From assembly GCA_050952085.1 (NCBI GenBank), contig JBMNKH010000003.1, forward strand, positions 38,626-102,625: a stretch of DNA of 64,000 nt, given 5' to 3'. The translations under genes were made by a program, and so were the position numbers. The DNA comes from Bacillota bacterium (GTDB taxonomy: Bacteria; Bacillota; Sulfobacillia; Fermentithermobacillales; Fermentithermobacillaceae). The notes under the pieces are model-generated. The model did no database searches, was not told the DNA's origin, and saw only the letters and a list, made by a program, of their open reading frames with translations. Positions 1 through 64,000 of the stretch are shown here, one piece after another (position 1 is the first letter of the stretch; every line of letters starts with the position of its first letter).

Positions 1-342
1 GGCTGTTTCCACGCAGCCAAGAGGGCGGTTGAGGTAGTGGACAGCTGCCTTGGGCGACTGATTCCAGCGGTCTTGGCCGGGGGTGGCGCAGCTCTCATCA
101 TTGCAGACCACGGCAATGTAGAGGAGTTGGTTGAGTTCCAGGAGGGAGAAGAGGGGGGCCATACCTATCATACTTCCAACAACGTCCCGTGCATACTGGT
201 GACGAAAGATAACCAGGTCAGCGGGCGGGTTGTGAAGGGGCTCAGGAAAGGAATTCTCGCCGATGTTGCCCCTACAATATTGGAGATAATGGAATTGGAC
301 AAACCGGCTGAGATGGACAGGGACAGCCTCATATTGTATTGA
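1..342 (+). CDS. gpmI: 2,3-bisphosphoglycerate-independent phosphoglycerate mutase, C-terminal part (5' end outside window)
   Basis: IIADHGNVE, HTSNNVP and GILADVAPTILEIM...P.EM motifs; directly upstream of eno. Confidence 0.9.
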   Translation, partial: GCFHAAKRAVEVVDSCLGRLIPAVLAGGGAALIIADHGNVEELVEFQEGEEGGHTYHTSNNVPCILVTKDNQVSGRVVKGLRKGILADVAPTILEIMELDKPAEMDRDSLILY

Positions 343-375
343 AATCCTGGTCTTGTTATCAATTGAATGAGGTGA

Positions 376-1644
<1,269 letters not shown>

Positions 1645-1725
1645 CAGGCGATTATGGACTTGCTTCTCAGTCTGATGTTACAATCGGGTTTGGCGGCAGG
1701 TGTTCTTGGGAGAGAGGTGAGTTGA

Positions 1726-1953
1726 GTGGAGACCGTCGTTAGGGTTTTTCACTGGATCGTAACCATAGGTTTGATTGCAGTTGTGGTGCTCCAGCCAGGC
1801 AGGAGTGCAGGCCTGAGTTTCATGGGAGGCGGCCTTGAGGGCATGTCAAGCCGGAAAAAGAAAGGGCTTGAATCACTGTTCTCCAAGCTGACTGTGTATT
1901 TCGCAATAGCTTTCATGGTTACCTCGCTGGCGCTTGCATTCCTGAGGCGTTGA
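1726..1953 (+). CDS. secG: Preprotein translocase subunit SecG
   Basis: 75 aa with two TM segments, VVLQPG..AGL..GG loop and L.KLT; canonical position after eno. Confidence 0.93.
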   Translation: METVVRVFHWIVTIGLIAVVVLQPGRSAGLSFMGGGLEGMSSRKKKGLESLFSKLTVYFAIAFMVTSLALAFLRR

Positions 1954-2081
1954 GACTGCCGGCCGGCAGCTATGATGCCTGCAGGCGTCTAGACACTGGG
2001 TGGAAACCAGACTCCTCAGCAGGCCGTTGTACCGGCCGCTAGCCGGCGGGGCAAATGGTATTTGAAAGGAGTATATGGGTC

Positions 2082-4109
2082 ATGATGAGCTCTGGGTGGG
2101 CAGCAGCACCTGTAGCAGGAATTCTCGCATTATTGTTTGCTGTGCTTCTCCGTTCACGGGTAGCATCCGGCGATCCCGGTTCAAAGGAGATGCAGGAAAT
2201 CGGCAATGCCATACACGAAGGCGCCATGGCGTTCTTGAGCAGGGAATACCGCTATCTGGCGGTTTTCGTAGTGGTAGTTGCACTTCTCATGTTTGTCGCA
2301 GGCTACATGAATCCCGGATCGATGAGGCCAGAAACAGCCATTGCGTTTATCCTCGGGGCAGTGGCTTCAGCTTTGGCAGGATTCATAGGTATGACTACGG
2401 CTACCATGGCCAACTCAAGGACAACCCAGGCTGCCAAGAAGGGCACTGTCAGAGCACTTGACGTTGCCTTTTCCGGCGGGGCCGTTATGGGAATGACAGT
2501 GGTAGGACTGGGCCTGGCCGGGCTGGGGCTTGTCTATTTCCTGTTCGGCGATGTTAACGATCCTGCTTCTATGGGAGTTATAAACGGGTTTGCGTTTGGC
2601 GCCAGCTCAATTGCCCTCTTTGCCAGGGTTGGCGGCGGTATCTACACTAAAGCTGCAGACGTAGGCGCAGACCTGGTAGGCAAAGTTGAAGCAGGCATTC
2701 CTGAAGACGATCCCCGTAACCCTGCAGTCATCGCAGACAACGTGGGTGACAACGTAGGCGACGTAGCCGGGATGGGCGCAGACCTTTTCGAATCTTATGT
2801 CGGTTCCATAGTGGCAGCCATGGCCTTGGGAGCTGTCATGGACACACCGGGCAAGGCGCTGGTCGCTGTCATGCTGCCCCTGGTGCTGGCAGCAGGCGGC
2901 GTGCTTTCATCTATACTGGGTACCTTTTTCGTCAGGGCAAAGATGTCTGAACCCTCAGTAGCTTTGAGGGTGGGTTCCATTTCATCGAGTATCATCGTGT
3001 TAATTGTATCGTATGGAATTATTGTGTTTGCCACAGGAGCATCTACCCTGTTCTGGCCTGTGTTTGCAGGTGTAGCAGCCGGTGTGCTCATTGGGCTTAC
3101 GTCAGAGTACTATACATCGTCGGATTTTGCTCCGGTGAAAACCATTGCCGAGTCGTCTACCAGCGGGCCGGCTACAAACGTTATCCAGGGTATGGCTGTA
3201 GGAATGAAGTCCACAGCTGCTCCCCTCATTTTGGTAGGGCTTGCGAGTCTATTGGCCTTCAAGTTCGGTGACGTCAGCGGGTACGGCGGGCTATACGGAA
3301 TCGCTCTGGCTGCGGTAGGGATGCTGTCCACTACAGGGATGACCGTTTCAGTCGACGCATACGGTCCTATAGCTGATAACGCAGGCGGTATTGCAGAGAT
3401 GACCCACCAAGATCCGGGTGTCAGGGAAATCACTGATGGACTGGATGCTTTGGGCAACACCACCGCTGCCCTTGGAAAAGGCTTCGCCATTGGCTCAGCC
3501 GCGCTTACCGCCCTGGCGCTATTTGCCAGCTATTCGCAAGCTGTGGGGCTTTACGTCATAGATATCTTGAATGCTAAGGTGATTACCGGGCTTCTCATAG
3601 GCGGAATGTTGCCAATGTTGTTCGCTGCGATGACGATGGAATCTGTAAGTAAGGCAGCGTTCCAGATGGTTGAAGAAGTGAGAAGGCAATTCAGGGAAAT
3701 CAAAGGGATTATGGAAGGCAAAGCACGTCCTGATTATGCACGGTGCGTGGACATTTCCACTGCAAGTGCTTTGAAGCAGATGATGGTGCCTGGGCTGCTG
3801 GCGGTCTTGGTGCCTCTTGCTGTTGGCCTTGCACTTGGTAAGGAAGCTCTTGCAGGGCTGTTGGCCGGCAGCTTGGTGACAGGTGTTGTCATGGCGGTTT
3901 TCCTGGCCAATGCAGGCGGAGCATGGGACAACGCAAAGAAGTATATTGAAGCAGGCGCCCTTGGAGGTAAAGGAACGCCTACCCATGCCGCGGCTGTTGT
4001 AGGTGATACAGTGGGCGACCCGTGCAAAGATACAGCCGGGCCATCGCTTAACATATTGATCAAACTGATGAGCATAGTAGCTCTGGTGTTTGCGTCGCTG
4101 TTTAGGTAG
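2082..4109 (+). CDS. hppA: Membrane-bound K+-dependent, probably Na+-translocating pyrophosphatase
   Basis: [59 protein letters not shown]; start placed after AAAGGAG SD. Confidence 0.96.
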
Positions 4110-4318
4110 TGTCACTTTAGGTTGTTCAGCAGTTCAAAGACAGTGTGAGTAATCTAGTTTGTTGCAGTGCCGGCAACCAAAGTAGTTGAGGTGCCGGCAA
4201 GATATTATCCCGGTATGTACCATGCCCTGAGCCCTAATGAGGGCCAGGGCATGCGTGAATGTTAGCTTCAGAAGGTTTGTTTTCGAACCAAGATGTAAAA
4301 CAAGTGAGGGATGATACA

Positions 4319-4870
4319 TTGACCAGAGATGAACTTGTAGCTGAGGTGTCAAAGCGCGTAACTACAAAGAATTTGTTTAAGCATATCCTTGCTGTGGAAG
4401 CGGTTATGAGGCGGCTGGCCAGGCATTTTGGCGAAGACGAAGAAAGATGGGGAGCGGCTGGGCTGCTTCACGACATTGATTATGATGAGACTAGAGATAA
4501 CCCGCATCTCCACAGTATTAAGTCAGCCGAAATTGCAGCCGGGCTTGGATTTGACGAAGAAATAGTGGATGCTGTGAAAGCTCACAGCGACATACATGGG
4601 CTTCCGAGAGACACAAGAATGGCCAAGGCGCTATATTCGGCCGATTCTCTTACCGGGCTTATTGTAGCTTCAGCGCTGATTTCCCCAGGTAAGAGATTGG
4701 CGGGCATCGACACTGAATTTGTGATGAACCGGATGGGTGAGAAGGCGTTTGCCAGAGGTGCGAACCGCGACGCTATACGGTCCTGCTCTGAACTAGGATT
4801 CGAAGTGGAAGAGTTTGTATCACTGGCGCTTGAAGCTATGCAGGGGATTTCCAAGGAATTAGGGTTGTAG
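4319..4870 (+). CDS. HD-domain (HDIG-type) metal-dependent phosphohydrolase
   Basis: KHILAVEAVMR, GLLHDIDY, AH, D.LTGLI, KAFARGANR; probable TTG start after GAGGG. Confidence 0.85.
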   Translation: MTRDELVAEVSKRVTTKNLFKHILAVEAVMRRLARHFGEDEERWGAAGLLHDIDYDETRDNPHLHSIKSAEIAAGLGFDEEIVDAVKAHSDIHGLPRDTRMAKALYSADSLTGLIVASALISPGKRLAGIDTEFVMNRMGEKAFARGANRDAIRSCSELGFEVEEFVSLALEAMQGISKELGL

Positions 4871-4896
4871 GATTGCGTTGGTCCGCGGGAGGAAAC

Positions 4897-5370
4897 ATGA
4901 AAAAGCGCGACAATGTGAAAACAGTGGTTAGAAATAGAAAGGCCAGGCACGATTACATAATCGAAGAAGTAATCGAGGCTGGCATTGCTTTGATCGGGAC
5001 AGAGGTCAAGTCCCTCCGCATGGGCAGGGCAAGTTTACAGGATTCCTATGCCCAGCTTGTAGGGAACGAAGTGTTCCTGAGAAATGCCCATATCGATCAA
5101 TACGAGCCGGCTGCCAGGTTCAACCACGATCCCCTGCGGCCAAGGCGGCTTCTGCTCCACAAAAGAGAAATCAGGAGACTGGCATCCCGGGTGGCCCAGA
5201 AGGGGTATACTCTTGTACCGCTTTCGATTTATTTCAGGGACGGTAAGGCCAAGGTAGAGCTAGCTCTCGCCCGGGGGAAGAAATCTTATGATAAACGGGA
5301 GTCTATCAGGGAAAGGGACCTTGAGCGTGAAGCCCGGCGGGCGTTTAGGGGCAGGGATAGGGAGTATTGA
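4897..5370 (+). CDS. smpB: SsrA-binding protein SmpB
   Basis: NRKARHDY, GIAL.GTEVKSLR, R.LLLHKREI, GKK.YDKR; adjacent to ssrA. Confidence 0.99.
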   Translation: MKKRDNVKTVVRNRKARHDYIIEEVIEAGIALIGTEVKSLRMGRASLQDSYAQLVGNEVFLRNAHIDQYEPAARFNHDPLRPRRLLLHKREIRRLASRVAQKGYTLVPLSIYFRDGKAKVELALARGKKSYDKRESIRERDLEREARRAFRGRDREY

Positions 5371-5400
5371 AGAGAGGCATCTATCTCGATTAGCCATATG

Positions 5401-5429
5401 TTGTCAGTTTGATGGTTACGTGATAGAAT
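5401..5429 (+). promoter_or_regulatory. Sigma70/sigmaA promoter of ssrA
   Basis: TTGTCA-17 bp-TAGAAT with TG extended -10. Confidence 0.7.
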
Positions 5430-5461
5430 TGTTGACGCAGCAGTTGGACTGCATGAGCTCT

Positions 5462-5809
5462 GGGGGCGAATCAGGTTCGACGTAGGTAATTGGGTTTGAG
5501 TAGCGAGCATGGGTGCCGCACCCACAACAGCGGCAAACAAATAACTGCCAATACAAATTACGCACTGGCTGCTTAATTAGACAGCCACGGTACCAGGGAG
5601 AAAGCTTCCCTATCCCTGAGCTACCGTCACTAGGGAAGATACCTGTAAGGGGGTGCTCGGGACCTTACAGGGAACCCGATTCTGAGCTGGCGGGGAAAGA
5701 AGCCCGCTCCGGGGCGGCTTACCCTGCGAGAACAGTACCGGAGCTACGCTCGTAGAGACTGAAACTTGGTTGCTTGCGGACGAGGGTGCAATTCCCTCCG
5801 CCTCCACCA
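5462..5809 (+). ncRNA. ssrA: tmRNA; tag ANTNYALAA encoded at 5547-5576
   Basis: 5' GGGGGCG pairs with 3' CGCCTCC-A-CCA; ATAACT-GCC resume context; tag ends YALAA-stop; next to smpB. Confidence 0.97.
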
Positions 5810-6015
5810 AATCTTCACATATTTCTCCGCACGTTTCTTGGCCCTTACTTTCCGCATGAGCGAATCCATGACAGTCAGGTTCAACACCGCAGTCTAGTAA
5901 ATATTTCGGCTGTGCAGAAGTTTCTGGCGATTTCTTGACTGATTGAGTCTCTAATTTTAGACTTACTTTGAAGCTGAAAACATCTCATAGTGCCAGGCAA
6001 GAGGAGGTGACCTGA

Positions 6016-6465
6016 TTGCCGAAGGAGGAATTTTCCGGTTCTGTAGTCCGCATCGAACGCCTTTTGAGACATGTAGCGTTTATAATCAAGAAGCGGGGAC
6101 GAGACATACTCAGCGACTTTGAGATAACCACACCGCAGTTTCTAGCTTTGGTGGTTTTGAAGGATAAGCCGGGGATTACGATGGGCGAACTATGTGAGAG
6201 GCTTTTCCTGGCGTGCTCAACCGCGACTGACTTGATAGACAGGATGGAGAAAAACGGCTACCTGGACCGGAACCGCGATCCTGAAGACCGCAGGGTTATA
6301 AGATTGTCAATAACTGGAAAAGGCAAGGACATTATCAGCCAGGTTATCAACGCCCGGAGGCGCTATGTAGAATCAATCTTGGCCCAACTTACCCAAGAGG
6401 AAATTGACCAGCTGGAGCGCTCCTTGGAGAAACTGGATGCCCTGATGGTTGCCGGTGAGGTCTAG
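6016..6465 (+). CDS. MarR-family transcriptional regulator
   Basis: ITTPQF, ST.T.LIDRMEKNG, R.RDPEDRRV; TTG start after GGAGGTGA. Confidence 0.93.
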   Translation: MPKEEFSGSVVRIERLLRHVAFIIKKRGRDILSDFEITTPQFLALVVLKDKPGITMGELCERLFLACSTATDLIDRMEKNGYLDRNRDPEDRRVIRLSITGKGKDIISQVINARRRYVESILAQLTQEEIDQLERSLEKLDALMVAGEV

Positions 6466-6526
6466 TCCCGTTTCAAACGGCAAGGGTACCGGAGCAGTTC
6501 ACGCAAACAGACAGAGGTGAGATGCA

Positions 6527-7039
6527 GTGCTAATTGAATACCTGCTTATTTTCTTAGCACGGGTATGTGATGTGACTCTCTCAACAGTGAGGATGTTATT
6601 AGTTGTAAGAGGTAAACGGTATCCTGCCGCGGCTATCGGCTTGGTGGAAGCCAGTATCTATATTACAGCGCTTGGCAGGGTGATAAGCAACATAGATGAC
6701 CCGTTGAAAGTGCTGGCATACGGCTTAGGCTTCGCTTCCGGGACCGTGCTTGGAAGTATGGTCGAGGAACGGCTTGCACTCGGCCATGTATCTTTGGAAG
6801 TAATTCCACCTGATGAAAATGCCGAAGAGCTTCTCAGGGCATTAAGAACTGCGGGATATGGGGTTACCGAGCTTACGGGCTACGGGATGAAGGGCCCGAA
6901 GAAGGTCCTGCTGGTGTCAACTGGCCGCAAGAGCTTGCCAAGGCTCACTGCGATAATTGAAGAATTTGCCCCTGATTGTTTCATGACCGTGCTAGAAACC
7001 CGGGCGGTCCGCGGTGGAGTTACACCCTTCTTGAAGTGA
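6527..7039 (+). CDS. UPF0316 / DUF2179 membrane protein
   Basis: IFLARVCDVTLSTVR, YGLGFASGT..G, LR..GYGVT...G.G..G. Confidence 0.85.
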   Translation: MLIEYLLIFLARVCDVTLSTVRMLLVVRGKRYPAAAIGLVEASIYITALGRVISNIDDPLKVLAYGLGFASGTVLGSMVEERLALGHVSLEVIPPDENAEELLRALRTAGYGVTELTGYGMKGPKKVLLVSTGRKSLPRLTAIIEEFAPDCFMTVLETRAVRGGVTPFLK

Positions 7040-7140
7040 TTGAGATTACAATAAGGTAACTTGGGTAGCATAGCTCATTGAACCAGGTTAGAGGAACCAG
7101 GTTAAAGCCCAGGTTAGAGCAGTGTAAAGAGGTGCATGAG

Positions 7141-7902
7141 ATGAGAATTGACGGCCGGGAACCAGGGGAGTTGAGGCCGGTTTCGATTACCCCAGGATAT
7201 CTCAAGTATCCTCAGGGGTCTTGTCTTATTGAAGCGGGAGACACCAGAGTAATCTGTACCGCCATGGTGGATGATAGGGTTCCTCCCTTCCTCAAAGGTA
7301 CTTCTTCAGGGTGGATCACTGCGGAATACTCAATGCTGCCGGGAGCCACGCCGGAAAGGACTTCCCGGGAAGTATCACGTGGCAGGCCCGGGGGCAGGAC
7401 CATGGAAATACAGCGTTTGATAGGCAGGAGCTTGCGGGCAGCGGTTGACCTGGAAGCGTTAGGAGAAAGGACTGTCTGGATAGATTGTGATGTCATTCAG
7501 GCGGATGGAGGAACCAGGACTGCTGCTATAACAGGCGGGTTCGTTGCACTGGTGCTTGCATTGGCTAAACTCAACGAGACTGAGGGATGGGCCAGGTTTC
7601 CTGTACGTGACCATGTTGCTGCAGTGAGCGTGGGTATTTCTCAAGGTGTCCCTATCCTTGATCTTTGCTACGCTGAGGATTCAACAGCAGATGTCGATAT
7701 GAACATCGTCTTAACCGGCAGCGGGGAGTTTATCGAGATACAGGGCACGGCAGAGCAGTCGCCTTTTTCGTCAGAACTCTTGCAGGAACTGTTAGAGCTT
7801 GCACAGCAGGGTATTGCGACCCTGATAGAAATACAGAAGCGGGCGCTAGGGTCTGCTGCTGGGCTCATTGGCTCTGGCCATAAGCCGGTGAGTGCTGAAT
7901 AG
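7141..7902 (+). CDS. rph: Ribonuclease PH
   Basis: [43 protein letters not shown]. Confidence 0.98.
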
Positions 7903-7929
7903 TGACTGGGAATCCGCTCCTGACTTGGG

Positions 7930-8574
7930 ATGGTGGTTGAATGCATGTCTGATATAAGGACTATTGTTGTCGTATCCCGCAACCAGGGCAAAATCCGCGA
8001 GTTCAAACGCATCTTTTCGGATTATGTTCCAGATGTAAAGTGGCGTTTCTTAAGCGCAATTGACCTGGGATTGCCCGAAGTTGAGGAAACAGGTAGCACG
8101 TTTGCTGAAAATGCCAGGATCAAGGCGCTGGCAGGCGCAAAGTACCTGGCCGGCACCAAGTATTCAGGATACATATGCCTTGGCGAAGACTCAGGGCTTG
8201 AAGTAGATAAACTTGACGGTGGCCCTGGCGTCAATTCGCACCGCTTTTCGGAAAGCGGGTCGGATGAGGACAACAACAAGCTGCTGCTTGATCTCTTGGA
8301 TGGGGTGCCTTGGGATGAGCGCACCTGCCGGTACAAGGCTGCGATTGCACTGGCTGACTCCACAGGCATAATCGCCCAATCTACCGGGAGTGTAGAGGGT
8401 ATTATACATACGGAACTCCGGGGGACAAACGGATTCGGATACGATCCTTTGTTCTATGCGGTTGAGTTGGGAAAGACTTTTGGGGAAGCGTCTGACGCGG
8501 AGAAAGATGCCATCAGCCACAGGAGGAGAGCTATCCAGGGGCTGATTCCGGCGATAAAACGGATCATGTTGTGA
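7930..8574 (+). CDS. rdgB: Non-canonical purine NTP pyrophosphatase (RdgB/HAM1)
   Basis: N.GK..E, ETGSTF.ENA..K, DSGL, PGV.S.RF, GFGYDP.F, SHR; follows rph. Confidence 0.95.
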   Translation: MVVECMSDIRTIVVVSRNQGKIREFKRIFSDYVPDVKWRFLSAIDLGLPEVEETGSTFAENARIKALAGAKYLAGTKYSGYICLGEDSGLEVDKLDGGPGVNSHRFSESGSDEDNNKLLLDLLDGVPWDERTCRYKAAIALADSTGIIAQSTGSVEGIIHTELRGTNGFGYDPLFYAVELGKTFGEASDAEKDAISHRRRAIQGLIPAIKRIML

Positions 8575-8789
8575 TATCTATGTTGCTATGCCGGACAAGG
8601 CAAGCAACAAATGCAACTAAGAAAGACGGTCACGGTCTGATAGCCGGCTAGAGACTCTAAGACAGGACCAGAGCTCGTTAGATGAATAAAGGGAACTTGA
8701 GCATCGAACTGGCCAAACAACCCTTGTCAGGGTGAAACCAAAGAAACAGCGCCGTTTAGCATAGGATCTGGAAGGAAGAGGGTTGCTCT

Positions 8790-9263
8790 TTGCTCATAGG
8801 TGTGATTTCCGATTCCCACGGGAACAGGAAACGCATACTTGATGCGTTGCCCTATTTAGAAGGAGTTGAACATATTCTCCACGCCGGGGATTTCTTCGAA
8901 GATGCCCAGAACATAGACGCGGCGGTTAAGTGCAAGGTTACCGCGGTAGCCGGCAACTGCGACTATATGGTGCGCGGGCCTTTTGAAGAACTGCTTGTGT
9001 TGAATGGCTACAGGATCTACTTGACCCACGGGCATCTTTATAATGTCAAGCGGGACCTTAAGGCGTTGGTGGAAAGAGCTAAAGAGTTGGATGCACACGT
9101 AGCGGTGTTCGGTCATACCCATACTCCCCAAGTGTTCTGTGAAGACGGCATTCTTATCGTAAATCCAGGGAGCCTCCATAGCCCACGGCAGGGCTATCAG
9201 CCTTCTATCGCGATGATAGACCTTTCGCAACGGCCTCCCAGGGCGGATCTTATATTCCTATAA
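8790..9263 (+). CDS. YfcE/MJ0936-family metallophosphoesterase
   Basis: SDSHG, HAGD, GNCD, THGH, FGHTH, NPGS. Confidence 0.93.
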   Translation: MLIGVISDSHGNRKRILDALPYLEGVEHILHAGDFFEDAQNIDAAVKCKVTAVAGNCDYMVRGPFEELLVLNGYRIYLTHGHLYNVKRDLKALVERAKELDAHVAVFGHTHTPQVFCEDGILIVNPGSLHSPRQGYQPSIAMIDLSQRPPRADLIFL

Positions 9264-9307
9264 CCGGTGTTCGTGGCAAGCTCCCTCCGGTAATTTCCCT
9301 TGGGGCA

Positions 9308-9806
9308 TCTGTTGCACCAGGTGTACCATTAGGGAGGCTTTTATTGGGGAACGGTTCGGGATGGTGAGTCTGGTGCACCGTTTCGGCGACGTGCGGCGGG
9401 GGATCTAGCCAGATTGGGGTACGTGGTGCACCACTATAATCGGATACTGTATCGAAGTCACTCACAATGGTGTATGTGATGCACCATTCCTTCAGCAATC
9501 CACTTGAGAAGACCTAAGAATGGTGCACAGGACGCACCAGTTGGATTGGATTTCTTCCGGTAAAGGCGAAAATCGGTGCACCCGGTGAGCCATTTCAGTT
9601 GACGAATGCCCGGAAGCTAGGCAAAACGGTGCACACGGTGCACCATTTTTCGAAGATCCGGCGCCAAGGCAGAGATGATTGGTGCATATGATGTACCATT
9701 TTCCTGCTTTCTGCGGTCAGGGCTGTAAGGGTTGGTGCATGTGGTGCACCATTTTGCTGGTTTATGTGAGGAAACCGCGGAAGAATGGTGCACAGACTGC
9801 GCCATC
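9308..9806. repeat. Array of ten degenerate 23-bp palindromes (AATGGTGCA-N5-TGCACCATT) with unique 30-bp spacers, 53-bp period
   Basis: Units start at 9308, 9360, 9413, 9466, 9519, 9572, 9625, 9678, 9731 and 9784. Confidence 0.92.
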
Positions 9807-9890
9807 CCAAGCCGGAGTTGGTTTGAAGCAAATGACGAATGGGATGTCTGGATGTCTATTTGGGATTCGAGAGGGGAGAGTCCTATCCAT

Positions 9891-9919
9891 TTGCTTCAGC
9901 ACTGCAAAAATCATATAAT
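9891..9919 (+). promoter_or_regulatory. Putative sigma70 promoter of tRNA-Pro
   Basis: TTGCTT-17 bp-TATAAT about 50 bp upstream of the tRNA. Confidence 0.65.
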
Positions 9920-9971
9920 ATCTCTAGCCCTCGAGCTATCGAGCAACTTAAGACCGCGAATGAGCGAGTGT

Positions 9972-10048
9972 CGGGGAGTGGCGCAGTTTGGTAGCGCGCA
10001 TGGTTTGGGACCATGAGGTCGCAGGTTCAAATCCTGTCTCCCCGACCA
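9972..10048 (+). tRNA. tRNA-Pro (TGG)
   Basis: Acceptor stem CGGGGAG/CTCCCCG, anticodon arm CATGG-TTTGGGA-CCATG, T-loop TTCAAAT, encoded CCA. Confidence 0.98.
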
Positions 10049-10245
10049 TAATGTTTCCTGTTAACAGCTGCAATCCGTGAATGGCAGTGGCGCTCTTCAT
10101 GAGAAGTATCGCCCTCGCAAGCCAGAATACTTGGAGGAGCAATCAACCTCTGCTCTTGAAGGACTTATGACTGCTGAGAGCATAGTTCGCCTGTGTTTCG
10201 TTACAGACAGTTACAGCCAGGAAGAACGAGCCGCACTAGGATCGC

Positions 10246-10620
10246 TCAAAAGCGCTGGGCCGACGCTAGTTCCGCTCTTCGCATAGCATGGGAAGCTAAC
10301 AGTCCGATCACCGTTGACAGAGACACCAGGATAAGTCTCATTCGCCAAACTTGGACCCTATCATCTAGCCACAGTGCCCTTAGCAAGTCTGCGTGGCAAC
10401 TGAGAGGATTCATCTTTCCAATCACCTGAAGCCATTGAGGGGCAGAGGACATATCGTACAGTGCTGACGATGAGAAGACCACGGGAAGAAACACTAGGGC
10501 ACTAACTAAGTCCCTGGTTCCATAGTCAGTGATCCTAATGACTATGATGGACCCAATAACGTCTAAAGGGCGATTCCCGGGATCGCCCCCACAATGAGAG
10601 CGACGCTTCTTAGGGCAAAC
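10246..10620 (-). pseudogene. ABC-2 type permease fragment
   Basis: LVFLPVVFSSSALY....P.WLQ.I...NPLS...D.LR C-terminal signature; upstream frame broken near 10562. Confidence 0.65.
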
Positions 10621-11226
10621 ATGCTGCGGTTACGCAGTAGCAGCGCTGCTAAGGTAGTAAGCGATGCCCACTGAGCGGCTGCAATTGGGATGGCAACTTA
10701 CTAGACAACCATAGATTGTATGTAACGACAAACAATATTTGGATTGGCAGGAATTTCAATGGCTCCGCCAAACAGAAACAGTGGCACGGAGTATTCGTCA
10801 GAACGGGCTACTGAAAATTACCAAGTTCCGAGCGTTACGACAAGGTTTCATGGTCCGTGTGTCGGCAGTTGCTGGAGGTGGCATACGTGTTATACACTGA
10901 AATTGGTCAGGTGCCTCTCAGATGACATGCGATGTGCTGTGCATGGGCACATAGAGAAAACAAGGAGATGATCTAGGAAATGCGCAGCAAGTGGGTTGCT
11001 TTCTCAGTATAAGGCTGGTTTCAAGGTCAAGAGAACTCAGAAAAAGGCAAAATACTCCAAATTTAGTGCAATTTAATGAAGAAGAACAGCAGTCATCTAC
11101 GCAATATCCATCATGACTCACCTACCTAAAGAGTCAGCGAGCGCAAGGATTTAGGAGGTTTCCCATCATGTTAAGACGGCTATCTAAAGTCTCTATGGTG
11201 GTTATTCTGTTCGGTGCGTACCAGTT

Positions 11227-11643
11227 TTGCCGCTGGGGAGATCAATTGTCAGGGTTTTTTGGAGGGTTGGGAAGATGCTTATCATACTAGCGCTTCTGGG
11301 CGGAAGCATCTTGTTGGTTCGGGCTGCCTATCGCCGCTACAGGCACACGGTTGGCCAGCTTGTGGGTAGTCTGGGGCTAGATCTTCTTGGCTCAACGTTT
11401 GTCGGCATGGGCATGTCCCTTCCTGCGCTGGTGCTGTTTTTTCTTACGTGGATGCAGAACTCTGAACGCCGTCGATGGATCATATCCGGACCCTATCCTC
11501 TGGATAGACTTGGCAGTGGTCCCCTCCAGGTCTGGATTGGCATCCTTGGTGTGGTAGTTGGTTGTATTCTGTTATCACTGGGGCTAATCATCCGCACTTA
11601 TGCGTTTTCGTCAGATAGCAGAAGTAACCATACTCATTCGTGA
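11227..11643 (+). CDS. Hypothetical membrane protein (3 hydrophobic segments)
   Basis: Open frame with TM stretches; likely start near 11275 after GGAGG. Confidence 0.5.
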   Translation: MPLGRSIVRVFWRVGKMLIILALLGGSILLVRAAYRRYRHTVGQLVGSLGLDLLGSTFVGMGMSLPALVLFFLTWMQNSERRRWIISGPYPLDRLGSGPLQVWIGILGVVVGCILLSLGLIIRTYAFSSDSRSNHTHS

Positions 11644-11672
11644 GCTCCGACCCCTAAAAAGGAGGAGTATCA

Positions 11673-12648
11673 ATGAGGAAGTATCTACAACTAGTATATG
11701 TCTCTTTAGCCCTGATTCTTTGTTTGGTTGGCACTTCGGTTGTCACTGCGGCGAATGGCAGAGTACTAACGGCGACACTCTCTTTCTCAAAACCCGTCTA
11801 TCTTGGGTCATTAGCGGAACATATTCTCAAGTATCCTGGGCTCGCTGTGGCAGAGGTGCGTTACACATACCCGGGCGAGACACCGGTTGTTCGGGGGCAT
11901 CTTGCCGCCCCAGGGTCTTTCTGCAGTTGACGCACTTGAATACGTCCGCGATTTCTACAGAAACATGGTACTGGCTCTCCACGAAGGAGAGGCAGCGAAA
12001 CGGGCCACTAACCTCGAACAGCGACTACTGGATTTGGAGACACATGGCGTTCCGATCTATGGTATCGCGCTAAGAGGACCGGCGAACATTCTCAGGTCTC
12101 TACAGATGGATACGCATGCCGATTTCGCTTCGTTCACTGATAGAGAGAGAGCAATACCTGCCAAGTACATTGAGTACCCAAAGCCAACGCGTCCCCGCGC
12201 CGAGAGTGTGGAATCTGCTGAAACCACAATAGTGGAAGGTGACGCAGCGTGGTCTCCAGCCTACGGCGTTGCCACCACGTATACCGACCATGAAGGGTGG
12301 CGCTGCATCTACAATGAGTTCACATGGCTAGGCACGTCTGTCCTGGAGTTCGCGTCCAACGAAGGTTACGAGCATGATTTCGTTACCAACAACTACGATG
12401 GTCTTCACTGGGCGGCAGGCCTTCGAGGTACTTCAGGGTTGGGATGGGAGTCGAATCTTCCAAATGCGTATCTGGATTACGCTACTATTGATGACGATCC
12501 TGAAGAGCCAGTATACACCGTTGGAACGTTCACCGGTAATCAGCTCTATTCCAACACCGACTACTACACTTTCATAAGAGCGTATCCGGGCAATGCCTCA
12601 TCGGATACCGCCAAATTAGTGGGTCAGCCCTTTTCGGATCTGTCATAA
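11673..12648 (+). pseudogene. Putative secreted protein split by a frameshift near 11890-11915
   Basis: AGGAGG SD, signal-peptide-like MRKYLQLVYVSLALILCLVGTSVVTA, overlapping continuation ORF 11887-12648. Confidence 0.55.
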
Positions 12649-12663
12649 GCCACGGTTTTCGAC

Positions 12664-12981
12664 CTACTCCAATATTTCCCCCATTCGTAGGGCCCTGCCC
12701 ACCAAAAGCCGTTCTTTATCCGGGCAGTAACCGTACCTAAGGGCTGGCACCACACCAAACTTGCTATCAGGGAATTCTATACTGGCAGTCTTGCCTTCAA
12801 CACTCCCTCTGGTCTGACCATATCCAGTATAAATGTATCCTTCCCATGCCACGTTTCCTTCTGAATCAATTACTTCATTTAAGGACAACAGTCGGGTGAG
12901 CGGTGTTGAGGAATTCATTGTATATTTCGATGTAATTCTTAATCTCCCAATACTCGTGATTAATACCGACGTTACTGCCAC
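12664..12981 (-). pseudogene. Hypothetical protein fragment
   Basis: 105-codon ORF with no clear start or SD and no recognisable family. Confidence 0.25.
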
Positions 12982-13220
12982 ACAGTAAACTTGTTACCGC
13001 CGCATGCTCACAGCATCTATGCCCCGAACGAGGGGGTTCAAATTCTCACACACGGAGAGAGGCGGAGATAGTAAGTCAAACCTTTCCTGTAATACGCTAT
13101 GCCTAGAAGTTAGGACGGGGCATGGCCGTGCTCATTTGGTTCCCGTACATGGTACTTAGTAATGGTGACCACGTCTTTCTCATGGCAGAAGCCCCCCTTA
13201 GCTTCGGGTGTGGACTTGCA

Positions 13221-13500
13221 TCAGAAGAAGAAACCTTTGGGCAAACTTAGCATATTTGATGTTATGTTCTGGATCATGTGAATCATGATCGGAAATACCA
13301 AGCTGCCGCCAAGGGTGGGCGAGTAGAGCGTGCTTAACCAAATACCGGAAAGGAAAGCCGAGAACGGGTTCCTATGCCCTAACGCGAATATCGCGCTGGA
13401 AACAATCGCAGCGGGCCAAAAACCAACAATTGTACACAGACGATTCAGCAGGAACCCACGGTACAAGAGTTCCTCTTTGATAGGAGCTAGAAAATAAGGA
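13221..13500 (-). pseudogene. CPBP/Abi (CAAX protease family) intramembrane metalloprotease, 5' truncated
   Basis: EELLYRG, FALGH and H..QN motifs. Confidence 0.8.
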
Positions 13501-13503
13501 ACC

Positions 13504-14100
13504 TTGTGGGAAACAAAGGATTTCCGTGCATGGTTAACCAAGCAACCGCAGAACCTACAATATCCAGTCCAAAACATTATCGGATCTAATAAGGACTCGG
13601 AAGTAATTGTCGTGGTCCTCTCCCCTGACAGATACAGGGAGTGGCTGGAACTATACACCAATGAGTCAACAAGAATAATGGTTGCCGAATCGTCCATTGT
13701 AGTACCGAGGAGCTTCCTTCCCATTGAAGTGACTCGCCATCTATCTGCTAGTGAGGTACAATATGGCTATACCTCGAGCGATGAAGCTGTCATTGTGACT
13801 CTATCTGGTGATGAATGGGTAAAATGTCCCTACTGCCAGATCCTTGTATCAGCCCTTATAGGTTGGGCGCTCGGTCGCTTTGTATTTGATCCCTTGTGGA
13901 ATGCGATGGAGGCGGAATGGAGGAAGCATTTCACTTCCAAGGACTGTCCTCATAGCTGGAGTCTGACAGCCGAGACCTATGAAAGATGCGCATCCTGTAA
14001 TTACGGACATCTTAGTTTGCTCTCGAATTGGGGATATTCTATCGAAGTCCGGTGCGATGCCTGCGGAGATAGAGATATTCGCTGGAATCCACTCTACTAG
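13504..14100 (+). CDS. Hypothetical Cys-rich protein, probably 5' truncated
   Basis: 198-codon ORF with CPYC, CASC and CDAC; followed by a hairpin. Confidence 0.5.
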   Translation: MWETKDFRAWLTKQPQNLQYPVQNIIGSNKDSEVIVVVLSPDRYREWLELYTNESTRIMVAESSIVVPRSFLPIEVTRHLSASEVQYGYTSSDEAVIVTLSGDEWVKCPYCQILVSALIGWALGRFVFDPLWNAMEAEWRKHFTSKDCPHSWSLTAETYERCASCNYGHLSLLSNWGYSIEVRCDACGDRDIRWNPLY

Positions 14101-14118
14101 TTTGAGTAAACAGACTGT

Positions 14119-14150
14119 GGCACTCGTCAGACTCTGACGAGCGCCTTATT
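14119..14150 (+). terminator. Hairpin terminator
   Basis: GGCACTCGTCAG-ACT-CTGACGAGCGCC followed by TTATT. Confidence 0.55.
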
Positions 14151-14383
14151 GATAAGGTGCTGCGGTCGGCCAGGTAAGGGCATGGCCACGGCTGTTCAAG
14201 AACCGAGGGTAGGTGACAGGACAGCCAACTGTAACAATAACCGAGGTAAGAATGCTATATTTAGACTAATCAACATGCTAAAAATAATGTAATAAGATGA
14301 GTAGGCATAGACTTTTAAGCGACAAATAAAAATTTATTGAGCTGTTCTGAACACAGCTTGTTATATGCCTTAAACGAGAAATA

Positions 14384-14931
14384 ATGGCCGATACAATGAA
14401 TGATTTCTATACAAGGAAAGGGATCCCACCTCTATTTAAAGCATCAAAGAATGCCCGAATTGCCGTAGTTGGGCAAGCACCAGGGCGAAAAGCAGAAGAA
14501 ACTCAATTGTTCTGGAATGATTTAAGTGGCGACCGCCTTCGGGAATGGATGGGGGTATCTAGTCAAGAATTTTATGAGACCGACCGTATTGCCCAGTTAC
14601 CCATGGATTTCTACTACCCAGGTAAAGCCAAGCAAGGGGATCTGCCACCCCGCAAGGGATCGCAGAAAAATGGCATCCCCGGTTGCTGGCAGAAATGCCA
14701 AGCATAGAAACGATAATCCTCGTTGGAAGTTACGCGCAAAAATACTATCTTGCTGAAAGAAGGGAGAAAAACTTAACTGAAACGGTAAAGAGCTTTAAAA
14801 ACTATCTGCCACAATACTTGCCATTGGTTCATCCTTCTCCACTAAACATCGGGTGGTTCAAACGGAACCCATGGTTTGAAAGCGATGTTTTACCTATCCT
14901 AAAAGAAATAGTGAGAGGAAGTCTAAATTAA
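14384..14931 (+). pseudogene. Uracil-DNA glycosylase family protein, frameshifted near 14660
   Basis: VGQAPG, WND.SGDRLR.W, MDFYYPG, GDLPPR in one frame; EKWHP, LVG.YAQ, PLVHPSP.N in the next. Confidence 0.85.
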
Positions 14932-15107
14932 GACTATGTCACCTGCAACCCCCGCCACCCTGGCACGGGACTTGAAACCCTGGAGGAACGGAGTATCTGG
15001 CCCAGGAAGTTCAGCCCATAGGCATGTTCCCTTACATGAGTCGTGAGGAGTGCGTTGCCTGTTGGCAGTCTTTAATTGGCGCTTTGGGGCGAATTGGAGG
15101 GATAACA

Positions 15108-16646
15108 ATGAAAACGTATGAAGCAGCGCGCCCAGCATTCAGGAAGCGCGCCACAAGTATCCTCATAATCGCGGCCTTTGTCATCGGCTTCTTTGGCGCA
15201 GCCGCCCTTGCCCTATATTTGCCGGACAGAAAAATAAAGACTCATTCATCGGCGGAAGAGTTCGCGGCTTTTCTGGATTATAGAGCCCCGAAGCTGATGG
15301 GGCTGTACGGAATACCAGGAGCTAGTATCGCCCTTGTTAGAGACGGGCAGATTGTATATTCGGCAGCCTACGGTGAAGCTAACCAAAAGTCTGGACAGAA
15401 AATGACGGTAGGCATGCCTATGCGCGTTCAATCCATATCAAAATCTGTAACAGCGTGGGCTGTACTGAAGCTGGCGGAGGAAGGGAAGCTGAATCTGGAA
15501 GATCCTGTCGAAACATACCTCAAGGGATGGAAGTTGCCTGCTTCAGACTACCCACCGAATGGTGTGACGATTAAGCGGCTGCTCTGCCACACTGCAGGAA
15601 TGCCCCTTGGCGATGTTTTTGCGCTTTACTCCCCGGATGAGGCTATGCCTTCTCTGAAAGAAAGCCTGACCCATTCGGCAATCCTGTTTCAAATACCGGG
15701 AAAAGGATTTTCCTATTCCAATGTCGGGTATAACTTACTGGAGCTTATGATTGAAGAGGTTACGGGAAGGGACTTTGCCGAATATATGAAAAACGAGATC
15801 CTCTATCCCCTCGGCATGTATCATTCGGATTTCGAATGGAGTGAAGAAACTCTGAGTTCCGTGCCCCTTGGGTACACGCTGGATGGTACGCCGGTCCCCC
15901 CCTATCGTTACCCTGAAAGGGCGTCAGGAGGATTGATCGCTACGGCGGAGGATATCGCCCGTTTTTGCATCGCGGGGATGCCGGATTTTTCTGATCAACG
16001 GGTACTTGCCCGCCCTTCCATTGAACAACTCTATTTTGAGCAGGCTGACAGCCTTGGAATATATAGCGCGGTATTTGATGCCTACGGCTTTGGCTATTAT
16101 ACTGAGGAGCTTTCGGACGGTAAAGTTGCGGTGTCCCACGGCGGGCAGGGAACTGGCTGGATGAGCCATTTCCATGCGGTGCCAGAAACGGGAGATGCGA
16201 TTGTGATTTTAGCAAACAGTCAGCGGAGCTGGCCGTTCATCTCAAGCCTCTTGAACGGATGGGCGCGCTGGCGTGGATTCTCTCCGCCCGGCATGGCGCG
16301 TATCCTCTTAGGGGAATGTTTTTTATGGGGATTAGTTGGTCTGACCATCTCAGTAACACTATGCCTTATAGCGGGTATTGTCAGGAAAATTATGAAGGCC
16401 AACCTACGGTCCAATCCCTGGCAGCAAAATGCGGTGAAACCAGCACTCATATTCAAAATAGGAATTTCCCTTTCGATACTTGCTATTCTTTTGTGGGCTA
16501 TTTGTCAAAAATACTTGTTCCTGACTTCCGTATTTCCGGTTTCATCGATATGGCTAGGGGTGTGCGCCGCCGCGTTTTCGTTGACTCTACTCATAGAGCC
16601 GTTTTTGCCAAAAATGATTAGTAGCGTTAATAAGATCAAGGGTTAA
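15108..16646 (+). CDS. Membrane-anchored serine hydrolase, beta-lactamase/AmpC-like family
   Basis: SISK (SxxK), LL.HTAG, YSN, HGG; N-terminal TM and three C-terminal TMs; GGAGG SD. Confidence 0.9.
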   Translation: MKTYEAARPAFRKRATSILIIAAFVIGFFGAAALALYLPDRKIKTHSSAEEFAAFLDYRAPKLMGLYGIPGASIALVRDGQIVYSAAYGEANQKSGQKMTVGMPMRVQSISKSVTAWAVLKLAEEGKLNLEDPVETYLKGWKLPASDYPPNGVTIKRLLCHTAGMPLGDVFALYSPDEAMPSLKESLTHSAILFQIPGKGFSYSNVGYNLLELMIEEVTGRDFAEYMKNEILYPLGMYHSDFEWSEETLSSVPLGYTLDGTPVPPYRYPERASGGLIATAEDIARFCIAGMPDFSDQRVLARPSIEQLYFEQADSLGIYSAVFDAYGFGYYTEELSDGKVAVSHGGQGTGWMSHFHAVPETGDAIVILANSQRSWPFISSLLNGWARWRGFSPPGMARILLGECFLWGLVGLTISVTLCLIAGIVRKIMKANLRSNPWQQNAVKPALIFKIGISLSILAILLWAICQKYLFLTSVFPVSSIWLGVCAAAFSLTLLIEPFLPKMISSVNKIKG

Positions 16647-16779
16647 CGGAATAGACTGTGATCGGCGACTTAACGCAATTTGGGGAGTTTATAGGGTGTT
16701 ACCCTCGATAAATGTTCATGGGAACATTGCTAGTTAATCATTTTATAGGGAGGAAACAACCATGCTCTCAAGCGCAAAG

Positions 16780-17070
16780 CCTTAAACTCCATAAAATATT
16801 AACCAATTATTTAAAAAATATCCGTAGGCCTGAAGTTAAAACAGATAGATTTTTTACTACTAATAAAACAGGCAGGGTAAGCAATAATTATGTCAATGGA
16901 TGCATTAGGAATGCGGTAATTAAGCTGGATTGGGACAAAGAGATAAGTGCCCATAATCTTCGACATTCTTTTAGCAGTAACTTACTTGAAAAGGAGAGCA
17001 TCCGTTGTAAGTATTCAAAAGTTGCTAGGTCATTCAAACTTGGCGGTAACAACCGATTTATACGGCAAAA
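16780..17070 (+). pseudogene. Tyrosine recombinase/integrase C-terminal remnant
   Basis: ISAHNLRHSFSSNLLEK, then ASVVSIQKLLGHSNLAVTT in a shifted frame; N-terminus absent. Confidence 0.85.
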
Positions 17071-17088
17071 GCAACAAAAATTATTGAG

Positions 17089-17787
17089 ATGATGAAGTTC
17101 CAAACTAGAAATGAAGTTGCAGAAAAATTGAATTATAAGACATGGAAAAGCCTGGACATGTACATGAGAAGAAAAAACTTTATTTATGATAGCAGTCAAG
17201 AGCAATATGTACCGGTGGAAATGAGAGAGAAGAAAGAAAAGGGATTTAATCTGCGCTCTGCACCGGATAAAGTTAGAAAAATAATAGAAGCCTTTGCAAA
17301 GGAAAACCCCGACCCAAAGGAAATTGCAAAGCAAGCAGGATTTAGTAGTCATAAAGAAATGGCAGAGTATATGAAGGTGAAAGGTTTTGAATGGAATGTT
17401 TATAGAAATAATTATATAAAAATCACAGGATTTAAGGAAAACGAAATTGACATAGAGCTTCAAGAAGAATGTGATAAAACTATTGAAGAATCCTCTGTTG
17501 CAGAGTTTATTCCTTTTATTAAATTTCTATATGATAAAAGGGAAAAGGTCTATCAGATAATAGATGGAGTTAGGGAAGATGGCATGATACCCAAATATGC
17601 AATTCCAGGACACTCAAGAAGTAAAGCTGTTTATATGAGCGAAAAATTGGCTAATACAGTAGGAGATTTTAGCAAGGAAAAAAACATAACACAGCGAGAA
17701 ATTATAGAAACTGCCTTAGTAGAATATCTACAGAAATATAGCTTCAAGCAAGAAGTAGAAGCATTACTCCAAAATCGCTCTTGGTAA
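17089..17787 (+). CDS. Hypothetical low-GC protein next to the integrase remnant, possibly DNA-binding
   Basis: Clean 232-codon ORF; two similar short units (EVAEKLNY..W / EIAKQAGF); C-terminal ..REIIETALVEYL. Confidence 0.7.
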   Translation: MMKFQTRNEVAEKLNYKTWKSLDMYMRRKNFIYDSSQEQYVPVEMREKKEKGFNLRSAPDKVRKIIEAFAKENPDPKEIAKQAGFSSHKEMAEYMKVKGFEWNVYRNNYIKITGFKENEIDIELQEECDKTIEESSVAEFIPFIKFLYDKREKVYQIIDGVREDGMIPKYAIPGHSRSKAVYMSEKLANTVGDFSKEKNITQREIIETALVEYLQKYSFKQEVEALLQNRSW

Positions 17788-17901
17788 AGCACCATTTTTG
17801 TTACCATCATTGCAAAACCTTTGTATATTATATACTAATGTAACATATATTTTTTCGGCTTATTGTAGATGATATAGTAGTAAGTTATAAGCATAAATAA
17901 G

Positions 17902-17945
17902 AAGCCCTCAAACCCTTGTGTTTACGGGGGTTACAGGGCTTTTTC
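17902..17945. terminator. Hairpin terminator at the island edge
   Basis: AAGCCCT..AACCC...GGGTT..AGGGCTT followed by a T run, between convergent genes. Confidence 0.55.
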
Positions 17946-17986
17946 ATTCCACATTTTAGCAGGATTTTGTGTGCTATTAAGTGCGC

Positions 17987-18814
17987 TCAAGACCTTCCGA
18001 GTTCAGTACACCTGGCCAAGATCGTCATGTAGCCGAAAGCCCTCCGGACGACTTCGGCTGTGGCTTCCTCAGGCCCTCCCGGCAGGAAGCTGCCGCACAC
18101 TGCCAGCGCGAATGGCCGGTCAGGAGTGGGATAGATGATACCTGCGTCCACCGAGAGATTGCCCAAACCACCGGGCTTATTGGCTCTCTTCACGTCTTGG
18201 GGCAGTCCCAGGGTGAACGGTCCTGTCTTAGGCAAAGATAAGATGGAGAGCACATCTTCGGCGACGCCTTCGGAAACGCCGTCCCGTTCTTGGATCTTGG
18301 CAACCAGTGTTGCCAGCTCCCCGGGTGTGGAGACGTTCTCGTCTCCGCGTCTCGCTGCCTCTATATCCATCATCTTGCGGCGAAGCATCGTGTTCTCGAG
18401 CCCCAAAGACTTCATGGTTTCGTTCACAAAGTCCATGGTAGCGAGATCGATGCAGATGTTAGTGGCGGTGTTGTCCGAGAGGGATATCATGAGACCCGCC
18501 ACATCGCGGATGGCGATATCGGCCTTGTAGGTGAAGTGGCCGAGCACTCCGCTCCCTCCCACCTTATCCTTGTCTTCTACCACCACTCTCTGAGACCAGT
18601 CCAGGTCTCCCCGGTGAACACGGATTGCCACACCGAGCAAAATGGGGATCTTGATGGTGCTGGCCGTTGGAAACAGTACGTCTTCCCGGAAACCGGCCTT
18701 CCGTCCCGTCTTGAGGTCGCGGATGGAGTAGCCCATGACGCCGGTTTTCCGGCAGACTTCTTCCAGTTCAGTGGCCATCTTAGTCCAAATTAAGTCCAAC
18801 GATTTCTCGCTCAC
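17987..18814 (-). CDS. Class A beta-lactamase-like serine hydrolase (no signal peptide)
   Basis: FPTASTIK (SxxK), SDN, N.STP, KPG in place of KTG. Confidence 0.88.
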   Translation of the reverse strand: MSEKSLDLIWTKMATELEEVCRKTGVMGYSIRDLKTGRKAGFREDVLFPTASTIKIPILLGVAIRVHRGDLDWSQRVVVEDKDKVGGSGVLGHFTYKADIAIRDVAGLMISLSDNTATNICIDLATMDFVNETMKSLGLENTMLRRKMMDIEAARRGDENVSTPGELATLVAKIQERDGVSEGVAEDVLSILSLPKTGPFTLGLPQDVKRANKPGGLGNLSVDAGIIYPTPDRPFALAVCGSFLPGGPEEATAEVVRRAFGYMTILARCTELGRS

Positions 18815-19299
18815 GGCTTTCCCCTTTCGGGGATTCAGCTCCTTTCTATCAGATTTCTAAAGTAAACCTTTTGACCAATCTTGCGTTTCGATACTGCAAC
18901 TTGCTTCTCCAGTACGGTTTCTTCTTTTGAGTCCGGATATCCTGCCGACCTGGGGCTGTTGGCCCGCTTTCCGACTTCCACAAGAAGATACCTCATCAAA
19001 CGGCTCACTGGATTCTTCAAAAAACCAGCATAAGCGCATTCACAGAAAGAAGGATTTCCACAACCCATATTGAAGATTGAAGATTGGTATATGAATCAAT
19101 TGATGAACCATGAACAAATGAACCATGAATGGACATTGGACTGCATAACGTATAACTCATGCAACTCACGCGACACGAGTCTGTCTGAATTCACTGCAGA
19201 GGGTGGGCAAACCCGCCTAGTGGCCGGAAACCCACCCGGTAGTCGGAAACCACGTCCAACAAGACACAAGACTCGGACAATTTACCGGAGGTGAGCTAA

Positions 19300-20931
19300 G
19301 TGGCCAACGCAATCTTCAAGATTGACAAGCCTCAGAACGAGCCCGTGCTGTCCTATGCACCGGGCACCAAGGAACGGGCGGAACTGAAAAAGCGCCTTGT
19401 AGAGCTAAGAGAGCAGCAAATCGAAATCCCACTAATCATCGGTGGCAAGGAGGTCCGGACTGGAAAAACAGGGAAGTGCATAATCCCACATAACAAGAGC
19501 CGCGTAATCGGCACATACCACATGGCCGGTGAAGGGGAAGTGAAAGCAGCCATTGACGCCGCTTTGGCTGCACGCCACGAGTGGGAGTCTATGCCGTGGG
19601 AACACAGGGCTGCCATCTTCTTGAAAGCAGCTGAAATGATCAGCGGGCCATATAGAAGCACTATCAATGCAGCCACAATGCTCTGCCAGAGCAAGACTGC
19701 ATATCAGGCTGAGATTGACGCAGCTTGCGAACTTGCCGACATGCTCAGGTTCAATGCGTATTTCATGAATGAGATCTACAAAGAGCAACCTGAGTCTACC
19801 AAGGATACGTGGAACCGCATGGAATACAGGCCCCTAGAGGGATACATCTTTGCGGTGACGCCTTTCAACTTCACTTCTATTGCAGGCAACCTTCCTACAG
19901 CGCCGGCTATGGCAGGTAACGTGGTTGTGTGGAAACCCGCTTCCTCAGCAGTGTATTCCGCGTATCACGTGATGAGGATCCTGCAAGGGGCGGGGCTTCC
20001 CGACGGTGTCATAAACTTCATACCGGGCCCCGGGAGCGTAGTAGGAGAAGTTGCTTTTGCAAACCCGTGGTTTGCAGGGCTACACTTTACCGGCTCAAGT
20101 GAAACCTTCCAGTCTATGTGGCTTACTGTGGCAAAGAACTTGCCCAATTACAGAACTTACCCCAGGCTGATAGGGGAAACCGGCGGCAAAGACTTCGTGT
20201 TTGCACATCCGTCAGCTGACATAAAGGCGCTGGTGACCGCACTTGTCAGGGGCGCATTTGAGTTCCAGGGCCAGAAATGCTCAGCTGCTTCCAGGGCGTA
20301 CATCCCGGAAAGCATCTGGCCTCAGGTAAAGCAAGGACTGCTTGATGACATGGCTACCATCAAAATGGGCGATGTAGAGGATTTCACCAACTTCATGGGG
20401 GCGGTGATCGACGCCAATGCTTTCAAGTCGATAAAGGGCTACATCGACTACGCAAAGGAATCGCCTGAGGCTGAGATCATATGTGGTGGGACGTGCGATG
20501 ACAGCGTTGGCTTTTTCATTGAACCAACTGTGATTGTCACCACTAACCCGCGGTTTAAGACTATGGAGGAGGAAATCTTCGGCCCGGTGCTTACCGTCTA
20601 CGTTTACAAAGATGAAGACTTGGACAAGACGCTGGAGCTTTGTGATACCACGTCCGTTTACGGGCTTACAGGAGCTGTATTTGCTCAGGACAGGAACGCC
20701 ATTGTGAAAATCGAAAAGCGGCTGGCTCACGCGGCAGGCAACTTCTACATTAACGACAAACCTACAGGAGCAGTAATCGCCCAGCAGCCTTTCGGCGGTG
20801 CCAGGGCATCGGGTACCAACGACAAAGCAGGGTCGAAGCTAAACATGATGCGATGGGTAAGCCCCAGGGCTATCAAGGAACTCCTGAACCCGCCGGTTGA
20901 TTACAGGTATCCGTTTATGCAGGAATCCTAA
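19300..20931 (+). CDS. pruA: L-glutamate gamma-semialdehyde (1-pyrroline-5-carboxylate) dehydrogenase
   Basis: NEPVLSYAPG, PFNFTSI, HFTGS, GETGGKDF, FEFQGQKCSAASR, QQPFGGARASGTNDKAG. Confidence 0.96.
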   Translation: MANAIFKIDKPQNEPVLSYAPGTKERAELKKRLVELREQQIEIPLIIGGKEVRTGKTGKCIIPHNKSRVIGTYHMAGEGEVKAAIDAALAARHEWESMPWEHRAAIFLKAAEMISGPYRSTINAATMLCQSKTAYQAEIDAACELADMLRFNAYFMNEIYKEQPESTKDTWNRMEYRPLEGYIFAVTPFNFTSIAGNLPTAPAMAGNVVVWKPASSAVYSAYHVMRILQGAGLPDGVINFIPGPGSVVGEVAFANPWFAGLHFTGSSETFQSMWLTVAKNLPNYRTYPRLIGETGGKDFVFAHPSADIKALVTALVRGAFEFQGQKCSAASRAYIPESIWPQVKQGLLDDMATIKMGDVEDFTNFMGAVIDANAFKSIKGYIDYAKESPEAEIICGGTCDDSVGFFIEPTVIVTTNPRFKTMEEEIFGPVLTVYVYKDEDLDKTLELCDTTSVYGLTGAVFAQDRNAIVKIEKRLAHAAGNFYINDKPTGAVIAQQPFGGARASGTNDKAGSKLNMMRWVSPRAIKELLNPPVDYRYPFMQES

Positions 20932-21223
20932 GCGGTGCCGGCGTCTTGGAAGGGCGCAAGCAGGCCAACTTTGGCAAACTTTACATCATAAGACACGGTG
21001 AACACTGTACAGATGCAGTTGTCGATGTTCAAGCCATGTGGCACTATGAAAGTAAGCCAATGAGTGAAGAATTTCACAAATACAACACCTAGGGAACTCA
21101 CAAGACGGCAAGCGAGGGTTTTCGTTGTCGGCTCACGGTTGATCTCGCAGTGAACTGCAATGGTTAGGCAAGGCAGTATAGGAATTACAGGCAAATCGGA
21201 AAACCTAGCAAGGGAGGAATAAT

Positions 21224-22828
21224 ATGACTAGAAGAAAGTGGGCATTATGGCTGTTGGCCGGTATTTTCCTGTTGACAGCAGCCGGCTGCGGCCCCAAAGA
21301 GCCAGAAACACCGGCAGTAGAAGCTGACAAGACCGCTGACGTAGTGGTTATAGGCGGCGGCGGAGCCGGGCTTGCAGCAGCTGTTTCGGCAGCGGAAAAC
21401 GGAGCCAGCGTGATTCTGCTTGAGAAAGCTGCTGTTCTGGGTGGCAACACCCTGGTCTCAGGTGGCGTAATGAACGCGGTCGATCCGGAAAGACAGAAGA
21501 ACGTACCAATGAACGATGCACTTCTCAACGAACTTAAGGAACTAGCGCAGCGCGATGAAAGCGAATTCGGCGATTTCGCTCCTGCATTTGTCACTCTCAA
21601 ACAACAGATTAACGAGTACTTAGAATCAGGCGACACCAGCGTACTATTTGACTCAATTGAGCTACACATGGTTCACACCTACCTGGGCGGAACCAGAACC
21701 GATCTACAAGGCAACACTATCTCTCCTGAGTACGAGCTTATCGAGATTCTCTGCAATAATGCTCTGGGTGCCATCGAATGGCTGGAAGGCTACGGCCAGG
21801 AGTTCAGCGACACCATTGGCACGGTACTGGGTGCTCTGTGGCCGCGGACCCACAGCACAGGCGGAGGAAGGGCATACATCGAGACACTTTCTGCTGCTGC
21901 TGAAGATCTAGGTGTCGAGATATTGCTTGAAACCGCCGGTAAGGAACTTATTACCGAAGATGGCAGGGTTGTAGGAGTCAAGGCGACTGCCGCAGACGGT
22001 TCAGAGCTCATCATCAGGGCTAACAGCGGTGTTGTACTTGCAACCGGTGGTTACGGTGAGAACCCCGAGATGCGTGCCGAATACAACACCTACTGGCCTG
22101 AGATGCCCCTTACCATGCCGTCCACCAACGTCTCCACCGTTACAGGTGACGGAATTATCATGGCACAGCAGGTTGGGGCAGATCTTGTCGGCATGGGCTT
22201 CATTCAGCTGATGCCCAGTTCAGACCCTGAAACGGGCGTACTCTTCAATGGACTGTGGGGCAGCGCTGAGACCCAGGTATTCGTAAACAAACAGGGCAAG
22301 CGCTTTGTCAATGAGTACGCAGAGAGAGACGTATTGGCTAAAGCTGCTCTGGAACAAGAAGACGGATTGTTCTTCATCATCTGCGATGCCCAAATTGCTG
22401 GCGATCGCAACCTTGATGCTTTGATTGAGGCCGAAGATGTTATTAGGGCCGACACTCTCGAGGAACTGGCTGAAAAGCTGGGTATCCCGGCTGACGATTT
22501 CGTCGCTGAGATCGAGAAGTACAACTCTTACGTTGATGCCCAGCATGACCCGGACTTTGGCAAGCCCAACTTCGGAAACTACAAGGTTGAAGTAGGGCCA
22601 TTCTACGCAACGCCAAGATCTCCTTCAGTCCACCACACCATGGGCGGTGTAAAGATTGATACCCTTGCCAGGGTAATCAGCACTGAAGGGCAGCCTATTC
22701 CTGGACTCTATGCTGCCGGAGAAGTCTGCGGCGGTATCCATGCAGGCAACCGTCTTGGCGGAAACGCCATTACCGACATTCTCGTGTTCGGCCGCATAGC
22801 AGGCGAGAGCGCTGCGACTAAGAAGTAA
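21224..22828 (+). CDS. Lipoprotein flavocytochrome-c-family FAD reductase, urocanate reductase (UrdA)-like
   Basis: Lipobox LTAAGC; GGGGAG, LATGGY, IQLMP, HHTMGG, HAGNRLGGNA. Confidence 0.85.
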   Translation: MTRRKWALWLLAGIFLLTAAGCGPKEPETPAVEADKTADVVVIGGGGAGLAAAVSAAENGASVILLEKAAVLGGNTLVSGGVMNAVDPERQKNVPMNDALLNELKELAQRDESEFGDFAPAFVTLKQQINEYLESGDTSVLFDSIELHMVHTYLGGTRTDLQGNTISPEYELIEILCNNALGAIEWLEGYGQEFSDTIGTVLGALWPRTHSTGGGRAYIETLSAAAEDLGVEILLETAGKELITEDGRVVGVKATAADGSELIIRANSGVVLATGGYGENPEMRAEYNTYWPEMPLTMPSTNVSTVTGDGIIMAQQVGADLVGMGFIQLMPSSDPETGVLFNGLWGSAETQVFVNKQGKRFVNEYAERDVLAKAALEQEDGLFFIICDAQIAGDRNLDALIEAEDVIRADTLEELAEKLGIPADDFVAEIEKYNSYVDAQHDPDFGKPNFGNYKVEVGPFYATPRSPSVHHTMGGVKIDTLARVISTEGQPIPGLYAAGEVCGGIHAGNRLGGNAITDILVFGRIAGESAATKK

Positions 22829-22887
22829 GACTTGGAAGTAAAGCTAGGTAATTTGCTTAGCAATATAGGAGAATACTAGCGGTCACT

Positions 22888-22934
22888 GGGCTGCTTGGGG
22901 CCATAGACAGGCCTCAGGCAGCCCGACTGTTTTC
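22888..22934 (+). terminator. Hairpin terminator
   Basis: GGGCTGCTTGGGGCC...GGCCTCAGGCAGCCC, then T-rich. Confidence 0.55.
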
Positions 22935-23248
22935 TGTCCGCCGACATGGAAACTGACCATTGCCTCTGATGCCTCCAATGTCTATCGACATAGGATGTGC
23001 TTTCAGGTGTATCGGTTTATACAGAGCAAGAGGAACTGTGCCAGTAAGCGAAAGGCGATTGAAAGAAAATAGCTGGGTCGTGCAGGGAATCAGGGTTCCC
23101 GACGACAATAAAGAATGTATGGAAAGAACGTAATGCATGGAAGAAGCCTTTGGAAGGCATGTTCAAAGCATGCCAAAGCATGTTTAGACAAGGCCAAGCA
23201 GTGACAACACCCACAAGAAATGATGGCGGTCAAAGGAGGAAATGGGCA

Positions 23249-24808
23249 TTGTTCGATATCATCTTCAAAAACGCCAGGGTATTGGATGGTACAGCTGCTC
23301 CTTGGTTCGTAGCTGATGTAGCAGTCAAGGATGGTTATATCGTCAAGGTTGGAAGGATTGAAGGTGAAGCCAAGCAAGTCATTGATGCCGCAGGTAAGTA
23401 TCTGTCTCCGGGATTCATTGACACCCACTCCCACTCAGATACCCCGCTGGTAGAGAATCCAACGGCAGACAGCAAGATCATGCAAGGTGTTACGCTGGAG
23501 GTTATCGGCCAGTGCGGGACTTCTGCCGCCCCGAGGAATATGGGGCTAAGGGAGCAAGATGAATCAGAGATAACAAAGATGGCAGAGGACGGCCCCAAAT
23601 GGACTGATATGGCTTCATACATGGAAGTGCTTGAATCCCAAGGTGTGAGCGTCAACGTGGCTCCGCTGGTAGGCCATGGCACCGTTAGGCGCCAGGTCAT
23701 GGGGGTAGAGCCACGTCCGGCAACCCCTGAAGAGGCTGAGCAGATGAAGATCCTGGTCAGGGAGGCTATGGAGCAAGGTGCATTCGGGATGTCGACGGGA
23801 CTGATTTACGTGCCCGGACGCTATTCTGAAACCAGCGAAGTGATAGAACTTGCTAAGGTTGTGGCGGAATACGGTGGGGTGTACTTCACCCATATCCGCA
23901 ACGAGAGCGCGCACCTTCTCGAAGCCCTTGCCGAAGCTATCGAGATCGGCAACGAGGCCGGATTGCCGGCGCAAGTCTCGCACTTTAAGGCCATGCGCGA
24001 GCCCAATTGGGGCAAGGTTCCCGAGGCCATCGCCATGATTGAAAGGGCCAGGGAGGACGGGCTTGACATCACAGCGGATCAATATCCGTACATAGCCTCA
24101 TCTACGGGGCTGGGTTCACCCCTGCCTGCATCCGCCTGGACCGGTGGTGAAGGCTCAGAACGTTTACGCGATCCTGAGGAGCGCAAGAAGATTCTTGAGC
24201 AGCTGAAGGCCAGGGGATACTGGGACAGCATAGTGATAGCTAATCTGGAGCATCCGGATGATCAACAGTATATAGGCGAGAGTGTCGAAGCAGTAGGGCG
24301 GATTCAAGGTATCAGCTCTGAAGAAGCGGCGCTAGGGCTGCTTGAGAGAAACCGTGGCGTAGTCCAGATCGTCAACTTCGCAATGAACGAGGATAATGTA
24401 AGGACGATTATGAAGCTGCCATGGGTAATGGTCGGCTCAGATGGCAGTGCGCTTAACGTCAAGACGGCCAAAGGAAAGCCTCATCCCAGGAACTACGGCA
24501 CTTTTGTGAGGATCCTCGGGCGATACGTCAGAGACCATAAGGTATTAAGGCTTGAGGAAGCGGTACGGAAGATGACCTCGCTGCCTGCCATGAGGTTGGG
24601 GCTGCAAGACCGGGGGATCCTCAAAGAGGGGATGAGGGCTGACCTGGTACTCTTTGATGCAGATGCGGTAGTGGACAATGCCACGTTCACCGAACCGCAT
24701 CAGTACGCATCGGGAATCGATTATGTGGTCGTAAACGGCGTGATTGTAGTAGAAGACGGAGCTCACAACGGGGCACGCCCGGGCGCGGTCCTGCGGCGGA
24801 GGGATTAG
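23249..24808 (+). CDS. N-acyl-D-amino-acid deacylase (D-aminoacylase)
   Basis: PGFIDTHSHSD, GQCG, STGLIY.PG, THIR.E, SHFK, GSDG, HPR.YGTF; TTG start after AAGGAGG. Confidence 0.93.
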   Translation: MFDIIFKNARVLDGTAAPWFVADVAVKDGYIVKVGRIEGEAKQVIDAAGKYLSPGFIDTHSHSDTPLVENPTADSKIMQGVTLEVIGQCGTSAAPRNMGLREQDESEITKMAEDGPKWTDMASYMEVLESQGVSVNVAPLVGHGTVRRQVMGVEPRPATPEEAEQMKILVREAMEQGAFGMSTGLIYVPGRYSETSEVIELAKVVAEYGGVYFTHIRNESAHLLEALAEAIEIGNEAGLPAQVSHFKAMREPNWGKVPEAIAMIERAREDGLDITADQYPYIASSTGLGSPLPASAWTGGEGSERLRDPEERKKILEQLKARGYWDSIVIANLEHPDDQQYIGESVEAVGRIQGISSEEAALGLLERNRGVVQIVNFAMNEDNVRTIMKLPWVMVGSDGSALNVKTAKGKPHPRNYGTFVRILGRYVRDHKVLRLEEAVRKMTSLPAMRLGLQDRGILKEGMRADLVLFDADAVVDNATFTEPHQYASGIDYVVVNGVIVVEDGAHNGARPGAVLRRRD

Positions 24809-25009
24809 TGGGCAACATCTCCCTTGGAACGTTCTTGTTAGATTGTTTTGGTGGAGGTATCGCTTTCGCCTGTCGGGCGGAAGCGATATTTCATACTCTG
24901 ATTGGCCACTGACGTAAAGGATTATGAAGAGTTTGCCTAGCGTAACTTGACAATCTATGAGTTTATAGGGAGTATAAACCGAATCCCTGGTGCCAGAGGA
25001 GTGAAGCGA

Positions 25010-25792
25010 ATGAGCAACGTCCTCATACATACTAAGGAACTTACCAAGCGATATGGCACGTTTACAGCTGTAGACAGTTTGAACCTGACGGTGAAGGCCG
25101 GTGAAATCTATGGTTTTCTAGGCCCTAACGGCTCAGGCAAGACCACTACCATCAGGATGCTCACAGGGCTGCTTGACGCTACTGCAGGAGAAGCTTTCAT
25201 ATGCGGGTACAATATTGCAACCGAAGCTTCTCAAGCCAAGTCTCTGCTTGCGTATGTGCCCGACCACCCCAGACTGTATGGCAAATTATCTGCCAGGGAG
25301 TTCTTGGCCCTGATTGCAGCGCTTTACCGTATACCTAAGGAGATTGCCGGAGAGCGTGCAGAACAGCTCCTGCATTTATTCGGGCTCTCCGACAGGGCCG
25401 ATGACCTCCTGGAAGGCTATTCCCATGGCATGCGGCAGAAAGTAGTAGTAGCAGCAGCTTTGCTCCACCAGCCGAGGGTGATTCTTCTCGATGAGCCGAC
25501 GGCAGGACTTGACCCGGCCAGCGCCCGTCTCCTCAAGGATGTGCTTCAGCAAATGGCTGCCCAGGGGGCTGCAGTGTTTGTTTCAACCCATATACTTGAG
25601 ATCGCTGAACGGATGTGTCACAGGGTAGGAATTCTAAAACAAGGCAGATTGATTGCTGAAGGCAGTACCGATGAATTGCGGCAGCTGACCGGGAGTGAGG
25701 GAGAGAGTCTGGAAGATATCTTCCTGGAACTGACGGGTACTAATGAGACTGCGGAAATCATAAAGAGCCTTGAGGAAGGGGATAAACGGTGA
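25010..25792 (+). CDS. ABC transporter ATP-binding protein
   Basis: GPNGSGKTT, YSHGMRQK, LLDEPT, STH. Confidence 0.95.
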   Translation: MSNVLIHTKELTKRYGTFTAVDSLNLTVKAGEIYGFLGPNGSGKTTTIRMLTGLLDATAGEAFICGYNIATEASQAKSLLAYVPDHPRLYGKLSAREFLALIAALYRIPKEIAGERAEQLLHLFGLSDRADDLLEGYSHGMRQKVVVAAALLHQPRVILLDEPTAGLDPASARLLKDVLQQMAAQGAAVFVSTHILEIAERMCHRVGILKQGRLIAEGSTDELRQLTGSEGESLEDIFLELTGTNETAEIIKSLEEGDKR

Positions 25793-27663
25793 CGGTGACG
25801 ACAATCATACCATCTCCTTTAGATGAGCCGCCTCCTCCACAGCCGTTTTTGAGCGATTTCTCTCACTTGCTCAAAGCTCACCTGAGGGTTGCTATCAATA
25901 AGGTCCGCCGCTGGCCGATCCTCCTTTGGATTGTGTTTATCCCAGCGGCCCTTGGCTTTGGAGGGCTGTTTGTCTACCTTGGCGTCATGGCATACAGGAC
26001 ACTAGTATCTGTTGGTCCTCAGCTGGGCGGCGGCCTCTTGTCGCTTGCTTTCTTGGGAGGCGTTATCGGTCAGGTGTTCTTCGGCATCCCATCTGCCTTC
26101 GTAACCCTGTATATGTCAGAAGATTTGGACATATTGTTTGCTTCTCCCGTGTCCATACGGGCTGTTTTTGCTGTTAAATCACTGGTAGTTGCTGTAAGCA
26201 ACTTCTTACCGGTGCTTTTCTTCGTTATTTTGCCCGGTATCTTCTACGCCCTTTTGTTCAAGGCAGGGCTGGTGTTCTACTTGATTCTTCTGCTAGTCGT
26301 CATCAGCTTGTGGGTTCTGGGAACAGCATTAGCCGTGTTCCTGAATCTCTTCATCATGCGTATTGTTCCTCCTCACAGAAGCAGGGAAGCAGTAGGTGTT
26401 ATTAGCGCAGTTGCAGGTATTGTCGTAGCGATGTTTTTCCAGATACCTAATATCATGTTGCAAAGTCAAGGACAGATTGACTTTGCCGGTTTTGTTGCAG
26501 GGAACGAGAGCATACTCCAGACATCGTTTTATTTTCCCTGGGGATGGGGCTCCCAGGCGTTGGTTGAAGGCATTAGCGGCAACATGTTTTCAGCTTTCGG
26601 CTGGGGCTTATTATCACTAGTACTGGCTGCCGGTGTGTTCGCAGTTTCATTTACTCTCCTGGAGCGGGGTTTCCGGCGCGGGTGGGTTTCAGTTACCCAA
26701 CCTCCGGCAAGGCGGCGGAGGAAGACACAACAGCCCGCTGTAAAGGCGCCTGTTAGAAGAACGACAATCGCTTTGCCTAGAGAGGCAGAAGCAAAAGCAG
26801 CGCTGGCTCCTGTATGGCACAGTATGTGGGCTATTGCCAAGAAAGATCTGCTTTACATAAAAAGGGATACACGGGAATGGTTTAGCTATCTTACACCGTT
26901 GATTTTTATGGCTTTCTTTATCGGCCAGCATCTTCTTATCCGGACCAGCTCAACCCACTCTTCGCTGGTAGGTGTCTGGCTAGCGTATGTACTGATGTTC
27001 AGCGGCAACACGGCGCTTCAGTCCTTTGGGCGGGAAGGTGAAGCTGAATGGGTTTTGAGAAGCGTGCCATCGGCTGGCACACCGGTGGTGTTGGGGAAAC
27101 TGATTGCTAGTGTCATACCGACGCTTTTCCTGATGGAAGCGCTTTTGGCAGGCACAGCCGTGGCTGTCGGGTATTCAGCCTCCTTTACCTCAATGCTGGC
27201 TGTGGGAGCAGTCTTCCTGGCGCTGGGGTCAAGCTCAATCGGCCTCTTTTACTCTGCTACAAGCGCACGATACAATCCGGATAATCCGCATCAGAGGATA
27301 GCTCCCGGCGCCTCTTTGATCATGTCGCTTGTCAACTTGCTTTTCATGTTGCTCTTGGCTTTCGGGCTGCTCTACCTTATACCTCCTGCGGAACTCATTG
27401 CCGTTGTGCCTTATCTTTACGAAATTTCTCCTAAGGGCGGTTTTGCAGGAGGGCTGCATGCTTTTGCGGTGTTTGTGACCAAACCCCTTCTCTGGAGTAA
27501 ACCGGCCCGGATTCTAACAGGGATTCTTGTGACCGGCGGTATCTGGTCTGGTTTCTTCTTTGGTTTTCTGGCTGCCGCAGTTAGGCAAGCTAAGAAAGGT
27601 ATTCATATTGAACCTGTGGTTGTCAAGAAGAAGAAAGCCCGTCAAGGTTGGTTTAAGCGCTAA
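25789..27663 (+). CDS. Large ABC exporter permease
   Basis: About 14 hydrophobic segments; KKDL....RD and FGREG motifs; GTGA-coupled to the ATPase. Confidence 0.85.
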   Translation: MTVTTIIPSPLDEPPPPQPFLSDFSHLLKAHLRVAINKVRRWPILLWIVFIPAALGFGGLFVYLGVMAYRTLVSVGPQLGGGLLSLAFLGGVIGQVFFGIPSAFVTLYMSEDLDILFASPVSIRAVFAVKSLVVAVSNFLPVLFFVILPGIFYALLFKAGLVFYLILLLVVISLWVLGTALAVFLNLFIMRIVPPHRSREAVGVISAVAGIVVAMFFQIPNIMLQSQGQIDFAGFVAGNESILQTSFYFPWGWGSQALVEGISGNMFSAFGWGLLSLVLAAGVFAVSFTLLERGFRRGWVSVTQPPARRRRKTQQPAVKAPVRRTTIALPREAEAKAALAPVWHSMWAIAKKDLLYIKRDTREWFSYLTPLIFMAFFIGQHLLIRTSSTHSSLVGVWLAYVLMFSGNTALQSFGREGEAEWVLRSVPSAGTPVVLGKLIASVIPTLFLMEALLAGTAVAVGYSASFTSMLAVGAVFLALGSSSIGLFYSATSARYNPDNPHQRIAPGASLIMSLVNLLFMLLLAFGLLYLIPPAELIAVVPYLYEISPKGGFAGGLHAFAVFVTKPLLWSKPARILTGILVTGGIWSGFFFGFLAAAVRQAKKGIHIEPVVVKKKKARQGWFKR

Positions 27664-27823
27664 CCGGGGATTCGGGAATCACAGGGGAGTTTGTGATGAC
27701 ACCATTCGTAGTTAACACTTTATCGCTGATTAGTTGCGGGTTAGTCTAGATTGTGCGAACTGAATCGTGTGAATAAGGCACAGGTAGTGGAGCCATCACT
27801 AGTCGGCCTGGGGGCGATGGATC

Positions 27824-28348
27824 ATGGGCCCGCTGATAGGCAAGGGGAACACTGCCGAAATCTTTGATATAGGCGACAACAAGGTGGTCAAGCTGTTCAA
27901 ACCCGGCTATCCTTTTGGCGGTGTACTCAAGGAGTACGAGAATGCGAGACTGCTCGAATCCCTGGGACTTCCCATCGCCAAGAGCCATGGCCTTATTGAG
28001 ACGTCAAACAGGCATGGCATCATCTACGACAGGATCCGCGGAGAGTCTATGCTTGAGTCGGTTATAGAAACGGGGAATTGGGAGAAATATGCAGTTGACC
28101 TGGCGATATTGCACAAGCGGATACTGTCCCACCAAGTGCCGTATGCCCGCAGCTTGAAAACTCGCTTGAGACATAACATTGACCGTGTTGAGGCGCTGGG
28201 CGCGAGAGCAAAGGCAGCGCTTCTGAAGGTTTTGGATTCGCTACCCTGTGGCAACTGCTTATGTCGCGGGGACTTCCACTTTGATAACATCATTGTGAGC
28301 CAGCGAGAGCATAAAGAGAGTATTTCATCATCGATTACATGGAGCTAA
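27824..28348 (+). pseudogene. Aminoglycoside phosphotransferase (APH)-family kinase, truncated
   Basis: IGKGNTAEIF, VKLF, GDFHFDNII; the IID motif follows in another frame and stops. Confidence 0.75.
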
Positions 28349-28389
28349 GCACCTAATAAGACCGGCGTAGCCAAATACCCACAGACCAT

Positions 28390-28662
28390 TTATTCAATTA
28401 CCACTGCCGTTCCCGAGGCGGCAACCATAAGCATGCTGTTATTGGCACCAATAGCAGCAGCCCGATGCTTCATTTCTTCCAAAGCTTCTTCCCGTGCCCT
28501 CAAGAATTCTCCCTCATAGGATCTTGAACGGCCACCAAAGAAATCCGATAGGCTTGCGAAATCCTTGATGAAATCTACACCGGAGATGACTTCGCCGAAG
28601 ACGATGCCTTTGTATTCTACAATCCGCTTGCCTTCCACTCCAGGCGTTGTGGTCACTATCAT
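28390..28662 (-). pseudogene. YbjQ/UPF0145 family protein with an internal deletion
   Basis: MIVTTTP.VEG..I.EY.GIV.GE, GGRS.SYE, M.MV.ASGTAV; central AV.G.D.DYE segment missing. Confidence 0.75.
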
Positions 28663-28778
28663 TCTTATCCCCCTTCCATGTGGGCGCCCGGGCCAGCCGG
28701 TATTTCTAATCATTACTACTCCTTCCATGTGCCTTTGGTATCGCAAGTTAATCTCTGACCGCACACAAGAGGAAGTGT

Positions 28779-30803
28779 TTACCACACAAGCGGCAATCGT
28801 TTCTCAGTTCTGATATCAAAGATGCCCTGGTCTGTAAGGACAAACTTCCTTGGATGGCATGTCAAGTATGCAAAAGTCAGTACGTCCACAGGCTTTGCTT
28901 CCATGGTCTTTGCAAGGTCGGGAGGTATTTGGGACATTCCAGCGTTTACTGCAGTTCCTTCTCCTTCAGGCCTTGCCCCCGAAGGTGCCTCTCCATTGAC
29001 GCTTATGCGCAAACCCGCGGCTGCTTTCTCCACTGCTCTGCTTAGTTCAGCAACTTCCTCAGGAGGTGCGTCAGACATGAGGCCGAATATTGGCAGCGGC
29101 AGTTCAGCGAGGACCCGGCCGTTCTCCACCACTACGATCCCGCCTTGGATTGCAGCTACCCGGTTGACGGCCACGGCCATGTCGTGGTCATTAGCCCCTA
29201 CGACTGAGATATTGTGGCTGTCGTGCAGAACGCTCATGGCAATAGCCCCGCGCTCAAAACCCCAGCGCCAGAAACCAAGCCCGATGTTGCCTGTTCCCTG
29301 GTGCCTTTCCACAATCGCCACCTTATTGATCCCGGTTCCTAGTGCAGGTTCCACAAATCCATTACGGACAGGCAGTTTGCATGTTATAGCCTCTAAATCG
29401 TCTGAGAAGTAGAAAGGAGGTATTACCAGGGCGTGAACCCAGACACGTTCTTGACCGCGGCATGTGATTTCGACCGGTGCAGGCACCTTGAAATCATCAG
29501 CCGTAACCTTCCTTCGCAGCTTGACAGTATCCAGTGCGTAACTTGGGGCTAGCCTGTTTCCTTGGTCCGGGACTTCAAGCGAAACTAAGAGTTTGCCGTT
29601 GCGGGCGACTTCTTTGCCGCTGGCGAATACACGCTCAATGGCAACCTTTTCAAGGTCGCTGATAACCAGGATATCGGCATACCTGCCTGGTGCAATCCCG
29701 CCGATATCACGATCAAGACGCCAGTGGCGCGCGTTGTTGATGGTTGCCATCTGATACGCCCTGACAGGGGGGACGCCGAGTTCAATAGCCAAGCGGACCT
29801 CATGGTCAAGGCTACCGAGTTCCAGCAGTTTCTCTACAGGCCTGTCATCTACCGCCAGGCCTATCCGGCTCCAGTCGACCTGGCTTTCCAGCAGTTTCTT
29901 GATAGTATTGGCCTCCCGTTCTGCCTTGAGCTGGATAGTAAATCCTTGCCTAAGCATTTCCAGGGCGTTTTCAGGGGTGTTGGGGCTATGGGTGGACTGG
30001 ATTCCGGCTGAGGCGTATGCAGCCAACCGGTTGCCTGTGAATCCGCCGTGGCCTTCGATTGGCTGTCCTGCTGAAATCGCTTCCTTGACTAAACTCCAGG
30101 TCCGGGCATCATTGCCGAAAATGCGTGGTGGGTCCATCATTTCGCCAAGGCCGGTGACCCTGGGCCACTCCAGAGCCTGTTTGAACTCTTTGCCGCCGAT
30201 GTATCCGCCTGTGGTTTCAACGTTGGTAGGTGGTGTGGCTGAAGGCACCTGGACGTACACTTTCTGCGGCAGCCCCTGGGTGTTTTCGAGGAAGTACCTG
30301 ATTGCGTCGAGCCCGCCTGGTGAGCACGCTTCATGGGGGTCTTCCACAAGCGCAGTCAGGCCCCTGGCAAGGGTGATTTCAGCGTGCCGCCACGGTGCCA
30401 ACCTGGAACTTTCGATATGGTAATGGGCGTCTACGAAGCCGGGTGTGAGGTAGGCGCCTTCTACGTCAATTATTTCAGTATCAGGCCCTATGCATGCATT
30501 TGCATCGCCTACCAGGGCAATTCTTTCGCCTGCGATGGCGATGTCCATGTCTTCCAGTATTTCACCTGTATATACGTTGACCAGCTTGCCGCCTCTGATG
30601 ACCAGATCCGCCAGTTGTTTTCCCAGGGCCACTTGAACAAGGCGCTGCCTTAGGCGGACCTCAGCCGCATAAGGGGACTCGGTTCCGGCCGGTGATGCAG
30701 GTGCTATAGTATGACCTGAGCCAGGAGCTGGAGCTGAGCCAGGCGCTAAGGAGCCACTTGACAGCTTCTTGGCTGTGTTTTCAGGATTCATGCTCATTGT
30801 CAT
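28779..30803 (-). CDS. ade: Adenine deaminase family amidohydrolase
   Basis: [55 protein letters not shown]. Confidence 0.85.
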
Positions 30804-31145
30804 TGGGTCCTCCCTTGCATCTTAAGTACATGCAATAGTATAGATAGACATCATTCCATGCTGTTCTGTTCTGCTCCAATGTGTTGCTTCTTTACTTGGA
30901 TGCCTAGAGTATTCTTGGCTTGCAGGTGAGAACCCTTCGGAAACCCGCATTATTCTGTTCAGCATGTAGCATGATTCTGATTTGCATGATACTTAGGCTT
31001 CCTGATACTTGGGCTAGGAATCATGTCCTGAAAAGGCAGGATCTTGATGGCGCACCTTTGGAGGAAATCAAGCGGGTGTTCTTGAAATCAGGAGGAAGGA
31101 TGTAAGGTAAACACGTCATCAACGCAACGGGGGGAGTGAATCTGT

Positions 31146-33182
31146 ATGATAAGAAGAACGCTAGATTTGGTGAAAGAAGAGTTCAGGGCCCAGGAAGCAT
31201 TCAATGATGTCGCCAAGATAGCCTCCTTTCACAGGGTGCAGATAAGTCCTGGTATCAATGATGCAGGGCGTTTCATCCAGTCGTATCTCACGAAAGCAGG
31301 CATCCAATGCGAACTGTTGGAGTTCCCTGCCAAGAAGGGTATCACCTGGTGGTCTCAGGAGAGTTTCCAAGTATGGAAGGCAAATGATGCTCAACTTGTG
31401 CTCTTGGAAGACGGCAAGAGGGAGACTTTATGTGCATTCAGCGAAATCAAGACATCTCTGATTCAGCGGAGCGCACCCACGCCGCCTGAAGGTATCAAGA
31501 CCACCATGGTCTACGTGGAGAACGGGGAGGACCCCAAGTCGTATGAGGACATAGACGTTGAAGGTAAACTGGTGTTCTCAAGAGGTGACGTTGCGCGCAT
31601 TGCAAAGGTAGCAGTAGATCAGTTCGGCGCTGCCGGCATCGTGCTGGACAACATGCGGGAGTTTCCTCCTGTAAGAGACCGGTTTGATCTTCCTGACGCC
31701 CGCCAGTATCAAGCCTTCTGGCCTATAGATGGCAGCACGCATAAGGCTCGTGGTTTCATGGTGAGCCCGAGGCAAGGCGAAGCTCTCAGAAAGCGGTTTG
31801 CAAAGCAAAAAGAGCTTTCAGTATGGGCCATGGTTGATGCGGAGTTCTCCGACGGGGTCTGGGAGATTCCTACTGCTGTAATTCCAGGCGAATCCAACGA
31901 GGAGGTTGTGGCTGTAGCTCACCTTTGCCACCCTGAGCACTCTGCTAACGACAACGCTTCAGGCTGTGGTGCGCTGATGGAAGCAGCAAGAACCCTCTGG
32001 CAGCTCGTCAAAACAGGCAAACTAGACAAGCCAAAGAGATCCATCCGTTTCTTGTGGGTTCCGGAGATGACAGGGTCGTACGCATTCCTCGCTGCCAATG
32101 AAGACAAGTTGTCAAATATTGTGGCAGCTATCAACCTTGATATGGTAGGCGAGAATCAGGAACTCTGTGGCAGCACATTCATGGTGGAAAGGCCCATAAG
32201 TGCGCTTCCCGGGTTCGGCGGGGATCTAGCCTCTGCTATCCTCGGCCTCTTGACCAAGGAAGTCGGCAACCTGGCCGGAACCGGTTTGTACTCCACGTTC
32301 AGGTGGACTGTCGGCCCCTATTCAGGCGGGAGCGACCACAGCATCTGGGGAGATCCCAGCGTCGGGATCACGTGTCCCATGCTGATCCAGTGGCCCGACA
32401 AGTACTATCACACCAGTGAGGACACTATCGACAAGGTAGACCCACGCATGCTGAAGGTAGCAGGCGTGCTTACTGCAACTTACCTGTATACTGCAACTAC
32501 TGCGACACCTGGCGATACTGCGGTTATTGCAGGGGAGGCTGCAGCCCGGTTCCCAGGCGAGGCAGATGCCCAGCTGTCGGTTCTGGTAGACCAGGCCAAG
32601 GAGCAGCTCGGCAAGGCCAACGGTGAAGCAGAAGTCAACGAAGTACTTGCCAAAGCCCGGAGGGCCATTGAACTCAGGGCCGGTTTCCTTGCAGACCGGA
32701 AGAAACTGGACCTTTCCAGCCTCAGGAGACTCGTCCCTGATTCGCCCATGCTTTCAGACGCCATGAGTGAAGCCGGGTGCCTAATCGAGGAGGCAGGCAG
32801 GTTCCTCCTGGCAAAGGCTTTGAGAGAACTGGCAGTTCTGGCTGGCTTGGCTGATGTATCGGGATTACCGCCGGCATGGCAGCCGGAAGAAGGCGAGGCG
32901 TACAAGAGAGCTAAGAGCATTATTCCTAAGCGGGTCTTCCGTGGTCCCTTCTCAAGTACCGGCAAGGAAGTGCCGGCGGACTATGAGGAGCGGGTTAAGG
33001 CGCTCAGGGAGAAGTACGGCGAGAGCGCGCTGCCCTTGAACCGGTTTGAACTCTGGGCAGACGGAAAGAGGACCCTTCTCGACATCGCCTTGCTTATCGA
33101 AAGTGAAACCGGCTTCTCCAATTTGGACGCCATCGTGGATTATTATGACCTCCAGGTTGAGCGGGGCGTGTTTGAGGGGTAG
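31146..33182 (+). CDS. DUF4910 / M28-like aminopeptidase
   Basis: AHLCHP, ANDNASG, PEMTGS, NLDMVG, GSDH, YHTSEDT; PA-like insert. Confidence 0.85.
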   Translation: MIRRTLDLVKEEFRAQEAFNDVAKIASFHRVQISPGINDAGRFIQSYLTKAGIQCELLEFPAKKGITWWSQESFQVWKANDAQLVLLEDGKRETLCAFSEIKTSLIQRSAPTPPEGIKTTMVYVENGEDPKSYEDIDVEGKLVFSRGDVARIAKVAVDQFGAAGIVLDNMREFPPVRDRFDLPDARQYQAFWPIDGSTHKARGFMVSPRQGEALRKRFAKQKELSVWAMVDAEFSDGVWEIPTAVIPGESNEEVVAVAHLCHPEHSANDNASGCGALMEAARTLWQLVKTGKLDKPKRSIRFLWVPEMTGSYAFLAANEDKLSNIVAAINLDMVGENQELCGSTFMVERPISALPGFGGDLASAILGLLTKEVGNLAGTGLYSTFRWTVGPYSGGSDHSIWGDPSVGITCPMLIQWPDKYYHTSEDTIDKVDPRMLKVAGVLTATYLYTATTATPGDTAVIAGEAAARFPGEADAQLSVLVDQAKEQLGKANGEAEVNEVLAKARRAIELRAGFLADRKKLDLSSLRRLVPDSPMLSDAMSEAGCLIEEAGRFLLAKALRELAVLAGLADVSGLPPAWQPEEGEAYKRAKSIIPKRVFRGPFSSTGKEVPADYEERVKALREKYGESALPLNRFELWADGKRTLLDIALLIESETGFSNLDAIVDYYDLQVERGVFEG

Positions 33183-33323
33183 GGTGTCCAGCTCTGTAAA
33201 CTGAGGTGGCTGGTTTCAGACCCGAAGGGATTGAGACCCGGGTGCCGAATTGCTGAATTGTGAAACAGCGGGGCAACATAAGGAAGCGCCCTGGTATTCA
33301 TACGGTTAAGGGGGGGGTGGAAC

Positions 33324-34175
33324 ATGAAAAGCCTTACTGATACCTATACCCTGCAAAACGGCGTGGAAATCCCTTGTATAGGGCTGGGTACATGGCAAGT
33401 CCCTGACGGGGAACTAGCTTACAATGCAGTGCGGGATGCGCTGTCACTTGGGTACCGCCATGTGGATACCGCAGCTGTTTACGGGAATGAGGCAAGCGTG
33501 GGCCAGGCTGTTAGAGAGAGCGGCATTCCACGGGAGGAAATCTTCGTTACCAGCAAACTCTGGAACTCGGTCCGGGGCTACAAGGAAACTCATGAAGCAT
33601 TTGAGGAGACTCTCAAGAAACTTGGCCTTGAGTACCTCGATCTCTACCTTATCCACTGGCCAAACCCTGCCGGGTTTAGGAATGTGTGGAAAGAAGCCAA
33701 TGCAGAAACGTGGCGGGCGATGGAGGATCTTTATAAAGCAGGACGCATAAGGGCCATCGGGATTAGCAACTTCCTGCAGCATCACATCGACGCGCTGTTG
33801 GAAAAAGCGGAAGTAGTGCCTATGGTCAACCAGGTCAGGCTTTGCCCCGGTGATGCCAAAGAAGATCTGGTGGCATATTGCAGGGGACATGGCATGCTGC
33901 TTGAAGCGTATAGCCCCTTTGGAACAGGTAAGGCGTTCGAAGTGCCTGAACTGCAGGAAATGGCAGCCAAGTACAACAAGAGTGTCGCTCAGGTCCTGGT
34001 GCGGTGGAGCCTCCAGATGGGATTCCTGCCGCTGCCCAAGTCCGCCAAGGCGGCACGTATCAAGGAAAATGCAGATGTATTCGATTTTGAACTCGATGAA
34101 GATAATGTAGCTCACCTGGCTGGAATGACTGGGGCTTGCGGACTGTCTAGTGACCCGGATACTGTTACTTGGTAA
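33324..34175 (+). CDS. Aldo/keto reductase
   Basis: GLGTW, DTA..YGNE, TSKLW, DLYLIHWP, IGISNF, PKS. Confidence 0.96.
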   Translation: MKSLTDTYTLQNGVEIPCIGLGTWQVPDGELAYNAVRDALSLGYRHVDTAAVYGNEASVGQAVRESGIPREEIFVTSKLWNSVRGYKETHEAFEETLKKLGLEYLDLYLIHWPNPAGFRNVWKEANAETWRAMEDLYKAGRIRAIGISNFLQHHIDALLEKAEVVPMVNQVRLCPGDAKEDLVAYCRGHGMLLEAYSPFGTGKAFEVPELQEMAAKYNKSVAQVLVRWSLQMGFLPLPKSAKAARIKENADVFDFELDEDNVAHLAGMTGACGLSSDPDTVTW

Positions 34176-34287
34176 TTGGCTGGATGATTGGCAATACAAT
34201 TGGCGGGCAGATCGTGAAAAAGGATTACCAAAGATAGGTTGCGGCGGAGGCCGGTTATCCACAGGGCATCCGCTGGATATTGGCTGC

Positions 34288-34321
34288 ACGGGTGGGCGGA
34301 CACATTGTCTCCGCTCACCCG
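34288..34321. terminator. Hairpin between convergent genes
   Basis: CGGGTGGGCGGA...TCCGCTCACCCG. Confidence 0.55.
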
Positions 34322-34334
34322 CTGTTATTTAGCT

Positions 34335-35432
34335 TCAATCCGATATCCTTAGCGGGTATTCCCATAAGAGCATCACGTCGCCTGTCTCGATGACAGGCTG
34401 GCCCTGGCTCTTCCTTTGTACCTTTGACTCGTGCTCCGTAGTTGACTCGTCGTCTGCAGTTAATCTGCCTTCACTCGTCAACCTACCTTCAGTGGTCAAG
34501 CTATGTTCTGCCGTTGACTTGCTGTCTGGCGTCCCCCGGGCCGCTTTCAAGCGTTCTCTTTCAAGGTGGGCAATCTGCCTTAGCTTTTCCAGGGCAGGGC
34601 TTTTCGCCTCCACAGAAGGGCGAAGCCGGCGCGGGATGCCTCCCCTCCTGGAAGCTTCCCTGTACAGAGCCCCGGCTGCGTGATGGATTAGAGCCCGGAT
34701 TCCTTCCAGGGATCCGAAGAAGGAGGTGATCTCCTGCTCCAATCCGGGCTCGCTGTGCTCTGTGTGGTCATCTTCGTAGCAATCGTCGAGGAGTGCCCCT
34801 GCGACCAGTTCCCCGGATTCCGCCTGAGCTATGAGCAAATACCCTTTCTCAGCAACGAGCCGCAGATTGTCAGGAGAAAGGGCAATCCATTCGCCGTAGC
34901 AAGTTCCTATGTACCGGATATCTTTCCTAGCTAGACCCCATGCCTCAGCGGCGCGATGTGGCTCAAGTCTTGTTACCGCCAATTCCGGTTCATATGGAAT
35001 CAGAAGTTCCGGGTACACGTCGAATTCTATGAGTTCTGCCACCTGCTTGAAACCAATGGAACCTGCAAGCCCGATTGACCTGTAGTTGTCAAAATCAATG
35101 ACCGCCCTTGCTATGCGAGCGCCCCGTTCCCTGGCTTCCTTTATGCAAGCTTGTGTAAGCATGGTAGCAATTCCCTGGCGCCTGTAATCTGGATGCACGC
35201 GCATACCCTGGAACCAGGCTTCTCCAGGGGCAGGATAGTCTACGCAGGTGACACCAACCGGGATGCCGCCGATGTCCGCAACCCATACGTCACAAGCTGC
35301 CCCTAACCAACCTGCGAACGCGTCGCCCACATAATCCCCATACTTGAAAGTGTGCTTAGTGAATTCGCGGATATGAGGCTCGTCATCCAGGCGGGCTTTT
35401 CTGATTATAACTGACTGCGTATTGCTCAAGAC
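34335..35432 (-). CDS. GNAT-family N-acetyltransferase; start uncertain
   Basis: AWFQGMRVHPDYRRQGIA, N.RS..L....GF. Confidence 0.85.
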   Translation of the reverse strand, partial: VLSNTQSVIIRKARLDDEPHIREFTKHTFKYGDYVGDAFAGWLGAACDVWVADIGGIPVGVTCVDYPAPGEAWFQGMRVHPDYRRQGIATMLTQACIKEARERGARIARAVIDFDNYRSIGLAGSIGFKQVAELIEFDVYPELLIPYEPELAVTRLEPHRAAEAWGLARKDIRYIGTCYGEWIALSPDNLRLVAEKGYLLIAQAESGELVAGALLDDCYEDDHTEHSEPGLEQEITSFFGSLEGIRALIHHAAGALYREASRRGGIPRRLRPSVEAKSPALEKLRQIAHLERERLKAARGTPDSKSTAEHSLTTEGRLTSEGRLTADDESTTEHESKVQRKSQGQPVIETGDVMLLWEYPLRISD

Positions 35433-35701
35433 TAGATTCCCTCCAGGCGGCGTATGGTTCAAGGTTAGATTTTCCCAGTTCACGTTCTGTGTTCTAAATG
35501 CGGCTGCAAAAGGCAACGGGCTATCACAAGCCTTATGTTACCAGGAAGGCAGGGGCCAGACAAGCCGGTATATGCAGGGTTTGCCAACTCCCGAATGGAA
35601 GGATAAGCTGGGGATTGCGGATTAGGACTCATGTTGTGCCGGCCTGCGGCCAAACAGTAAAGGAGAGGAGGGAAGCGCCGCACCCCAGGCGCTGTCTGGA
35701 T

Positions 35702-38290
35702 ATGAAACTGATGTCCCCCAAGGAATTTCTGGGCTTTACGCCCGGTGATGACAGGAAACTAGCTGACTGGCCTGAGATTACCGGCTACTTCAGGCATCTA
35801 AAGCAACACGGCAGTCGGATTAGATGGTTTGACATGGGCGAAACCACAGAAGGCAGGCCGTTTTTCTATGTCTGCATATCGTCTCCTGATATCTTGGAAA
35901 GACTCGATGAGTACAGGACAATCAACGCCCGCCTGGCTGATCCGAGAGGTCTTTCCCAAGAAGAGGCTTATGAACTGATAGTCCGGGGCAAAACTATCGT
36001 TATGCTCTCCTGTTCGATCCATGCTACTGAGGTTGGGGCTGCCCAGATGTCTATGGAACTGGCTCATGAACTCGAGACTTCAGAAGACCCTAGGGTAATG
36101 GAAATACTGGATAGCGTGATCTTGCTGCTTGTGCCTTCGCTCAACCCCGACGGCCTGGATTTAGTGGTCAACTGGTACAAGAAGTACCTGGACACTCCGT
36201 ACGAGGGCTCTATACCGCCTTTCCTGTACCACAAATATGCAGGCCATGACAACAACCGGGACTGGTTCATGCTGAACCTTGTGGAAAACCGGCTTACAGT
36301 TGAGAAGATTCACAGTGTGTGGCATCCCCAAATCGTGTTCGATATGCACCAGATGGGTGATACAGGCTTCAGGTTTTTTGTGCCGCCTTATGTGGACCCG
36401 TACGATCCAAACGTCGACTTCATCCTGCAGCAGCAAATCAACATGCTGGGTACCCATATCGTCGGTGAGCTCCTGTCGGCAGGCAAGACAGGAGTTTCAT
36501 GCTACAACGGCTTTGATGCCTATGCTCCTTCCCGCGCCTACCAGCATTATCACGGCGGGGTTAGGATTCTCTCAGAAGCAGCCAGCGTAAAGCTAGCTAC
36601 ACCTGTAACTAGGGATGCGCGGGAACTCAGGGTTACCCGGGACGGCTGGGGCCCGAAACAATCCACATGGAACCACCCGGTTCCGTGGCCGGGCGGCGAG
36701 TGGCGCCTGAGGGACATTGTGGAGTATGAGAAGATAGCAGCTATGGCGTGCCTGAGACATGCTGCAACCTTCAGGGACCTTTGGTTAAGCAACTTCTACA
36801 AGCTTGGGGTGCGGGCGTGTGAGCGCAAGGAGCCCTACGCGTTCATCTTACCCAAAGATCAGCGGGATCCTGTGATGCTCTACGAACTGCTTAAGGTCTT
36901 GCACATGGGGCAGGTGGAAATACACCGGGCCAAGGCAGATTTCGAAGTGGAGGGGGCGTTCTTCCCAGAGGGTTCGTTTGTTATCAAGCTGGCGCAGCCT
37001 TATGGTGCGTACGCCAAGACTCTTCTTGAGATTCAGGAGTATCCGGACCTCAGACAGTACCCAGGTGGACCGCCGAAACTGCCTTATGACATTACAGGAC
37101 ATACTCTTCCACTTCTCATGGGCGTAAGGTGCACTCTTGCCAAGAAGCCCTTCGATGTCGAGTTGGAGAGGGTGGAGGTGCCGGAGCTTCCCCAGGCGAT
37201 AATCGAAATACCCGGTGGGCCCGGTGACAAGGCGGAGCGCGGCGACGGGGATAAGCCAGTGCTGCGAGACAGGGCCGGATGGTATATTCTTTCTCCTGCT
37301 GTGAACGCTTCGAGTAAAGTTGTCAATGTCATGTTGGAACAATCGCGCGAAGTCTACAGGACCGCCGGTCCCTTGGTGGTAAGAGGCCTACAGGTGCCTG
37401 CGGGAAGTTTCCTAGTCTGGTCAGATGGCGCACATGCCGGGGAGATTGAGGATCTCTGCAGCCGGTCCGGTGTGGATGCCTGTTTTGTGGATAGCATTGA
37501 GAGCGAAATTGGGGGCGGTATTAGCGGTACTAATGAGAGTATCGAAGGTACTCTTGAAGGGTCCAAGTACAAACTGAGCAGGCCTAGAGTTGGCGTGTAT
37601 CAAGCTTACAGGCCTGTAGCAGATGAGGGTTGGCTCAGGTACGTGCTGGAGGAATATGGTTTTCCTTACGAGACAATTCGGAACCAGCGTATAAAGCGTG
37701 GGAATCTGAGAGATGAGTTCGATACGATTATCTTCCCGTCGATGGGAGCCAGGCTGATTGCTCAGGGTGTTCCGCCTGGGATTTACCCGTCTGAGTATGT
37801 GGGCGGTCTCGGCCCTGAAGGCAAGCAGGCCATCGCTTCGTTTGTCGAGGCCGGTGGAACGTGCGTGTTTTTGGATGCGTCTTGCGAATGGGCCATTAGG
37901 GAGTTGGGCCTGCCTGTGGTTAACGTAATCGACGGGAAGCGGCCGCCGGAGTTTTTCGCTCCAGGCTCGATACTAAGGACTATTGTGGACACTGAGCATC
38001 CCTTGGGGTTTGGATTGCCCAGGGAGACTGCGGTGATGTTTGCAAGGAGTCCGGCATGGGAGGCTGACGGAGAATACGTTGTGGCCAGGTATCCTGCTGT
38101 TGATCCCCTTATGTCAGGTTGGCTCCTCGGAGGTGGACTGCTAGCTAACAAAGCGTCTTTGCTGGAGATTCCTGTTGGTTTCGGCAGGGTTGTGCTCATC
38201 GGGTTCCATCCTCACTTCCGTGCCCAGACCCGGGGGACCTACAAGATTGTGTTTAACGCTATTTACCTGGGTTCCAGTAGAAAAGCCTGA
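35702..38290 (+). CDS. M14 zinc carboxypeptidase with a C-terminal GATase-like domain
   Basis: SIHATE (HxxE), LNPDG, DNNRDW, DMHQMG, PYDITG.TLP, FV..GG. Confidence 0.9.
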   Translation: MKLMSPKEFLGFTPGDDRKLADWPEITGYFRHLKQHGSRIRWFDMGETTEGRPFFYVCISSPDILERLDEYRTINARLADPRGLSQEEAYELIVRGKTIVMLSCSIHATEVGAAQMSMELAHELETSEDPRVMEILDSVILLLVPSLNPDGLDLVVNWYKKYLDTPYEGSIPPFLYHKYAGHDNNRDWFMLNLVENRLTVEKIHSVWHPQIVFDMHQMGDTGFRFFVPPYVDPYDPNVDFILQQQINMLGTHIVGELLSAGKTGVSCYNGFDAYAPSRAYQHYHGGVRILSEAASVKLATPVTRDARELRVTRDGWGPKQSTWNHPVPWPGGEWRLRDIVEYEKIAAMACLRHAATFRDLWLSNFYKLGVRACERKEPYAFILPKDQRDPVMLYELLKVLHMGQVEIHRAKADFEVEGAFFPEGSFVIKLAQPYGAYAKTLLEIQEYPDLRQYPGGPPKLPYDITGHTLPLLMGVRCTLAKKPFDVELERVEVPELPQAIIEIPGGPGDKAERGDGDKPVLRDRAGWYILSPAVNASSKVVNVMLEQSREVYRTAGPLVVRGLQVPAGSFLVWSDGAHAGEIEDLCSRSGVDACFVDSIESEIGGGISGTNESIEGTLEGSKYKLSRPRVGVYQAYRPVADEGWLRYVLEEYGFPYETIRNQRIKRGNLRDEFDTIIFPSMGARLIAQGVPPGIYPSEYVGGLGPEGKQAIASFVEAGGTCVFLDASCEWAIRELGLPVVNVIDGKRPPEFFAPGSILRTIVDTEHPLGFGLPRETAVMFARSPAWEADGEYVVARYPAVDPLMSGWLLGGGLLANKASLLEIPVGFGRVVLIGFHPHFRAQTRGTYKIVFNAIYLGSSRKA

Positions 38291-38300
38291 GTGAGAAGAT

Positions 38301-38376
38301 CTCGGCGCGCAGGATACACCATTTGGCCGGCGCTTGCCTCGGAAACGCTGAGGATTGGTGCACAGGATACACCAAT
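38301..38376. repeat. Two units of the 53-bp-period palindromic repeat
   Basis: CTCGGCGCGCAGGATACACCATT at 38301 and ATTGGTGCACAGGATACACCAAT at 38354. Confidence 0.8.
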
Positions 38377-38404
38377 CCCCGCGGATCTTGCTTACTTCCA
38401 AATC

Positions 38405-39283
38405 TCACTCAACCCGTGGAGCCACGTGGGCCAAGCCTCTTTCTTTGAAGACATAGGAAGCAGGCCGGACGGCAATGGCAATTCCGTCGAATGGCGCCAC
38501 GACTGGCTGATTCCCTAGCATTCCTATCATTTCATCTTTATTGATCGGACTTCCGGGTTTCACCACCGGCAAGAAGACACCGTCACCCGGCGCTCTGAGT
38601 GGCTCAAGTTTTCCGTAGAACGTAGGCTCAGGTTTCCTGGCTTCACCTGGGAGCATCTCCAGAAGACGCAGTAGATTCAAGAGCGCTTGGAAACACTGCT
38701 TTGCTGCTTCAATGTGGATTACGCCATCGGGGCTTCCGCCTGGCAGCTCAATAATCACCGCCGGAGTGCCAGAATGGCTCGCTTCGGTGAAGAGCTGCCC
38801 CCTGGTGCCTCCGCTTTGAATCACGGCGGGAATATCCAGCATCTCAGCCAACTTCCTGCTGTGGTCAAATTCCTCGTACATAGCCAGGGTGTAGCTGGAA
38901 CCCCAGAGGCCACAGCAATGGAGGTCTACTATGTAATCAGTATCCCGGGCCTCTTCCCAAATCACTTCCGCAATAGCCATAGTTGGTGTAGAGTCTTTCT
39001 TCCCAGGGAAAATCCGGTTGAGATCCAGTTCGTCGTAGGGCGAGGTGCGTTGTAAGCGTCTGAGCGCAGGCACATTAGCAACCGGCAAGAGCTTTACTGA
39101 GCCTTTCAGTAGTTTGTTTGTATCAAGGAAGTCTACCACACGCTGAGCCACATATATGCCGGTTGCTTCGCCTCCGTGGATGCCTCCAGAGAAAAACACC
39201 TTTGGAGAACCTTCCCCGAACAGATGGAACTGAAGCTCCACTGGCATTACATCTTCAATTTTCTGGGTATAGGTTTTCTTCAA
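38405..39283 (-). CDS. Succinylglutamate desuccinylase/aspartoacylase (M14 ASTE/ASPA) family
   Basis: GIHGGE, DLNRIFPG, DLH, IELPG; TTG start after AAGGAGG. Confidence 0.9.
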   Translation of the reverse strand: MKKTYTQKIEDVMPVELQFHLFGEGSPKVFFSGGIHGGEATGIYVAQRVVDFLDTNKLLKGSVKLLPVANVPALRRLQRTSPYDELDLNRIFPGKKDSTPTMAIAEVIWEEARDTDYIVDLHCCGLWGSSYTLAMYEEFDHSRKLAEMLDIPAVIQSGGTRGQLFTEASHSGTPAVIIELPGGSPDGVIHIEAAKQCFQALLNLLRLLEMLPGEARKPEPTFYGKLEPLRAPGDGVFLPVVKPGSPINKDEMIGMLGNQPVVAPFDGIAIAVRPASYVFKERGLAHVAPRVE

Positions 39284-39514
39284 GATAACAACCTCCTTGT
39301 GAATTGGCACTCCATGAACTCGGACCGGTACAAGCCTCAGAGGCTTCAATTCTGTCATGAGATCCGTCTTCAGCCGCCGGCGGCTGGTAGGGTCGTTGGC
39401 TGCTAGATAGACATTGACGGCCTGGGACAAGTATTCGCCGGGAGCGTTTACAAACCTGCCAAGACCTATCACTGCGGTGCTTTACCGAATCTAAGCCCGT
39501 GTAGGTAAGTTGAT

Positions 39515-39591
39515 TTGTGCATGTTGCTCAACATGAGTAGGGTTGTTTGTTCCTTCTAACCATGTCCCAACCGACCGCGCCGACTTAGAAT
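39515..39591 (+). promoter_or_regulatory. Putative PucR/CdaR-type tandem operator plus -10
   Basis: TTGTGCATGTTGCTCAA near-palindrome, second TTGT box 32 bp on, TAGAAT at 39586. Confidence 0.45.
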
Positions 39592-39889
39592 GTATTCGGG
39601 GAGTGTCAATGTTTTCAGGATTGTTCTAACAGCGAGGAGGTGTATATCAACCAAACGATCCTGTGGAACGTGGGGCCACAATCCAGGTCGTTGCCGGCTG
39701 TGGGATAACTTCCCCAGTAGACTAAGGAGATTAGAGTGCAGCTCAACTTGGAGCACCATTCCCAGAGCCAAATGCAGAACGACATGAACCTTGACTACGC
39801 TCGGGTCTTCTCTGTTGCAGTATGCAAGCCTAATCACTCTATAGTATCAGCCTCGTTGAAATGAGAAGCAAATGAAAACAACCATAGTA

Positions 39890-40206
39890 TGGGATAGCCA
39901 AGACGTACCCGAAGTACATTCAGCCAAGCCCAAGCATATCAAGAGCAAGAATCAAGAACACCTAGAGACGAGCGCAGCATATCAAGAACAGAATCCAAGA
40001 ATACCAAGGACTAAGCTACAGCATATCAAAGGCAAAACCAAACATATCAAAGAACAAAGCCGAGCCTACAAACGGCATGCCCAGAGCAGGTCTAAAGCAA
40101 ATCAAAAGCACGCTTTCAAACCACACCCGAACGTACCCAAACATGCCAACAGGAGGGTCAGCAACAGGCAGATCAACAACAGGCAGATCAACAACAGGGA
40201 AGTCAA
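39890..40206 (+). repeat. A/C-rich low-complexity tract; CATATCAA repeats and a 15-bp tandem repeat (x4, 40147-40206)
   Basis: CAACAGG at 40147, 40162, 40177 and 40192. Confidence 0.75.
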
Positions 40207-40246
40207 CACCGGTTTCGTTTCAACCAGACCGTAAGGAGGGATAATC

Positions 40247-41026
40247 ATGGTTCCCCGGGACGGGGGTATATTCGCTTTCTTTGCGTTCCTTGCTTTGGCT
40301 GCAGTGCTTTTCTGGTGCTACCGGAAAGTCAAGGGGGGCTACAAACCGTACTTCAGACAAATACCGGCGCTCAAAGGGTTGGAAGAGGCCATCGGCAGAG
40401 CCGCGGAGATGGGACGGCCGGTCCACTTCACCCCGGGTTCAGACGGGTTCGACTCGGGCACTGCAGGTATGACTCTGGCAGCGACGATTTGCTTGGCTCA
40501 CATAGCCAAACTCTGTGCTCAATATGACGTACGTCTTTTGGTGTCAAACCGGCGTCCGGCTGTTCAACCTCTAACAGAGGAGATTGTCAGACAAGCATTC
40601 TTGGCTGAGGGCAAGCTTGAGAATTTCCGACCGACGGATATTCGGTTCTTCTCTGATGACCAGTTCGCGTATGCCTCCGGTGTTGTGGGTGTGATCAGCG
40701 GTGAGCAGACAGCTTCCAATATTATGCTGGGTGGTTTTTACGCCGAATCCTTGATGTTTGCAGAAGCCGGTGCCACTTACGGCAATATCCAGATAGCAGG
40801 TACGGCAAGCACGGCCCAGATTCCGTTCTTTGTCACCACATGTGACTACGTGTTGATCGGAGAGGAACTGTTCGCTGCTGCAGCCGTTCTCTCAGTGGAT
40901 CCCGCACAAGTTAGCACTCTGATGATGCAAGACATAATCCGTATTGCCCTCGTGTGCCTGATCGCAATAGGTGCACTTGCTGCAACATTTGGCTCAGATG
41001 TCATCAGACAGTTGATTCTCAAGTGA
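40247..41026 (+). CDS. DUF6754-like membrane protein (cassette 1, subunit A)
   Basis: IPALKGLEEAIGRAAEMGRPVHF, QIPFFVTTCDYVLIGEELFAA; AAGGAGG SD; paralog at 54649. Confidence 0.85.
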   Translation: MVPRDGGIFAFFAFLALAAVLFWCYRKVKGGYKPYFRQIPALKGLEEAIGRAAEMGRPVHFTPGSDGFDSGTAGMTLAATICLAHIAKLCAQYDVRLLVSNRRPAVQPLTEEIVRQAFLAEGKLENFRPTDIRFFSDDQFAYASGVVGVISGEQTASNIMLGGFYAESLMFAEAGATYGNIQIAGTASTAQIPFFVTTCDYVLIGEELFAAAAVLSVDPAQVSTLMMQDIIRIALVCLIAIGALAATFGSDVIRQLILK

Positions 41027-41035
41027 TGTTAGGGG

Positions 41036-41662
41036 GTGCATGATTTGAACACGCTCATCGCGATCGTCGGCCTGGTAGCGGGCGTTCCCATATTACTGTC
41101 ATCATTTGCTGAAATACCTGTCATCAGCGACCTGGCTCAAGAGTTCCAACGATGGGGAATCATTCTGGCCGGGTTTTCAACCTTTCTTGGTGTACTCAAC
41201 CTTACCTTCGTCAATGCAAATGCTCTGCGTCGCAGAAAGCAGACAGGTCAAGTCATAGAGCCTGTCGTAGTTCTCGTCATGTTGTGGGGCCTTGTTCTTA
41301 CCGGAGTGTTTTTCGGGCAAACGCACCCTGCGTACGATTTTGTGTTTGAGAATGTGCTCAAGCCCCTTAGCGCATCAGGCTTCTCCATGTTGGCGTTTTT
41401 CATTGCTTCCGCTGCTTATAGAGCATTTCGTGTGAGAAACGTGGATGCAGCCATTCTATTGGTATGTGGATGTCTGGTTATGCTGGCCAATATTCCTTTC
41501 GGTGAACTGATCTGGAGCGATCTCCCGGTTGTGTCCGATTGGATCATGCGCATCATCAACGGGTCTGCGATGAAAGGTATTGTAATCGGCGGGGCAATAG
41601 GAGCGATTGCAACGGCGTTGAAGGTGCTCGTTGGAGTCGAACGTTCACACTTGCGCGGCTGA
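41036..41662 (+). CDS. Uncharacterised multi-TM protein (cassette 1, subunit B)
   Basis: FFIASAAYRAFRVRN, GVERSHL; paralog at 55477. Confidence 0.85.
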   Translation: MHDLNTLIAIVGLVAGVPILLSSFAEIPVISDLAQEFQRWGIILAGFSTFLGVLNLTFVNANALRRRKQTGQVIEPVVVLVMLWGLVLTGVFFGQTHPAYDFVFENVLKPLSASGFSMLAFFIASAAYRAFRVRNVDAAILLVCGCLVMLANIPFGELIWSDLPVVSDWIMRIINGSAMKGIVIGGAIGAIATALKVLVGVERSHLRG

Positions 41663-41686
41663 GATTACGCAAAGGAGAGGTGAAAC

Positions 41687-42515
41687 ATGTCATTCTTTGA
41701 AAGACTTCAGTCGATCCCGCGTATTACAATATACGTCTTGGTCGTAATCGTGCTGTCAATACCACTCATATTTCCGATTAGTCTTCCCTTACAGGTAGTA
41801 CCCATGACTCAAGCCGTGTATGATGCGATTGAAGCCCTCGAGCCGGGTTCGATATTCATGTTGTCCACTGACTGGGAAGCATCTACCGAGGCTGAGTCGG
41901 GACCCCAGACAGAGGCCATTGTAAGACACGTCTTGGCAAGAGACCTGAAGCTAATCATTGTGGGACTCTGGCCTCAGGGCAACTCGGCTACGCAGCAGAT
42001 TGTTGAGCGAATAGCTTCCGAAATGGGAAAAACTTACGGCGTAGACTGGGTCAACCTGGGGTACAAGCCGGGCGGCGAAGTTGTTCTAGCGTCTTTGGCT
42101 GCTAACCTGCGGGAACTCTACAGTTCAGACGTTAGGGGGACCCCGCTGGACCAGCTTGAGATATGCAAAGGACTCACCAGCGCTAAAGATGTGGACTTGG
42201 TTTGCTCGGTTTCTTGGGGCGACCCGGGCCATCTCACATGGGTAAAAATGGTTCAGACTCAGGTGGGGGTTCCGGTGGTGGCCGCGGTAACTGCAGTGTC
42301 TCTTCCGGGTTGTGCACCCTACCTCCAGTCGGGCCAGCTCTTGGGTGTAGTAGGTGGCCTGGGCGGAGCAGCCCAATATGAGAAGCTTGTGGGCTATGCC
42401 GGAAAGGCCGCCGCCGGAATGGGCGCGCAGAGCTTTCGGCCACATATTGGTTCTAACCCTGGTTGTGCTGGGCAACATCGGATATCTTGCCACCAGAAAG
42501 TCGAAGGAGGGTTAA
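41687..42515 (+). CDS. Uncharacterised protein with two TM anchors and a soluble domain (cassette 1, subunit C); 1-bp frameshift near 42435
   Basis: VNLGY.PGGE, DVRG, SGQ, GG..GAAQYE; removing one T restores AQSFGHILVLTLVVLGNIGY, matching the paralog. Confidence 0.82.
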
Positions 42516-42518
42516 ACT

Positions 42519-43112
42519 ATGAAATTGGGAATCACTGTTGCAGCCCTTCTTAACCTTGGTTTGTGGAGCTTCCTCATAGGCGATAACCGGGTGTTCAGGT
42601 TGGTTCAGAGCCTCTATGTGGGTGCTGCGGTAGCCCATACATTTGTACTGGCTTACAGAAACACCCTCATACCCAACCTTTGGCAACCCTTTACGGAAGG
42701 CAAATACGTATTGGTTATTCCCATGGTGCTGGGCCTGGCCCTGTTTACCAGGGTGTCCAAGAAATACTCTCATATTTCCAAGATACCCATGACCTTTATC
42801 GTGGGCGTCGGAGCTGCCCTGGCTATCCGCGGTGCCCTGTTGTCTGACTTGGCCACCCAGGTTGCGTCGGTCATGGTATCTTTGAACACCGTAGATAACA
42901 TCGTCATGCTGATAGGAACTCTATGCACACTCATCTATTTCACCTTTACGATCAAGCCGACACCCGTGACCGGCACCATGTCTTACATCGGCAGGTACTT
43001 CATGATGGCGGCCTTCGGAGCTGCATTCGGAAATACGGTCATGGCCAGGATGTCCCTGCTCATAGGCAGACTTCAGTTCCTGTGGGGCGATTGGCTGGGC
43101 ATCATCAAGTAG
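42519..43112 (+). CDS. Uncharacterised multi-TM protein (cassette 1, subunit D)
   Basis: DNRVFR..Q...VG, GRYFMMAAFGAAFGN.V..R, GDWLGI; paralog at 57014. Confidence 0.85.
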   Translation: MKLGITVAALLNLGLWSFLIGDNRVFRLVQSLYVGAAVAHTFVLAYRNTLIPNLWQPFTEGKYVLVIPMVLGLALFTRVSKKYSHISKIPMTFIVGVGAALAIRGALLSDLATQVASVMVSLNTVDNIVMLIGTLCTLIYFTFTIKPTPVTGTMSYIGRYFMMAAFGAAFGNTVMARMSLLIGRLQFLWGDWLGIIK

Positions 43113-43131
43113 ACGCTCGGAGGTTGGTGAT

Positions 43132-44289
43132 ATGTCAAGAAGAGACGAGTGGCGGAAGAAGGCTCTGGCCTCCATCGATGCCGCGAGGGAAGACCTATTG
43201 GCGATTTCCCATGACATCTTCGAGTACGCAGAGCTTGCATTTGAGGAATTCCGTTCAGCGGAAAGGCTCCGGAGTTTCCTCAGAGAGCGGGGCTTCAGGA
43301 TCAGCGATGTTGAGGGATTGCCCACGGCGTTCATAGCTGAGAAGGGGACAGGATCGCCGGTAGTGGCTTTCATGGCTGAGTACGATGCCCTTCCGGAAAT
43401 AGGGCATGCCTGCGGGCACAACATTATAGCTGCGGCCGCCGTAGGAGCAGGCTTAGGTGTTGCTTCGTTCATCGAGGAGTCCGGCGGCACTGTCAGGGTA
43501 ATCGGCACTCCTGCCGAGGAGGGCGGAGGCGGGAAGATTATCATGGTAGACAAAGGCGTGTTCGACGATGTGGATGCTGCCATGATAGTGCATCCGTCGG
43601 GAGCCTACATGGCAGACGACCATTCCTATGCCATTCAGGGCTTTGACATCCAGTTCATAGGCAAAGCGGCTCATGCGGCCTCCGGCCCTCAGCACGGCAT
43701 AAATGCACTTGATGCGGCCGTGGAATTTCTCGTCAGCCTGAATGCTTTCCGCGAGCACATGACAGATGACGGCCGGATTCACGCCATCATCACCCACGGG
43801 GGCAGTGCGGTCAACGTAATCCCTGAACGCAGTGAGCTAAAGGTTGCAGTGAGAGCTACCACTAAGGAATATCTGGATGAGCTTATCCAGCAGGTCGAGC
43901 GCAAGGTCAAGGGTGCTTCGATCTCCGCGGGGTGTCAGTATTCCATAAAGCCTCGAGGGCTCCTTTGCAGGGAGATTAACGTGAACCGCGAGCTCTCAAG
44001 GTTGTTTGAAGAAAACTTCAAGTCCCTGGGGATACCCGTTGCTCCCAGAGGGGATTCCAAGGGCTCTACGGATGTCGGCAATGTGAGCCATGTTGTTCCC
44101 ACTATCCAAGCGTATGTGGGAATCGGCGCCGATGTTTGCCACACCGTCGAGTTCCGGGAGGCCAGCATATCTCAGAAGGGAGATGAGGCGGTCATCGATG
44201 GCGCCAAGGTGATGGCGCTGACCGCGGCGGATATCCTCTCAGATGAAACGGTGCTTGAAAGGATGCGCTCGTCGTTTAGGGGTGAGTGA
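43132..44289 (+). CDS. M20 family amidohydrolase (ACY1L2/AbgB-like)
   Basis: EYDAL, HACGHN, GTPAEEGGGGK, G.NALDA, GSTDVGNVS. Confidence 0.93.
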   Translation: MSRRDEWRKKALASIDAAREDLLAISHDIFEYAELAFEEFRSAERLRSFLRERGFRISDVEGLPTAFIAEKGTGSPVVAFMAEYDALPEIGHACGHNIIAAAAVGAGLGVASFIEESGGTVRVIGTPAEEGGGGKIIMVDKGVFDDVDAAMIVHPSGAYMADDHSYAIQGFDIQFIGKAAHAASGPQHGINALDAAVEFLVSLNAFREHMTDDGRIHAIITHGGSAVNVIPERSELKVAVRATTKEYLDELIQQVERKVKGASISAGCQYSIKPRGLLCREINVNRELSRLFEENFKSLGIPVAPRGDSKGSTDVGNVSHVVPTIQAYVGIGADVCHTVEFREASISQKGDEAVIDGAKVMALTAADILSDETVLERMRSSFRGE

Positions 44290-44679
44290 ATCCAGTCGGA
44301 TGCATGGATTTGGCTTATGGCCGGTACGATGAGTGCCAGGGGGATGCCGGCTGTCGGAAATCGGATGCGGTCTGGGAGCCGTGCCGGCGAGCGAGGCTTC
44401 CGCCAGCGATGAGGCGGAACGTCTACGTTCTGGGCCCTGCCTGCACATACCAGGTCCGGCATGTGCGCCTTTTGCCAGCGATCAGGTGGAAGACTAGACT
44501 GGGATCAGATGAAGACTAAACCGGGCAGTCATACAGATACAGGCCTAGTGCAAGTAGCGGGGCACCCGGGCTTGTCAATGCCACCGGGTGCCCGGCGAAT
44601 GTTGAGGCATGGGCGAGTCTTGCTAAACATGCAGGTTCCTAAGACAGAGTTCTGAGATACATTTCTCAGACATAAGAGC

Positions 44680-44940
44680 AGAGGCTGTAGGAATGGATGC
44701 TGTAATCGTAGAGGCTGCAGGAGTGGGTAGTAGGGGATGCAGGCCTGGAGGATGCATGTGTAGAGTGATACAGGATGCAAGAATAGCGGATGCAGGAGCA
44801 GAGGACCCGGGAGTAGAGGCAAAACTAAAGGATGCGGGAGCAGAGGACCCAGGAGTAGAGGCAGCAGAGGGTGCGGGAGCAGAGCTCTCGCGCGTAGAGG
44901 CATAGGGCACAGGAGCAAAGGGCACAGAAGTATAGAGGAT
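44680..44940 (+). repeat. G/A-rich low-complexity tract with GATGCAGG repeats and a 42-bp-period duplication
   Basis: GGATGCRGGAGCAGAGGACCCRGGAGTAGAGGCA at 44788 and 44830. Confidence 0.75.
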
Positions 44941-45022
44941 GAAGTCTGGCCTCTGTTGAAAGATGTCACAGAGCCAGAACCCAAGGCTAAGCAACGGGAA
45001 TATGCCGTACGAGGTGATCTGC

Positions 45023-46663
45023 TTGTTGACTGTGCGGCGAGCACTCAAGATCGGCGGGTTGGCAAAATCGAGGCTTGTGGCAGGTCATCAGGGGCTTGAT
45101 AATGAGATCCACTCAGTTGACGTGATAGAAGTGCCCGACATCAGGGATTGGATCAAGCCAAACGAGCTGGCGGTGACTTCCGGTTTTGCGGTGAAAGACA
45201 GCAGGCAAGCACAGGAACGTCTGGTCAGAGACCTGGCGGAGAACAAGGCTGCTGCCCTGGCTGTCAAGACAGGTCGCTATCTCGGTGATACCATACCCGA
45301 AGTGATGATAGCTGCGGCCAATGAGGCCGGTTTTCCCCTCATCGAGGTTCCCGCCGGCATCCCGTATACCGAAATTACCTTGCCGATAATATCAGCCATC
45401 TTGAACGAACGTGCATACAGATTTCAGTATGAATCCTACATCCGGGGAATGCTGCAGAAATGCGTCATAGAGAACAGGGGAATCGAGTCCCTTGCCAATA
45501 CCATAGCAGAGATAGTCGGAAGCCCGACTTGCATAGTCTCTCATGACGGACGTTTACTTGCTTCTTGCGGAAAGCATCTTGAGCATCGGAACATCAAGGT
45601 CCTACTGGAGCAAAGCAGAAAACAGTCTGGCCCGGCTACCGATGGGAGTCTGCCGGGAACCTGGTTTGAGGATCTGCTTTGCGTACCTGCCTGTGGCAAA
45701 GGGGGTATCTTAGGGTACCTGATCGTCGACCGTTCCAAGCAAGGCCCCTTGGACGTGTTCGAGGAGACAGCTCTTAGGGAAGCGGTAACGGTAGTAGTGC
45801 TGGAATTGACCAAACATCGTATAGTCCAGGAGGCTGAAACAACCCTAGAGCGGAGGCTTCTCGAATACAGCTTGACCCACCTCCAAGCCGATTTGCTGTT
45901 GCCGGACATACGGGACTTACCCGGATTCGTCTTCAGAGACCCGTACGCGGCCATCCTGGTGAAGCCCAGACAGCATGTACGCTTGGCTGCGGACTGGGGA
46001 AGATTGCTGACGGCAAGAAAGTGCCTGGAACTGGTGAAATGCGCTGAAAGGCCCTCGGTGGGCAGTTGGTTGCCCGTGTTCGTTGACAGAGAACGAGACG
46101 AGGTGATCATGGTTTGGTCCGGAATAGGAACGCCCGACAGTGACATGATAAGCGACCAATGTGTAGCAGAACTCCAACGTCTGCAGAGATGCCTGTGTCG
46201 CAATGCCGGCATTGAGATACTGCTGGGTGTAAGTAGGATCCATGTGGGAATCGACAGTTATGCAAGTGCTGCTGACGAGGCCAGGAAGGCGGCACGGATT
46301 GGAGACTCCTGCATTTTCACAGAGGGAGTGATGCTGGCTCAGGATGCAGCCATATATGAGTTCATCGACAATATTGACAGGGACACACAAGCACGATTTG
46401 CCGAGGACAATCTGAAACAACTCATAGGTCAGGACGGGAATCGTGAGCTTATCAAGACCCTGGCCGTCTTCTTGTACTGCGGCGGCCAGATTTCCCAGGC
46501 AGCCGAGAAACTGTTTATCCACAGAAATACACTCAACTATCGTTTGGACAAGATAAGTGCTCTCCTTGGTTGCGATGTGAGACATCCCAGGAACCGATCC
46601 AGGTTGGAGCTTGCGCTTGTTGCAGCTTGTCTTTCGGGCGTAATCCCGAGACAGGGCGATTGA
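45023..46663 (+). CDS. PucR/CdaR-family transcriptional regulator
   Basis: LTV..AL, VAG..GL, V.V.E.PD...W....EL..TSG; C-terminal HTH AAEKLFIHRNTL.YRL.KI; TTG after GAGGTGA. Confidence 0.93.
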   Translation: MLTVRRALKIGGLAKSRLVAGHQGLDNEIHSVDVIEVPDIRDWIKPNELAVTSGFAVKDSRQAQERLVRDLAENKAAALAVKTGRYLGDTIPEVMIAAANEAGFPLIEVPAGIPYTEITLPIISAILNERAYRFQYESYIRGMLQKCVIENRGIESLANTIAEIVGSPTCIVSHDGRLLASCGKHLEHRNIKVLLEQSRKQSGPATDGSLPGTWFEDLLCVPACGKGGILGYLIVDRSKQGPLDVFEETALREAVTVVVLELTKHRIVQEAETTLERRLLEYSLTHLQADLLLPDIRDLPGFVFRDPYAAILVKPRQHVRLAADWGRLLTARKCLELVKCAERPSVGSWLPVFVDRERDEVIMVWSGIGTPDSDMISDQCVAELQRLQRCLCRNAGIEILLGVSRIHVGIDSYASAADEARKAARIGDSCIFTEGVMLAQDAAIYEFIDNIDRDTQARFAEDNLKQLIGQDGNRELIKTLAVFLYCGGQISQAAEKLFIHRNTLNYRLDKISALLGCDVRHPRNRSRLELALVAACLSGVIPRQGD

Positions 46664-46666
46664 TGT

Positions 46667-46742
46667 TTGTGCAACCTAACGGCCTTGGCGGGCATTTCTT
46701 GTGCGTCATACAGATAAAGCTGACTTGCCTTTGATCGACAAT
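46667..46742 (+). promoter_or_regulatory. Putative PucR/CdaR-type tandem operator plus -10
   Basis: TTGTGC boxes at 46667 and 46699 (32 bp apart), GACAAT at 46737. Confidence 0.45.
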
Positions 46743-46764
46743 GTGTTGGAGGAGGGAGCGGGTG

Positions 46765-47424
46765 TTGAGGAAAAACGCGACAGCCAAGATCGGGATTATC
46801 AGGGTCTTGACCACCGATGACGTACATCTTCTGAACATGCATGGCACGCTGATAGAAGCGCTATTCCCCAATTTGGATGTCGTATCTCGCTGTATTCCGG
46901 ATCATCCTAAAGGGGTGTATGACTCGGAAACCGAGGCCAGTGCCGGACCGCTGGTGGTCCGGCTGGCACGGGAGTTTGAGGCCGAAGACTGTTCAGCAGT
47001 AATCATCAGCTGCGCGTCAGATCCGGGACTGGATATGGCAAGAAAAAACGTAGGTATTCCTGTGATTGGAGCGGGTAAAGCAGCGGCCCTTATGGGGAGG
47101 GCCTTTGGACGGAAAGTCGGTGTGCTTGGCATAGGTGGTTCCGCCCCCAAACGGATGGAGAAAATCCTCGGAGACCTGCTGGTAGGCTACGCCAAGCCAG
47201 AAGGTCTGGAGAATACCACCAACCTTCTGACGGCTGAGAGCCAAAGGGCCGTGTTGGATGCAGGCTTGAAGCTGAAGCAGGCAGGAGCGGAAGTAATAGT
47301 CCTTGCGTGCACTGGGCTCTCAACAGCCGGAAGTGCAGCGCCTTTATCAAAGGCCACAGGGTTAAGAGTGGTTGACGCTGTCCAAGCCGCGGGTTTTCTG
47401 GCATATTATGCCGTTACTTTCTAG
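46765..47424 (+). CDS. Asp/Glu/hydantoin racemase family protein
   Basis: IG.IRVLT, ISCASDPG and LACTG two-Cys motifs; start near 46762-46765 after GGAGG. Confidence 0.88.
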   Translation: MRKNATAKIGIIRVLTTDDVHLLNMHGTLIEALFPNLDVVSRCIPDHPKGVYDSETEASAGPLVVRLAREFEAEDCSAVIISCASDPGLDMARKNVGIPVIGAGKAAALMGRAFGRKVGVLGIGGSAPKRMEKILGDLLVGYAKPEGLENTTNLLTAESQRAVLDAGLKLKQAGAEVIVLACTGLSTAGSAAPLSKATGLRVVDAVQAAGFLAYYAVTF

Positions 47425-47439
47425 GCCTGTGTTCGGTCC

Positions 47440-47745
47440 GGCGCACAAATGCAAGCCCGAGAATGCACGTGGATGAGAATACAGACACATGGGAATGCAG
47501 GCTAATGAGGATGCAGGCCCGCGATAATGCAGACGCAAGAAACCAAGGTGCATGATTGTACAGGCACATAAGAATGGAAGTATAGAGCTTGCAGGTGAAC
47601 CGCAACGCAAGCGCACAGACTGCTGTCGTAGGAACGGATCAGCAAGGTAAGAGCATAAAGGAAGAAGCAAGAAGGAGAAAGCAAGCAGAAGAAAGCAAGA
47701 AGAAGAAAGCTAGAAGAAAGCAAGCAAGAGAAAGCTAGAAGGACA
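47440..47745 (+). repeat. Purine-rich low-complexity tract (ATGCA and GAAAGCAA repeats)
   Basis: 47661-47742 is almost entirely A/G with recurring AGAAAGC(A/T)A. Confidence 0.7.
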
Positions 47746-47781
47746 GGGCATGTTCATGCTGCAGATAGGGAGGGGAAATCC

Positions 47782-48729
47782 TTGAGCTTCAAAGCTACTC
47801 TGAAAGCACTTGACTTGCTTGACGACTCCCGTGTAACCGGCGGCCAGGTTGCTGAATATCTGCAATCACTGGGGCTGGAAAACGTGCGGACTGAAAGGGT
47901 TCACGGTGAGAAGGGGTTTACAGATTTCCTTCAGGTTGCCATCCCCGGAGCCCAAGGGAAACTGGCAGGAGGCAAGGCGCCCACCCTTGGGATAATCGGC
48001 AGGCTTGGAGGTATCGGTGCGCGTCCTGAGATGATCGGGCTTGTCTCTGACGGGGACGGGGCAGTGGCGGCACTTGCGAGTGCCATAAAGCTGGCAGTCA
48101 TGGCGCAGCGGGGCGATCGACTTCACGGAGACGTAATGATTTCTACTCATGTCTGCCCCCATGCCCCCACGCAACCCCACGATCCCGTGCCCTTCATGGG
48201 TTCTCCTGTGGACATGAACACCATGAACAAGTATGAAGTGTCCGGGGAAATGGACGCAATACTGTCAATCGATACCACAAAGGGAAACCGGGTGATCAAC
48301 CACAAGGGTTTTGCCATCTCGCCTACGGTAAAACAGGGGTACATACTGCGTGTGAGTGACGACCTCCTGGACATCATGAGCATTACCACCGGCAAGCTTC
48401 CTGTGGTGTTTCCTATAACCACTCAGGATATCACCCCGTACGGAAACGGCATATATCATCTAAACAGCATCCTTCAACCGTGTACGGTCACCGCTGCACC
48501 GGTGGTGGGAGTTGCGATTACAACCGAAACCGCCGTGCCGGGATGTGCCACCGGGGCAAGTCACGTAGTGGACATTGAACAAGCGGTCCGTTTCAGCATC
48601 GAAGTGGCCAAGCAGTTCGGAGTGGGCAAGTGCAAGTTCTGCGATGAAGCAGAGTTCCAAAGGCTGGTGGAGTTGTACGGGCCAATGACCGTGCTCCAAA
48701 CCCATGGTTCGATGGCCGAAGACCTGTAG
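47782..48729 (+). CDS. DUF1177 family protein (putative metallopeptidase-like)
   Basis: GRLGGIGARP..IGLVSDGDGA, H.CP.APT.PH.PVPFM, SIDTTKGNR, QDITPYGN..YH.NSI.QP. Confidence 0.85.
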   Translation: MSFKATLKALDLLDDSRVTGGQVAEYLQSLGLENVRTERVHGEKGFTDFLQVAIPGAQGKLAGGKAPTLGIIGRLGGIGARPEMIGLVSDGDGAVAALASAIKLAVMAQRGDRLHGDVMISTHVCPHAPTQPHDPVPFMGSPVDMNTMNKYEVSGEMDAILSIDTTKGNRVINHKGFAISPTVKQGYILRVSDDLLDIMSITTGKLPVVFPITTQDITPYGNGIYHLNSILQPCTVTAAPVVGVAITTETAVPGCATGASHVVDIEQAVRFSIEVAKQFGVGKCKFCDEAEFQRLVELYGPMTVLQTHGSMAEDL

Positions 48730-49457
48730 ACTTCGCGTGGACTCGAGCCCAAAGGCCGGACCGGTGTGTCGAATCCCAGTCCGGCCTGGGCAGTTTCCTT
48801 GATTCTTGCATCCCTTCCGTGGCCTTGGCCTTCAAGACCTTGATGGAGTTCTTTCTCAGCGTTCTTTGATATGATTCAGCCAGGCTTGTGGTTTCAGGGG
48901 TGTCCAAGTTGGAAGATGCCTGCAGAAGCTCTCTCCAGAAAAGGGGTCAGGCAGTGCAAGTCGCATTGTGGCATGGTCTGCGAAGGATATTAGCTGAAGT
49001 CCCTCGAGCGAATCTCAGCGGCCTCCCCAGTAGATGCCCTTGAGTTCCTAGTCCATCATCTCCATCCGGAGTCTCGTTGGTCACATATAGCACAGCATCT
49101 TAAACCCTGTGCTCCCTCAAGTTAATGAACGGATAATCCTCGCCTTTACAGTCGCGTGAGATATCCCCTACAATGGATATCCTGAGTTTTGTGATAACCA
49201 AACCTCTTCCGGCGCTATGTCACTGCCTTCATTCATGGTATCTCCTGGCTTTGACCGGTTAGGTATTCGCCGGTCTTCTCATCTGAATGCTTCCCGGAGA
49301 AGGGTACTTGTGTCGTATAATAGTGATATTGGCGCTTCCAGGGAGTTAGCTTAAGAGAAGGTTAAAGAATTGGCTTTTCCTACAGAGGAAAGCAAGCTCA
49401 GCTGCAGAGTCAGCAGTAGAATTGGATAACGTCGGAGCATTGAGAGGAGGAGACTCT

Positions 49458-50006
49458 ATGAAGGCAGACGCGTTCAGGAAATTGTCCTGGGGATTCATGT
49501 TCGAAATGATTGCTTTCAGGGTGATGGGGATTGATATACTGCCTGACATTATAGGCTTTATCTATTTTGGAGGGGCTTTGGCGATCTTGGCTGCGGAGAA
49601 TGAGCGTTTTGCCAGGGCTAAGAATCGTAACCTGATTCTCCTGCTTTTCTCTGTCCTACAGATATATGAACCTCCGGTCCAAGAGAGCGGGGTCCATTTC
49701 TATGGAGGGCCGCTGGCACTTACACTCGGCATAGTGATATCAATCTTGGCGTTAGTGCATGTATACGATATCTTCATGGGAATTAAGGACATGGCAGAAA
49801 AGGCGGGAGACCTCGCCGTCGCTCAGGAGGCAGATTCAAAGTGGTGCCAATACCTGGCGCTTCAGATCGCAGTCGTTTTCGGGTTCATCCTGGCTGCTCT
49901 TCCTGCACTTGGAACCGTCTACCTGATCGGCCTTTTTGTAGGTACAATAGCGCTCGCCATTAGCATAGCGGGATTCATGAAAAGGTGTGAGGAGAGGTTG
50001 GGCTGA
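49458..50006 (+). CDS. Hypothetical membrane protein
   Basis: AGGAGG SD; IDILPD.IG motif; several TM segments. Confidence 0.75.
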   Translation: MKADAFRKLSWGFMFEMIAFRVMGIDILPDIIGFIYFGGALAILAAENERFARAKNRNLILLLFSVLQIYEPPVQESGVHFYGGPLALTLGIVISILALVHVYDIFMGIKDMAEKAGDLAVAQEADSKWCQYLALQIAVVFGFILAALPALGTVYLIGLFVGTIALAISIAGFMKRCEERLG

Positions 50007-50077
50007 AGTCCGCTTGCCCAAAGAGGAATGACCCAACCGTTAAGGGTGAATGTGTCAGAGTTGTCACTGTAGATGAC

Positions 50078-51115
50078 ATGCCGGCAGCCTGCTCTGTTGC
50101 GCTGTTGCGTGAGATACGTGCACTCCAGGGCAATTGGGTGCCGGGAGCGTTGATTACCCTGGTAGCATGTGACCCCAAGTACCAGAACCGGGGTTTTGGA
50201 TCTTTAGCAGTGAAAGACAGTCTGGCGTATGCAGCAAAGGCCGGAGCCAAACTGGCACTCCTTTACGGCCATCCTGGGTATTATCCCCGCTTTGGTTTCG
50301 TACCGGTGCTGCCTGCTGCTGTTGCTACGTTGGCCGTCGATGACGTGTCAACTGTAGATACAGATGAACGGCGTGATACGGATAAACGATGTGATGCCGG
50401 TGAATGGCGTGGCGCAGGTGCGCTGCATGGGCATGTGCCTTCAAGGCTGCTGGTACGGGAGATCCAGGATTCTGACATACCGGCCCTTCTAGAGATGTAC
50501 GAGTCGCAGCTTGCCGGATACCCGTGTAGCGTTCGCAGGGATGTATCCCCCTGGATCTGGAAGCCACGGGGAGCGATGCCAGGTAGGGATGTTCTGGTGT
50601 TCCTGGACACACAGTCCGGTCAGCTTGTGGGCTACTGTTTTTGTACTGACAATCCGGATAGGAGCTACCTGACAGTAATGGAAGCCGCCGCATCAGACAA
50701 GACTGTTGCTTCATGTATGGTTTCGACCTTGGCTAGGCGGGCAGCCGTTCTAGGACGGAAGTACTTGAAGGTTAGCACGGCCCCTGACAGTGTAGTGTTT
50801 CAGGCGGCCTTGGATAAGGGCGCCGGTATGGAGTACAAGGCTGCGGCAGCGGGGTTGGCATGTGTACTGAGTTGGGGAGGGCTTTTGCCCGGAGGATACA
50901 GGGTGGAACATATAGCGGAGCGGACAGGGGAGGCAGACGGGCCATCGCCTGACGATGCTTTCAATCTTTATCGCGGAAACGACCTGGTTTTGACAGCCGA
51001 CAGGGCTTTTGTGACCAGGCTTGTTGTCGGATATGACGATGCGGGCTCGCTCAAGGGTCTGAAAGATTTCCCGAAGTCGTTTCCAAAATGGCATCTTGCA
51101 CCGTATTGGTACTAA
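50078..51115 (+). CDS. Eis-like GNAT acetyltransferase; may start at CTG 50003
   Basis: VACDPKYQNRGFG, LYGHPGYYPRFGF. Confidence 0.82.
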   Translation: MPAACSVALLREIRALQGNWVPGALITLVACDPKYQNRGFGSLAVKDSLAYAAKAGAKLALLYGHPGYYPRFGFVPVLPAAVATLAVDDVSTVDTDERRDTDKRCDAGEWRGAGALHGHVPSRLLVREIQDSDIPALLEMYESQLAGYPCSVRRDVSPWIWKPRGAMPGRDVLVFLDTQSGQLVGYCFCTDNPDRSYLTVMEAAASDKTVASCMVSTLARRAAVLGRKYLKVSTAPDSVVFQAALDKGAGMEYKAAAAGLACVLSWGGLLPGGYRVEHIAERTGEADGPSPDDAFNLYRGNDLVLTADRAFVTRLVVGYDDAGSLKGLKDFPKSFPKWHLAPYWY

Positions 51116-51295
51116 TCTGTCGAAAACATCTGGTTATGTCGGAGACGAGACTGCTGAAGGCGAAGTGTCGGTTTTGGTACCAGCTTCTGCCCCGGCCTGG
51201 CCGCTCTTGGTACCATGTTTGCTTCTAAGGTGGTCCGTTTTAGTATCCAGCTACAGGTCAATATTAGCGACCGGTAGCATTTCCTAAGATTTGGC

Positions 51296-51324
51296 TTGAC
51301 ACCTGTTTTCGTCAGGTGTATATT
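51296..51324 (+). promoter_or_regulatory. Sigma70 promoter with an embedded operator palindrome
   Basis: TTGACA-17 bp-TATATT; ACACCTG-N7-CAGGTGT at 51299-51319. Confidence 0.7.
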
Positions 51325-51754
51325 CTGCGTGGTTCTCACGAGCGTTTAGTACGGCCGCATTACTACCACATCAAATTGAAAGGAAGTGTCGAGCATGAAG
51401 CGTGTAAGCATCAGAATCCGAGGGAAGCTAGGGTCGGAGGAGAGCCGGCTGTAAGACGTACGTGTCCTTGACAAGGTCACCTTGTCACTGTTCCGCCATA
51501 GCGGCTGAACACGTATGTTCGCCAAGCAGTCCCGTTTACCGGTGGCAAACGCTGCCGTGTCCTTCTTTGATTTCCCCTACTCCCTCTGGTTTACTTAACC
51601 GCTGCCAGGGTAGTTCCGTCCAAGCCATGATTCTAACTACATTTCCAGTGTTACAGTGCTTTGTAGCCAGCATTACAGCTAGCATTGCAGACCTGTTGTG
51701 ACGGATCTCCGGCTGCAGCGTTCGGTTTACAGGTAGTCCCGTGCGCTCTGTTGT

Positions 51755-52654
51755 TTGAATACCGTTGCATCCCGAATGAAAACAGATAGATACCGAAGGG
51801 AGAATCCGTTCTTGTTCACAGACATTTCAAACATTACCTGTGGAGATGACCCGGTCATAATCGTTGAAGATCTGATAAAACACTTCCGCATAAGGCTCGA
51901 TGGCGATGATTTCCGGGAACGGGTGAGGCTGTTTTTCAGGCCTGAGTACCGCACGGTTAAGGCGCTGGATGGCGTCAGTTTCACAGTCCGTCGCGGCGAA
52001 TCTGTAGGCTACATTGGCCTCAACGGCGCAGGCAAGTCCACCACTATCAAGCTGCTTTGCGGCGTGCTGGTACCTACATCGGGAAGAGTGATTGTTGCGG
52101 GTATTGAGCCCCACCGTCACCGGACGCTGAACGCCCGGCGCATCGGACTCATGATGGGGCAGAGGACACAGCTGTTGTGGGATTTGCCCGTCAAAGAGAG
52201 CTTTACCCTGCTTGGGAAGATATATGACCTGGACCCTGAAACCTACAGGGCCAACAAGGACAGGCTTATCGACGCTCTGGACATAAGGTCACTCATGGAA
52301 ACGCCTGCCCGGATGCTTTCCCTCGGGCAAAGAACCCGCTGTGATCTGGCGTTGACCTTCTTGCATGATCCTGCCGTCGTGTATCTTGACGAACCAACCA
52401 TAGGGCTTGATGTATTCGCGCGGGAACGCATCAGGGAGTTTCTGCGCGCTGAAAAGGCCCGGGGCGTGACCATCTTCATGGCAAGCCACGACCTTGATGA
52501 CCTGGAAATGGTAGCAGACCGGGTACTCCTTATCCATCAAGGCAGAATCCTGTTTGACGGAACTCAAGCTGACCTGCAAGACATGTTTGGCGGGCAGTTA
52601 GGTTCGCTTGAAGACACAGTCAAGCGGTTCTACAGGGAGGAGGCACTGGGATGA
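51755..52654 (+). CDS. ABC-2 exporter ATP-binding protein; start uncertain
   Basis: GLNGAGKST, GQRTQL.WDLP, LSLGQR, LDEPTIGLD, SHD. Confidence 0.93.
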   Translation: MNTVASRMKTDRYRRENPFLFTDISNITCGDDPVIIVEDLIKHFRIRLDGDDFRERVRLFFRPEYRTVKALDGVSFTVRRGESVGYIGLNGAGKSTTIKLLCGVLVPTSGRVIVAGIEPHRHRTLNARRIGLMMGQRTQLLWDLPVKESFTLLGKIYDLDPETYRANKDRLIDALDIRSLMETPARMLSLGQRTRCDLALTFLHDPAVVYLDEPTIGLDVFARERIREFLRAEKARGVTIFMASHDLDDLEMVADRVLLIHQGRILFDGTQADLQDMFGGQLGSLEDTVKRFYREEALG

Positions 52655-53481
52655 AGCCCGTGACTAACTCAGAGACATACTTGAAACCCTTGAGATTGAG
52701 GAAGTACCTCCAGTACACCCGGGCAGAGTTTATGCGCGGCCTGAGGTACCGTGCTAACTACTGGGCGACATTGTGCAGCAGCGTGATAATGACGGTCATC
52801 CAGTGGTCCCTCTGGAGAGCAGTTTACATCAATACAACTTCGATTGCCGGTGTGAGTCTGCCGGCTATGATGGCCTATGTTCTCATTGGGAGGGTGATCT
52901 CAGGCTTTCTCGCAGAGCCTGCAAACCTCAATATTGGCCCGAGGGTCAGGAGCGGGGCCATAGTCCACGACCTTGTGAAACCGGCAGACCTGCACCCCCA
53001 GCTTATGTTCCAGACCTTGGGAGGCGCTTTGTTCCGTTTGGTTTCCACCGGGTTGCCTATATTCCTGGTGCTGCTTATCACAGGGGCTCTCCGGATGCCT
53101 GACCTGAAAACAGTAGCCCTCTTCATAGTCTCTTTGGTCATGAGCTATATCACATTATTCTCAACATCCTTCGTCTCGGGAGTGCTAACCTTCTACACCA
53201 AGAGCGGTGTGGGTGTGGAACACATGTATACCTTAGTTGAGCTGATGTCAGGACTATATGTCCCGCTTCAGTTTTTCCCGGGATGGCTAAGGAAGATAGC
53301 AGATTTGCTGCCTTTCAAAGCCATACACTACATCCCCATGGCCATCTGGAGTGGATTGACTGAACCTGGAGAGATCTTGTCTTCGTTGGCGTCACAACTC
53401 ATATGGACAGCGGCCATGGTAGTTCTGTGCCGCGCAATCTGGTCGGGTGCCGTAAAGCATCTGACTATCCAGGGAGGTTGA
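52651..53481 (+). CDS. ABC-2 family permease (DUF990-like)
   Basis: YRAN, RSG.I..DL.KP, SG.YVPL.FFP.W, LPF; ATGA overlap. Confidence 0.9.
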   Translation: MKPVTNSETYLKPLRLRKYLQYTRAEFMRGLRYRANYWATLCSSVIMTVIQWSLWRAVYINTTSIAGVSLPAMMAYVLIGRVISGFLAEPANLNIGPRVRSGAIVHDLVKPADLHPQLMFQTLGGALFRLVSTGLPIFLVLLITGALRMPDLKTVALFIVSLVMSYITLFSTSFVSGVLTFYTKSGVGVEHMYTLVELMSGLYVPLQFFPGWLRKIADLLPFKAIHYIPMAIWSGLTEPGEILSSLASQLIWTAAMVVLCRAIWSGAVKHLTIQGG

Positions 53482-53485
53482 CAGC

Positions 53486-54307
53486 ATGGGTTCTTACGAA
53501 CCGCCTCGTGGCATGGCCGCGGTATGGCGTTACGTCAAGTTATACTACTGGTACCTGCGGGCTAACTGGCTGTCCCTTATGGCTTACCCGGTGGAATTCA
53601 TCATAGTCAACCTTTCAGGCGTGGCGTATTCCCTTGGTTCAGTGGCGGCGGTCTGGGTGCTTTTCGCCCAAGTCAAAGCGATAGGCAGGTGGACTTACCC
53701 AGAGGTACTCCTTATTTACGGAATGAGTATATTCTCGCGGTCGCTTTTTCACCTGTTCTGGATAAACCTTATGACCCTTAGCTCCATGGTCAGAGATGGT
53801 ACCGTGGACAGGCTGCTGGTACGGCCCCTGAACCCACTGTTTCAGGTGGTCGCAGGCTATCTCGATAACGATGACTGGGGCGAGCTGGTAACAGCCATTA
53901 TGCTAGTATGGATATCCCTGGGTATGCTGGGTCAAAGAACAGTGTGGGCGATCTTGTGGGTGCTCCTGTCTGTGATATCTGGGTCGTTGATTTTCGCTTC
54001 TATGCACCTGGTTGGCAACGCCGTATCGTTTTTCACCATCGAAAGCAGCGGGTTTTCCAGGCTGGCCTGGACTATGGATGAATTCACCAGATACCCGGCG
54101 GACATATATGGCAAGACAACCAGGACCATTATTACATGGGTGCTGCCTGTTGCTTTTGCCAGCTTCTATCCGGCACAACTTGTTTTCGGCAACGAGCAGA
54201 TGAAGTGGATGGCCGTTGCTACACCTGTTATCGCCATCCTCACTTTTTCGGCCGCGTACATCTTCTGGACCGTGGCTATCAATCATTACCAGGGGGCCGG
54301 GAACTAA
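53486..54307 (+). CDS. ABC-2 family permease (DUF990-like)
   Basis: I..W...E, G..D..L.RP..P, YP.DIY, P.AF..FYPA, Y.GAG. Confidence 0.9.
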   Translation: MGSYEPPRGMAAVWRYVKLYYWYLRANWLSLMAYPVEFIIVNLSGVAYSLGSVAAVWVLFAQVKAIGRWTYPEVLLIYGMSIFSRSLFHLFWINLMTLSSMVRDGTVDRLLVRPLNPLFQVVAGYLDNDDWGELVTAIMLVWISLGMLGQRTVWAILWVLLSVISGSLIFASMHLVGNAVSFFTIESSGFSRLAWTMDEFTRYPADIYGKTTRTIITWVLPVAFASFYPAQLVFGNEQMKWMAVATPVIAILTFSAAYIFWTVAINHYQGAGN

Positions 54308-54648
54308 CCGGCCCCTGGCCTGCCGCCCCTGCTGTGTTTTGCCATGCATGGAATAGTGCCGGACATATTCACATAAGATTCCACAGCAGACTTGAGCAAA
54401 CTCGTGGTAATCTTAGCAGGAATACTCGGAATTATGTTGAATGAAAAACCCTTAACTTATTGCATGGTTATTCTGGATGAAGCAAATGTCTGCAAAGGCG
54501 TATTTTGGTTATTTTGGAAAGGGGGTGCTCATACACTCTTTCATCCAGATTCTATGCTGATGATGGGAGGACTTTAGATAAATAGCAAGGAAGTTGACGG
54601 TTTTTTTATTTCCTTAGTGTCAGAAGTGACCGGGAGGTGAATGTAAGA

Positions 54649-55431
54649 ATGACAATCGCTCCAGGAAATGTGTTTGGTTTCTGGATGTTAATCGCGATAT
54701 CCGCGTTGGTCATCTATACCATAAGAGCTTCAGAGAGGGGTAAGTTCAAAGTAACAATCAGGCCCATAGCCGGGCTCGAAGCAATAGAGGAATGTGTGGG
54801 CCGGGCTACCGAAATGGGAAGGCCGGTACACTTCTCGCCAGGGCTTGGTGACATAGTCACCACCTCAGCTCCTGATACCCTTGCAGCTCTTCAGATTCTC
54901 TCGTATGTGACTGACGTGGCTGCGAAGTACGATGCCAGGTTTCTCGTTACCATCCGTATGCCCAACGTATACCCGCTGGCTACAGAAACAGTACGCCAGG
55001 GTTATATTGCGGCGAACAAAGCGGACTCGTACAGGGACAACATGGTAAGGTACGTTTCAAGCGACCAAGACGCGTATGCTGCAGGCGTTATCGGCCTCTT
55101 CCACCAGGAACAGGTCGCATCCAGCATCTTGGCCGGCCTCTACATGGGAGAAGCACTGCTGCTTGCTGAATCAGCCGCCAGGCTTGGAATCATGCAGGTG
55201 GCAATCACTGCATCGGTTATGCAGGTACCCTTCTTCGTAGCTGCTTGTGACTACACCGTAATCGGTGAGGAACTGTACGCAGCCGGAGCTTACCTTACAA
55301 ACGACAAGGGACGTCTCGGAGGTATAGCAGGACAAGACTATATCAAACTGATCGTGATCGGCATCATCCTGATTGGCACTTTGATGACGTCTGCCGGCAG
55401 TAATGCAATTCAAAGTCTACTTACGATGTAG
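54649..55431 (+). CDS. DUF6754-like membrane protein (cassette 2, subunit A)
   Basis: IRPIAGLEAIEECVGRATEMGRPVHF, QVPFFVAACDYTVIGEELYAA; GGAGGTG SD. Confidence 0.87.
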   Translation: MTIAPGNVFGFWMLIAISALVIYTIRASERGKFKVTIRPIAGLEAIEECVGRATEMGRPVHFSPGLGDIVTTSAPDTLAALQILSYVTDVAAKYDARFLVTIRMPNVYPLATETVRQGYIAANKADSYRDNMVRYVSSDQDAYAAGVIGLFHQEQVASSILAGLYMGEALLLAESAARLGIMQVAITASVMQVPFFVAACDYTVIGEELYAAGAYLTNDKGRLGGIAGQDYIKLIVIGIILIGTLMTSAGSNAIQSLLTM

Positions 55432-55476
55432 TTGGTCGTAGGCAGAAGACTCGCTTAATGGAAAGAAGGTGTAATA

Positions 55477-56139
55477 ATGCGGAAAGAAGTGCCATTGCTA
55501 ATTACTTTCGTGGTTGCGCTGATTGTGATGCTAAGCCAGGTTACAACCGGAAATATCCCTGGGCTAGGCGTTGCCATGCCTGACCTTTTTGAACGATATA
55601 TCAGCCCTTGGATGACAGTGGTTTCCGCTTTTTCACTCTGCCTGGCCTCTGTCAACCTGATAGTGGTGCATTCAAGGAACATATCGCGGAAGCAGTCCGA
55701 GTGGATTTACAGCCTTATCCTGCTAGGCACACTGGTAATCTACGGTGCCTGGTGTACTTACATCCAGATAAATCCGGACAACACGGCTGCAGCTTCCAAC
55801 TACTCGCTGATATATAACTACATCCTGTCGCCGCTCATGACAGGGCAGTGGGCTTGCTTGGCGTTCTACGTGGCCTCTGCGTCTTACCGGGCCTTCAGGG
55901 CGAGAAACCTTGAGGCAACGGTACTGCTGGCGTCGGCAATATTGGTGATGCTGGGCGCTACTCCTGTAGGAGGGGTGATTTGGAGCAAGTTCCCGGTTAT
56001 ACAACGGTGGCTAATCGACATACCGAACATGACGGGCCAGCGTGCCCTGCTGATAGGCGCTGCAGTGGGAAGCTTTGTTGCATGCCTGCGCACAATGCTT
56101 GGAATCGAGCGGGGACATCTCGGCATCGGCGGTTCTTAA
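55477..56139 (+). CDS. Uncharacterised multi-TM protein (cassette 2, subunit B)
   Basis: FYVASASYRAFRARN, GIERGHL. Confidence 0.87.
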   Translation: MRKEVPLLITFVVALIVMLSQVTTGNIPGLGVAMPDLFERYISPWMTVVSAFSLCLASVNLIVVHSRNISRKQSEWIYSLILLGTLVIYGAWCTYIQINPDNTAAASNYSLIYNYILSPLMTGQWACLAFYVASASYRAFRARNLEATVLLASAILVMLGATPVGGVIWSKFPVIQRWLIDIPNMTGQRALLIGAAVGSFVACLRTMLGIERGHLGIGGS

Positions 56140-56161
56140 TGGGGAAGGAGGTATCCGGAGC

Positions 56162-56998
56162 ATGAGTCTTATGGAAAGACTACAGAACGTTGATTCTAGA
56201 ATCATATATGTACTTCTGCTTATAGCTCTATCTCTGCCTCTGCTCCGTCCTATCGGGATTCCGCTGCAGACTGATCCGATGGTCCGGGCTGTTTACGACA
56301 TAATAGAGGGACTTGACCCGGAAAAAGACAGGGTGTTGTTGTCCATGGACTACAGCCCTGGCGCGGGATTGGATGCAGAAGTGTCTCCTGTGGCGGTGGT
56401 AGAGCACTTAGCGGAACGTGGTATTAAGTGGGTGGCCATATCCTTCGGCACGACAGACGGCCCCATGATGACAAACAGGATAATCGCAGATCTTGAGGCA
56501 CGGGGCTATGAGTATGGTAAGGACTTTGCCAACCTGGGATACATGGCGGGCGAGGAAAACGCTGTCCGCCTCTTTGCCCTGGACTGCCTCAGTGTGCCCA
56601 CTGACGTAAGGGGCAACAGGACGGATCAGCTGCCCGTGATGCAAGGGATAAAGACAATCAAGGATTTTGCCTTTGTAATGCAGTTTTCAATGGGTACACC
56701 TGAAATGTGGATCCGTCAGGTAGTAGACCCCATGGGGATAAAATTCGCTACGGGAACGGTTACAGTATCTGTCCCGTCTATCGTGCCCTATTTCAACTCG
56801 GGACAGGTGAAGGGCGTGATGGGAGGCGTATCTTCCGCAGCCCAGTATGAGCTTCTGTGCAACAAGCCGGGACGGGGCGCAGCCTTGATGGATGCCCAAT
56901 CCATGGGCCACTTGCTCATCATCCTGTTTATCGTTCTCGGCAATATCGGGTATTTCATGGTCAAGGACAAGAAAGATAACTTGGCTGCCGGGCAATAG
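56162..56998 (+). CDS. Uncharacterised protein with two TM anchors and a soluble domain (cassette 2, subunit C)
   Basis: MSLMERLQ, ANLGY.AGEE, DVRG, SGQ..G..GG..SAAQYE, AQSMGH..GNIGY; AAGGAGGT SD. Confidence 0.87.
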   Translation: MSLMERLQNVDSRIIYVLLLIALSLPLLRPIGIPLQTDPMVRAVYDIIEGLDPEKDRVLLSMDYSPGAGLDAEVSPVAVVEHLAERGIKWVAISFGTTDGPMMTNRIIADLEARGYEYGKDFANLGYMAGEENAVRLFALDCLSVPTDVRGNRTDQLPVMQGIKTIKDFAFVMQFSMGTPEMWIRQVVDPMGIKFATGTVTVSVPSIVPYFNSGQVKGVMGGVSSAAQYELLCNKPGRGAALMDAQSMGHLLIILFIVLGNIGYFMVKDKKDNLAAGQ

Positions 56999-57013
56999 CT
57001 GGGAGGTGAAAAG

Positions 57014-57637
57014 ATGCAGATTTCAACGAATATTTGGCAATGGATCTCTGTGATTTGTATATTCGGCATGTGGTCACTGCCACTGTACAAAGACAATCCC
57101 TTTTACCGGGTATGCCAGAACGTATTTGTTGGCTCGTGTGCGGGTCACGCTATCGGAATCGCTATCGGAAATATTGTGAACTACGGTTTCGAGCCCTTGT
57201 TTACCCAGAGCAAGATAGACCTCCTGATTCCGGTAATCTTAGGGCTTATGCTGTATACCCGCTTCTTCCCGGGAGTTGCCTGGTTGAGCCGTTGGCCTGT
57301 TGCTTTTCTGGTAGGTGTTGGCGTGGGGCAGACTATCTACGCCTCTTTGAGGTCACAGGTGATCAACCAGTCAATAGCAGCTATGACTAAGTTCCCCCAG
57401 CCGACCGTGGGAGCTACGATTAACGGGCTGGTATCCCTTATAGGATTGTTATCCATTCTCACTTACTTCCTTTTCACCGTCCCGCAGTCGGGTGTTGTCA
57501 GAGGTATGTCCAAGCTGGGCCGGTGGATGATGATGGTGACCTTCGGGGTCGGGTTCGGCAACGTTGTATCAGGACGTCTGTCTGTACTCTTGGGCGAGCT
57601 GCTCAAGATATTCGGCGACTGGTTGGGTATGATCTAG
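57014..57637 (+). CDS. Uncharacterised multi-TM protein (cassette 2, subunit D)
   Basis: DNPFYR..Q...VG, GRWMMMVTFG..FGN.V..R, GDWLGMI. Confidence 0.87.
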   Translation: MQISTNIWQWISVICIFGMWSLPLYKDNPFYRVCQNVFVGSCAGHAIGIAIGNIVNYGFEPLFTQSKIDLLIPVILGLMLYTRFFPGVAWLSRWPVAFLVGVGVGQTIYASLRSQVINQSIAAMTKFPQPTVGATINGLVSLIGLLSILTYFLFTVPQSGVVRGMSKLGRWMMMVTFGVGFGNVVSGRLSVLLGELLKIFGDWLGMI

Positions 57638-57665
57638 CGCCGAGGCAGTAACAGTAGTCTAGAAC

Positions 57666-57705
57666 AATAGCGGCATTCTTGAAAGAAGAAGAGTGCCGCT
57701 ATTTT
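57666..57705 (+). terminator. Rho-independent terminator of cassette 2
   Basis: AATAGCGGCATTCTT-loop-AAGAGTGCCGCTATT followed by T residues. Confidence 0.8.
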
Positions 57706-57793
57706 GCTTGTTTGTGGTTCTCTTTAGGTCAGTCCCACACAGCTACTGAACCGTCGTCATCATACGTAATCAAGCAGTACACCCGCAGCCCGC

Positions 57794-59140
57794 TCATGCA
57801 AACACTAGATACACACCTGAAAACAGCAAGGCGTTAAGCACTAGACGGACGGCTTTATTCACCCTGAATTGCTTGGTGAGCAAAAGCAGATCTGCCGCAT
57901 ACACAAGAGATGCGGACGCAAACAGGGCTAACATACCGGTTATGCCTAAGCCAAACAACAACCCGAGCACCGCGGATAGTGCTGCATAACCAATAAGAGG
58001 AAACGGCAGATATCCAAGGAGTATCTTGTTAGTGTCAAAGGGGATGTGGAGTCCCAGTGAAGATTTTTGCAGCACTGTGTTGGCCTGTCTTAGCCAGATT
58101 TCTTTCAAATTGGCGTACACTGTTGCTATCAAGAAAACCGCGATGATTTTGGAGAATTCGGGAAATTCGGCGGAGTTCCAGGATAGCCACGTTGTCATGG
58201 TAATGGTGTATGCAAACACAAGCAAGGCCAACAGCGTAATCCAGATTGCTTTTCCCTGCCTGGCGGTCTCTATAATGTTCTTGTAAACAAGCACATTGTG
58301 TTTTTCCGGGTGAAAATGATGCAGCATGATCTTGTACTCTTGTTTCAGACTATGCTTCTTAGCTATTTGCACCATCTTAGCCCAGTTGTTCTGGCTCTGT
58401 GCGGCCATAGTTTCATCAATAAAGCGCAAATACGTTTCATATTTTGAGTAGTCCAGTTGAAACTTGTGTTTCAGGTGGCGTAACACAACGACAAGTTCAA
58501 CGGCAAGCAGTGCAATAGCCACATTAGCCACATATGCCTTGATGAGCTCTCTGAAGACTCCTTCGGAGACGCCTCCGGCATGAGGTCCCGCTGTAATACT
58601 GTATCCTCCTGCAAACAGGCACAGCGCGTTCAGACACATCAGCCCGAGCAACCGGGTCTTGGATCCTGAGGTATGGTAGGATATCCACGCAATCAATTCG
58701 CTAAGCAGTAAGTATGCAAACAGCAGGATGCAGGTTGTGGAGAAGAGAAGGTTAACGGTTCTGCCGGAGATCATGTATGCAGAAATCCCTGCTATAGCTA
58801 AGCTTCTGAACACAAGACGCAGGTACTGCCACATCATGATTATCTTGAAGTAGCCGGTGTAAAACGTATGGTGCAGGGTAGCGGCGTTAATTAGTATCAC
58901 CGGTGATTTCATGAGAAATGCCCTGTAGAAACTAACAGCAGCAAACACGGCCATTATGTAGAGAACATACTTGTCTTCAAGGGGTCTGCCTGGTTCCAGG
59001 TAGGCGGCAATGCGTATGGCCTGAGACAATACAAACGCTCCAGCCAGAAGCAATCCAAGGAATCCGGCGAGGTTGTGCCTGATTATACCCTTGGCCAACC
59101 GGAACTTGTTCTTAAATATGTAGCCGAAGATCTTATTCAT
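57794..59140 (-). CDS. ABC exporter permease (EcsB-like, tentative)
   Basis: About 10 TM segments; ATGA-coupled to the ATPase. Confidence 0.75.
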   Translation of the reverse strand: MNKIFGYIFKNKFRLAKGIIRHNLAGFLGLLLAGAFVLSQAIRIAAYLEPGRPLEDKYVLYIMAVFAAVSFYRAFLMKSPVILINAATLHHTFYTGYFKIIMMWQYLRLVFRSLAIAGISAYMISGRTVNLLFSTTCILLFAYLLLSELIAWISYHTSGSKTRLLGLMCLNALCLFAGGYSITAGPHAGGVSEGVFRELIKAYVANVAIALLAVELVVVLRHLKHKFQLDYSKYETYLRFIDETMAAQSQNNWAKMVQIAKKHSLKQEYKIMLHHFHPEKHNVLVYKNIIETARQGKAIWITLLALLVFAYTITMTTWLSWNSAEFPEFSKIIAVFLIATVYANLKEIWLRQANTVLQKSSLGLHIPFDTNKILLGYLPFPLIGYAALSAVLGLLFGLGITGMLALFASASLVYAADLLLLTKQFRVNKAVRLVLNALLFSGVYLVFA

Positions 59141-59853
59141 AGCGACTCAACCAGCTTGAGATATATGTTTTCCATTGAACTATCACGAGGCAAGCCAGCG
59201 TATGATGCCAGCTCACTTTGTGCGCCTGTGGCCAGCACCCTTCCTTTGTGGAGTATGATGTACTTATCGCATAACTTCTCAACCATATCCAGCAAGTGTG
59301 TGGAGAGAAGCACCAACTTGTTGTCTTTCTTGTGTTGTAACATTGTTTCCTTCAGGAGGCGGATTTGTTTCGGGTCCAGCCCGGTAAAAGGTTCGTCGGC
59401 GATGAGAATCCTGTAGGCTCTCATAAGAGCCATGGCTATCATGAGCTTCTGCTTAGTGCCTCTGGAAAGGGCAGAAGGAACTTTGTTAATGTGTTCTTCC
59501 AGTTCGAAATGGGCGACTATTGCGGGTATGCTTTGAGTGTTTTCGGGATATAGGGCCTTGATGAAATGCAGGTGCTCTATGACCGTCAGTTCTTCATAGA
59601 ATACAGGGATTTCCGGGATGTACGACACCGGGAAATCCTCATTACTTATTTCAGACACACGAGTGCCGTCAATGGTTATTTGTCCTTGCTGCGGCTTCAG
59701 GTGTCTGGTGATGTTCTTTATCATGGTTGACTTTCCGGCGCCGTTTTCGCCTATCAGACCAACGATTTGGCCGGCTTGCGCGCAAAACGACACATCCTGC
59801 AAAGCCCTTACGCTGCCATAACTAAACGACACACCCTTGACTTGCAGTAACAT
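59137..59853 (-). CDS. ABC transporter ATP-binding protein (EcsA-like)
   Basis: GENGAGKST, FYEELTV.EH, LSRGTKQK, DEPFTGLDP, STH. Confidence 0.93.
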   Translation of the reverse strand: MLLQVKGVSFSYGSVRALQDVSFCAQAGQIVGLIGENGAGKSTMIKNITRHLKPQQGQITIDGTRVSEISNEDFPVSYIPEIPVFYEELTVIEHLHFIKALYPENTQSIPAIVAHFELEEHINKVPSALSRGTKQKLMIAMALMRAYRILIADEPFTGLDPKQIRLLKETMLQHKKDNKLVLLSTHLLDMVEKLCDKYIILHKGRVLATGAQSELASYAGLPRDSSMENIYLKLVESL

Positions 59854-60167
59854 TGGAGTATCCCCCTTGTTGGGACCGGCTGAACAGTTCTATCCACTAG
59901 CTCCACCAGTTTGGGCTGGAGATGCCTGGGCTTCAGTCTTTAGTGGTTAACGTCATATGTTAGTTGGATGTTGCGGCTTAGCCAATATTGCGGCATCTAC
60001 AGCCCATGTATAACACGCCGGGACACATCTGTCCAGAATGCGTTTTCCGCTGGCTTGTTCTGTGGAAATGGCCGCAGTGATGATATCTACTTGTGTCCTG
60101 CGATCTACACGACTACTTGTATCCGTGGTACCATATGAATGAATATCAGAGCAGGGAGTGGCTGGGA

Positions 60168-60983
60168 ATGGTGGAACAGGGAATTAGCGCAAACTCACCC
60201 ATCGGTGTGTTTGATTCAGGTACAGGCGGCCTTACGGTAGTGAGACAGCTCCGGAGACTCCTCCCAAACGAGAGCGTGCTTTATTTTGCCGACACAGGAA
60301 GGCTGCCTTATGGAACAAAGCCTCAATCGCAAGTCCGCGAGTTTTCCCTTGAGATCGCAGGGTTTCTCCAAAATAGGGGAGCCAAGGCTATCATAATAGC
60401 GTGCAATACTGCCACTGCTGCAGCGCTTTCTGCAATAGAAGAAAGGTTCCCTGGCCCGGTAATCGGGGTTATCAGGCCGGGTGCCCAATCTGCTATTGCT
60501 GCTGCAGGCGTAGACGGCAGGATCGGGCTTATAGCTACAGACGGTACGGTAAGTAGTGGTGTATATGACAGAGAACTTGCAGACCTTGGCCTGAGAAACG
60601 AGCTTGTGAAACAAGGGTGTCCTGATTTTGTGACCTTGGTTGAATCCGGGCTGAAGGATAAGGCTGCGGTGCAAGACGCTGTCAAGAGGTACACCGAGAT
60701 TTTCCGCAACCCGCCTATTGATGCACTGATACTAGGCTGCACTCATTTCCCGCTGCTTAACGAGTATCTTGCCCAAGAGTTGCCTGGGGTGAAGTTGATC
60801 GATCCTGCGATTCAGACAGCGGACAATCTGAAACAGATGTTGGAGGAAAGAGGCCTACTGGCAGATCTGGCTTCCGAAGCTGAATACAGGTTCTTCTGTT
60901 CAGGAGATGCCGGTACTTTCAAGAAGAATCTGCTTAGGGTGCTTGGTCGGGATGATTACCCTGTTGAGCATGTAGCTTGGTGA
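60168..60983 (+). CDS. murI: Glutamate racemase
   Basis: PIGVFDSG.GGLTV, PYG.K, ACNTA, LGCTHFP. Confidence 0.96.
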   Translation: MVEQGISANSPIGVFDSGTGGLTVVRQLRRLLPNESVLYFADTGRLPYGTKPQSQVREFSLEIAGFLQNRGAKAIIIACNTATAAALSAIEERFPGPVIGVIRPGAQSAIAAAGVDGRIGLIATDGTVSSGVYDRELADLGLRNELVKQGCPDFVTLVESGLKDKAAVQDAVKRYTEIFRNPPIDALILGCTHFPLLNEYLAQELPGVKLIDPAIQTADNLKQMLEERGLLADLASEAEYRFFCSGDAGTFKKNLLRVLGRDDYPVEHVAW

Positions 60984-61039
60984 TTTTGTCGCGAGACGAG
61001 ACTGTACCCCAATTGTTCGGGCTTTCTGTTGATTTTCTA

Positions 61040-61113
61040 TTGACAAATACTACCGCTGTGTGCCATTATTAGACCAAGTGGTCTAGACCAAGCGGTCTAG
61101 ACGGGATGGTCCA
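61040..61113 (+). promoter_or_regulatory. Promoter plus three overlapping TetR-type operators
   Basis: TTGACA-18 bp-CATTAT with TG; TAGACC-N4-GGTCTA at 61070 and 61084, degenerate copy at 61098. Confidence 0.75.
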
Positions 61114-61207
61114 ATAGAAGATCAGCATATTCGCAGTAAGGTATATGTCCGTTTAGGGGGCTGCTAGCCTTACAGCTTTACCGGGCGAAACAGGCCATCA
61201 TCATCCT

Positions 61208-61855
61208 ATGAAAGGTGTTCCATTCCAGGTGAGAAAGAATTTCGATTACTCTGCACTTCTAGGTGAGGGCAACCCGCTATTGCGTTATCCCCGGCTGCTG
61301 GAAGCAGCTATTGATGAGTTTGCCATGAGGAGATACGAAGATGCATCGCTAAATGACATCTTAAAGAAATCGGGGATGAGCAAGGGGAGTTTGTACCATC
61401 ACTTCGGTGATAAGTTTGGGCTTTACTTGGCCATGATGGATATCATTGTGCAAAAGAAGATTTCGTACTTCTATCCTCTCATGAGTGAAAAACTTGACAC
61501 CGGTGATTTCTTCGGCACCCTCAAGCAAGTCATGAAAGCTACTTTGGAATTCATGCTAGCTGACGAGCGCATGCATCACCTTTCTGTCAGGGTCATGGAG
61601 GAAAACCTTGAATTTCGCCAACAGGTGTTCGATTTCTTTGTGCATGACTACTTCCAAATCTTCAGTCAATACATCCATCAGGCGATGGAATCAGGGCAGA
61701 TTGACACAGTTTATCCTCCTGAACTTGTGGCCAAGTTCATCGAGATTGTGTTGGCTAATCTCGACAAGCTAGCCACCAGTGGAGATCCTGATAAACGGCT
61801 GGAAACTGCCAACCAGGTGGTTGACATAATCCAACATGGGATTTCGAGCAAGTAG
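61208..61855 (+). CDS. TetR/AcrR-family regulator
   Basis: LLEAAIDEFA...Y..AS.N.I....G.SKG.LY.HF..K. Confidence 0.93.
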   Translation: MKGVPFQVRKNFDYSALLGEGNPLLRYPRLLEAAIDEFAMRRYEDASLNDILKKSGMSKGSLYHHFGDKFGLYLAMMDIIVQKKISYFYPLMSEKLDTGDFFGTLKQVMKATLEFMLADERMHHLSVRVMEENLEFRQQVFDFFVHDYFQIFSQYIHQAMESGQIDTVYPPELVAKFIEIVLANLDKLATSGDPDKRLETANQVVDIIQHGISSK

Positions 61856-61944
61856 CCTACCGGTTCCATGCTGGCAGTTTCCTTGCAGATAGCATAGATA
61901 TCTGACCGGAGGTTTCCGGAGAGCGACAGGAAGGAGGAAAAACC

Positions 61945-62805
61945 ATGGGAGTTGCTTTCAAGGTGGAAGACTTGCGTTTTAGGTATCCATCATCCAAAGA
62001 GGACACTATCAAAGGAATAACTTTTGATGTCCTGGAAGGCGAAGTATTCGGGCTTCTGGGTCCCTCGGGCGCAGGGAAGTCCACAACCCAGAAAATACTG
62101 ATAAAGCTGCTTGATGACTATACGGGCAGTATCGAATATTTCGGCAAAAACCTCAAGTCCCTGGACAACTCATTTTATGAGGAGATCGGTGTCGGGTTCG
62201 AAGTTCCCGTGCATTTCTCGAAATTGACCGCTTTGGAGAACATGAAGTTTTTCTCAGGGTTTTACAGGCAAACCGTAGATATTCAAGGACTGATGGAAAG
62301 GGTCGGACTTTGGGAGTATCGTGATGTCAAGGTAGGCGAGTATTCCAAAGGTATGAAGGTGCGCCTGAACTTCGTTCGCGCCCTGCTCAACAAGCCGCGG
62401 GTTCTTTTCCTTGACGAGGTGACAAACGGGGTTGATCCAAAGAACGCCAGGATAATCAAGGACATGATAGCCGAGTTCAGGGCTAAGGGCGGCACTGTTT
62501 TCTTGACCACCCATCTGATGAATGATGTTGAGGAACTATGCGACCGGATTGCCTTTTGTGTAAACAGCAGGCTGGTGGAGATTTCAACCCCCAGGGACTT
62601 GAAGCTGCAATACGGCAAACGGGAAGTTAAGGTTGAGTACAGAAAAAACGGGGCCATTGCAAGCGCCGTGTTTCCCCTGGATGGGATAGGGTTCAACGAT
62701 GCATTCCAGAGATTACTGCAAACCGAGGAGATAGAGACCATCCACACTGGAGAATCGTCCATGGAGGAGATCTTCATCCTCGTGACAGGGGTTGAGGTGA
62801 AATGA
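61945..62805 (+). CDS. ABC exporter ATP-binding protein
   Basis: GPSGAGKSTTQK, YSKGM, FLDE.T.G.DP, TTH.M. Confidence 0.95.
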   Translation: MGVAFKVEDLRFRYPSSKEDTIKGITFDVLEGEVFGLLGPSGAGKSTTQKILIKLLDDYTGSIEYFGKNLKSLDNSFYEEIGVGFEVPVHFSKLTALENMKFFSGFYRQTVDIQGLMERVGLWEYRDVKVGEYSKGMKVRLNFVRALLNKPRVLFLDEVTNGVDPKNARIIKDMIAEFRAKGGTVFLTTHLMNDVEELCDRIAFCVNSRLVEISTPRDLKLQYGKREVKVEYRKNGAIASAVFPLDGIGFNDAFQRLLQTEEIETIHTGESSMEEIFILVTGVEVK

Positions 62806-63518
62806 GCAGTCAGGCAAGACTTGTTGCAGGCGAACTCAAGCGGCTGGCGAAGTACAACATATTACCCGTCAGTCTGGCAACTGCAATTATTTGGGTAGTA
62901 CTGTTCTTGTTTCTCTCCGAACAGGAAGCACGTGAAATCACCCCGCTTCTCATATTTGTTGACGTAGCAGCCATGTCCATATTGCTGCTTGGTGCTTCAC
63001 ATCATCTTGAGAAGCAGGAAGGCACAATCAAGACAATGATGGTGATGCCAGTATCCACCGGCCAGATACTGGCTGCCAAGACAGTTGCGTCTATGGTACT
63101 CGCCGTTGAATCGGCTGTGCCACATCTGCTACCCTGTTTTTCATTCATGGGGTTACTTTCAACTATGCTTTGCTTCTGCTGTTTGTTGCCATAGGCGGTG
63201 TGGCACATGCGGCAATCGGCTTTGTTCTTTCGCTAAGAAGCAGGGACTTCACCTCCATGTTGGGTTTGCTCATGGCATACATGTTTGTGTTTACGATACC
63301 TTCGATCTTGTTTGGCTTCGGCGTAATCGATGCTAAGCACGAGTGGATGCTTATGATTTCACCGTCCCATTCTGCCGGCCATCTGATTGGATCTGCAGTG
63401 AGCGGCGACTTCAAGACCGGCATGACGATTGCAGGATGCGGGTATCTGAGTTCTGGCCTCTGTGCTTTTCAAGTTTGCTGTGTATCCCATGTTTAAGGAC
63501 AATGCGGTAGGGGGGTGA
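62802..63518 (+). CDS. ABC exporter permease carrying two frameshifts (~63120, ~63449)
   Basis: LEK.EGT...M.V.P.....L.AK; hydrophobic sequence continues across three frames and ends YPMFKDNAVGG. Confidence 0.75.
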
Positions 63519-63524
63519 TTTGAC

Positions 63525-64000
63525 GTGAGCAAGTACCTGCCATTACTGAAGTACGAGGCTAGTGCCATTGCCCGGGATCCCATAAACCTGTACATGTGTT
63601 TGTTTCCGGTTATCATGCTGCTCCTGTCATCATTTGTGTTTCCGATGATATTTGAGTCAATCGACCCAGCGCAGGAGATCGCGCTGAAGGTAACAACGCT
63701 CTTGCTGCTTGTGGCGATACTGGTCTTTGGGACGTTTTTTCTTGCTGCTATGGCCACTTTCCTTCTGGTTGAGCAAAAGGATGAACACACGCTGAATACC
63801 ATTGCCGTTACCCCGGTGGGGGCTTCCGGCTATCTTAAATTCAAGATGACGTATCTCTATCTAATGTCAGTTGCCGGTATCATAGTAGTCCTCCTGGGGA
63901 CGAAGCTGATTGCCGGTGACAAATACACAATACTGGGCACACCGGTTTTCGACAACCTAGGCATTTCTCATATTGTCTCCTTTGCATTAGTCAGTGGGCT
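63525..64000 (+). CDS. Second ABC exporter permease (runs off the window)
   Basis: GTG start MSKYLPLLKYE...RDP; EQKDE.TL..IAVTP....GYL.FK; open to the window end. Confidence 0.85.
   Translation, partial: MSKYLPLLKYEASAIARDPINLYMCLFPVIMLLLSSFVFPMIFESIDPAQEIALKVTTLLLLVAILVFGTFFLAAMATFLLVEQKDEHTLNTIAVTPVGASGYLKFKMTYLYLMSVAGIIVVLLGTKLIAGDKYTILGTPVFDNLGISHIVSFALVSG

Follow-up and report, generated by a model that had tools for sequence, protein, structure and literature searches.

A phased palindrome array ahead of a tRNA-Pro gene is probably an old member of a lineage-specific family of interspersed 53-bp hairpin repeats

What is a row of ten palindromes, set at almost base-exact intervals in the gap before a tRNA-Pro gene? 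The locus lies in a 64,000-nt stretch of a Bacillota genome (the window; G000:C3:38626-102625, from a 1.98-Mb assembly of 7 contigs, 96.3% complete), and an original prediction made from that sequence had described it as a strictly phased array of palindromes and unique spacers without cas genes. The layout itself was confirmed: ten phased 23-bp palindromes, whose nine intervals measure 53 bp in eight cases and 52 bp in the other, lie downstream of a metallophosphoesterase stop codon, the gene being the third in a row RNase PH/Ham1 ITPase/phosphoesterase, and upstream of the tRNA gene (Table 1). The array was also found to end, as proposed, about 85 bp before a promoter-like site of the tRNA gene (85 bp from the last hairpin to TTGCTT-17-TATAAT). 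This site, recognised by eye, is kept in alignments with the genomes G003 and G004 and was absent from a consensus scan, its first hexamer showing only 3/6 matches. A covariance model (see below) recovered nine units and one weak unit on the + strand with 20.9–49.1 bits, as against 12–19 bits on the – strand, and the nhmmer scores of the two strands were 175 and 63; the array thus runs forward along the + strand. Tandem Repeats Finder did not report the array because its linkers are too diverged, and a search of the window against Rfam yielded tmRNA and tRNA only, with no match inside the array.

Table 1 Features of the array locus and of a second, smaller site in the window (window coordinates)
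Feature	Position	Strand	Basis
Calcineurin-like metallophosphoesterase gene, upstream of the array	8790..9263	+	Pfam PF12850, 1.1e-35
Hairpin-repeat array, ten 53-bp units (23-nt hairpin + 30-nt linker)	9308..9806	+	covariance model, nhmmer
Hairpin 1, degenerate	9308..9330	+	covariance-model E = 0.32
Hairpin 2	9360..9382	+	covariance model
Hairpin 3, 3' arm includes the left GGTGCAC direct repeat (362-bp difference between G000 and G003)	9413..9435	+	
Hairpin 4	9466..9488	+	covariance model
Hairpin 5	9519..9541	+	covariance model
Hairpin 6	9572..9594	+	covariance model
Hairpin 7, terminator-like (hairpin, then T run)	9625..9647	+	
Hairpin 8, terminator-like	9678..9700	+	
Hairpin 9, best-kept unit (49.1 bits), terminator-like	9731..9753	+	covariance model
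Hairpin 10, 5' arm includes the right GGTGCAC direct repeat	9784..9806	+	
Promoter-like site TTGCTT-17 nt-TATAAT before tRNA-Pro	9891..9919	+	by eye
tRNA-Pro (UGG)	9972..10048	+	
Second mini-array, two units: partial hairpin, 30-nt linker with GGAAAC, good hairpin	38301..38376	+	nhmmer cluster C3:76935-77008

Searches of the whole genome placed the array in a family. The pattern TGGTGCA-N5-TGCACCA (≤2 mismatches) occurred 168 times per strand, compared with 6 times for a reversed control, so that chance is no explanation for the array. With ≤3 mismatches, 133 of 157 intervals between neighbouring sites measured exactly 53 bp, seven measured 52 or 54 bp, and four 106 bp. A profile built from 171 oriented units (nhmmer) gave 308 matches in the genome, all of which fell within 18 arrays and two tiny sites, one of the latter being the mini-array of the window. 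The 18 arrays are intergenic and contain 2–18 head-to-tail copies each, single units being almost absent; the approximately 170 units, all of them intergenic, span about 9 kb, or about 0.46% of the genome. When G000 was scanned for chains of 19-nt palindromes of whatever sequence at 53-bp steps, the family was represented by the TGCA arm type only. The same scan also returned one unrelated chain of three sites with different arms.

Each unit measures 53 bp and consists of a 23-nt hairpin-forming palindrome, A-W-TGGTGCAC-GTG-GTGCACCA-TT, followed by a 30-nt linker. The oriented consensus of the family reads A.TGGTGCAcgTgGTGCACCATT TTggc.g........c.g.AAAc..g...., in which nothing of the linker is conserved beyond its T-rich beginning and a patch resembling GAAAC. 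TTTT directly follows the consensus hairpin, and an A run lies about 21 nt beyond this T run, i.e. in helical phase. The 5-nt centre of the hairpin, previously taken to be free, turned out to be biased to YGTGR in one orientation. Judged by these loops and by the strand preferred by the covariance model, which strongly favoured one strand in every array except one, all units within an array are direct copies.

The linkers had been described as mutually unrelated, and the array as no simple tandem repeat. Comparison with the sister arrays overturned this description. In the best-kept arrays (C3:12191, C4:79637, C4:497924 and C1:332072) the 30-nt linkers are clearly homologous, two linker types often alternate with a super-period of 106 bp, and the same linker types were found in two arrays on separate contigs. 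Since the linkers of these better-kept arrays are copies of one another, the family is a tandem repeat of 53-bp units that retain their hairpins while their linkers drift. Between arrays, hairpin stems were identical at a fraction of 0.80 and linkers at 0.345, while linker length was retained, which bears out the earlier remark that length is conserved and sequence is not. The window array is the most diverged of all (stems 0.70, linkers 0.29). Even here, linkers compared in register reached 31.3% identity versus 25.4 ± 1.3% after shuffling, and none of 500 shuffles attained the observed value; the signature of a minisatellite is hence plain in the sister arrays and weak in the window array. 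We conclude that the window array is probably an old, sequence-decayed member of a lineage-specific, interspersed 53-bp hairpin-repeat family.

To compare the repeat between species, we built a covariance model from 38 units of three species (A1, R1). In the resulting alignment 80.8% of the cells were paired, and the arms showed compensatory changes: columns 6–18 were occupied by UA in 21 units and by CG in 6, and columns 7–17 by GC in 22, AU in 6 and UA in 4. The outer TGG...CCA was invariant, and the inner arms varied yet remained complementary. Compensatory change that keeps complementarity points to a folded nucleic acid rather than to a plain double-strand operator, and thus argues for hairpins with a conserved stem base ATTGG/CCAAT that fold as RNA, as single-stranded DNA or as a cruciform.

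Within the genus, only some genomes contain the exact TGGTGCA-type arms in large numbers. At the locus of the window array, the spacer between phosphoesterase and tRNA-Pro is occupied by 53-bp arrays in G002, where the arms read TGGTACA...TGTACCA, and in G004, where they read TGGCTCG...AGAGCCA; G001 lacks an array there. The covariance model matched 7/7 genomes of the genus with 15–137 matches each (at most 150 candidates scored). In a neighbouring genus one of two genomes was positive (G012, 8–11 matches, arrays of 2–3 units with the 53-bp period). None of the remaining 24 family genomes searched gave more than one marginal match, and in a class-wide sample matches occurred in 7/151 genomes, two of these being single marginal ones and the rest belonging to the lineages just named. 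We further scanned 185,579 species genomes for three TGG-N13-CCA sites spaced at 53 bp and took 80 loci. Among the 80 loci listed, 45 were phased palindrome arrays, and 40 of these came from MAGs titled Candidatus Fermentithermobacillaceae, Bacillota, Firmicutes, Eubacteriales or Clostridiales. The listed arrays comprised at least four arm types (TGCA, TACA, CTCN and CCTA), all with 53-bp spacing, and two arm types occurred under one MAG title. The family is confined to one genus and a neighbour of it, the MAGs concerned bearing the titles Candidatus Fermentithermobacillaceae or Bacillota, and the period of 53 bp, noted at first for a single locus, holds at other loci, in other species and with other arm types.

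Unit number differs between relatives, as expected of a tandem repeat of constant-period, head-to-tail units. The window locus holds ten hairpins in G000 and about three in G003, namely hairpins 1 and 2 and a composite of the left part of hairpin 3 and the right part of hairpin 10. The difference amounts to 362 bp between GGTGCAC direct repeats, i.e. 7 x 53 – 9 bp, which is no whole number of units. The non-coding flanks of the array are 94–100% identical between the two genomes, the adjacent genes only 78–89%; this high flank identity could reflect selection or recent exchange. At the Ddl locus, 18 homogenised units in G000 correspond to 8 units with diverged linkers in G003, all spaced at 53 bp, and a search of five other genomes of the genus failed to recover the LeuRS-ComEA array, which carries an insertion-sequence (IS) end. 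The arrays thus expand, contract and homogenise locally.

A clue as to how arrays reach new loci came from their flanks. A trailer of about 100 nt is conserved in the oriented 3' flanks of several arrays, and its last 26 nt correspond to the terminal inverted repeat of a resident 1511-bp IS, which is present in G000 in 7 full copies plus deletion forms. Its transposase, a 458-aa open frame in some copies, contains HTH and rve domains (Pfam) and scored 295.5 bits with NCBIfam ISNCY_2 (cut-off 250). The element has 26-bp terminal repeats, copies of GTCACC/GGTGACA near both ends and 16-bp target duplications. IS1202-family elements are described in PMC10132070 as about 1.5 kb long with imperfect terminal repeats of 24–26 bp, a DDE transposase of about 450 aa with an N-terminal HTH, and an extra internal copy of the transposase site near each end; a long-duplication subgroup generates duplications of 16–28 bp. 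The resident IS fits this long-duplication subgroup of the IS1202 family (ISNCY; PMC10132070).

By blastn, IS positions 1 to 28–57, comprising the left end, the 5' leader and the transposase ATG, adjoin 6 arrays. In all six, the IS left end lies at the array 3' end and is oriented so that its interior side points towards the array. Just the last 9 nt of the left end survive at a seventh array (by eye). Solo fragments of the left end abut arrays in 6 of 8 cases, despite the small share of the genome that arrays occupy. The junction between IS and array is identical in four arrays, with the transposase ATG retained in front. The array at C4:239083 is bordered by the IS right end on its other side as well, and its flanks match at 12/17 positions; at C3:366231 a right-end-like 26-mer with 4 mismatches was found. 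The same order of left end and array recurred in a record of another species (L096). Retained IS ends around arrays denote non-autonomous elements of the form IS left end, (53-bp unit)n, IS right end. One subfamily of the arrays, at least, is thus carried inside a non-autonomous element with IS1202-family ends, laid out as left end, transposase start codon, array, right end and what seems to be a decayed long target duplication, and such elements account for the arrival of arrays at new loci. They provide a concrete case of the seeding of tandem hairpin arrays around a genome and join an internal hairpin satellite to IS1202-family ends, two things usually treated apart.

This link does not extend to every array. 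IS ends are missing from 11 of the 18 arrays in G000, and the window array showed no significant IS-end remnant, since 77/500 (trailer) and 404/500 (leader) shuffles reached the observed score. An exact IS-end 12-mer was located near only 2 of the 45 listed arrays, only one of them confirmed by blastn, and a motif scan around the same arrays gave 7 'inside' and 3 'outside' matches, mostly noise at two mismatches. The transposase was detected in 10/33 genomes of the family, six array-free genera among them, without tracking the arrays; it was not found in G012 or in four genomes of the genus, all of which have arrays and are fragmented MAGs. This independent distribution means that the arrays may predate the IS-derived element and be merely captured by it. 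Three further resemblances were set aside: the likeness of the G004 trailer to the IS left end was not significant; the IS-like trailer of the Ddl array proved, by eye, to be the promoter-like site conserved upstream of the S21 gene; and contig C43 of G001, on which an array seemed to adjoin the IS interior, is 99.2% identical to G000 over 1591 nt. Contig C43 was likely mis-binned or recently exchanged and was therefore left out as independent evidence.

In architecture the arrays are closest, by analogy, to the pneumococcal BOX elements (PMC3049150) and to IS-derived MITEs. BOX elements of Streptococcus pneumoniae follow the scheme boxA-boxB(n)-boxC, with variable internal modules and a copy number that varies between strains; they are predicted to form stem-loops when transcribed, and their termini resemble those of a resident IS (PMC3049150). 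The IS-ended 53-bp arrays likewise are intergenic and combine terminal modules with variable tandem internal ones, a parallel of architecture for which no homology is claimed. They differ in that the 53-bp module is itself a near-perfect palindrome, repeated up to 18 times at a base-exact period, and in that most arrays, including that of the window, are without detectable terminal modules. As in MITEs, a transposase gene is lacking and the location is intergenic; some of the arrays, though not that of the window, also have terminal inverted repeats that equal or closely resemble those of an IS in the same genome (by blastn the left end in 6 arrays, by eye in one more, both ends in 2), and the flanks of C4:239083 noted above may be a remnant of the long IS target duplication. 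Unlike MITEs they enclose an internal satellite of up to about 1.1 kb, and only 6–7 of the 18 arrays have IS ends.

REP/BIME sequences, as described in PMC2817692 and PMC3333891, are short, high-copy intergenic palindromes that are regularly clustered, transcribed and species-specific. The 53-bp family matches this description, with its short, imperfect intergenic palindromes in about 170 copies. BIMEs, however, alternate in orientation whereas the 53-bp units are all direct, and REPs also occur singly whereas the family is nearly devoid of singletons. Furthermore, a search for the Y1/RAYT transposase (PF01797) gave no match in the 96.3% complete G000, the enzyme associated with the 53-bp arrays being a DDE transposase of the IS1202 family. 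The family also recalls plasmid centromeres of the sopC type in its tandem units, each with an inverted repeat, and in its helically phased spacing. Such centromere arrays occupy one locus per replicon beside their partner genes and are conserved across the whole unit; the 53-bp family differs in having 18 loci, no partner gene and drifting linkers. By analogy, a constant stem base below a variable inner stem also calls to mind the folded attC sites of integrons. In a full-text literature search, 53-bp palindromic intergenic tandem repeats were found only for plastid genomes and Tetrahymena genes, none of them bacterial, and the name of the lineage appeared only in one paper on another subject. 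The repeat family of this uncultured thermophilic-digester lineage is apparently undescribed.

The best-supported reading of the family is a BOX-like, IS-associated hairpin satellite. Units would be gained and lost through recombination between hairpins, whole arrays would be moved by an IS1202-family transposase acting on the retained ends, and old copies such as that of the window would lose their ends and their linker sequence. The window copy may have arrived or arisen in the manner of the IS-bounded arrays before its ends disappeared. Its RNA would include, or adjoin, that of the phosphoesterase gene's 3' end, and its hairpins would act as nucleic-acid structures, possibly as weak terminators or stem-loops protecting 3' ends and as recombination points, similar to REP and BOX sequences, and not as guide-RNA spacers. 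Hairpin complementarity kept by compensatory change, and linkers close to saturation yet almost free of indels, argue that the family goes beyond a neutral satellite. A purely selfish or neutral satellite leaves the indel-free linkers and the flank conservation between G000 and G003 unexplained.

The array might instead be a cis-acting RNA element and nothing else, in which a hairpin plus U-tract terminates, insulates or stabilises the neighbouring mRNAs or the tRNA precursor in the manner of REP and SPRITE-like sequences. We regard this account as possible but not probable. Three units of the window array are terminator-like on the + strand, where 0.9 were expected, in keeping with the TTTT that follows the consensus hairpin. 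Seven arrays, including that of the window, lie between co-directional genes, and in 7/7 of these the direction of the array is that of the genes. Metatranscriptome contigs from four biogas-fermenter runs cover the array (9108-9975, 9171-9665, 9311-9774 and 9346-9780; strand, ends and processing cannot be read from them), and their word depths resemble that of the upstream gene, DNA carry-over being possible for X15. Downstream, positions 10076-10223 were uncovered in two of the metatranscriptome runs and thin in one, an internal contrast that is no proof of silence. Contig 9108-9975 of X15, however, spans all ten units up to the tRNA, so that termination would be weak at best. Moreover, five arrays lie between convergent and six between divergent genes, the latter being promoter regions, and RNA hairpins have no need of a fixed 53-nt spacing. 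G-U outnumbered A-C mismatches by 151 to 93, without a clear mark of one RNA strand. Global RNA folds gave z = –5.0 and –5.3 for the two strands; in these folds hairpins from different units pair together, and they are uninformative on strand.

The fixed period could reflect a host docking lattice, in which a dimeric or structure-specific protein (reading cruciforms or hairpins) would occupy each palindrome and form a filament, a wrap or a topological buffer; at about 5 helical turns, 53 bp would put all sites on one face. The period holds at 133/157 intervals even where linkers are nearly random, and is common to four arm types and two genera. The near absence of indels in the linkers suggests a further constraint on spacing, for which a phased protein lattice would be the most natural candidate explanation, and such a constraint shows itself, cleanly and testably, in a period that is exact to the base whatever the species or arm type. 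The T and A runs in helical phase, the invariant TGG...CCA with complementary but variable inner arms, which would suit a structure-reading protein, and the flanks of the window array, more conserved than the adjoining genes, point in the same direction. Nevertheless, we judge a lattice of this kind unlikely. The 65 flanking ORFs of the 17 other arrays are unrelated housekeeping genes (neighbours include Ddl-array-S21, LeuRS-array-ComEA, EF-Tu, SpoIIE, peptidases and ABC transporters), with no gene family common to them that could supply a partner. The two arm types under one MAG title speak against a single sequence-specific binder, and arrays come and go among close species, as exemplified by LeuRS-ComEA. 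Unit number appears unconstrained (10 versus about 3, 18 versus 8), and part of the family is the cargo of a mobile element.

Arrays first spread by an IS1202-family element might later have been kept by the host as a domesticated, helically phased lattice of hairpins or cruciforms, bound by a structure-specific protein (or, on RNA, measured by a ruler-type nuclease). This is a long shot. If true, it would explain three features on which selfish-satellite models are silent, namely why linkers lose their sequence yet hardly ever their length, why arm changes are always compensated and why the flanks are more conserved than the genes, and it would constitute a novel type of regulatory element or chromosomal architecture.

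As for the CRISPR-like appearance from which the question arose, a palindromic repeat does alternate with a constant interval of 30 nt at several loci per genome, RNA-library contigs cover the array, and one array end that is conserved between loci looked leader-like at first. This conserved 'leader' is the IS left end. The claim that cas genes are absent stood for the vicinity of the array, the 53-bp arrays being flanked by housekeeping genes, and failed for the genome: G000 has two Cas1 genes on contig C1, each beside an array of its own, with 47 and 79–80 near-identical repeats at a period of 65–66 bp that are unrelated to the 23-mer. In contrast to these perfect repeats, the stems of the window array are degenerate (pairwise identity 0.70), and its apparent spacers belong to a family of decayed mutual copies. 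A search of 171 linkers against the genome outside the arrays returned only chance-level matches of 15 nt and overlaps at array edges, the window array had no match in phage or plasmid collections, and neither the repeat pair nor the one linker tried had an exact match in IMG/VR. The suggested comparison of spacers with phage, plasmid and self sequence thus revealed nothing CRISPR-like, no protospacers were found, and Rfam was blank in the array. The window array is not a CRISPR array, and a degenerate orphan CRISPR or a Cas-independent repeat-spacer RNA with acquired 30-nt spacers is very improbable. With the false lead of a Cas-less CRISPR removed, it should be kept in mind that such arrays disrupt short-read assemblies and carry a risk of CRISPR miscalls in MAGs.

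A protein-coding repeat translated from the retained transposase start codon can be set aside: the consensus unit lacks stop codons in all six frames (by eye), homogeneous arrays are traversed by open frames as long as 299 aa, and the ATG is kept ahead of four arrays, but 53 is not divisible by 3, conservation tracks base-pairing instead of codons, long frames are restricted to arrays homogenised of late, where either strand has them, and the longest open frame of the window array is at most 94 aa. Two further likenesses of the 23-mer were rejected. A resemblance to sigma-54 promoters (TGG-N9-TGCA, by eye) does not carry over to the other arm types, which lose the GC. Xer sites of the dif type are the target of some IS1202-family members, but the palindrome bears no relation to the one dif-like site found in the genome, which lies at C2:73759 and differs from a Bacillus motif at 5 positions.

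Beside the main array, the 53-bp hairpin family occurred a second time in the window as a short two-unit array, in which a partial hairpin was followed by a GGAAAC-bearing 30-nt linker and then by a good hairpin at 38354-38376. The non-coding surroundings of the main array (9264-9427 and 9790-9930) were 94-100% identical to the matching locus in G003, the genome of a related species, and the flanking genes of the two species shared 78-89% identity. Selection or recent exchange could each account for the high identity of the non-coding flanks. Among the matches listed, three records from unrelated taxa, titled Thiotrichaceae (L046), Dehalococcoidia (L077) and Okeania (L106), contained perfect or near-perfect 19-nt palindromes at an exact 53-bp period; these arrays may be ordinary tandem repeats.

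Downstream of the main array, RNA-library contigs from two runs joined position 10048 to 10418, with 23 different letters in between, which shows a strain variant directly past the 3′ end of tRNA-Pro. The downstream region 11227-17089 holds a truncated phage-integrase fragment alongside ORFs that lack Pfam matches. The variant and this downstream content each fit a tRNA-linked integration remnant, in line with the island insertion point suspected in the original prediction.

Features annotated in the window
Feature	Position	Detail
tmRNA gene	5462-5809	tag peptide ANTNYALAA
Truncated phage-integrase fragment	16712-17089	Pfam
Two-unit mini-array	38301-38376	53-bp hairpin family

In G001, the genome of a further relative, contig C43 matched positions 78397-79987 of contig C4 of the source genome (G000) with 99.2% identity over 1591 nt. 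Since this value far exceeds the ~77-89% identity to G000 at two further G001 loci (L009 and L153), the contig was probably mis-binned or recently exchanged. Its array continues into an internal IS fragment.

A 37-nt segment of the 79-repeat CRISPR array of G000 (C1:354161-354197) was 97% identical to a part of the IS1202-family element resident in this genome (element positions 1145-1181) and looks like a spacer against the cell's own insertion sequence. In one copy of the element (C1:223416-224926) the transposase frame was broken into ORFs of 266 and 148 aa; some other copies had an open 458-aa frame. The sole dif-like site found in G000 was located at C2:73759, with 5 mismatches to a Bacillus dif motif.

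Follow-up and report, generated by a model that had tools for sequence, protein, structure and literature searches.

What is the function of a cassette of four co-directional membrane-protein genes, here called A, B, C and D, whose only recognisable family is a DUF and which is followed directly by a hydrolase gene? The cassette lies on the + strand at positions 40247-43112 of the window, by which we mean the whole 64,000-nucleotide stretch of Bacillota DNA that was analyzed (Table 1). A preliminary description had taken it for a hetero-oligomeric, ATP-independent and ion-coupled importer of peptides or N-acyl amino acids.

Table 1. Coordinates of the cassette, its downstream gene row and the paralogous cassette in the window.
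Feature	Position	Strand	Evidence
A, DUF6754, 259 aa	40247..41026	+	Pfam PF20539, E 2.2e-76
B, 208 aa, polytopic membrane protein	41036..41662	+	hydropathy and K/R counts; after A in 74/79 testable loci
C, 275 aa after discounting one extra base at 42433-42437	41687..42515	+	paralogue alignment, frame reading
D, 197 aa, polytopic membrane protein, ~5-6 helices	42519..43112	+	no Pfam/NCBIfam match
M20/TIGR01891-type amidohydrolase	43132..44289	+	Pfam, NCBIfam
PucR-family regulator	44963-46663	+	Pfam
Asp/Glu/hydantoin racemase-like protein	46741-47424	+	Pfam
DUF1177	47782-48729	+	Pfam
Second, paralogous cassette	54637..57637	+	tblastn, ORFs, Pfam, alignment
Second cassette, A	54637-55431		Pfam DUF6754, E 1.9e-78
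Second cassette, B	55477-56139		
Second cassette, C	within 56075-56998		
Second cassette, D	57014-57637		

The four genes are tightly packed, with spacers of 9, 24 and 3 nt (A/B, B/C and C/D), and the M20 gene begins 19 nt after D. The PucR, racemase-like and DUF1177 genes make up the downstream part of the row, while an AstE/AspA-like gene (minus strand) and an M14 gene lie upstream; Pfam matches bear out this whole set of flanking genes as it had been described, and the coordinates and lengths given for A to D also hold, including the 275 aa estimated for C. Contigs from RNA libraries bridge D and the M20 gene, and the order A-B-C-D-M20-PucR-racemase is kept in a same-genus orthologue (genome G429, where the racemase gene is represented by its start). 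A 120-aa ORF at 39872-40234 was not accepted as a gene. A search of Rfam over 39300-45100 returned nothing at E <= 1, and scans for promoters and terminators gave hits that were no commoner than in shuffled sequence.

Subunit C needed one correction. As assembled, it is a 288-aa ORF (41687-42553) whose tail is non-homologous and runs into D. Comparison with eleven paralogues places its conserved C-terminal membrane helix in the +1 frame, one base is missing at 42433 or 42437 in the contigs of all four other public runs (two DNA and two RNA), and C is intact in the same-genus orthologue, at 274 aa. The apparent frameshift is thus a one-base assembly artefact, and the true C is a protein of 275 aa that ends at 42515.

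We then asked whether any of the four proteins belongs to a known system. The resemblance of A to DUF6754 proved to be full membership, with a score of 256.9 bits (gathering score 27) over positions 13-256 of the 257 in the PF20539 model. For B, C and D, neither Pfam nor NCBIfam has a model that matches at E <= 0.01. None of A-D carries a Walker A motif (G-x4-GK[ST]) or a CxxC, in agreement with the motif-free character first reported, and they contain no conserved Cys or flavin motifs. When the PDB was searched with sequence profiles of the four subunits, and of the two partner proteins discussed below (E375 and a GlmL-like ATPase), the best E was 0.007, and in the ESM Atlas all 30 hits for B and all 30 for D were unnamed clusters. 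An ABC transporter was rejected because A-D contain neither an ABC_tran match nor a Walker A motif and the gene after D encodes the M20 hydrolase, and an ABC importer because B, C and D have no match of the BPD_transp_1 or solute-binding-protein type and the model of C is a single Rossmann-like domain. For TRAP, TTT, MFS and APC carriers, comparison at the sequence level yielded neither a Pfam match at E <= 0.01 nor a relative among PDB sequences. Rnf-Nqr (PF02508) was rejected on the absence of a Pfam match and on hhalign probabilities of 0.2% (B) and 0.5% (D) against 25 RnfA/E proteins from relatives. The reported lack of an ABC, TRAP or MFS signature therefore extends further: across Pfam, NCBIfam, PDB and the ESM Atlas, no match ties any A-D subunit to a solved structure, to an established transporter or, the DUF apart, to any named family. 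Literature searches under DUF6754, PF20539 and PF13941 found no publication, and a search under GlmL found nothing relevant.

A and C each have a large soluble domain and are bitopic rather than polytopic. In A, a Rossmann-like domain of ~200 aa lies in the cytoplasm between two membrane helices, one towards each end of the protein, and the N-terminus is outside; this orientation is suggested by the distribution of K/R, which follow helix 1, and by long forms of A, in which a signal-peptide-like start and an external domain, up to ~750 aa, stand ahead of helix 1. The A proteins of diderms bear periplasmic beta-propeller domains. C comprises an N-terminal helix, a ~215-aa Rossmann-like extracytoplasmic domain, a C-terminal helix and a K/R-rich cytoplasmic tail; by K/R counts, both termini are K/R-rich and the soluble domain sits between the two helices. 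A profile of 81 sequences, evaluated for hydropathy and for K/R counts, predicts ~6 helices for B, with both termini inside. Conserved charged or polar residues occur in or near the membrane segments of B (R123, R126) and of D (N26, E33, R92, Q117). AF2 models of the paralogues from locus L014 reached pLDDT 94.1 for A and 96.3 for C, the latter with a single Rossmann-like domain, and both are patterned as a helix, six beta-alpha units and a helix. Paralogy of A and C was rejected (hhalign probability 2.9%), as was that of B and D (2.4%, with no internal duplication detected). Foldseek searches of the PDB gave nothing at E <= 0.001 for the A model and six hits at this threshold for the C model, all of them generic alpha/beta folds with TM <= 0.37. 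For the L014 paralogue, complex predictions of A+B+C+D in which A was the partner scored gave 0.68, 0.65 and 0.73 in three runs, 0.00 and 0.00 with A replaced and 0.72 with C replaced, and carry no weight either way.

Co-occurrence across genomes had been named beforehand as a test of the cassette. Over a set of 80 loci from ~15 phylum-level lineages, B, C and D come next, in the same order, after 74 of the 79 testable A genes; tandem arrays of 2-3 cassettes occur, and C and D are naturally fused in two cases (P0326 and P0361). The cassette is a real conserved module whose arrangement is far beyond chance, and the order kept across phyla, together with the C-D fusions, upholds the view of a hetero-oligomeric membrane module of four genes. 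The D family comprises 2,962 clusters at 50% identity (E <= 0.001), and A has more than 600 genomic relatives in one species-level collection. The module is present in 26 of 301 genomes of the own-phylum sample and in 78 of 121 genomes of the Marinimicrobia phylum, where it is single-copy and highly conserved (E mostly near 1e-113) and is retained even in genomes of 0.9-1.1 Mb, a retention that would also fit a housekeeping role and counts against an uptake reading.

The genome from which the window derives has 12 complete A-B-C-D cassettes in 1.98 Mb (tblastn; 13 DUF6754 matches). Mean identity among the 12 paralogues is 33.9% for B, 34.2% for C and 40.8% for A, the most conserved subunit. 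This gradient, with B and C the most divergent and A the least, is consistent with B and C recognising substrates and with A meeting the same partner in all cassettes.

The neighbours of these paralogues are informative as to what the substrates might be. In 8 of the 12 cassettes, a catabolic gene lies on the same strand, at most 254 nt from D or 42 nt from A. The neighbour types in these eight are Amidohydro_3, DUF885, a class-A-like beta-lactamase fold, DPP-IV/S9, M20, M20 with L-serine dehydratase, and a hut operon (urocanase, histidine ammonia-lyase, formiminotransferase and cyclodeaminase), the hut-linked cassette being on contig C7 at 41.3-44.1 kb. A gamma-glutamyltranspeptidase lacking a signal peptide is also found next to a cassette. 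Inspection by eye found a signal-peptide-like N-terminus in none of 13 flanking enzymes, and the M20 amidohydrolase after D in the window also has no signal peptide. Since the flanking enzymes are leaderless, their substrates must get into the cell, and the operon-like position of eight of twelve cassettes beside leaderless amide and amino-acid catabolic enzymes thus supports an importer. In other genomes, amide or peptide hydrolases make up 12 of the 91 flanking ORFs and are found at 10 of the 57 loci; they include Marinimicrobia M6 proteases with a secretion tail. The link to peptide, amide and amino-acid catabolism that had been drawn for this one locus is supported, as gene context, both in this genome and elsewhere.

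Some observations count against an uptake reading. Linkage of hut genes to a cassette was found in none of five other multi-copy genomes searched, the neighbours of four of the twelve own cassettes are uninformative, and hydrolase neighbours in other genomes are few. Moreover, the genome already holds Opp/Dpp-type ABC importers, with 10 SBP_bac_5 and 21 BPD_transp_1 matches, so the earlier statement that the hydrolases have no recognisable importer holds for the window, which contains no solute-binding-protein family anywhere, but not for the genome.

On the basis of gene context, our reading is that A-B-C-D are the part lying in the membrane, and the core, of a new uptake system with several components that takes in nutrients derived from amino acids, a proposal that we hold tentatively and judge to fall a little short of an even chance. 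Its substrates would be amino acids, small peptides and N-acyl amino acids. The outside Rossmann-like domain of C is a candidate substrate receptor, B and D, with ~12 helices together, may provide the translocation path, and the inside domain of A could couple this permease to a cytoplasmic module. In the window, the cassette would feed the products of the M20, racemase and DUF1177 genes under PucR control, with the M20 amidohydrolase probably the first cytoplasmic enzyme to act on the putative imported substrate.

A candidate for the cytoplasmic module emerged from the loci of other genomes. Counted over the 80 loci, the same-strand neighbours were E375 (22), a GlmL-like protein (18), S124 (15) and T174 (9). 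E375 is a 375-aa barrel-sandwich protein with a weak RnfC_N match (E 1.3e-9 in one paralogue). The GlmL-like protein is an ASKHA-fold ATPase that matches Pfam MutL (PF13941; 411 bits, E ~1e-123) and falls under the NCBIfam cut-offs for GlmL (226.9 vs 475 bits) and glmL_fam (172.7 vs 204); its phosphate-1, phosphate-2 and adenosine motifs do not vary in any of the 20 sequences compared. Among the 301 own-phylum genomes, A and E375 occur together in 24, A alone in 2, E375 alone in 1 and neither in 274, and among the 121 genomes of the second phylum sample the corresponding numbers are 77, 1, 4 and 39, all four E375-alone cases being contig ends; because the sampled genomes are related and hence non-independent, these statistics overstate the case. 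In single-copy genomes, from at least eight lineages, the cassette and the ATPase-pair genes are adjacent on the same strand. The own genome has four GlmL-like/E375 pairs, none of which adjoins any of the 12 cassettes; an ATPase module with such a pair lies on contig C4 at 479.6-487.3 kb. In two further genomes (G209 and G081) the pairs are more numerous than the cassettes and one lies beside an FtsX-type ABC system, indicating that the pair is not exclusive to the module.

The near one-to-one co-occurrence and single-copy adjacency with this pair, together with its invariant motifs, leave without support the part of the preliminary description that made the importer ATP-independent and ion-coupled. 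The cytoplasmic module might instead consist of the GlmL-like ATPase, E375 and the small proteins T174 and S124, and the module on contig C4 could be common to 12 substrate-specific cassettes, as in group II ECF transporters. Taken to its end, this would make the eight proteins a new class of primary-active importer, with an actin/Hsp70-fold motor in place of an ABC one, shared by a dozen interchangeable four-protein units; this stronger proposal we regard as doubtful.

Import could also proceed without such a motor, if A-D were a self-contained, ion-coupled secondary importer and the GlmL-like/E375 pair an unrelated enzyme or regulator travelling along. The catabolic neighbours fit this as well as they fit our uptake reading, and it would agree with the lack of a nucleotide-binding motif in A-D, the separation of the pair from all 12 own cassettes and the charged or polar positions that B and D conserve within or close to their membrane segments. 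However, it is hard to square an unrelated pair with the near one-to-one co-occurrence and the same-strand adjacency in at least eight lineages, and A, although the most conserved subunit, has no obvious part in a secondary carrier. We therefore consider it unlikely.

Quite improbable, in our view, is a housekeeping membrane machine, serving envelope biogenesis, ion homeostasis or energy conservation, for which the proximity to catabolic genes would be secondary. Twelve copies that have diverged to 34-41% identity within 2 Mb, beside different catabolic genes, form the pattern of a substrate-specific system, and a housekeeping machine would not be expected to be missing from all 14 model organisms examined as controls and from all but 26 of the 301 own-phylum-sample genomes. 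The single-copy, highly conserved module of the small Marinimicrobia genomes does favour such a role, as do the 61% mean column identity of the GlmL-like partner across phyla and an architecture reminiscent of Rnf/Nqr, but A-D lack cofactor motifs, the hhalign probability of B and D against RnfA/E is under 1%, and Rnf is present in the organism as a complex of its own.

There is only a slim prospect that the cassette exports the neighbouring leaderless hydrolases or delivers them to the membrane, driven by the Hsp70/actin-fold ATPase. Gamma-glutamyltranspeptidase, DPP-IV, the class-A beta-lactamase fold and DUF885 are usually extracytoplasmic in other bacteria, and here they adjoin cassettes without signal peptides of their own; the beta-propeller domains on the A proteins of diderms would also suit such a device. 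The hut operon and L-serine dehydratase, by contrast, belong to cytoplasmic pathways, the neighbours of the window cassette include a DNA-binding regulator and a racemase, and A-D match no secretion-system family in Pfam or NCBIfam. Slimmest of all is the prospect of a sensor complex in the membrane through which the adjoining genes would respond to amino acids or peptides available outside the cell. The outside domain of C, the inside domain of A, PucR in the same gene row, a GntR regulator next to a cassette remnant and a chemoreceptor gene after D in locus L021 might point to it, but it would leave two polytopic subunits superfluous and is at odds with the absence of a kinase, DNA-binding, cyclase or other output domain from A-D (Pfam, NCBIfam) and of a regulator beside most cassettes.

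Whatever its function, a membrane system of eight genes, retained in genomes of 1 Mb and amplified 12-fold elsewhere, gives structural and genetic studies a clearly delimited object. It is widespread, in ~15 mostly uncultured lineages from digesters, sediments and the ocean, and its absence from the 14 model organisms would explain its lack of study. If it is an importer, it would fill a gap in the reconstructed metabolism of protein-degrading anaerobes and Marinimicrobia, and no earlier type of transporter would have been linked to an ATPase of the ASKHA fold; the hut-linked paralogue suggests histidine as a concrete candidate substrate. Should the ASKHA-driven class prove true, it could be the main route of amino-acid and peptide uptake in many uncultured protein-degrading phyla.

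Several known systems offer points of comparison. Like Rnf and Na+-NQR, the module has two ~200-aa subunits of about six helices, one bitopic subunit facing out and one facing in, and a partner, E375, with a weak match to the RnfC_N barrel-sandwich domain, whereas the relation to RnfA/E, PF02508 and the conserved Cys and flavin motifs are all lacking and the organism's Rnf complex is encoded separately. The resemblance to GlmL/MutL of glutamate mutase and ornithine degradation concerns the partner ATPase only, which matches PF13941 and the NCBIfam GlmL models but scores below the cut-offs of the latter, has ~150 aa extra at its C-terminus and is linked to membrane genes rather than to B12 mutases. 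Binding-protein-dependent ABC importers with a membrane-anchored receptor share the general layout, with the receptor-like C outside, polytopic B and D, and A inside, as well as the placement of their genes beside catabolic enzymes; they differ in having the ABC_tran, BPD_transp_1 and solute-binding-protein families and the Walker A motif, and a bilobed binding protein where C has a single Rossmann-like domain. The ECF transporters differ in sequence, in their ABC ATPase, the candidate motor here being of the ASKHA fold, and in their specific unit, a single small S-component, where the module here has four proteins and two of these bear large soluble domains. What the module shares with them is the genomic organisation: ECF transporters of group II, as distinct from group I, share one energising module, and here the genes form one row in single-copy genomes, while multi-copy genomes combine many membrane units, 12 in the present case, with few cytoplasmic modules encoded elsewhere.

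The four membrane-protein genes, A, B, C and D, are co-directional, with spacers of 9, 24 and 3 nt, and an M20 amidohydrolase begins 19 nt past D, followed by a PucR-family regulator, an Asp/Glu/hydantoin racemase-like protein and DUF1177, while an AstE/AspA-like deacylase (minus strand) and a 930-aa M14 protein lie upstream. This row agrees with the preliminary description, which had also likened the first subunit to DUF6754, and had correctly reported the absence of Walker motifs; neither Walker A nor CxxC occurs in A, B, C or D. The sizes that it gave are recovered once C is corrected. In the assembly, C reads as an ORF of 288 aa; its final ~37 residues overlap D and have no likeness to anything. 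A terminal membrane helix is conserved in all 11 paralogues, and the window encodes that helix in the +1 frame; contigs of four other public runs, from four studies (two DNA and two RNA libraries), lack one base, at position 42433 in three runs and 42437 in one; and an orthologue from the same genus (80-83% identity) has an intact C of 274 aa, with D 3 nt later. The frameshift is therefore an assembly artefact. The two base-gap forms of C are synonymous alleles, and the window is a mixture of both plus one surplus base.

Upstream of A (region 39556-40246), a K/Q/N/H-rich ORF is probably not a gene; here the RNA-library contig of one related strain carries indels of 3, 1, 1 and 15 nt. The ~690-nt A-rich leader before A had no Rfam match. 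Anaerobic digesters, biogas fermenters and bioreactors are the source of the 20 public runs (14 studies) in which the stretch was present; six of these runs are RNA libraries, with 0.39-0.71 of the sampled words. RNA-library contigs of two studies covered the cassette and bridged the B-C, C-D and D-M20 junctions, although such contigs are not proof of a single transcript, and RNA libraries can contain DNA.

Coordinates of the cassette genes and other features (window positions, unless prefixed by a contig of the same genome, C3, C4, C5 or C7; the corresponding locus in brackets)
Feature	Position	Size, strand	Remark
A	starts 40247	259 aa, +	DUF6754, Pfam E 2.2e-76
B	between A and C	208 aa, +	no Pfam or NCBIfam match at E <= 0.01
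C	41687-42515	275 aa corrected, +	no Pfam or NCBIfam match at E <= 0.01
D	ends 43112	197 aa, +	no Pfam or NCBIfam match at E <= 0.01
Second complete cassette	54637-57637		35-42% identical to the first
K/Q/N/H-rich ORF	39872-40234	120 aa
Beta-lactamase fold, PF00144	15024-16646		leaderless
Phage-integrase fragment	16712-17092		flanked by both beta-lactamase-fold genes
Beta-lactamase fold, class-A-like	17987-18814	minus	leaderless
Amidohydrolases and peptidases	23150-24808; 28779-30803; 31146-33182
Cassette remnant	C4:12134-12406		A fragment beside truncated Amidohydro_3 and GntR regulator
Cassette remnant	C3:370894-371921		fragments of B and C, with an intact cassette downstream
Cassette remnant	C3:377752-378108		single D fragment
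Partner row	C4:479592-487284 (L100:3641-11288)		T174, GlmL-like, E375 (452 aa), S124, GlmL-like, E375 (373 aa)
Divergent GlmL-like/E375 pair	C3:386873-392500 (L102:3871-10519)	E375 534 aa	in a row with FtsX permease, ABC ATPase, FtsX permease
SBP_bac_5 and BPD_transp_1	C5:22377-24748; C7:5235-7606		identical scores
SBP_bac_5 in two pieces	C3:303933-305137		in-frame TGA

A, B, C and D form one conserved module. A scan with one genome per species gave 613 relatives of A, and in the best 80 loci, with lineages read from record titles, B, C and D followed 74 of the 79 A genes that have 2,400 nt or more of downstream sequence (exceptions L041, L061, L065, L084 and L098; 12 more A genes were not testable and are left out of the count). 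These loci belong to Bacillota, including Fermentithermobacillaceae and Symbiobacterium, and to Neomarinimicrobiota, Eisenbacteria, Zixibacteria, WOR-3, Latescibacterota, Ignavibacteria, Planctomycetota, Sumerlaeota, Coatesbacteria, Cloacimonadaceae, Lentisphaeria, Nitrospirota and others; six contain two or three cassettes in tandem. DUF6754 was found in 26 of 301 genomes sampled from the window's phylum, several with 12-15 candidate copies, and in none of 14 model organisms, and D paralogues at E <= 1e-40 occurred in 11 of the 12 other genomes searched of the window's family. Among 1.84 billion representatives, the D family comprises 2,962 clusters at 50% identity (E <= 0.001); its listed members include at least two natural C-D fusions (P0326 and P0361, 598 aa) and variants with a 100-280 aa insertion between model positions ~125 and 127 (P0255, P0263, P0306, P0311 and P0353). 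The window's own genome (1.98 Mb, 96% complete) holds 12 complete cassettes, ordered A-B-C-D without exception, together with remnants that point to continuing gain and loss. The second cassette of the window comes after an operon for an ABC-2 exporter and has no same-strand catabolic gene behind it.

AF2 models of an A and a C paralogue (locus L014; alignments of 97 and 84 sequences) were confident, with pLDDT of 94.1 and 96.3, respectively, and alike: two membrane helices, one at either end, enclose a Rossmann-like sandwich of six beta-alpha units. The C domain faces outside, since both termini of C are rich in K/R, and the A domain faces inside, since K/R residues lie immediately past the first helix of A. 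The latter orientation is borne out by 102 longer natural forms of A (455-1011 aa), whose A domain sits at the C-terminal end (median start, residue 261) and is preceded by an additional domain that in some is a beta-propeller of PQQ type; all three long forms inspected have a signal-peptide-like start. In diderm lineages, A carries N-terminal extensions of 200-750 aa (P0122, P0131, P0150, P0160, P0163 and others), some matching PQQ_2/BamB-like beta-propellers behind a signal-peptide-like start, an arrangement implying fusion of a periplasmic domain to the module. Six helices are predicted for B, whose two ends both lie inside, and five or six for D. Profile comparison linked neither B with D nor A with C, and it showed no kinship of B or D to RnfA/E. 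Only A matched a named family; PDB sequences include no relative of any of the four, and all 30 ESM Atlas matches of B, like the 30 of D, were unnamed clusters.

The cassettes may well be substrate-specific uptake systems, a reading that we favor tentatively because a dozen divergent four-protein units, with domains facing outward and inward, each stand beside a different leaderless catabolic enzyme. In the window's genome, 8 of the 12 cassettes have a same-strand enzyme of amide or amino-acid catabolism no more than 254 nt from D or 42 nt from A: Amidohydro_3 (three cassettes); two DUF885 in a row plus Amidohydro_1; a class-A-like beta-lactamase fold; a DPP-IV/S9 peptidase; the M20 of the first cassette; a full histidine-utilization row (urocanase, histidine ammonia-lyase, M20, formiminotransferase and cyclodeaminase); and M20 plus L-serine dehydratase, with gamma-glutamyltranspeptidase upstream. 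The neighbors of the other four were uninformative. Judged by eye, none of 13 flanking enzymes has a signal-peptide-like N-terminus; they therefore act inside the cell, and their substrates need import. Mean identity among the 12 paralogues is lowest in B (33.9%) and C (34.2%) and highest in A (40.8%). The picture is weaker in other genomes, where amide or peptide hydrolases make up 12 of 91 flanking ORFs, at 10 of 57 loci, counting secreted M6 proteases behind D at three Marinimicrobia loci; the hut linkage did not recur around urocanase in any of five other multi-copy genomes. The window overall is rich in amidohydrolases and peptidases. The earlier statement that these hydrolases lack a recognizable importer holds within the window, where solute-binding-protein families are absent and the four ABC systems are ABC-2 or other non-importer types, but not genome-wide, since conventional Opp/Dpp-type importers are present (10 SBP_bac_5 and 21 BPD_transp_1 matches). 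No APC-type amino-acid permease was found in the genome. The identically scoring regions on C5 and C7 probably reflect a duplication, whether in the genome or from the assembly of contig ends; the split SBP_bac_5 gene encodes a broken peptide-binding protein or is a further assembly error.

Clustering of 643 ORFs around the best 80 loci gave four same-strand neighbor families: E375 (~375 aa; 22 loci), a GlmL-like protein (~612 aa, Pfam MutL; 18 loci), S124 (~124 aa; 15 loci) and T174 (~174 aa, two helices; 9 loci). The linkage is kept despite differing order, T174-A-B-C-D-GlmL-like-E375 in Bacillota and GlmL-like-E375-S124-A-B-C-D in FCB-type phyla. E375 has weak matches to RnfC_N and the biotin-lipoyl barrel-sandwich and no membrane segment. 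The GlmL-like protein carries an additional C-terminal part and falls short of the NCBIfam cut-offs for GlmL; none of its three ASKHA nucleotide-binding motifs varies among the 20 sequences compared, and its columns average 61% identity across phyla. A and E375 occurred together in 24, A alone in 2, E375 alone in 1 and neither in 274 of 301 genomes of the window's phylum, the corresponding figures for 121 Marinimicrobia being 77, 1, 4 and 39, although kinship among the sampled genomes means that these counts overstate the statistical weight. Of the two A-only genomes among the 301, one is 78% complete and the other has a weak partial match only; all four E375-only matches in Marinimicrobia lie at contig ends. 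The window's genome has four GlmL-like/E375 pairs, none adjoining a cassette; the row on C4, preceded by peptidase C26 and S58 genes, consists of the cassette-adjacent partner genes of other phyla. The E375 of the divergent pair on C3 has clearer biotin-lipoyl matches.

The tight linkage with the cassette suggests that the ASKHA ATPase pair is a shared cytoplasmic motor or coupling module; an importer driven by it is conceivable but doubtful. The preliminary description had proposed an ATP-independent importer of peptides or N-acyl amino acids: the catabolic context favors uptake, whereas near-perfect co-occurrence with the ATPase pair argues against ATP independence, and a self-contained secondary carrier is unlikely. 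A housekeeping membrane machine, less probable still, would suit the Marinimicrobia, in which 76 of the 78 carriers have just one copy of the module, its conservation is high and genomes of 0.9-1.1 Mb retain it; the diversity of cassettes and adjoining enzymes speaks for uptake. Export of the neighboring leaderless hydrolases is improbable, and a sensor, with its inward and outward domains, is the least probable.

For the uptake reading, we infer transport, its direction and its energy source. DUF6754, PF20539 and PF13941 are not mentioned in any paper of the searchable library. No subunit belongs to any characterized family, the soluble domains are of generic fold only, and we rate the module as outside every known kind of transport system; B and D may be remotely related in structure to a known carrier fold. 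The arrangement of the module is analogous to that of group II ECF transporters in logic, though not in sequence.

Follow-up and report, generated by a model that had tools for sequence, protein, structure and literature searches.

A four-gene DUF6754 cassette of a Bacillota bacterium as the candidate membrane portion of a multi-protein system not described before

The window analyzed here, a stretch of 64,000 nucleotides from the genome of a Bacillota bacterium (assembly GCA_050952085.1, contig JBMNKH010000003.1), contains two cassettes of four genes each, named A to D (Table 1). The genes of cassette 2, A2 to D2, are tightly packed between 54649 and 57637, and a GGAGG-type ribosome binding site is present upstream of each of them. 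The start codon of A2 was assigned to the ATG at 54649 by comparison with orthologs. As had been predicted, cassette 2 is complete, with four open reading frames in the order A-B-C-D and with sizes similar to those of cassette 1, and it has its own Shine-Dalgarno sites as well as a strong terminator, which consists of a stem followed by a T-run. Apart from the ribosome binding site, the leader contains nothing that is conserved in comparison with four orthologous loci, and the Rfam search yielded no riboswitch match in the window, nor in nine other cassette loci. The ABC-2 genes at 51755-54307 form a distinct unit upstream of cassette 2.

Table 1. Positions of the two cassettes and of the features of cassette 2 in the window
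Feature	Position	Strand	Remarks
Cassette 1	40247..43112	+	A1 40247-41026, B1 41036-41662, C1 41687-42553, D1 42519-43112
Leader of A2	54467..54648	+	RNA-library contigs of 4 runs start at 54467-54482
Ribosome binding site of A2	54632-54639	+	GGGAGGTG
A2 (DUF6754)	54649..55431	+	260 aa; 264 aa if the GTG at 54637 is the start
B2, predicted polytopic membrane protein	55477..56139	+	220 aa ORF, without Pfam family
C2, predicted bitopic protein	56162..56998	+	278 aa ORF, without Pfam family
D2, predicted polytopic membrane protein	57014..57637	+	207 aa ORF, without Pfam family
Intrinsic terminator	57666..57703	+	15-pair stem, 8-base loop, T-run

Contigs from four metatranscriptome runs of biogas fermenters span the region 54467-57640 with an identity of at least 99%, and the left ends of these contigs lie within one short interval in every run (Table 1). 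The upstream ABC-2 genes (52500-54371) have almost no contig cover in these runs and the downstream genes have little, a comparison that is to be read with the caveat that contig depth in RNA libraries cannot rank genes and that the four runs possibly represent one campaign. At best, this contig pattern hints weakly that cassette 2 has a transcript start of its own. Among the records listed, none bridges the C-D junction by 31 letters on each side.

The proteins of the two cassettes are related throughout, with BLASTP identities of 44% for A (E 2e-68), 33% for B (E 1e-36), 38% for C (E 2e-37), and 37% for D (E 4e-40), and every one of the motifs that the original prediction had listed as common to both cassettes is present in these alignments. 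At the DNA level the likeness is restricted to two stretches of 56-68 bp with 72-73% identity. Therefore, the paralogy of cassettes 1 and 2 is old, as had been proposed from the lack of near-identity of the DNA. Cassette 2 had been described as a second, diverged copy. It is indeed a diverged copy, but the count was too low, because the genome of 1.98 Mb contains 12 complete A-B-C-D cassettes in addition to remnants. Together the cassettes amount to about 35 kb, or 1.8% of the 2-Mb genome, and 12 cassettes in 2 Mb place this genome at the upper end of the range in the phylum sample, in which the largest counts were entered as at least 8.

The gene order A-B-C-D is kept in all 12 cassettes of this genome, with intergenic gaps of 0-70 bases. 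It recurs in 73 of 80 related loci, which belong to Bacillota, Eiseniibacteriota, WOR-3-type phyla, Chloroflexota, and archaea; the other seven loci are explained by contig ends or by overlaps in crude ORF calls. The four genes are neighbors on the same strand and encode proteins of about 260, 210, 280, and 200 amino acids, and cassette 2 shares the gene order, the sizes, and the predicted topology with the DUF6754 cassettes elsewhere. Four other species contain orthologs of cassette 2, with identities for A/B/C/D of 85/87/84/85%, 78/79/77/75%, 63/65/69/60%, and 57/64/65/62%, respectively. This parallel divergence indicates that the four genes evolve together. Congruent subunit trees had been expected, and the same clades were indeed recovered in the trees of all four subunits with support values of 95-100, whereas the deep paralog trees are star-like and speak neither for nor against congruence at that level. 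The plan for AU tests comprised six post hoc pairings per subunit, and the results cover A, B, and C. In nine cases the pairing was already part of the best tree and no test was needed; eight tests were completed, and one pairing was rejected while seven were not. The rejected pairing, (c03,c05) in C (p 0.008), had been picked after the trees had been seen, and the respective row still carried an out-of-frame tail. An origin of the cassette by a 2+2 internal duplication was considered and discarded, because it is without sequence support (hhalign probabilities of 1.5% for A versus C and 0.5% for B versus D). All in all, the genes A to D behave as one heritable unit that duplicates and co-diverges.

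A genome that contains cassette remnants, and in which the reading frame of C1 shifts near 42437, might also harbor cassette 2 as a decaying, non-functional duplicate. This is very improbable, given that its four frames are intact and equipped with ribosome binding sites and a terminator, that the family-invariant residues have been retained, that four other species contain intact orthologs with 57-87% identity, and that cassette 2 is present in RNA libraries.

A2 matches the family PF20539 (DUF6754) with 263.6 bits (E 1.9e-78, positions 14-255 of 257) and A1 with 256.9 bits, at a cut-off of 27, while B, C, and D match no family of Pfam or NCBIfam. The function of DUF6754 and the four-gene cassette around PF20539 are not known to have been studied. 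A2 is predicted to have one membrane helix at each terminus and, between the two, a Rossmann-like domain that spans about 200 amino acids and contains the motif E-A-x-G-R-A-x-E-M-G-R-P-V-H-F, which is invariant. The pLDDT of its AlphaFold2 model is 89.4, and K and R residues are more numerous after helix 1 (K+R count 4.6) than before it (0.9). For C2, an alpha/beta domain of the Rossmann-like type, about 200 amino acids long, is predicted to lie outside the cell, with both termini in the cytoplasm (K+R counts of 2.9 and 3.5 at the termini versus 1.1 and 0.9 on the domain side), and the AlphaFold2 model (pLDDT 89.8) has a single alpha/beta domain. In B2, at least five helices are hydrophobic and the motif F-Y-x-A-S-A-x-Y-R-A-F-R is conserved, and D2 has the motifs F-G-x-x-F-G-N-x-V and G-D-W-L-G. 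The positive-inside rule, hydrophobicity, and AlphaFold2 models thus predict a cytoplasmic domain of A, an extracytoplasmic domain of C, and polytopic proteins B and D.

Comparisons with known structures did not connect the four proteins to a characterized family. With VIA-align, the domains of A and C gave only generic Rossmann-like matches, with Z values of 9.5-10.5 and a best value of 9.5 for C. In a Foldseek search of the PDB the best match of C had an E value of 9.6e-4 at a TM score of 0.25, and there was none for A at E<=1e-3. Sequence profiles of the PDB yielded no match for B, only the transhydrogenase NNT for D (E 0.25), and only a chance match for A (E 0.6), and in the Protein Atlas B and D belong exclusively to unnamed clusters without structure. 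In these searches, no known transporter fold or family was matched by A to D, and B and D matched nothing in Pfam. ABC_tran and BPD_transp are matched by none of the eight proteins of cassettes 1 and 2.

The distribution of the cassette is closely correlated with that of a second gene set. Among 301 genomes of the phylum, PF20539 is present in 26, the C-terminal extension specific for a long GlmL-type protein in 25, and both in 24. The long GlmL-type actin-fold ATPase is therefore encoded in 24 of the 26 DUF6754 genomes versus 1 of the 275 others, numbers that overstate the evidence because related genomes are not independent. Of the two genomes with DUF6754 only, one is 78% complete and the other contains only an 88-bit fragment; in the one genome with the extension only, it is part of a 469-aa frame. 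A PF13941 match of any kind occurs in 118 of the 301 genomes, so that the specificity is limited to the long form.

The long GlmL proteins match PF13941, the family of GlmL/MutL of glutamate mutase operons and of Or-4 of ornithine fermentation, with 327-413 bits. They differ from these equivalogs by scores below the cut-offs of three NCBIfam families, NF040745, NF040744, and TIGR01319 (211-238 bits at a cut-off of 475, 178-225 at 600, and 141-181 at 204), by a C-terminal extension of about 130 amino acids, by a partner of their own, and by the absence of any adjacent gene for a B12 enzyme. An ordinary Or-4-type PF13941 copy of 455 aa is present in an ornithine-fermentation operon of this genome. 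The invariant motifs of the long form are D-x-G-x-T-x-T-K, D-x-G-G-A-T-T-D, and G-x-G-G, which we take to be the phosphate-1, phosphate-2, and adenosine motifs of the ASKHA superfamily. The long GlmL protein, the partner protein, which carries an RnfC_N-type barrel-sandwich domain, and a small protein of about 90 aa all have no membrane helix.

In four genomes from three families, including single-copy Bacillota genomes, both gene sets form one operon with the order small protein-A-B-C-D-long GlmL-partner; the sample includes complete genomes with one copy (G267). A second linked order, small protein-long GlmL-partner-A-B-C-D, applies to 9 of the 11 Eiseniibacteriota loci as well as to several others. 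The original prediction that the functional unit consists of these four genes and no others is not supported, given this common operon with ATPase, partner, and small protein and the co-occurrence in genomes. It had also been proposed that an obligatory ATPase encoded with most cassettes would speak against a four-gene unit. Counted by genomes an ATPase does accompany DUF6754 (24 of 26), whereas counted by cassettes it adjoins only 8 of the 77 in the phylum sample and 14 of the 80 loci. The genome studied here contains four long GlmL genes, three with partner genes and one with the gene for the small protein of about 90 aa, and none of them is near a cassette. In addition, the numbers of cassettes and ATPases do not track, with 12 versus 4 in this genome, 1 versus 4 in genome G081, and 2 versus 7 in genome G194, and therefore the ATPase may have other clients or another role. 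Among the paralogs A has a mean identity of 40.7% and 19 invariant columns, compared to 33.7-36.5% and 7-11 columns for the other subunits; as the most conserved subunit, A would fit a docking surface common to all cassettes. The A-D unit seems to depend on the actin-like ATPase encoded elsewhere, and it is probably not the whole machine.

The scarcity of physical linkage also fits a different explanation, which the original prediction implies, namely, that A to D alone form a complete multi-subunit secondary transporter without ATPase, following the logic of TRAP or TTT systems, and that the GlmL set regulates, matures, or assembles it, or just shares an ancestry of location. No ATPase gene is nearby in 69 of the 77 cassettes and 66 of the 80 loci, cassette 2 and its four orthologs are free-standing with unrelated flanks, and the numbers of cassettes and ATPases are out of step. 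Furthermore, the characterized GlmL relatives, in glutamate mutase operons, are accessory proteins and not motors. Like the cassette, TRAP (DctPQM) and TTT (TctABC) transporters have several subunits, one of them extracytoplasmic, and no ATPase in the operon. However, C is predicted to be membrane-anchored by its two termini and to comprise a single lobe, and an ATPase set accompanies the cassette in genomes. Pfam families for DctQ/DctM, TctA/TctB, and DctP/TctC were matched neither by the eight cassette proteins at E<=1 nor by 16 members each of B and D at E<=10. Binding proteins aligned to the C2 model as single lobes (best 3rot_B, Z 8.2, a generic fold match), a match to NMT1_2 was weak and below the cut-off (E 0.0014), and the model, with its one alpha/beta domain, probably differs from two-lobed solute-binding proteins. 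The co-occurrence in genomes, the two different linked gene orders in distant phyla, and the conserved cytoplasmic domain of A, for which a stand-alone carrier would have no evident use, argue against A to D as a complete transporter, and we regard a secondary transporter of this type as improbable.

The gene neighborhoods differ between the copies. Eight of the 12 cassettes adjoin hydrolase or catabolic genes on the same strand, including genes for Amidohydro_3, DUF885, M20, DPP-IV/S9, and a class-A beta-lactamase family protein, for GGT together with serine dehydratase, and for urocanase together with histidine ammonia-lyase and formiminotransferase. Downstream of cassette 1 lie genes for an M20 peptidase and a PucR regulator. 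Neighbors in Bacillota relatives are M20 (three times), DUF885 and Amidohydro_3 (twice each), and a beta-eliminating lyase. The proximity to peptidase, amidohydrolase, and histidine-utilization genes favors uptake modules of differing specificity, in agreement with the earlier proposal that the expansion of paralogs reflects different substrates. For cassette 2 no neighbor is conserved across the four orthologous loci, and the linkage of cassette c10 to the hut genes is absent in its 59-66% ortholog L042, while locus L041 is too short to tell.

Core single-copy operons adjoin PhoH or lipoate-ligase genes, and a SLBB/Poly_export-like gene is located directly upstream of 14 WOR-3-type bacterial loci; these neighbors are no pointer to nutrient uptake. 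A gene for an OmpR-type regulator is located directly downstream of four Bacillota loci. Together with the RnfC_N-type domain of the partner and one long GlmL gene that is the last gene of a MacB-like ABC/FtsX operon, all these neighbors are consistent with a complex of A to D and the GlmL set for envelope, export, sensing, or cofactor handling, in which the catabolic neighbors are secondary. A relation to transhydrogenases (PntAB/NNT), which likewise have a Rossmann-like domain tethered to a membrane part, has to be considered in this context. The A domain can be aligned to transhydrogenase dIII (Z 9.5, rmsd 3.2, 139 residues), about level with the other top matches and tied with many unrelated ones, and the D profile matches NNT residues 672-754 of the membrane domain with E 0.25; both scores are at chance level. 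However, domain order and subunit set differ, Pfam PNTB was matched by none of 16 members of D, and the fold matches are generic. Moreover, a housekeeping machine of the envelope would hardly account for 12 diverged copies beside different hydrolase or catabolic gene sets, and differently flanked copies are typical of substrate-specific uptake systems. A complex that does not serve nutrition therefore seems unlikely to us.

The best explanation, to which we assign a probability of roughly 0.5, is that cassette 2 encodes, as one of 12 diverged copies, the membrane portion of a multi-protein system not described before. B and D would form the path across the membrane, the outside alpha/beta domain of C would be the likeliest site of substrate recognition, and A would present its strongly conserved Rossmann-like domain to the cytoplasm. 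The soluble part, in this genome encoded elsewhere and probably common to all cassettes, would consist of the long GlmL ASKHA ATPase, the barrel-sandwich partner, and the protein of about 90 aa; it may dock on A, and ATP may drive the cycle. The A-D unit probably takes up nutrients, and in this organism most copies may serve the uptake of amino acids, peptides, or amides as nutrients. We infer transport, its direction, the substrate, the coupling to ATP, and the contact between A and the ATPase, whereas the gene set with its order and copy number, the topology signals, the parallel divergence, the association with the ATPase genes in genomes and operons, and the RNA-library contigs are observed.

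A similar logic is known from other importers. In group II ECF transporters one EcfAA'T module is common to many S components, and MsiK or MsmK is one ATPase for several ABC importers. The proposed system would share with them the many scattered membrane modules beside catabolic genes and the few energizing modules encoded elsewhere. However, A to D have no sequence or fold likeness to these importers, the candidate motor is an ASKHA ATPase and not an ABC ATPase, and, in contrast to ECF and ABC modules, the unit comprises four proteins, two of which are bitopic with Rossmann-like domains predicted on opposite sides of the membrane. It is conceivable, though rather doubtful at present, that primary active importers comprise a third type in addition to ABC and ECF transporters, with interchangeable A-D modules, each specific for one nutrient, and a shared ASKHA ATPase that, with its partner and a small adaptor, docks on the Rossmann-like domain of A; this amino-acid fermenter would then operate 12 modules with four motors. 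To our knowledge, no actin-fold ATPase has been described that energizes solute transport, and a literature search found no paper on DUF6754/PF20539, on PF13941, or on GlmL as an ASKHA protein.

The investment of about 35 kb in cassettes beside peptidase, amidohydrolase, and histidine-utilization genes indicates that they are likely to be central to the feeding of uncultured amino-acid fermenters in anaerobic digesters, and the 12 diverged copies in one genome represent a natural specificity series. If the proposed reading is true, a widespread set of membrane proteins would constitute a transport or membrane machine of an unstudied type; the family of subunit B comprises 3114 representatives of clusters at 50% identity (E<=1e-3).

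Cassette 2 (A2-B2-C2-D2) had been predicted to be a diverged, complete counterpart of cassette 1 (A1-D1) in the same window, and the ORFs and alignments of all four subunits bear this out. The alignments span nearly the full lengths, with identities of 44% for A (E 2e-68), 33% for B (E 1e-36), 38% for C (E 2e-37), and 37% for D (E 4e-40), and all motifs that had been listed as shared are seen in them. The DNA is indeed not near-identical, only two stretches of 56-68 bp with 72-73% identity are left. Cassette 2 also has the signals of its own that had been described, i.e., a GGAGG-type ribosome site in front of each of the four genes and a terminator-like hairpin (Table). For A2 an in-frame GTG at 54637 is an alternative start, and the ATG is favored by the orthologues. 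The G+C content of cassette 2 (0.518) matches that of the window (0.515). Part of the stretch was found in 21 RNA-library runs, and contigs of four biogas-fermenter metatranscriptome runs cover 54467/54482 to 57427/57640 with at least 99% identity, single contigs spanning A into B; because RNA libraries can contain DNA, these contigs show presence and are not proof of transcription.

Table. Positions of the cassette genes, signals, and further features (in the window, unless a contig or locus of the same genome is named)
Feature	Position	Remarks
A2	54649-55431	ORF; same strand as B2-D2
B2	55477-56139	ORF; same strand as A2
C2	56162-56998	ORF; same strand as A2
D2	57014-57637	ORF; same strand as A2
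Terminator-like hairpin	57666-57703	15-pair stem and T-run
Cassette 1	40247-43112	
C1	41687-42553	frame change around 42437; C-terminal membrane helix and stop codon (42514-42516) in +1 frame
Genes downstream of cassette 1	43132-48729	M20 peptidase, PucR-type regulator, Asp/Glu/hydantoin racemase, DUF1177 protein
Three ABC-2-type exporter gene sets	51755-54307, 57794-59853, 61945-62805	flank cassette 2; none part of it
tmRNA gene	5462-5809	150.8 bits
Segment of low G+C	16001-18000	0.39 versus about 0.52 elsewhere
Cassette remnants (loci L020, L030)	C3:370572-371921, C3:377740-378105, C4:12137-12400	on contigs C3 and C4
Tandem long GlmL-partner pairs	L027:5641-13288 (C4:479641-487288)	
MacB-like operon	L029:4347-9518 (C3)	

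Cassette 2 is not simply a second copy, as the original prediction had it, but one of twelve complete cassettes. The genome (1.98 Mb, seven contigs, 96% complete) has 13 matches to PF20539, the DUF6754 family of subunit A, and tblastn with A2-D2 revealed A-B-C-D runs in 12 places, and in each of these the four ORFs have similar lengths, keep the order, and are either separated by small gaps or overlap slightly. This is the highest cassette number seen in the phylum sample. Among the twelve copies, mean pairwise identity is highest for A (40.7%), followed by D (36.5%), C (34.1%), and B (33.7%). Remnants are also present: one intact cassette is directly preceded by a split B and a truncated C and followed by a D piece, and an A piece stands alone, which suggests that cassettes undergo birth-and-death turnover. 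For cassette 2 itself, with its four ORFs and its own signals, the view that it is a decaying copy is essentially excluded. C1 as assembled would lose its second anchor, because its C-terminal helix lies in the +1 frame; an assembly error may account for the frame change, but so may a real defect or a programmed shift.

Orthologues of cassette 2 are present in six other MAGs, and the order A-B-C-D is kept in all four orthologous loci with enough flank. Identity to cassette 2 declines in step across A, B, C, and D, from 85, 87, 84, and 85% in locus L037 to 78, 79, 77, and 75% in L038, 63, 65, 69, and 60% in L039, and 57, 64, 65, and 62% in L040. Trees of the twelve paralogues, the four orthologues, and three single-copy cassettes group cassette 2 with its orthologues for every subunit (support 99-100), with the same inner split (95-100) and the same single-copy trio (99-100), while the deep branching of the paralogues is star-like. 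Eight AU tests were completed across A, B, and C; the one rejection (p 0.008) concerned, in C, the pairing of the cassettes c03 and c05, which had been picked after viewing the trees. The expected congruence thus holds where signal exists, and neither trees nor orthologous loci gave evidence of free subunit mixing. Outside this set, the order A-B-C-D was found in 73 of 80 loci recovered with another C paralogue, the other seven being contig ends or crude-ORF overlaps; by record title, the 80 loci belong to Bacillota, Eiseniibacteriota, WOR-3-type phyla, Chloroflexota, a proteobacterium, and archaea. By these comparisons, the four genes evolve as one unit.

Subunit A matches DUF6754 with 264 bits, and no Pfam or NCBIfam family was found for B, C, and D in either window copy, nor for B and D across 16 members each. 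Hydrophobicity indicates one membrane helix at each end of A and C, at least five helices in B, and at least three to four in D. By the positive-inside rule, the A domain is predicted to be cytoplasmic, because K+R average 4.6 right after helix 1 versus 0.9 before it (15 sequences), and the C domain to be outside, because K+R average 2.9 and 3.5 at the termini versus 1.1 and 0.9 on the domain side (35 sequences). Confident AlphaFold2 models (pLDDT 89.4 for A2 from 15 sequences, 89.8 for C2 from 35) both predict a domain of alternating strands and helices, about 200 residues long, with one helix before and one after it. Their fold matches are only generic Rossmann-like: for A, Sir2 (Z 10.5, rmsd 3.7, 146 residues) and transhydrogenase dIII (Z 9.5), for C, 1kjn_B (Z 9.5, rmsd 3.7, 139 residues), followed by RCK/KTN and SDR proteins. 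Foldseek with both models gave no convincing match, and hhalign detected no sequence kinship between A and C (probability 1.5%) or B and D (0.5%). The B family is sizeable: in a set of 1.84 billion proteins it comprises, at E<=1e-3, 3114 cluster representatives (clustering at 50% identity); some members (P0133, P0140, P0141, P0190, P0219, P0269) have 270-620 aa and a profile match split in two stretches, and carry an inserted or added domain.

That exactly these four genes are the functional unit had also been proposed. They are inherited and diverge together, but they are probably not the whole machine, as the co-occurrence and linkage with a "long GlmL" ATPase indicate, an actin-fold PF13941 protein of the ASKHA type with a C-terminal extension. 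The same 301 genomes of the phylum were searched for PF20539, for any PF13941 match, and for the extension. PF20539 was found in 26, the extension in 25, and both in 24 genomes, a table that overstates the evidence because related genomes are not independent. DUF6754 without the extension was found in two genomes, one of them 78% complete and the other with no more than a fragment of 88 bits. In the single genome with the extension alone the frame has 469 aa, and the other member of its genus has both features. PF13941 matches of any kind are present in 118 of the 301 genomes, and therefore only the long form is specific. Gene linkage is independent evidence. Of 77 listed full-length DUF6754 genes, 8 are followed on their strand by the extension at a distance of 3.6-3.9 kb, 6 of 10 single-copy genomes being among these cases, and four of these loci have the gene order small protein (90-98 aa)-A-B-C-D-long GlmL-partner. 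In Eiseniibacteriota (9 of 11 loci) and in some other loci the genes are arranged as small protein-long GlmL-partner-A-B-C-D, so that two distinct linked arrangements exist in distant lineages.

The genome has five PF13941 genes. One (455 aa), inside an ornithine-fermentation operon, is of the ordinary Or-4 type, and four long forms (598-643 aa) share the extension of about 130 aa. The long forms score below all three NCBIfam GlmL cut-offs, are without membrane helix, and have the invariant motifs D-x-G-x-T-x-T-K, D-x-G-G-A-T-T-D, and G-x-G-G, which we take to be the ASKHA nucleotide-binding motifs. Three are followed by a partner of 373-464 aa; the partners are 41-43% identical to one another, and two have a weak RnfC_N match. 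The gene for the sole homologue of the small protein immediately precedes one long GlmL gene. It lies between two long GlmL-partner pairs that are arranged in tandem, downstream of genes for C26 and S58 peptidases and for a membrane protein of 229 aa that belongs to no known family. A MacB-like operon (ABC_tran and two FtsX permeases) ends with the fourth long GlmL gene, which has no partner gene, a hint that this ATPase type has other clients.

The best reading is that A-D are a substrate-specific membrane module that would work with a common soluble set of long GlmL ATPase, partner, and small protein. C would recognize the substrate outside the cell, B and D would form the membrane path, and A would be the coupling domain inside; transport, its direction, the coupling to ATP, and the contact of A with GlmL are what we infer. 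The sharing of one energizing set by many modules would resemble the ECF group II and MsiK-type systems, and A as the most conserved subunit among the paralogues fits a common docking surface. No ATPase gene is near 69 of 77 cassettes and 66 of 80 loci, and copy numbers of cassette and ATPase do not track (12 versus 4 here, 1 versus 4 in genome G081, 2 versus 7 in G194), which argues against a simple one-to-one machine. A rival reading takes A-D as a self-contained secondary transporter and the GlmL set as accessory; the frequent lack of a neighboring ATPase gene would suit it, and the co-occurrence and the two linked gene orders point to the shared set.

Paralogue expansion had been expected for transporters with different substrates, and the neighbor genes fit putative transport. 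Eight of the twelve cassettes have a same-strand hydrolase or catabolic neighbor. One is flanked by two Amidohydro_3 genes, another has Amidohydro_3 and three DUF885 genes, and cassette 1 has an M20 peptidase and a PucR regulator; a class-A beta-lactamase-family protein, Amidohydro_3, and a DPP-IV/S9 peptidase are found at one cassette each, urocanase, histidine ammonia-lyase, M20, and formiminotransferase at the hut-linked copy, and GGT, M20, and serine dehydratase at one more. Bacillota relatives have neighbors of like kind (M20 three times, DUF885 twice, Amidohydro_3 twice, URO-D-like three times, and a beta-eliminating lyase). By analogy, this is a pattern of substrate-specific uptake systems. 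Several observations count against generalizing an uptake role, and the first three may be set beside the rival view of A-D as a non-transport envelope, signaling, or cofactor complex: core single-copy operons adjoin PhoH or lipoate-ligase genes, an OmpR-type regulator is downstream in four Bacillota loci, an SLBB protein of about 420 aa (weak Poly_export matches) is encoded directly upstream of a longer A in 14 loci of WOR-3-, Stahlii-, and TA06-type bacteria (L081, L089, L092, L094-L096, L099, L100, L104, L105, L108-L110, L120), the single usable orthologue of the hut-linked copy has lost or never had this linkage, and the flanks of cassette 2 are unrelated across all four orthologous loci, giving no lead to its substrate.

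The only catalogue entry for the cassette is a DUF, and a literature search, with subscription journals mostly outside its coverage, found no publication on DUF6754/PF20539, PF13941, or GlmL as ASKHA. New here are the copy number, the series of catabolic neighbors, the co-divergence test, the phylum-wide co-occurrence table, the two linked gene orders, and the small protein that travels with the ATPase. Upstream of cassette 1, genes for an AstE/AspA-type deacylase and an M14 carboxypeptidase lie on the opposite strand, and its surroundings look like an island for the utilization of modified amino acids or peptides. The window also contains a tmRNA gene and a segment of low G+C, which may be foreign DNA.
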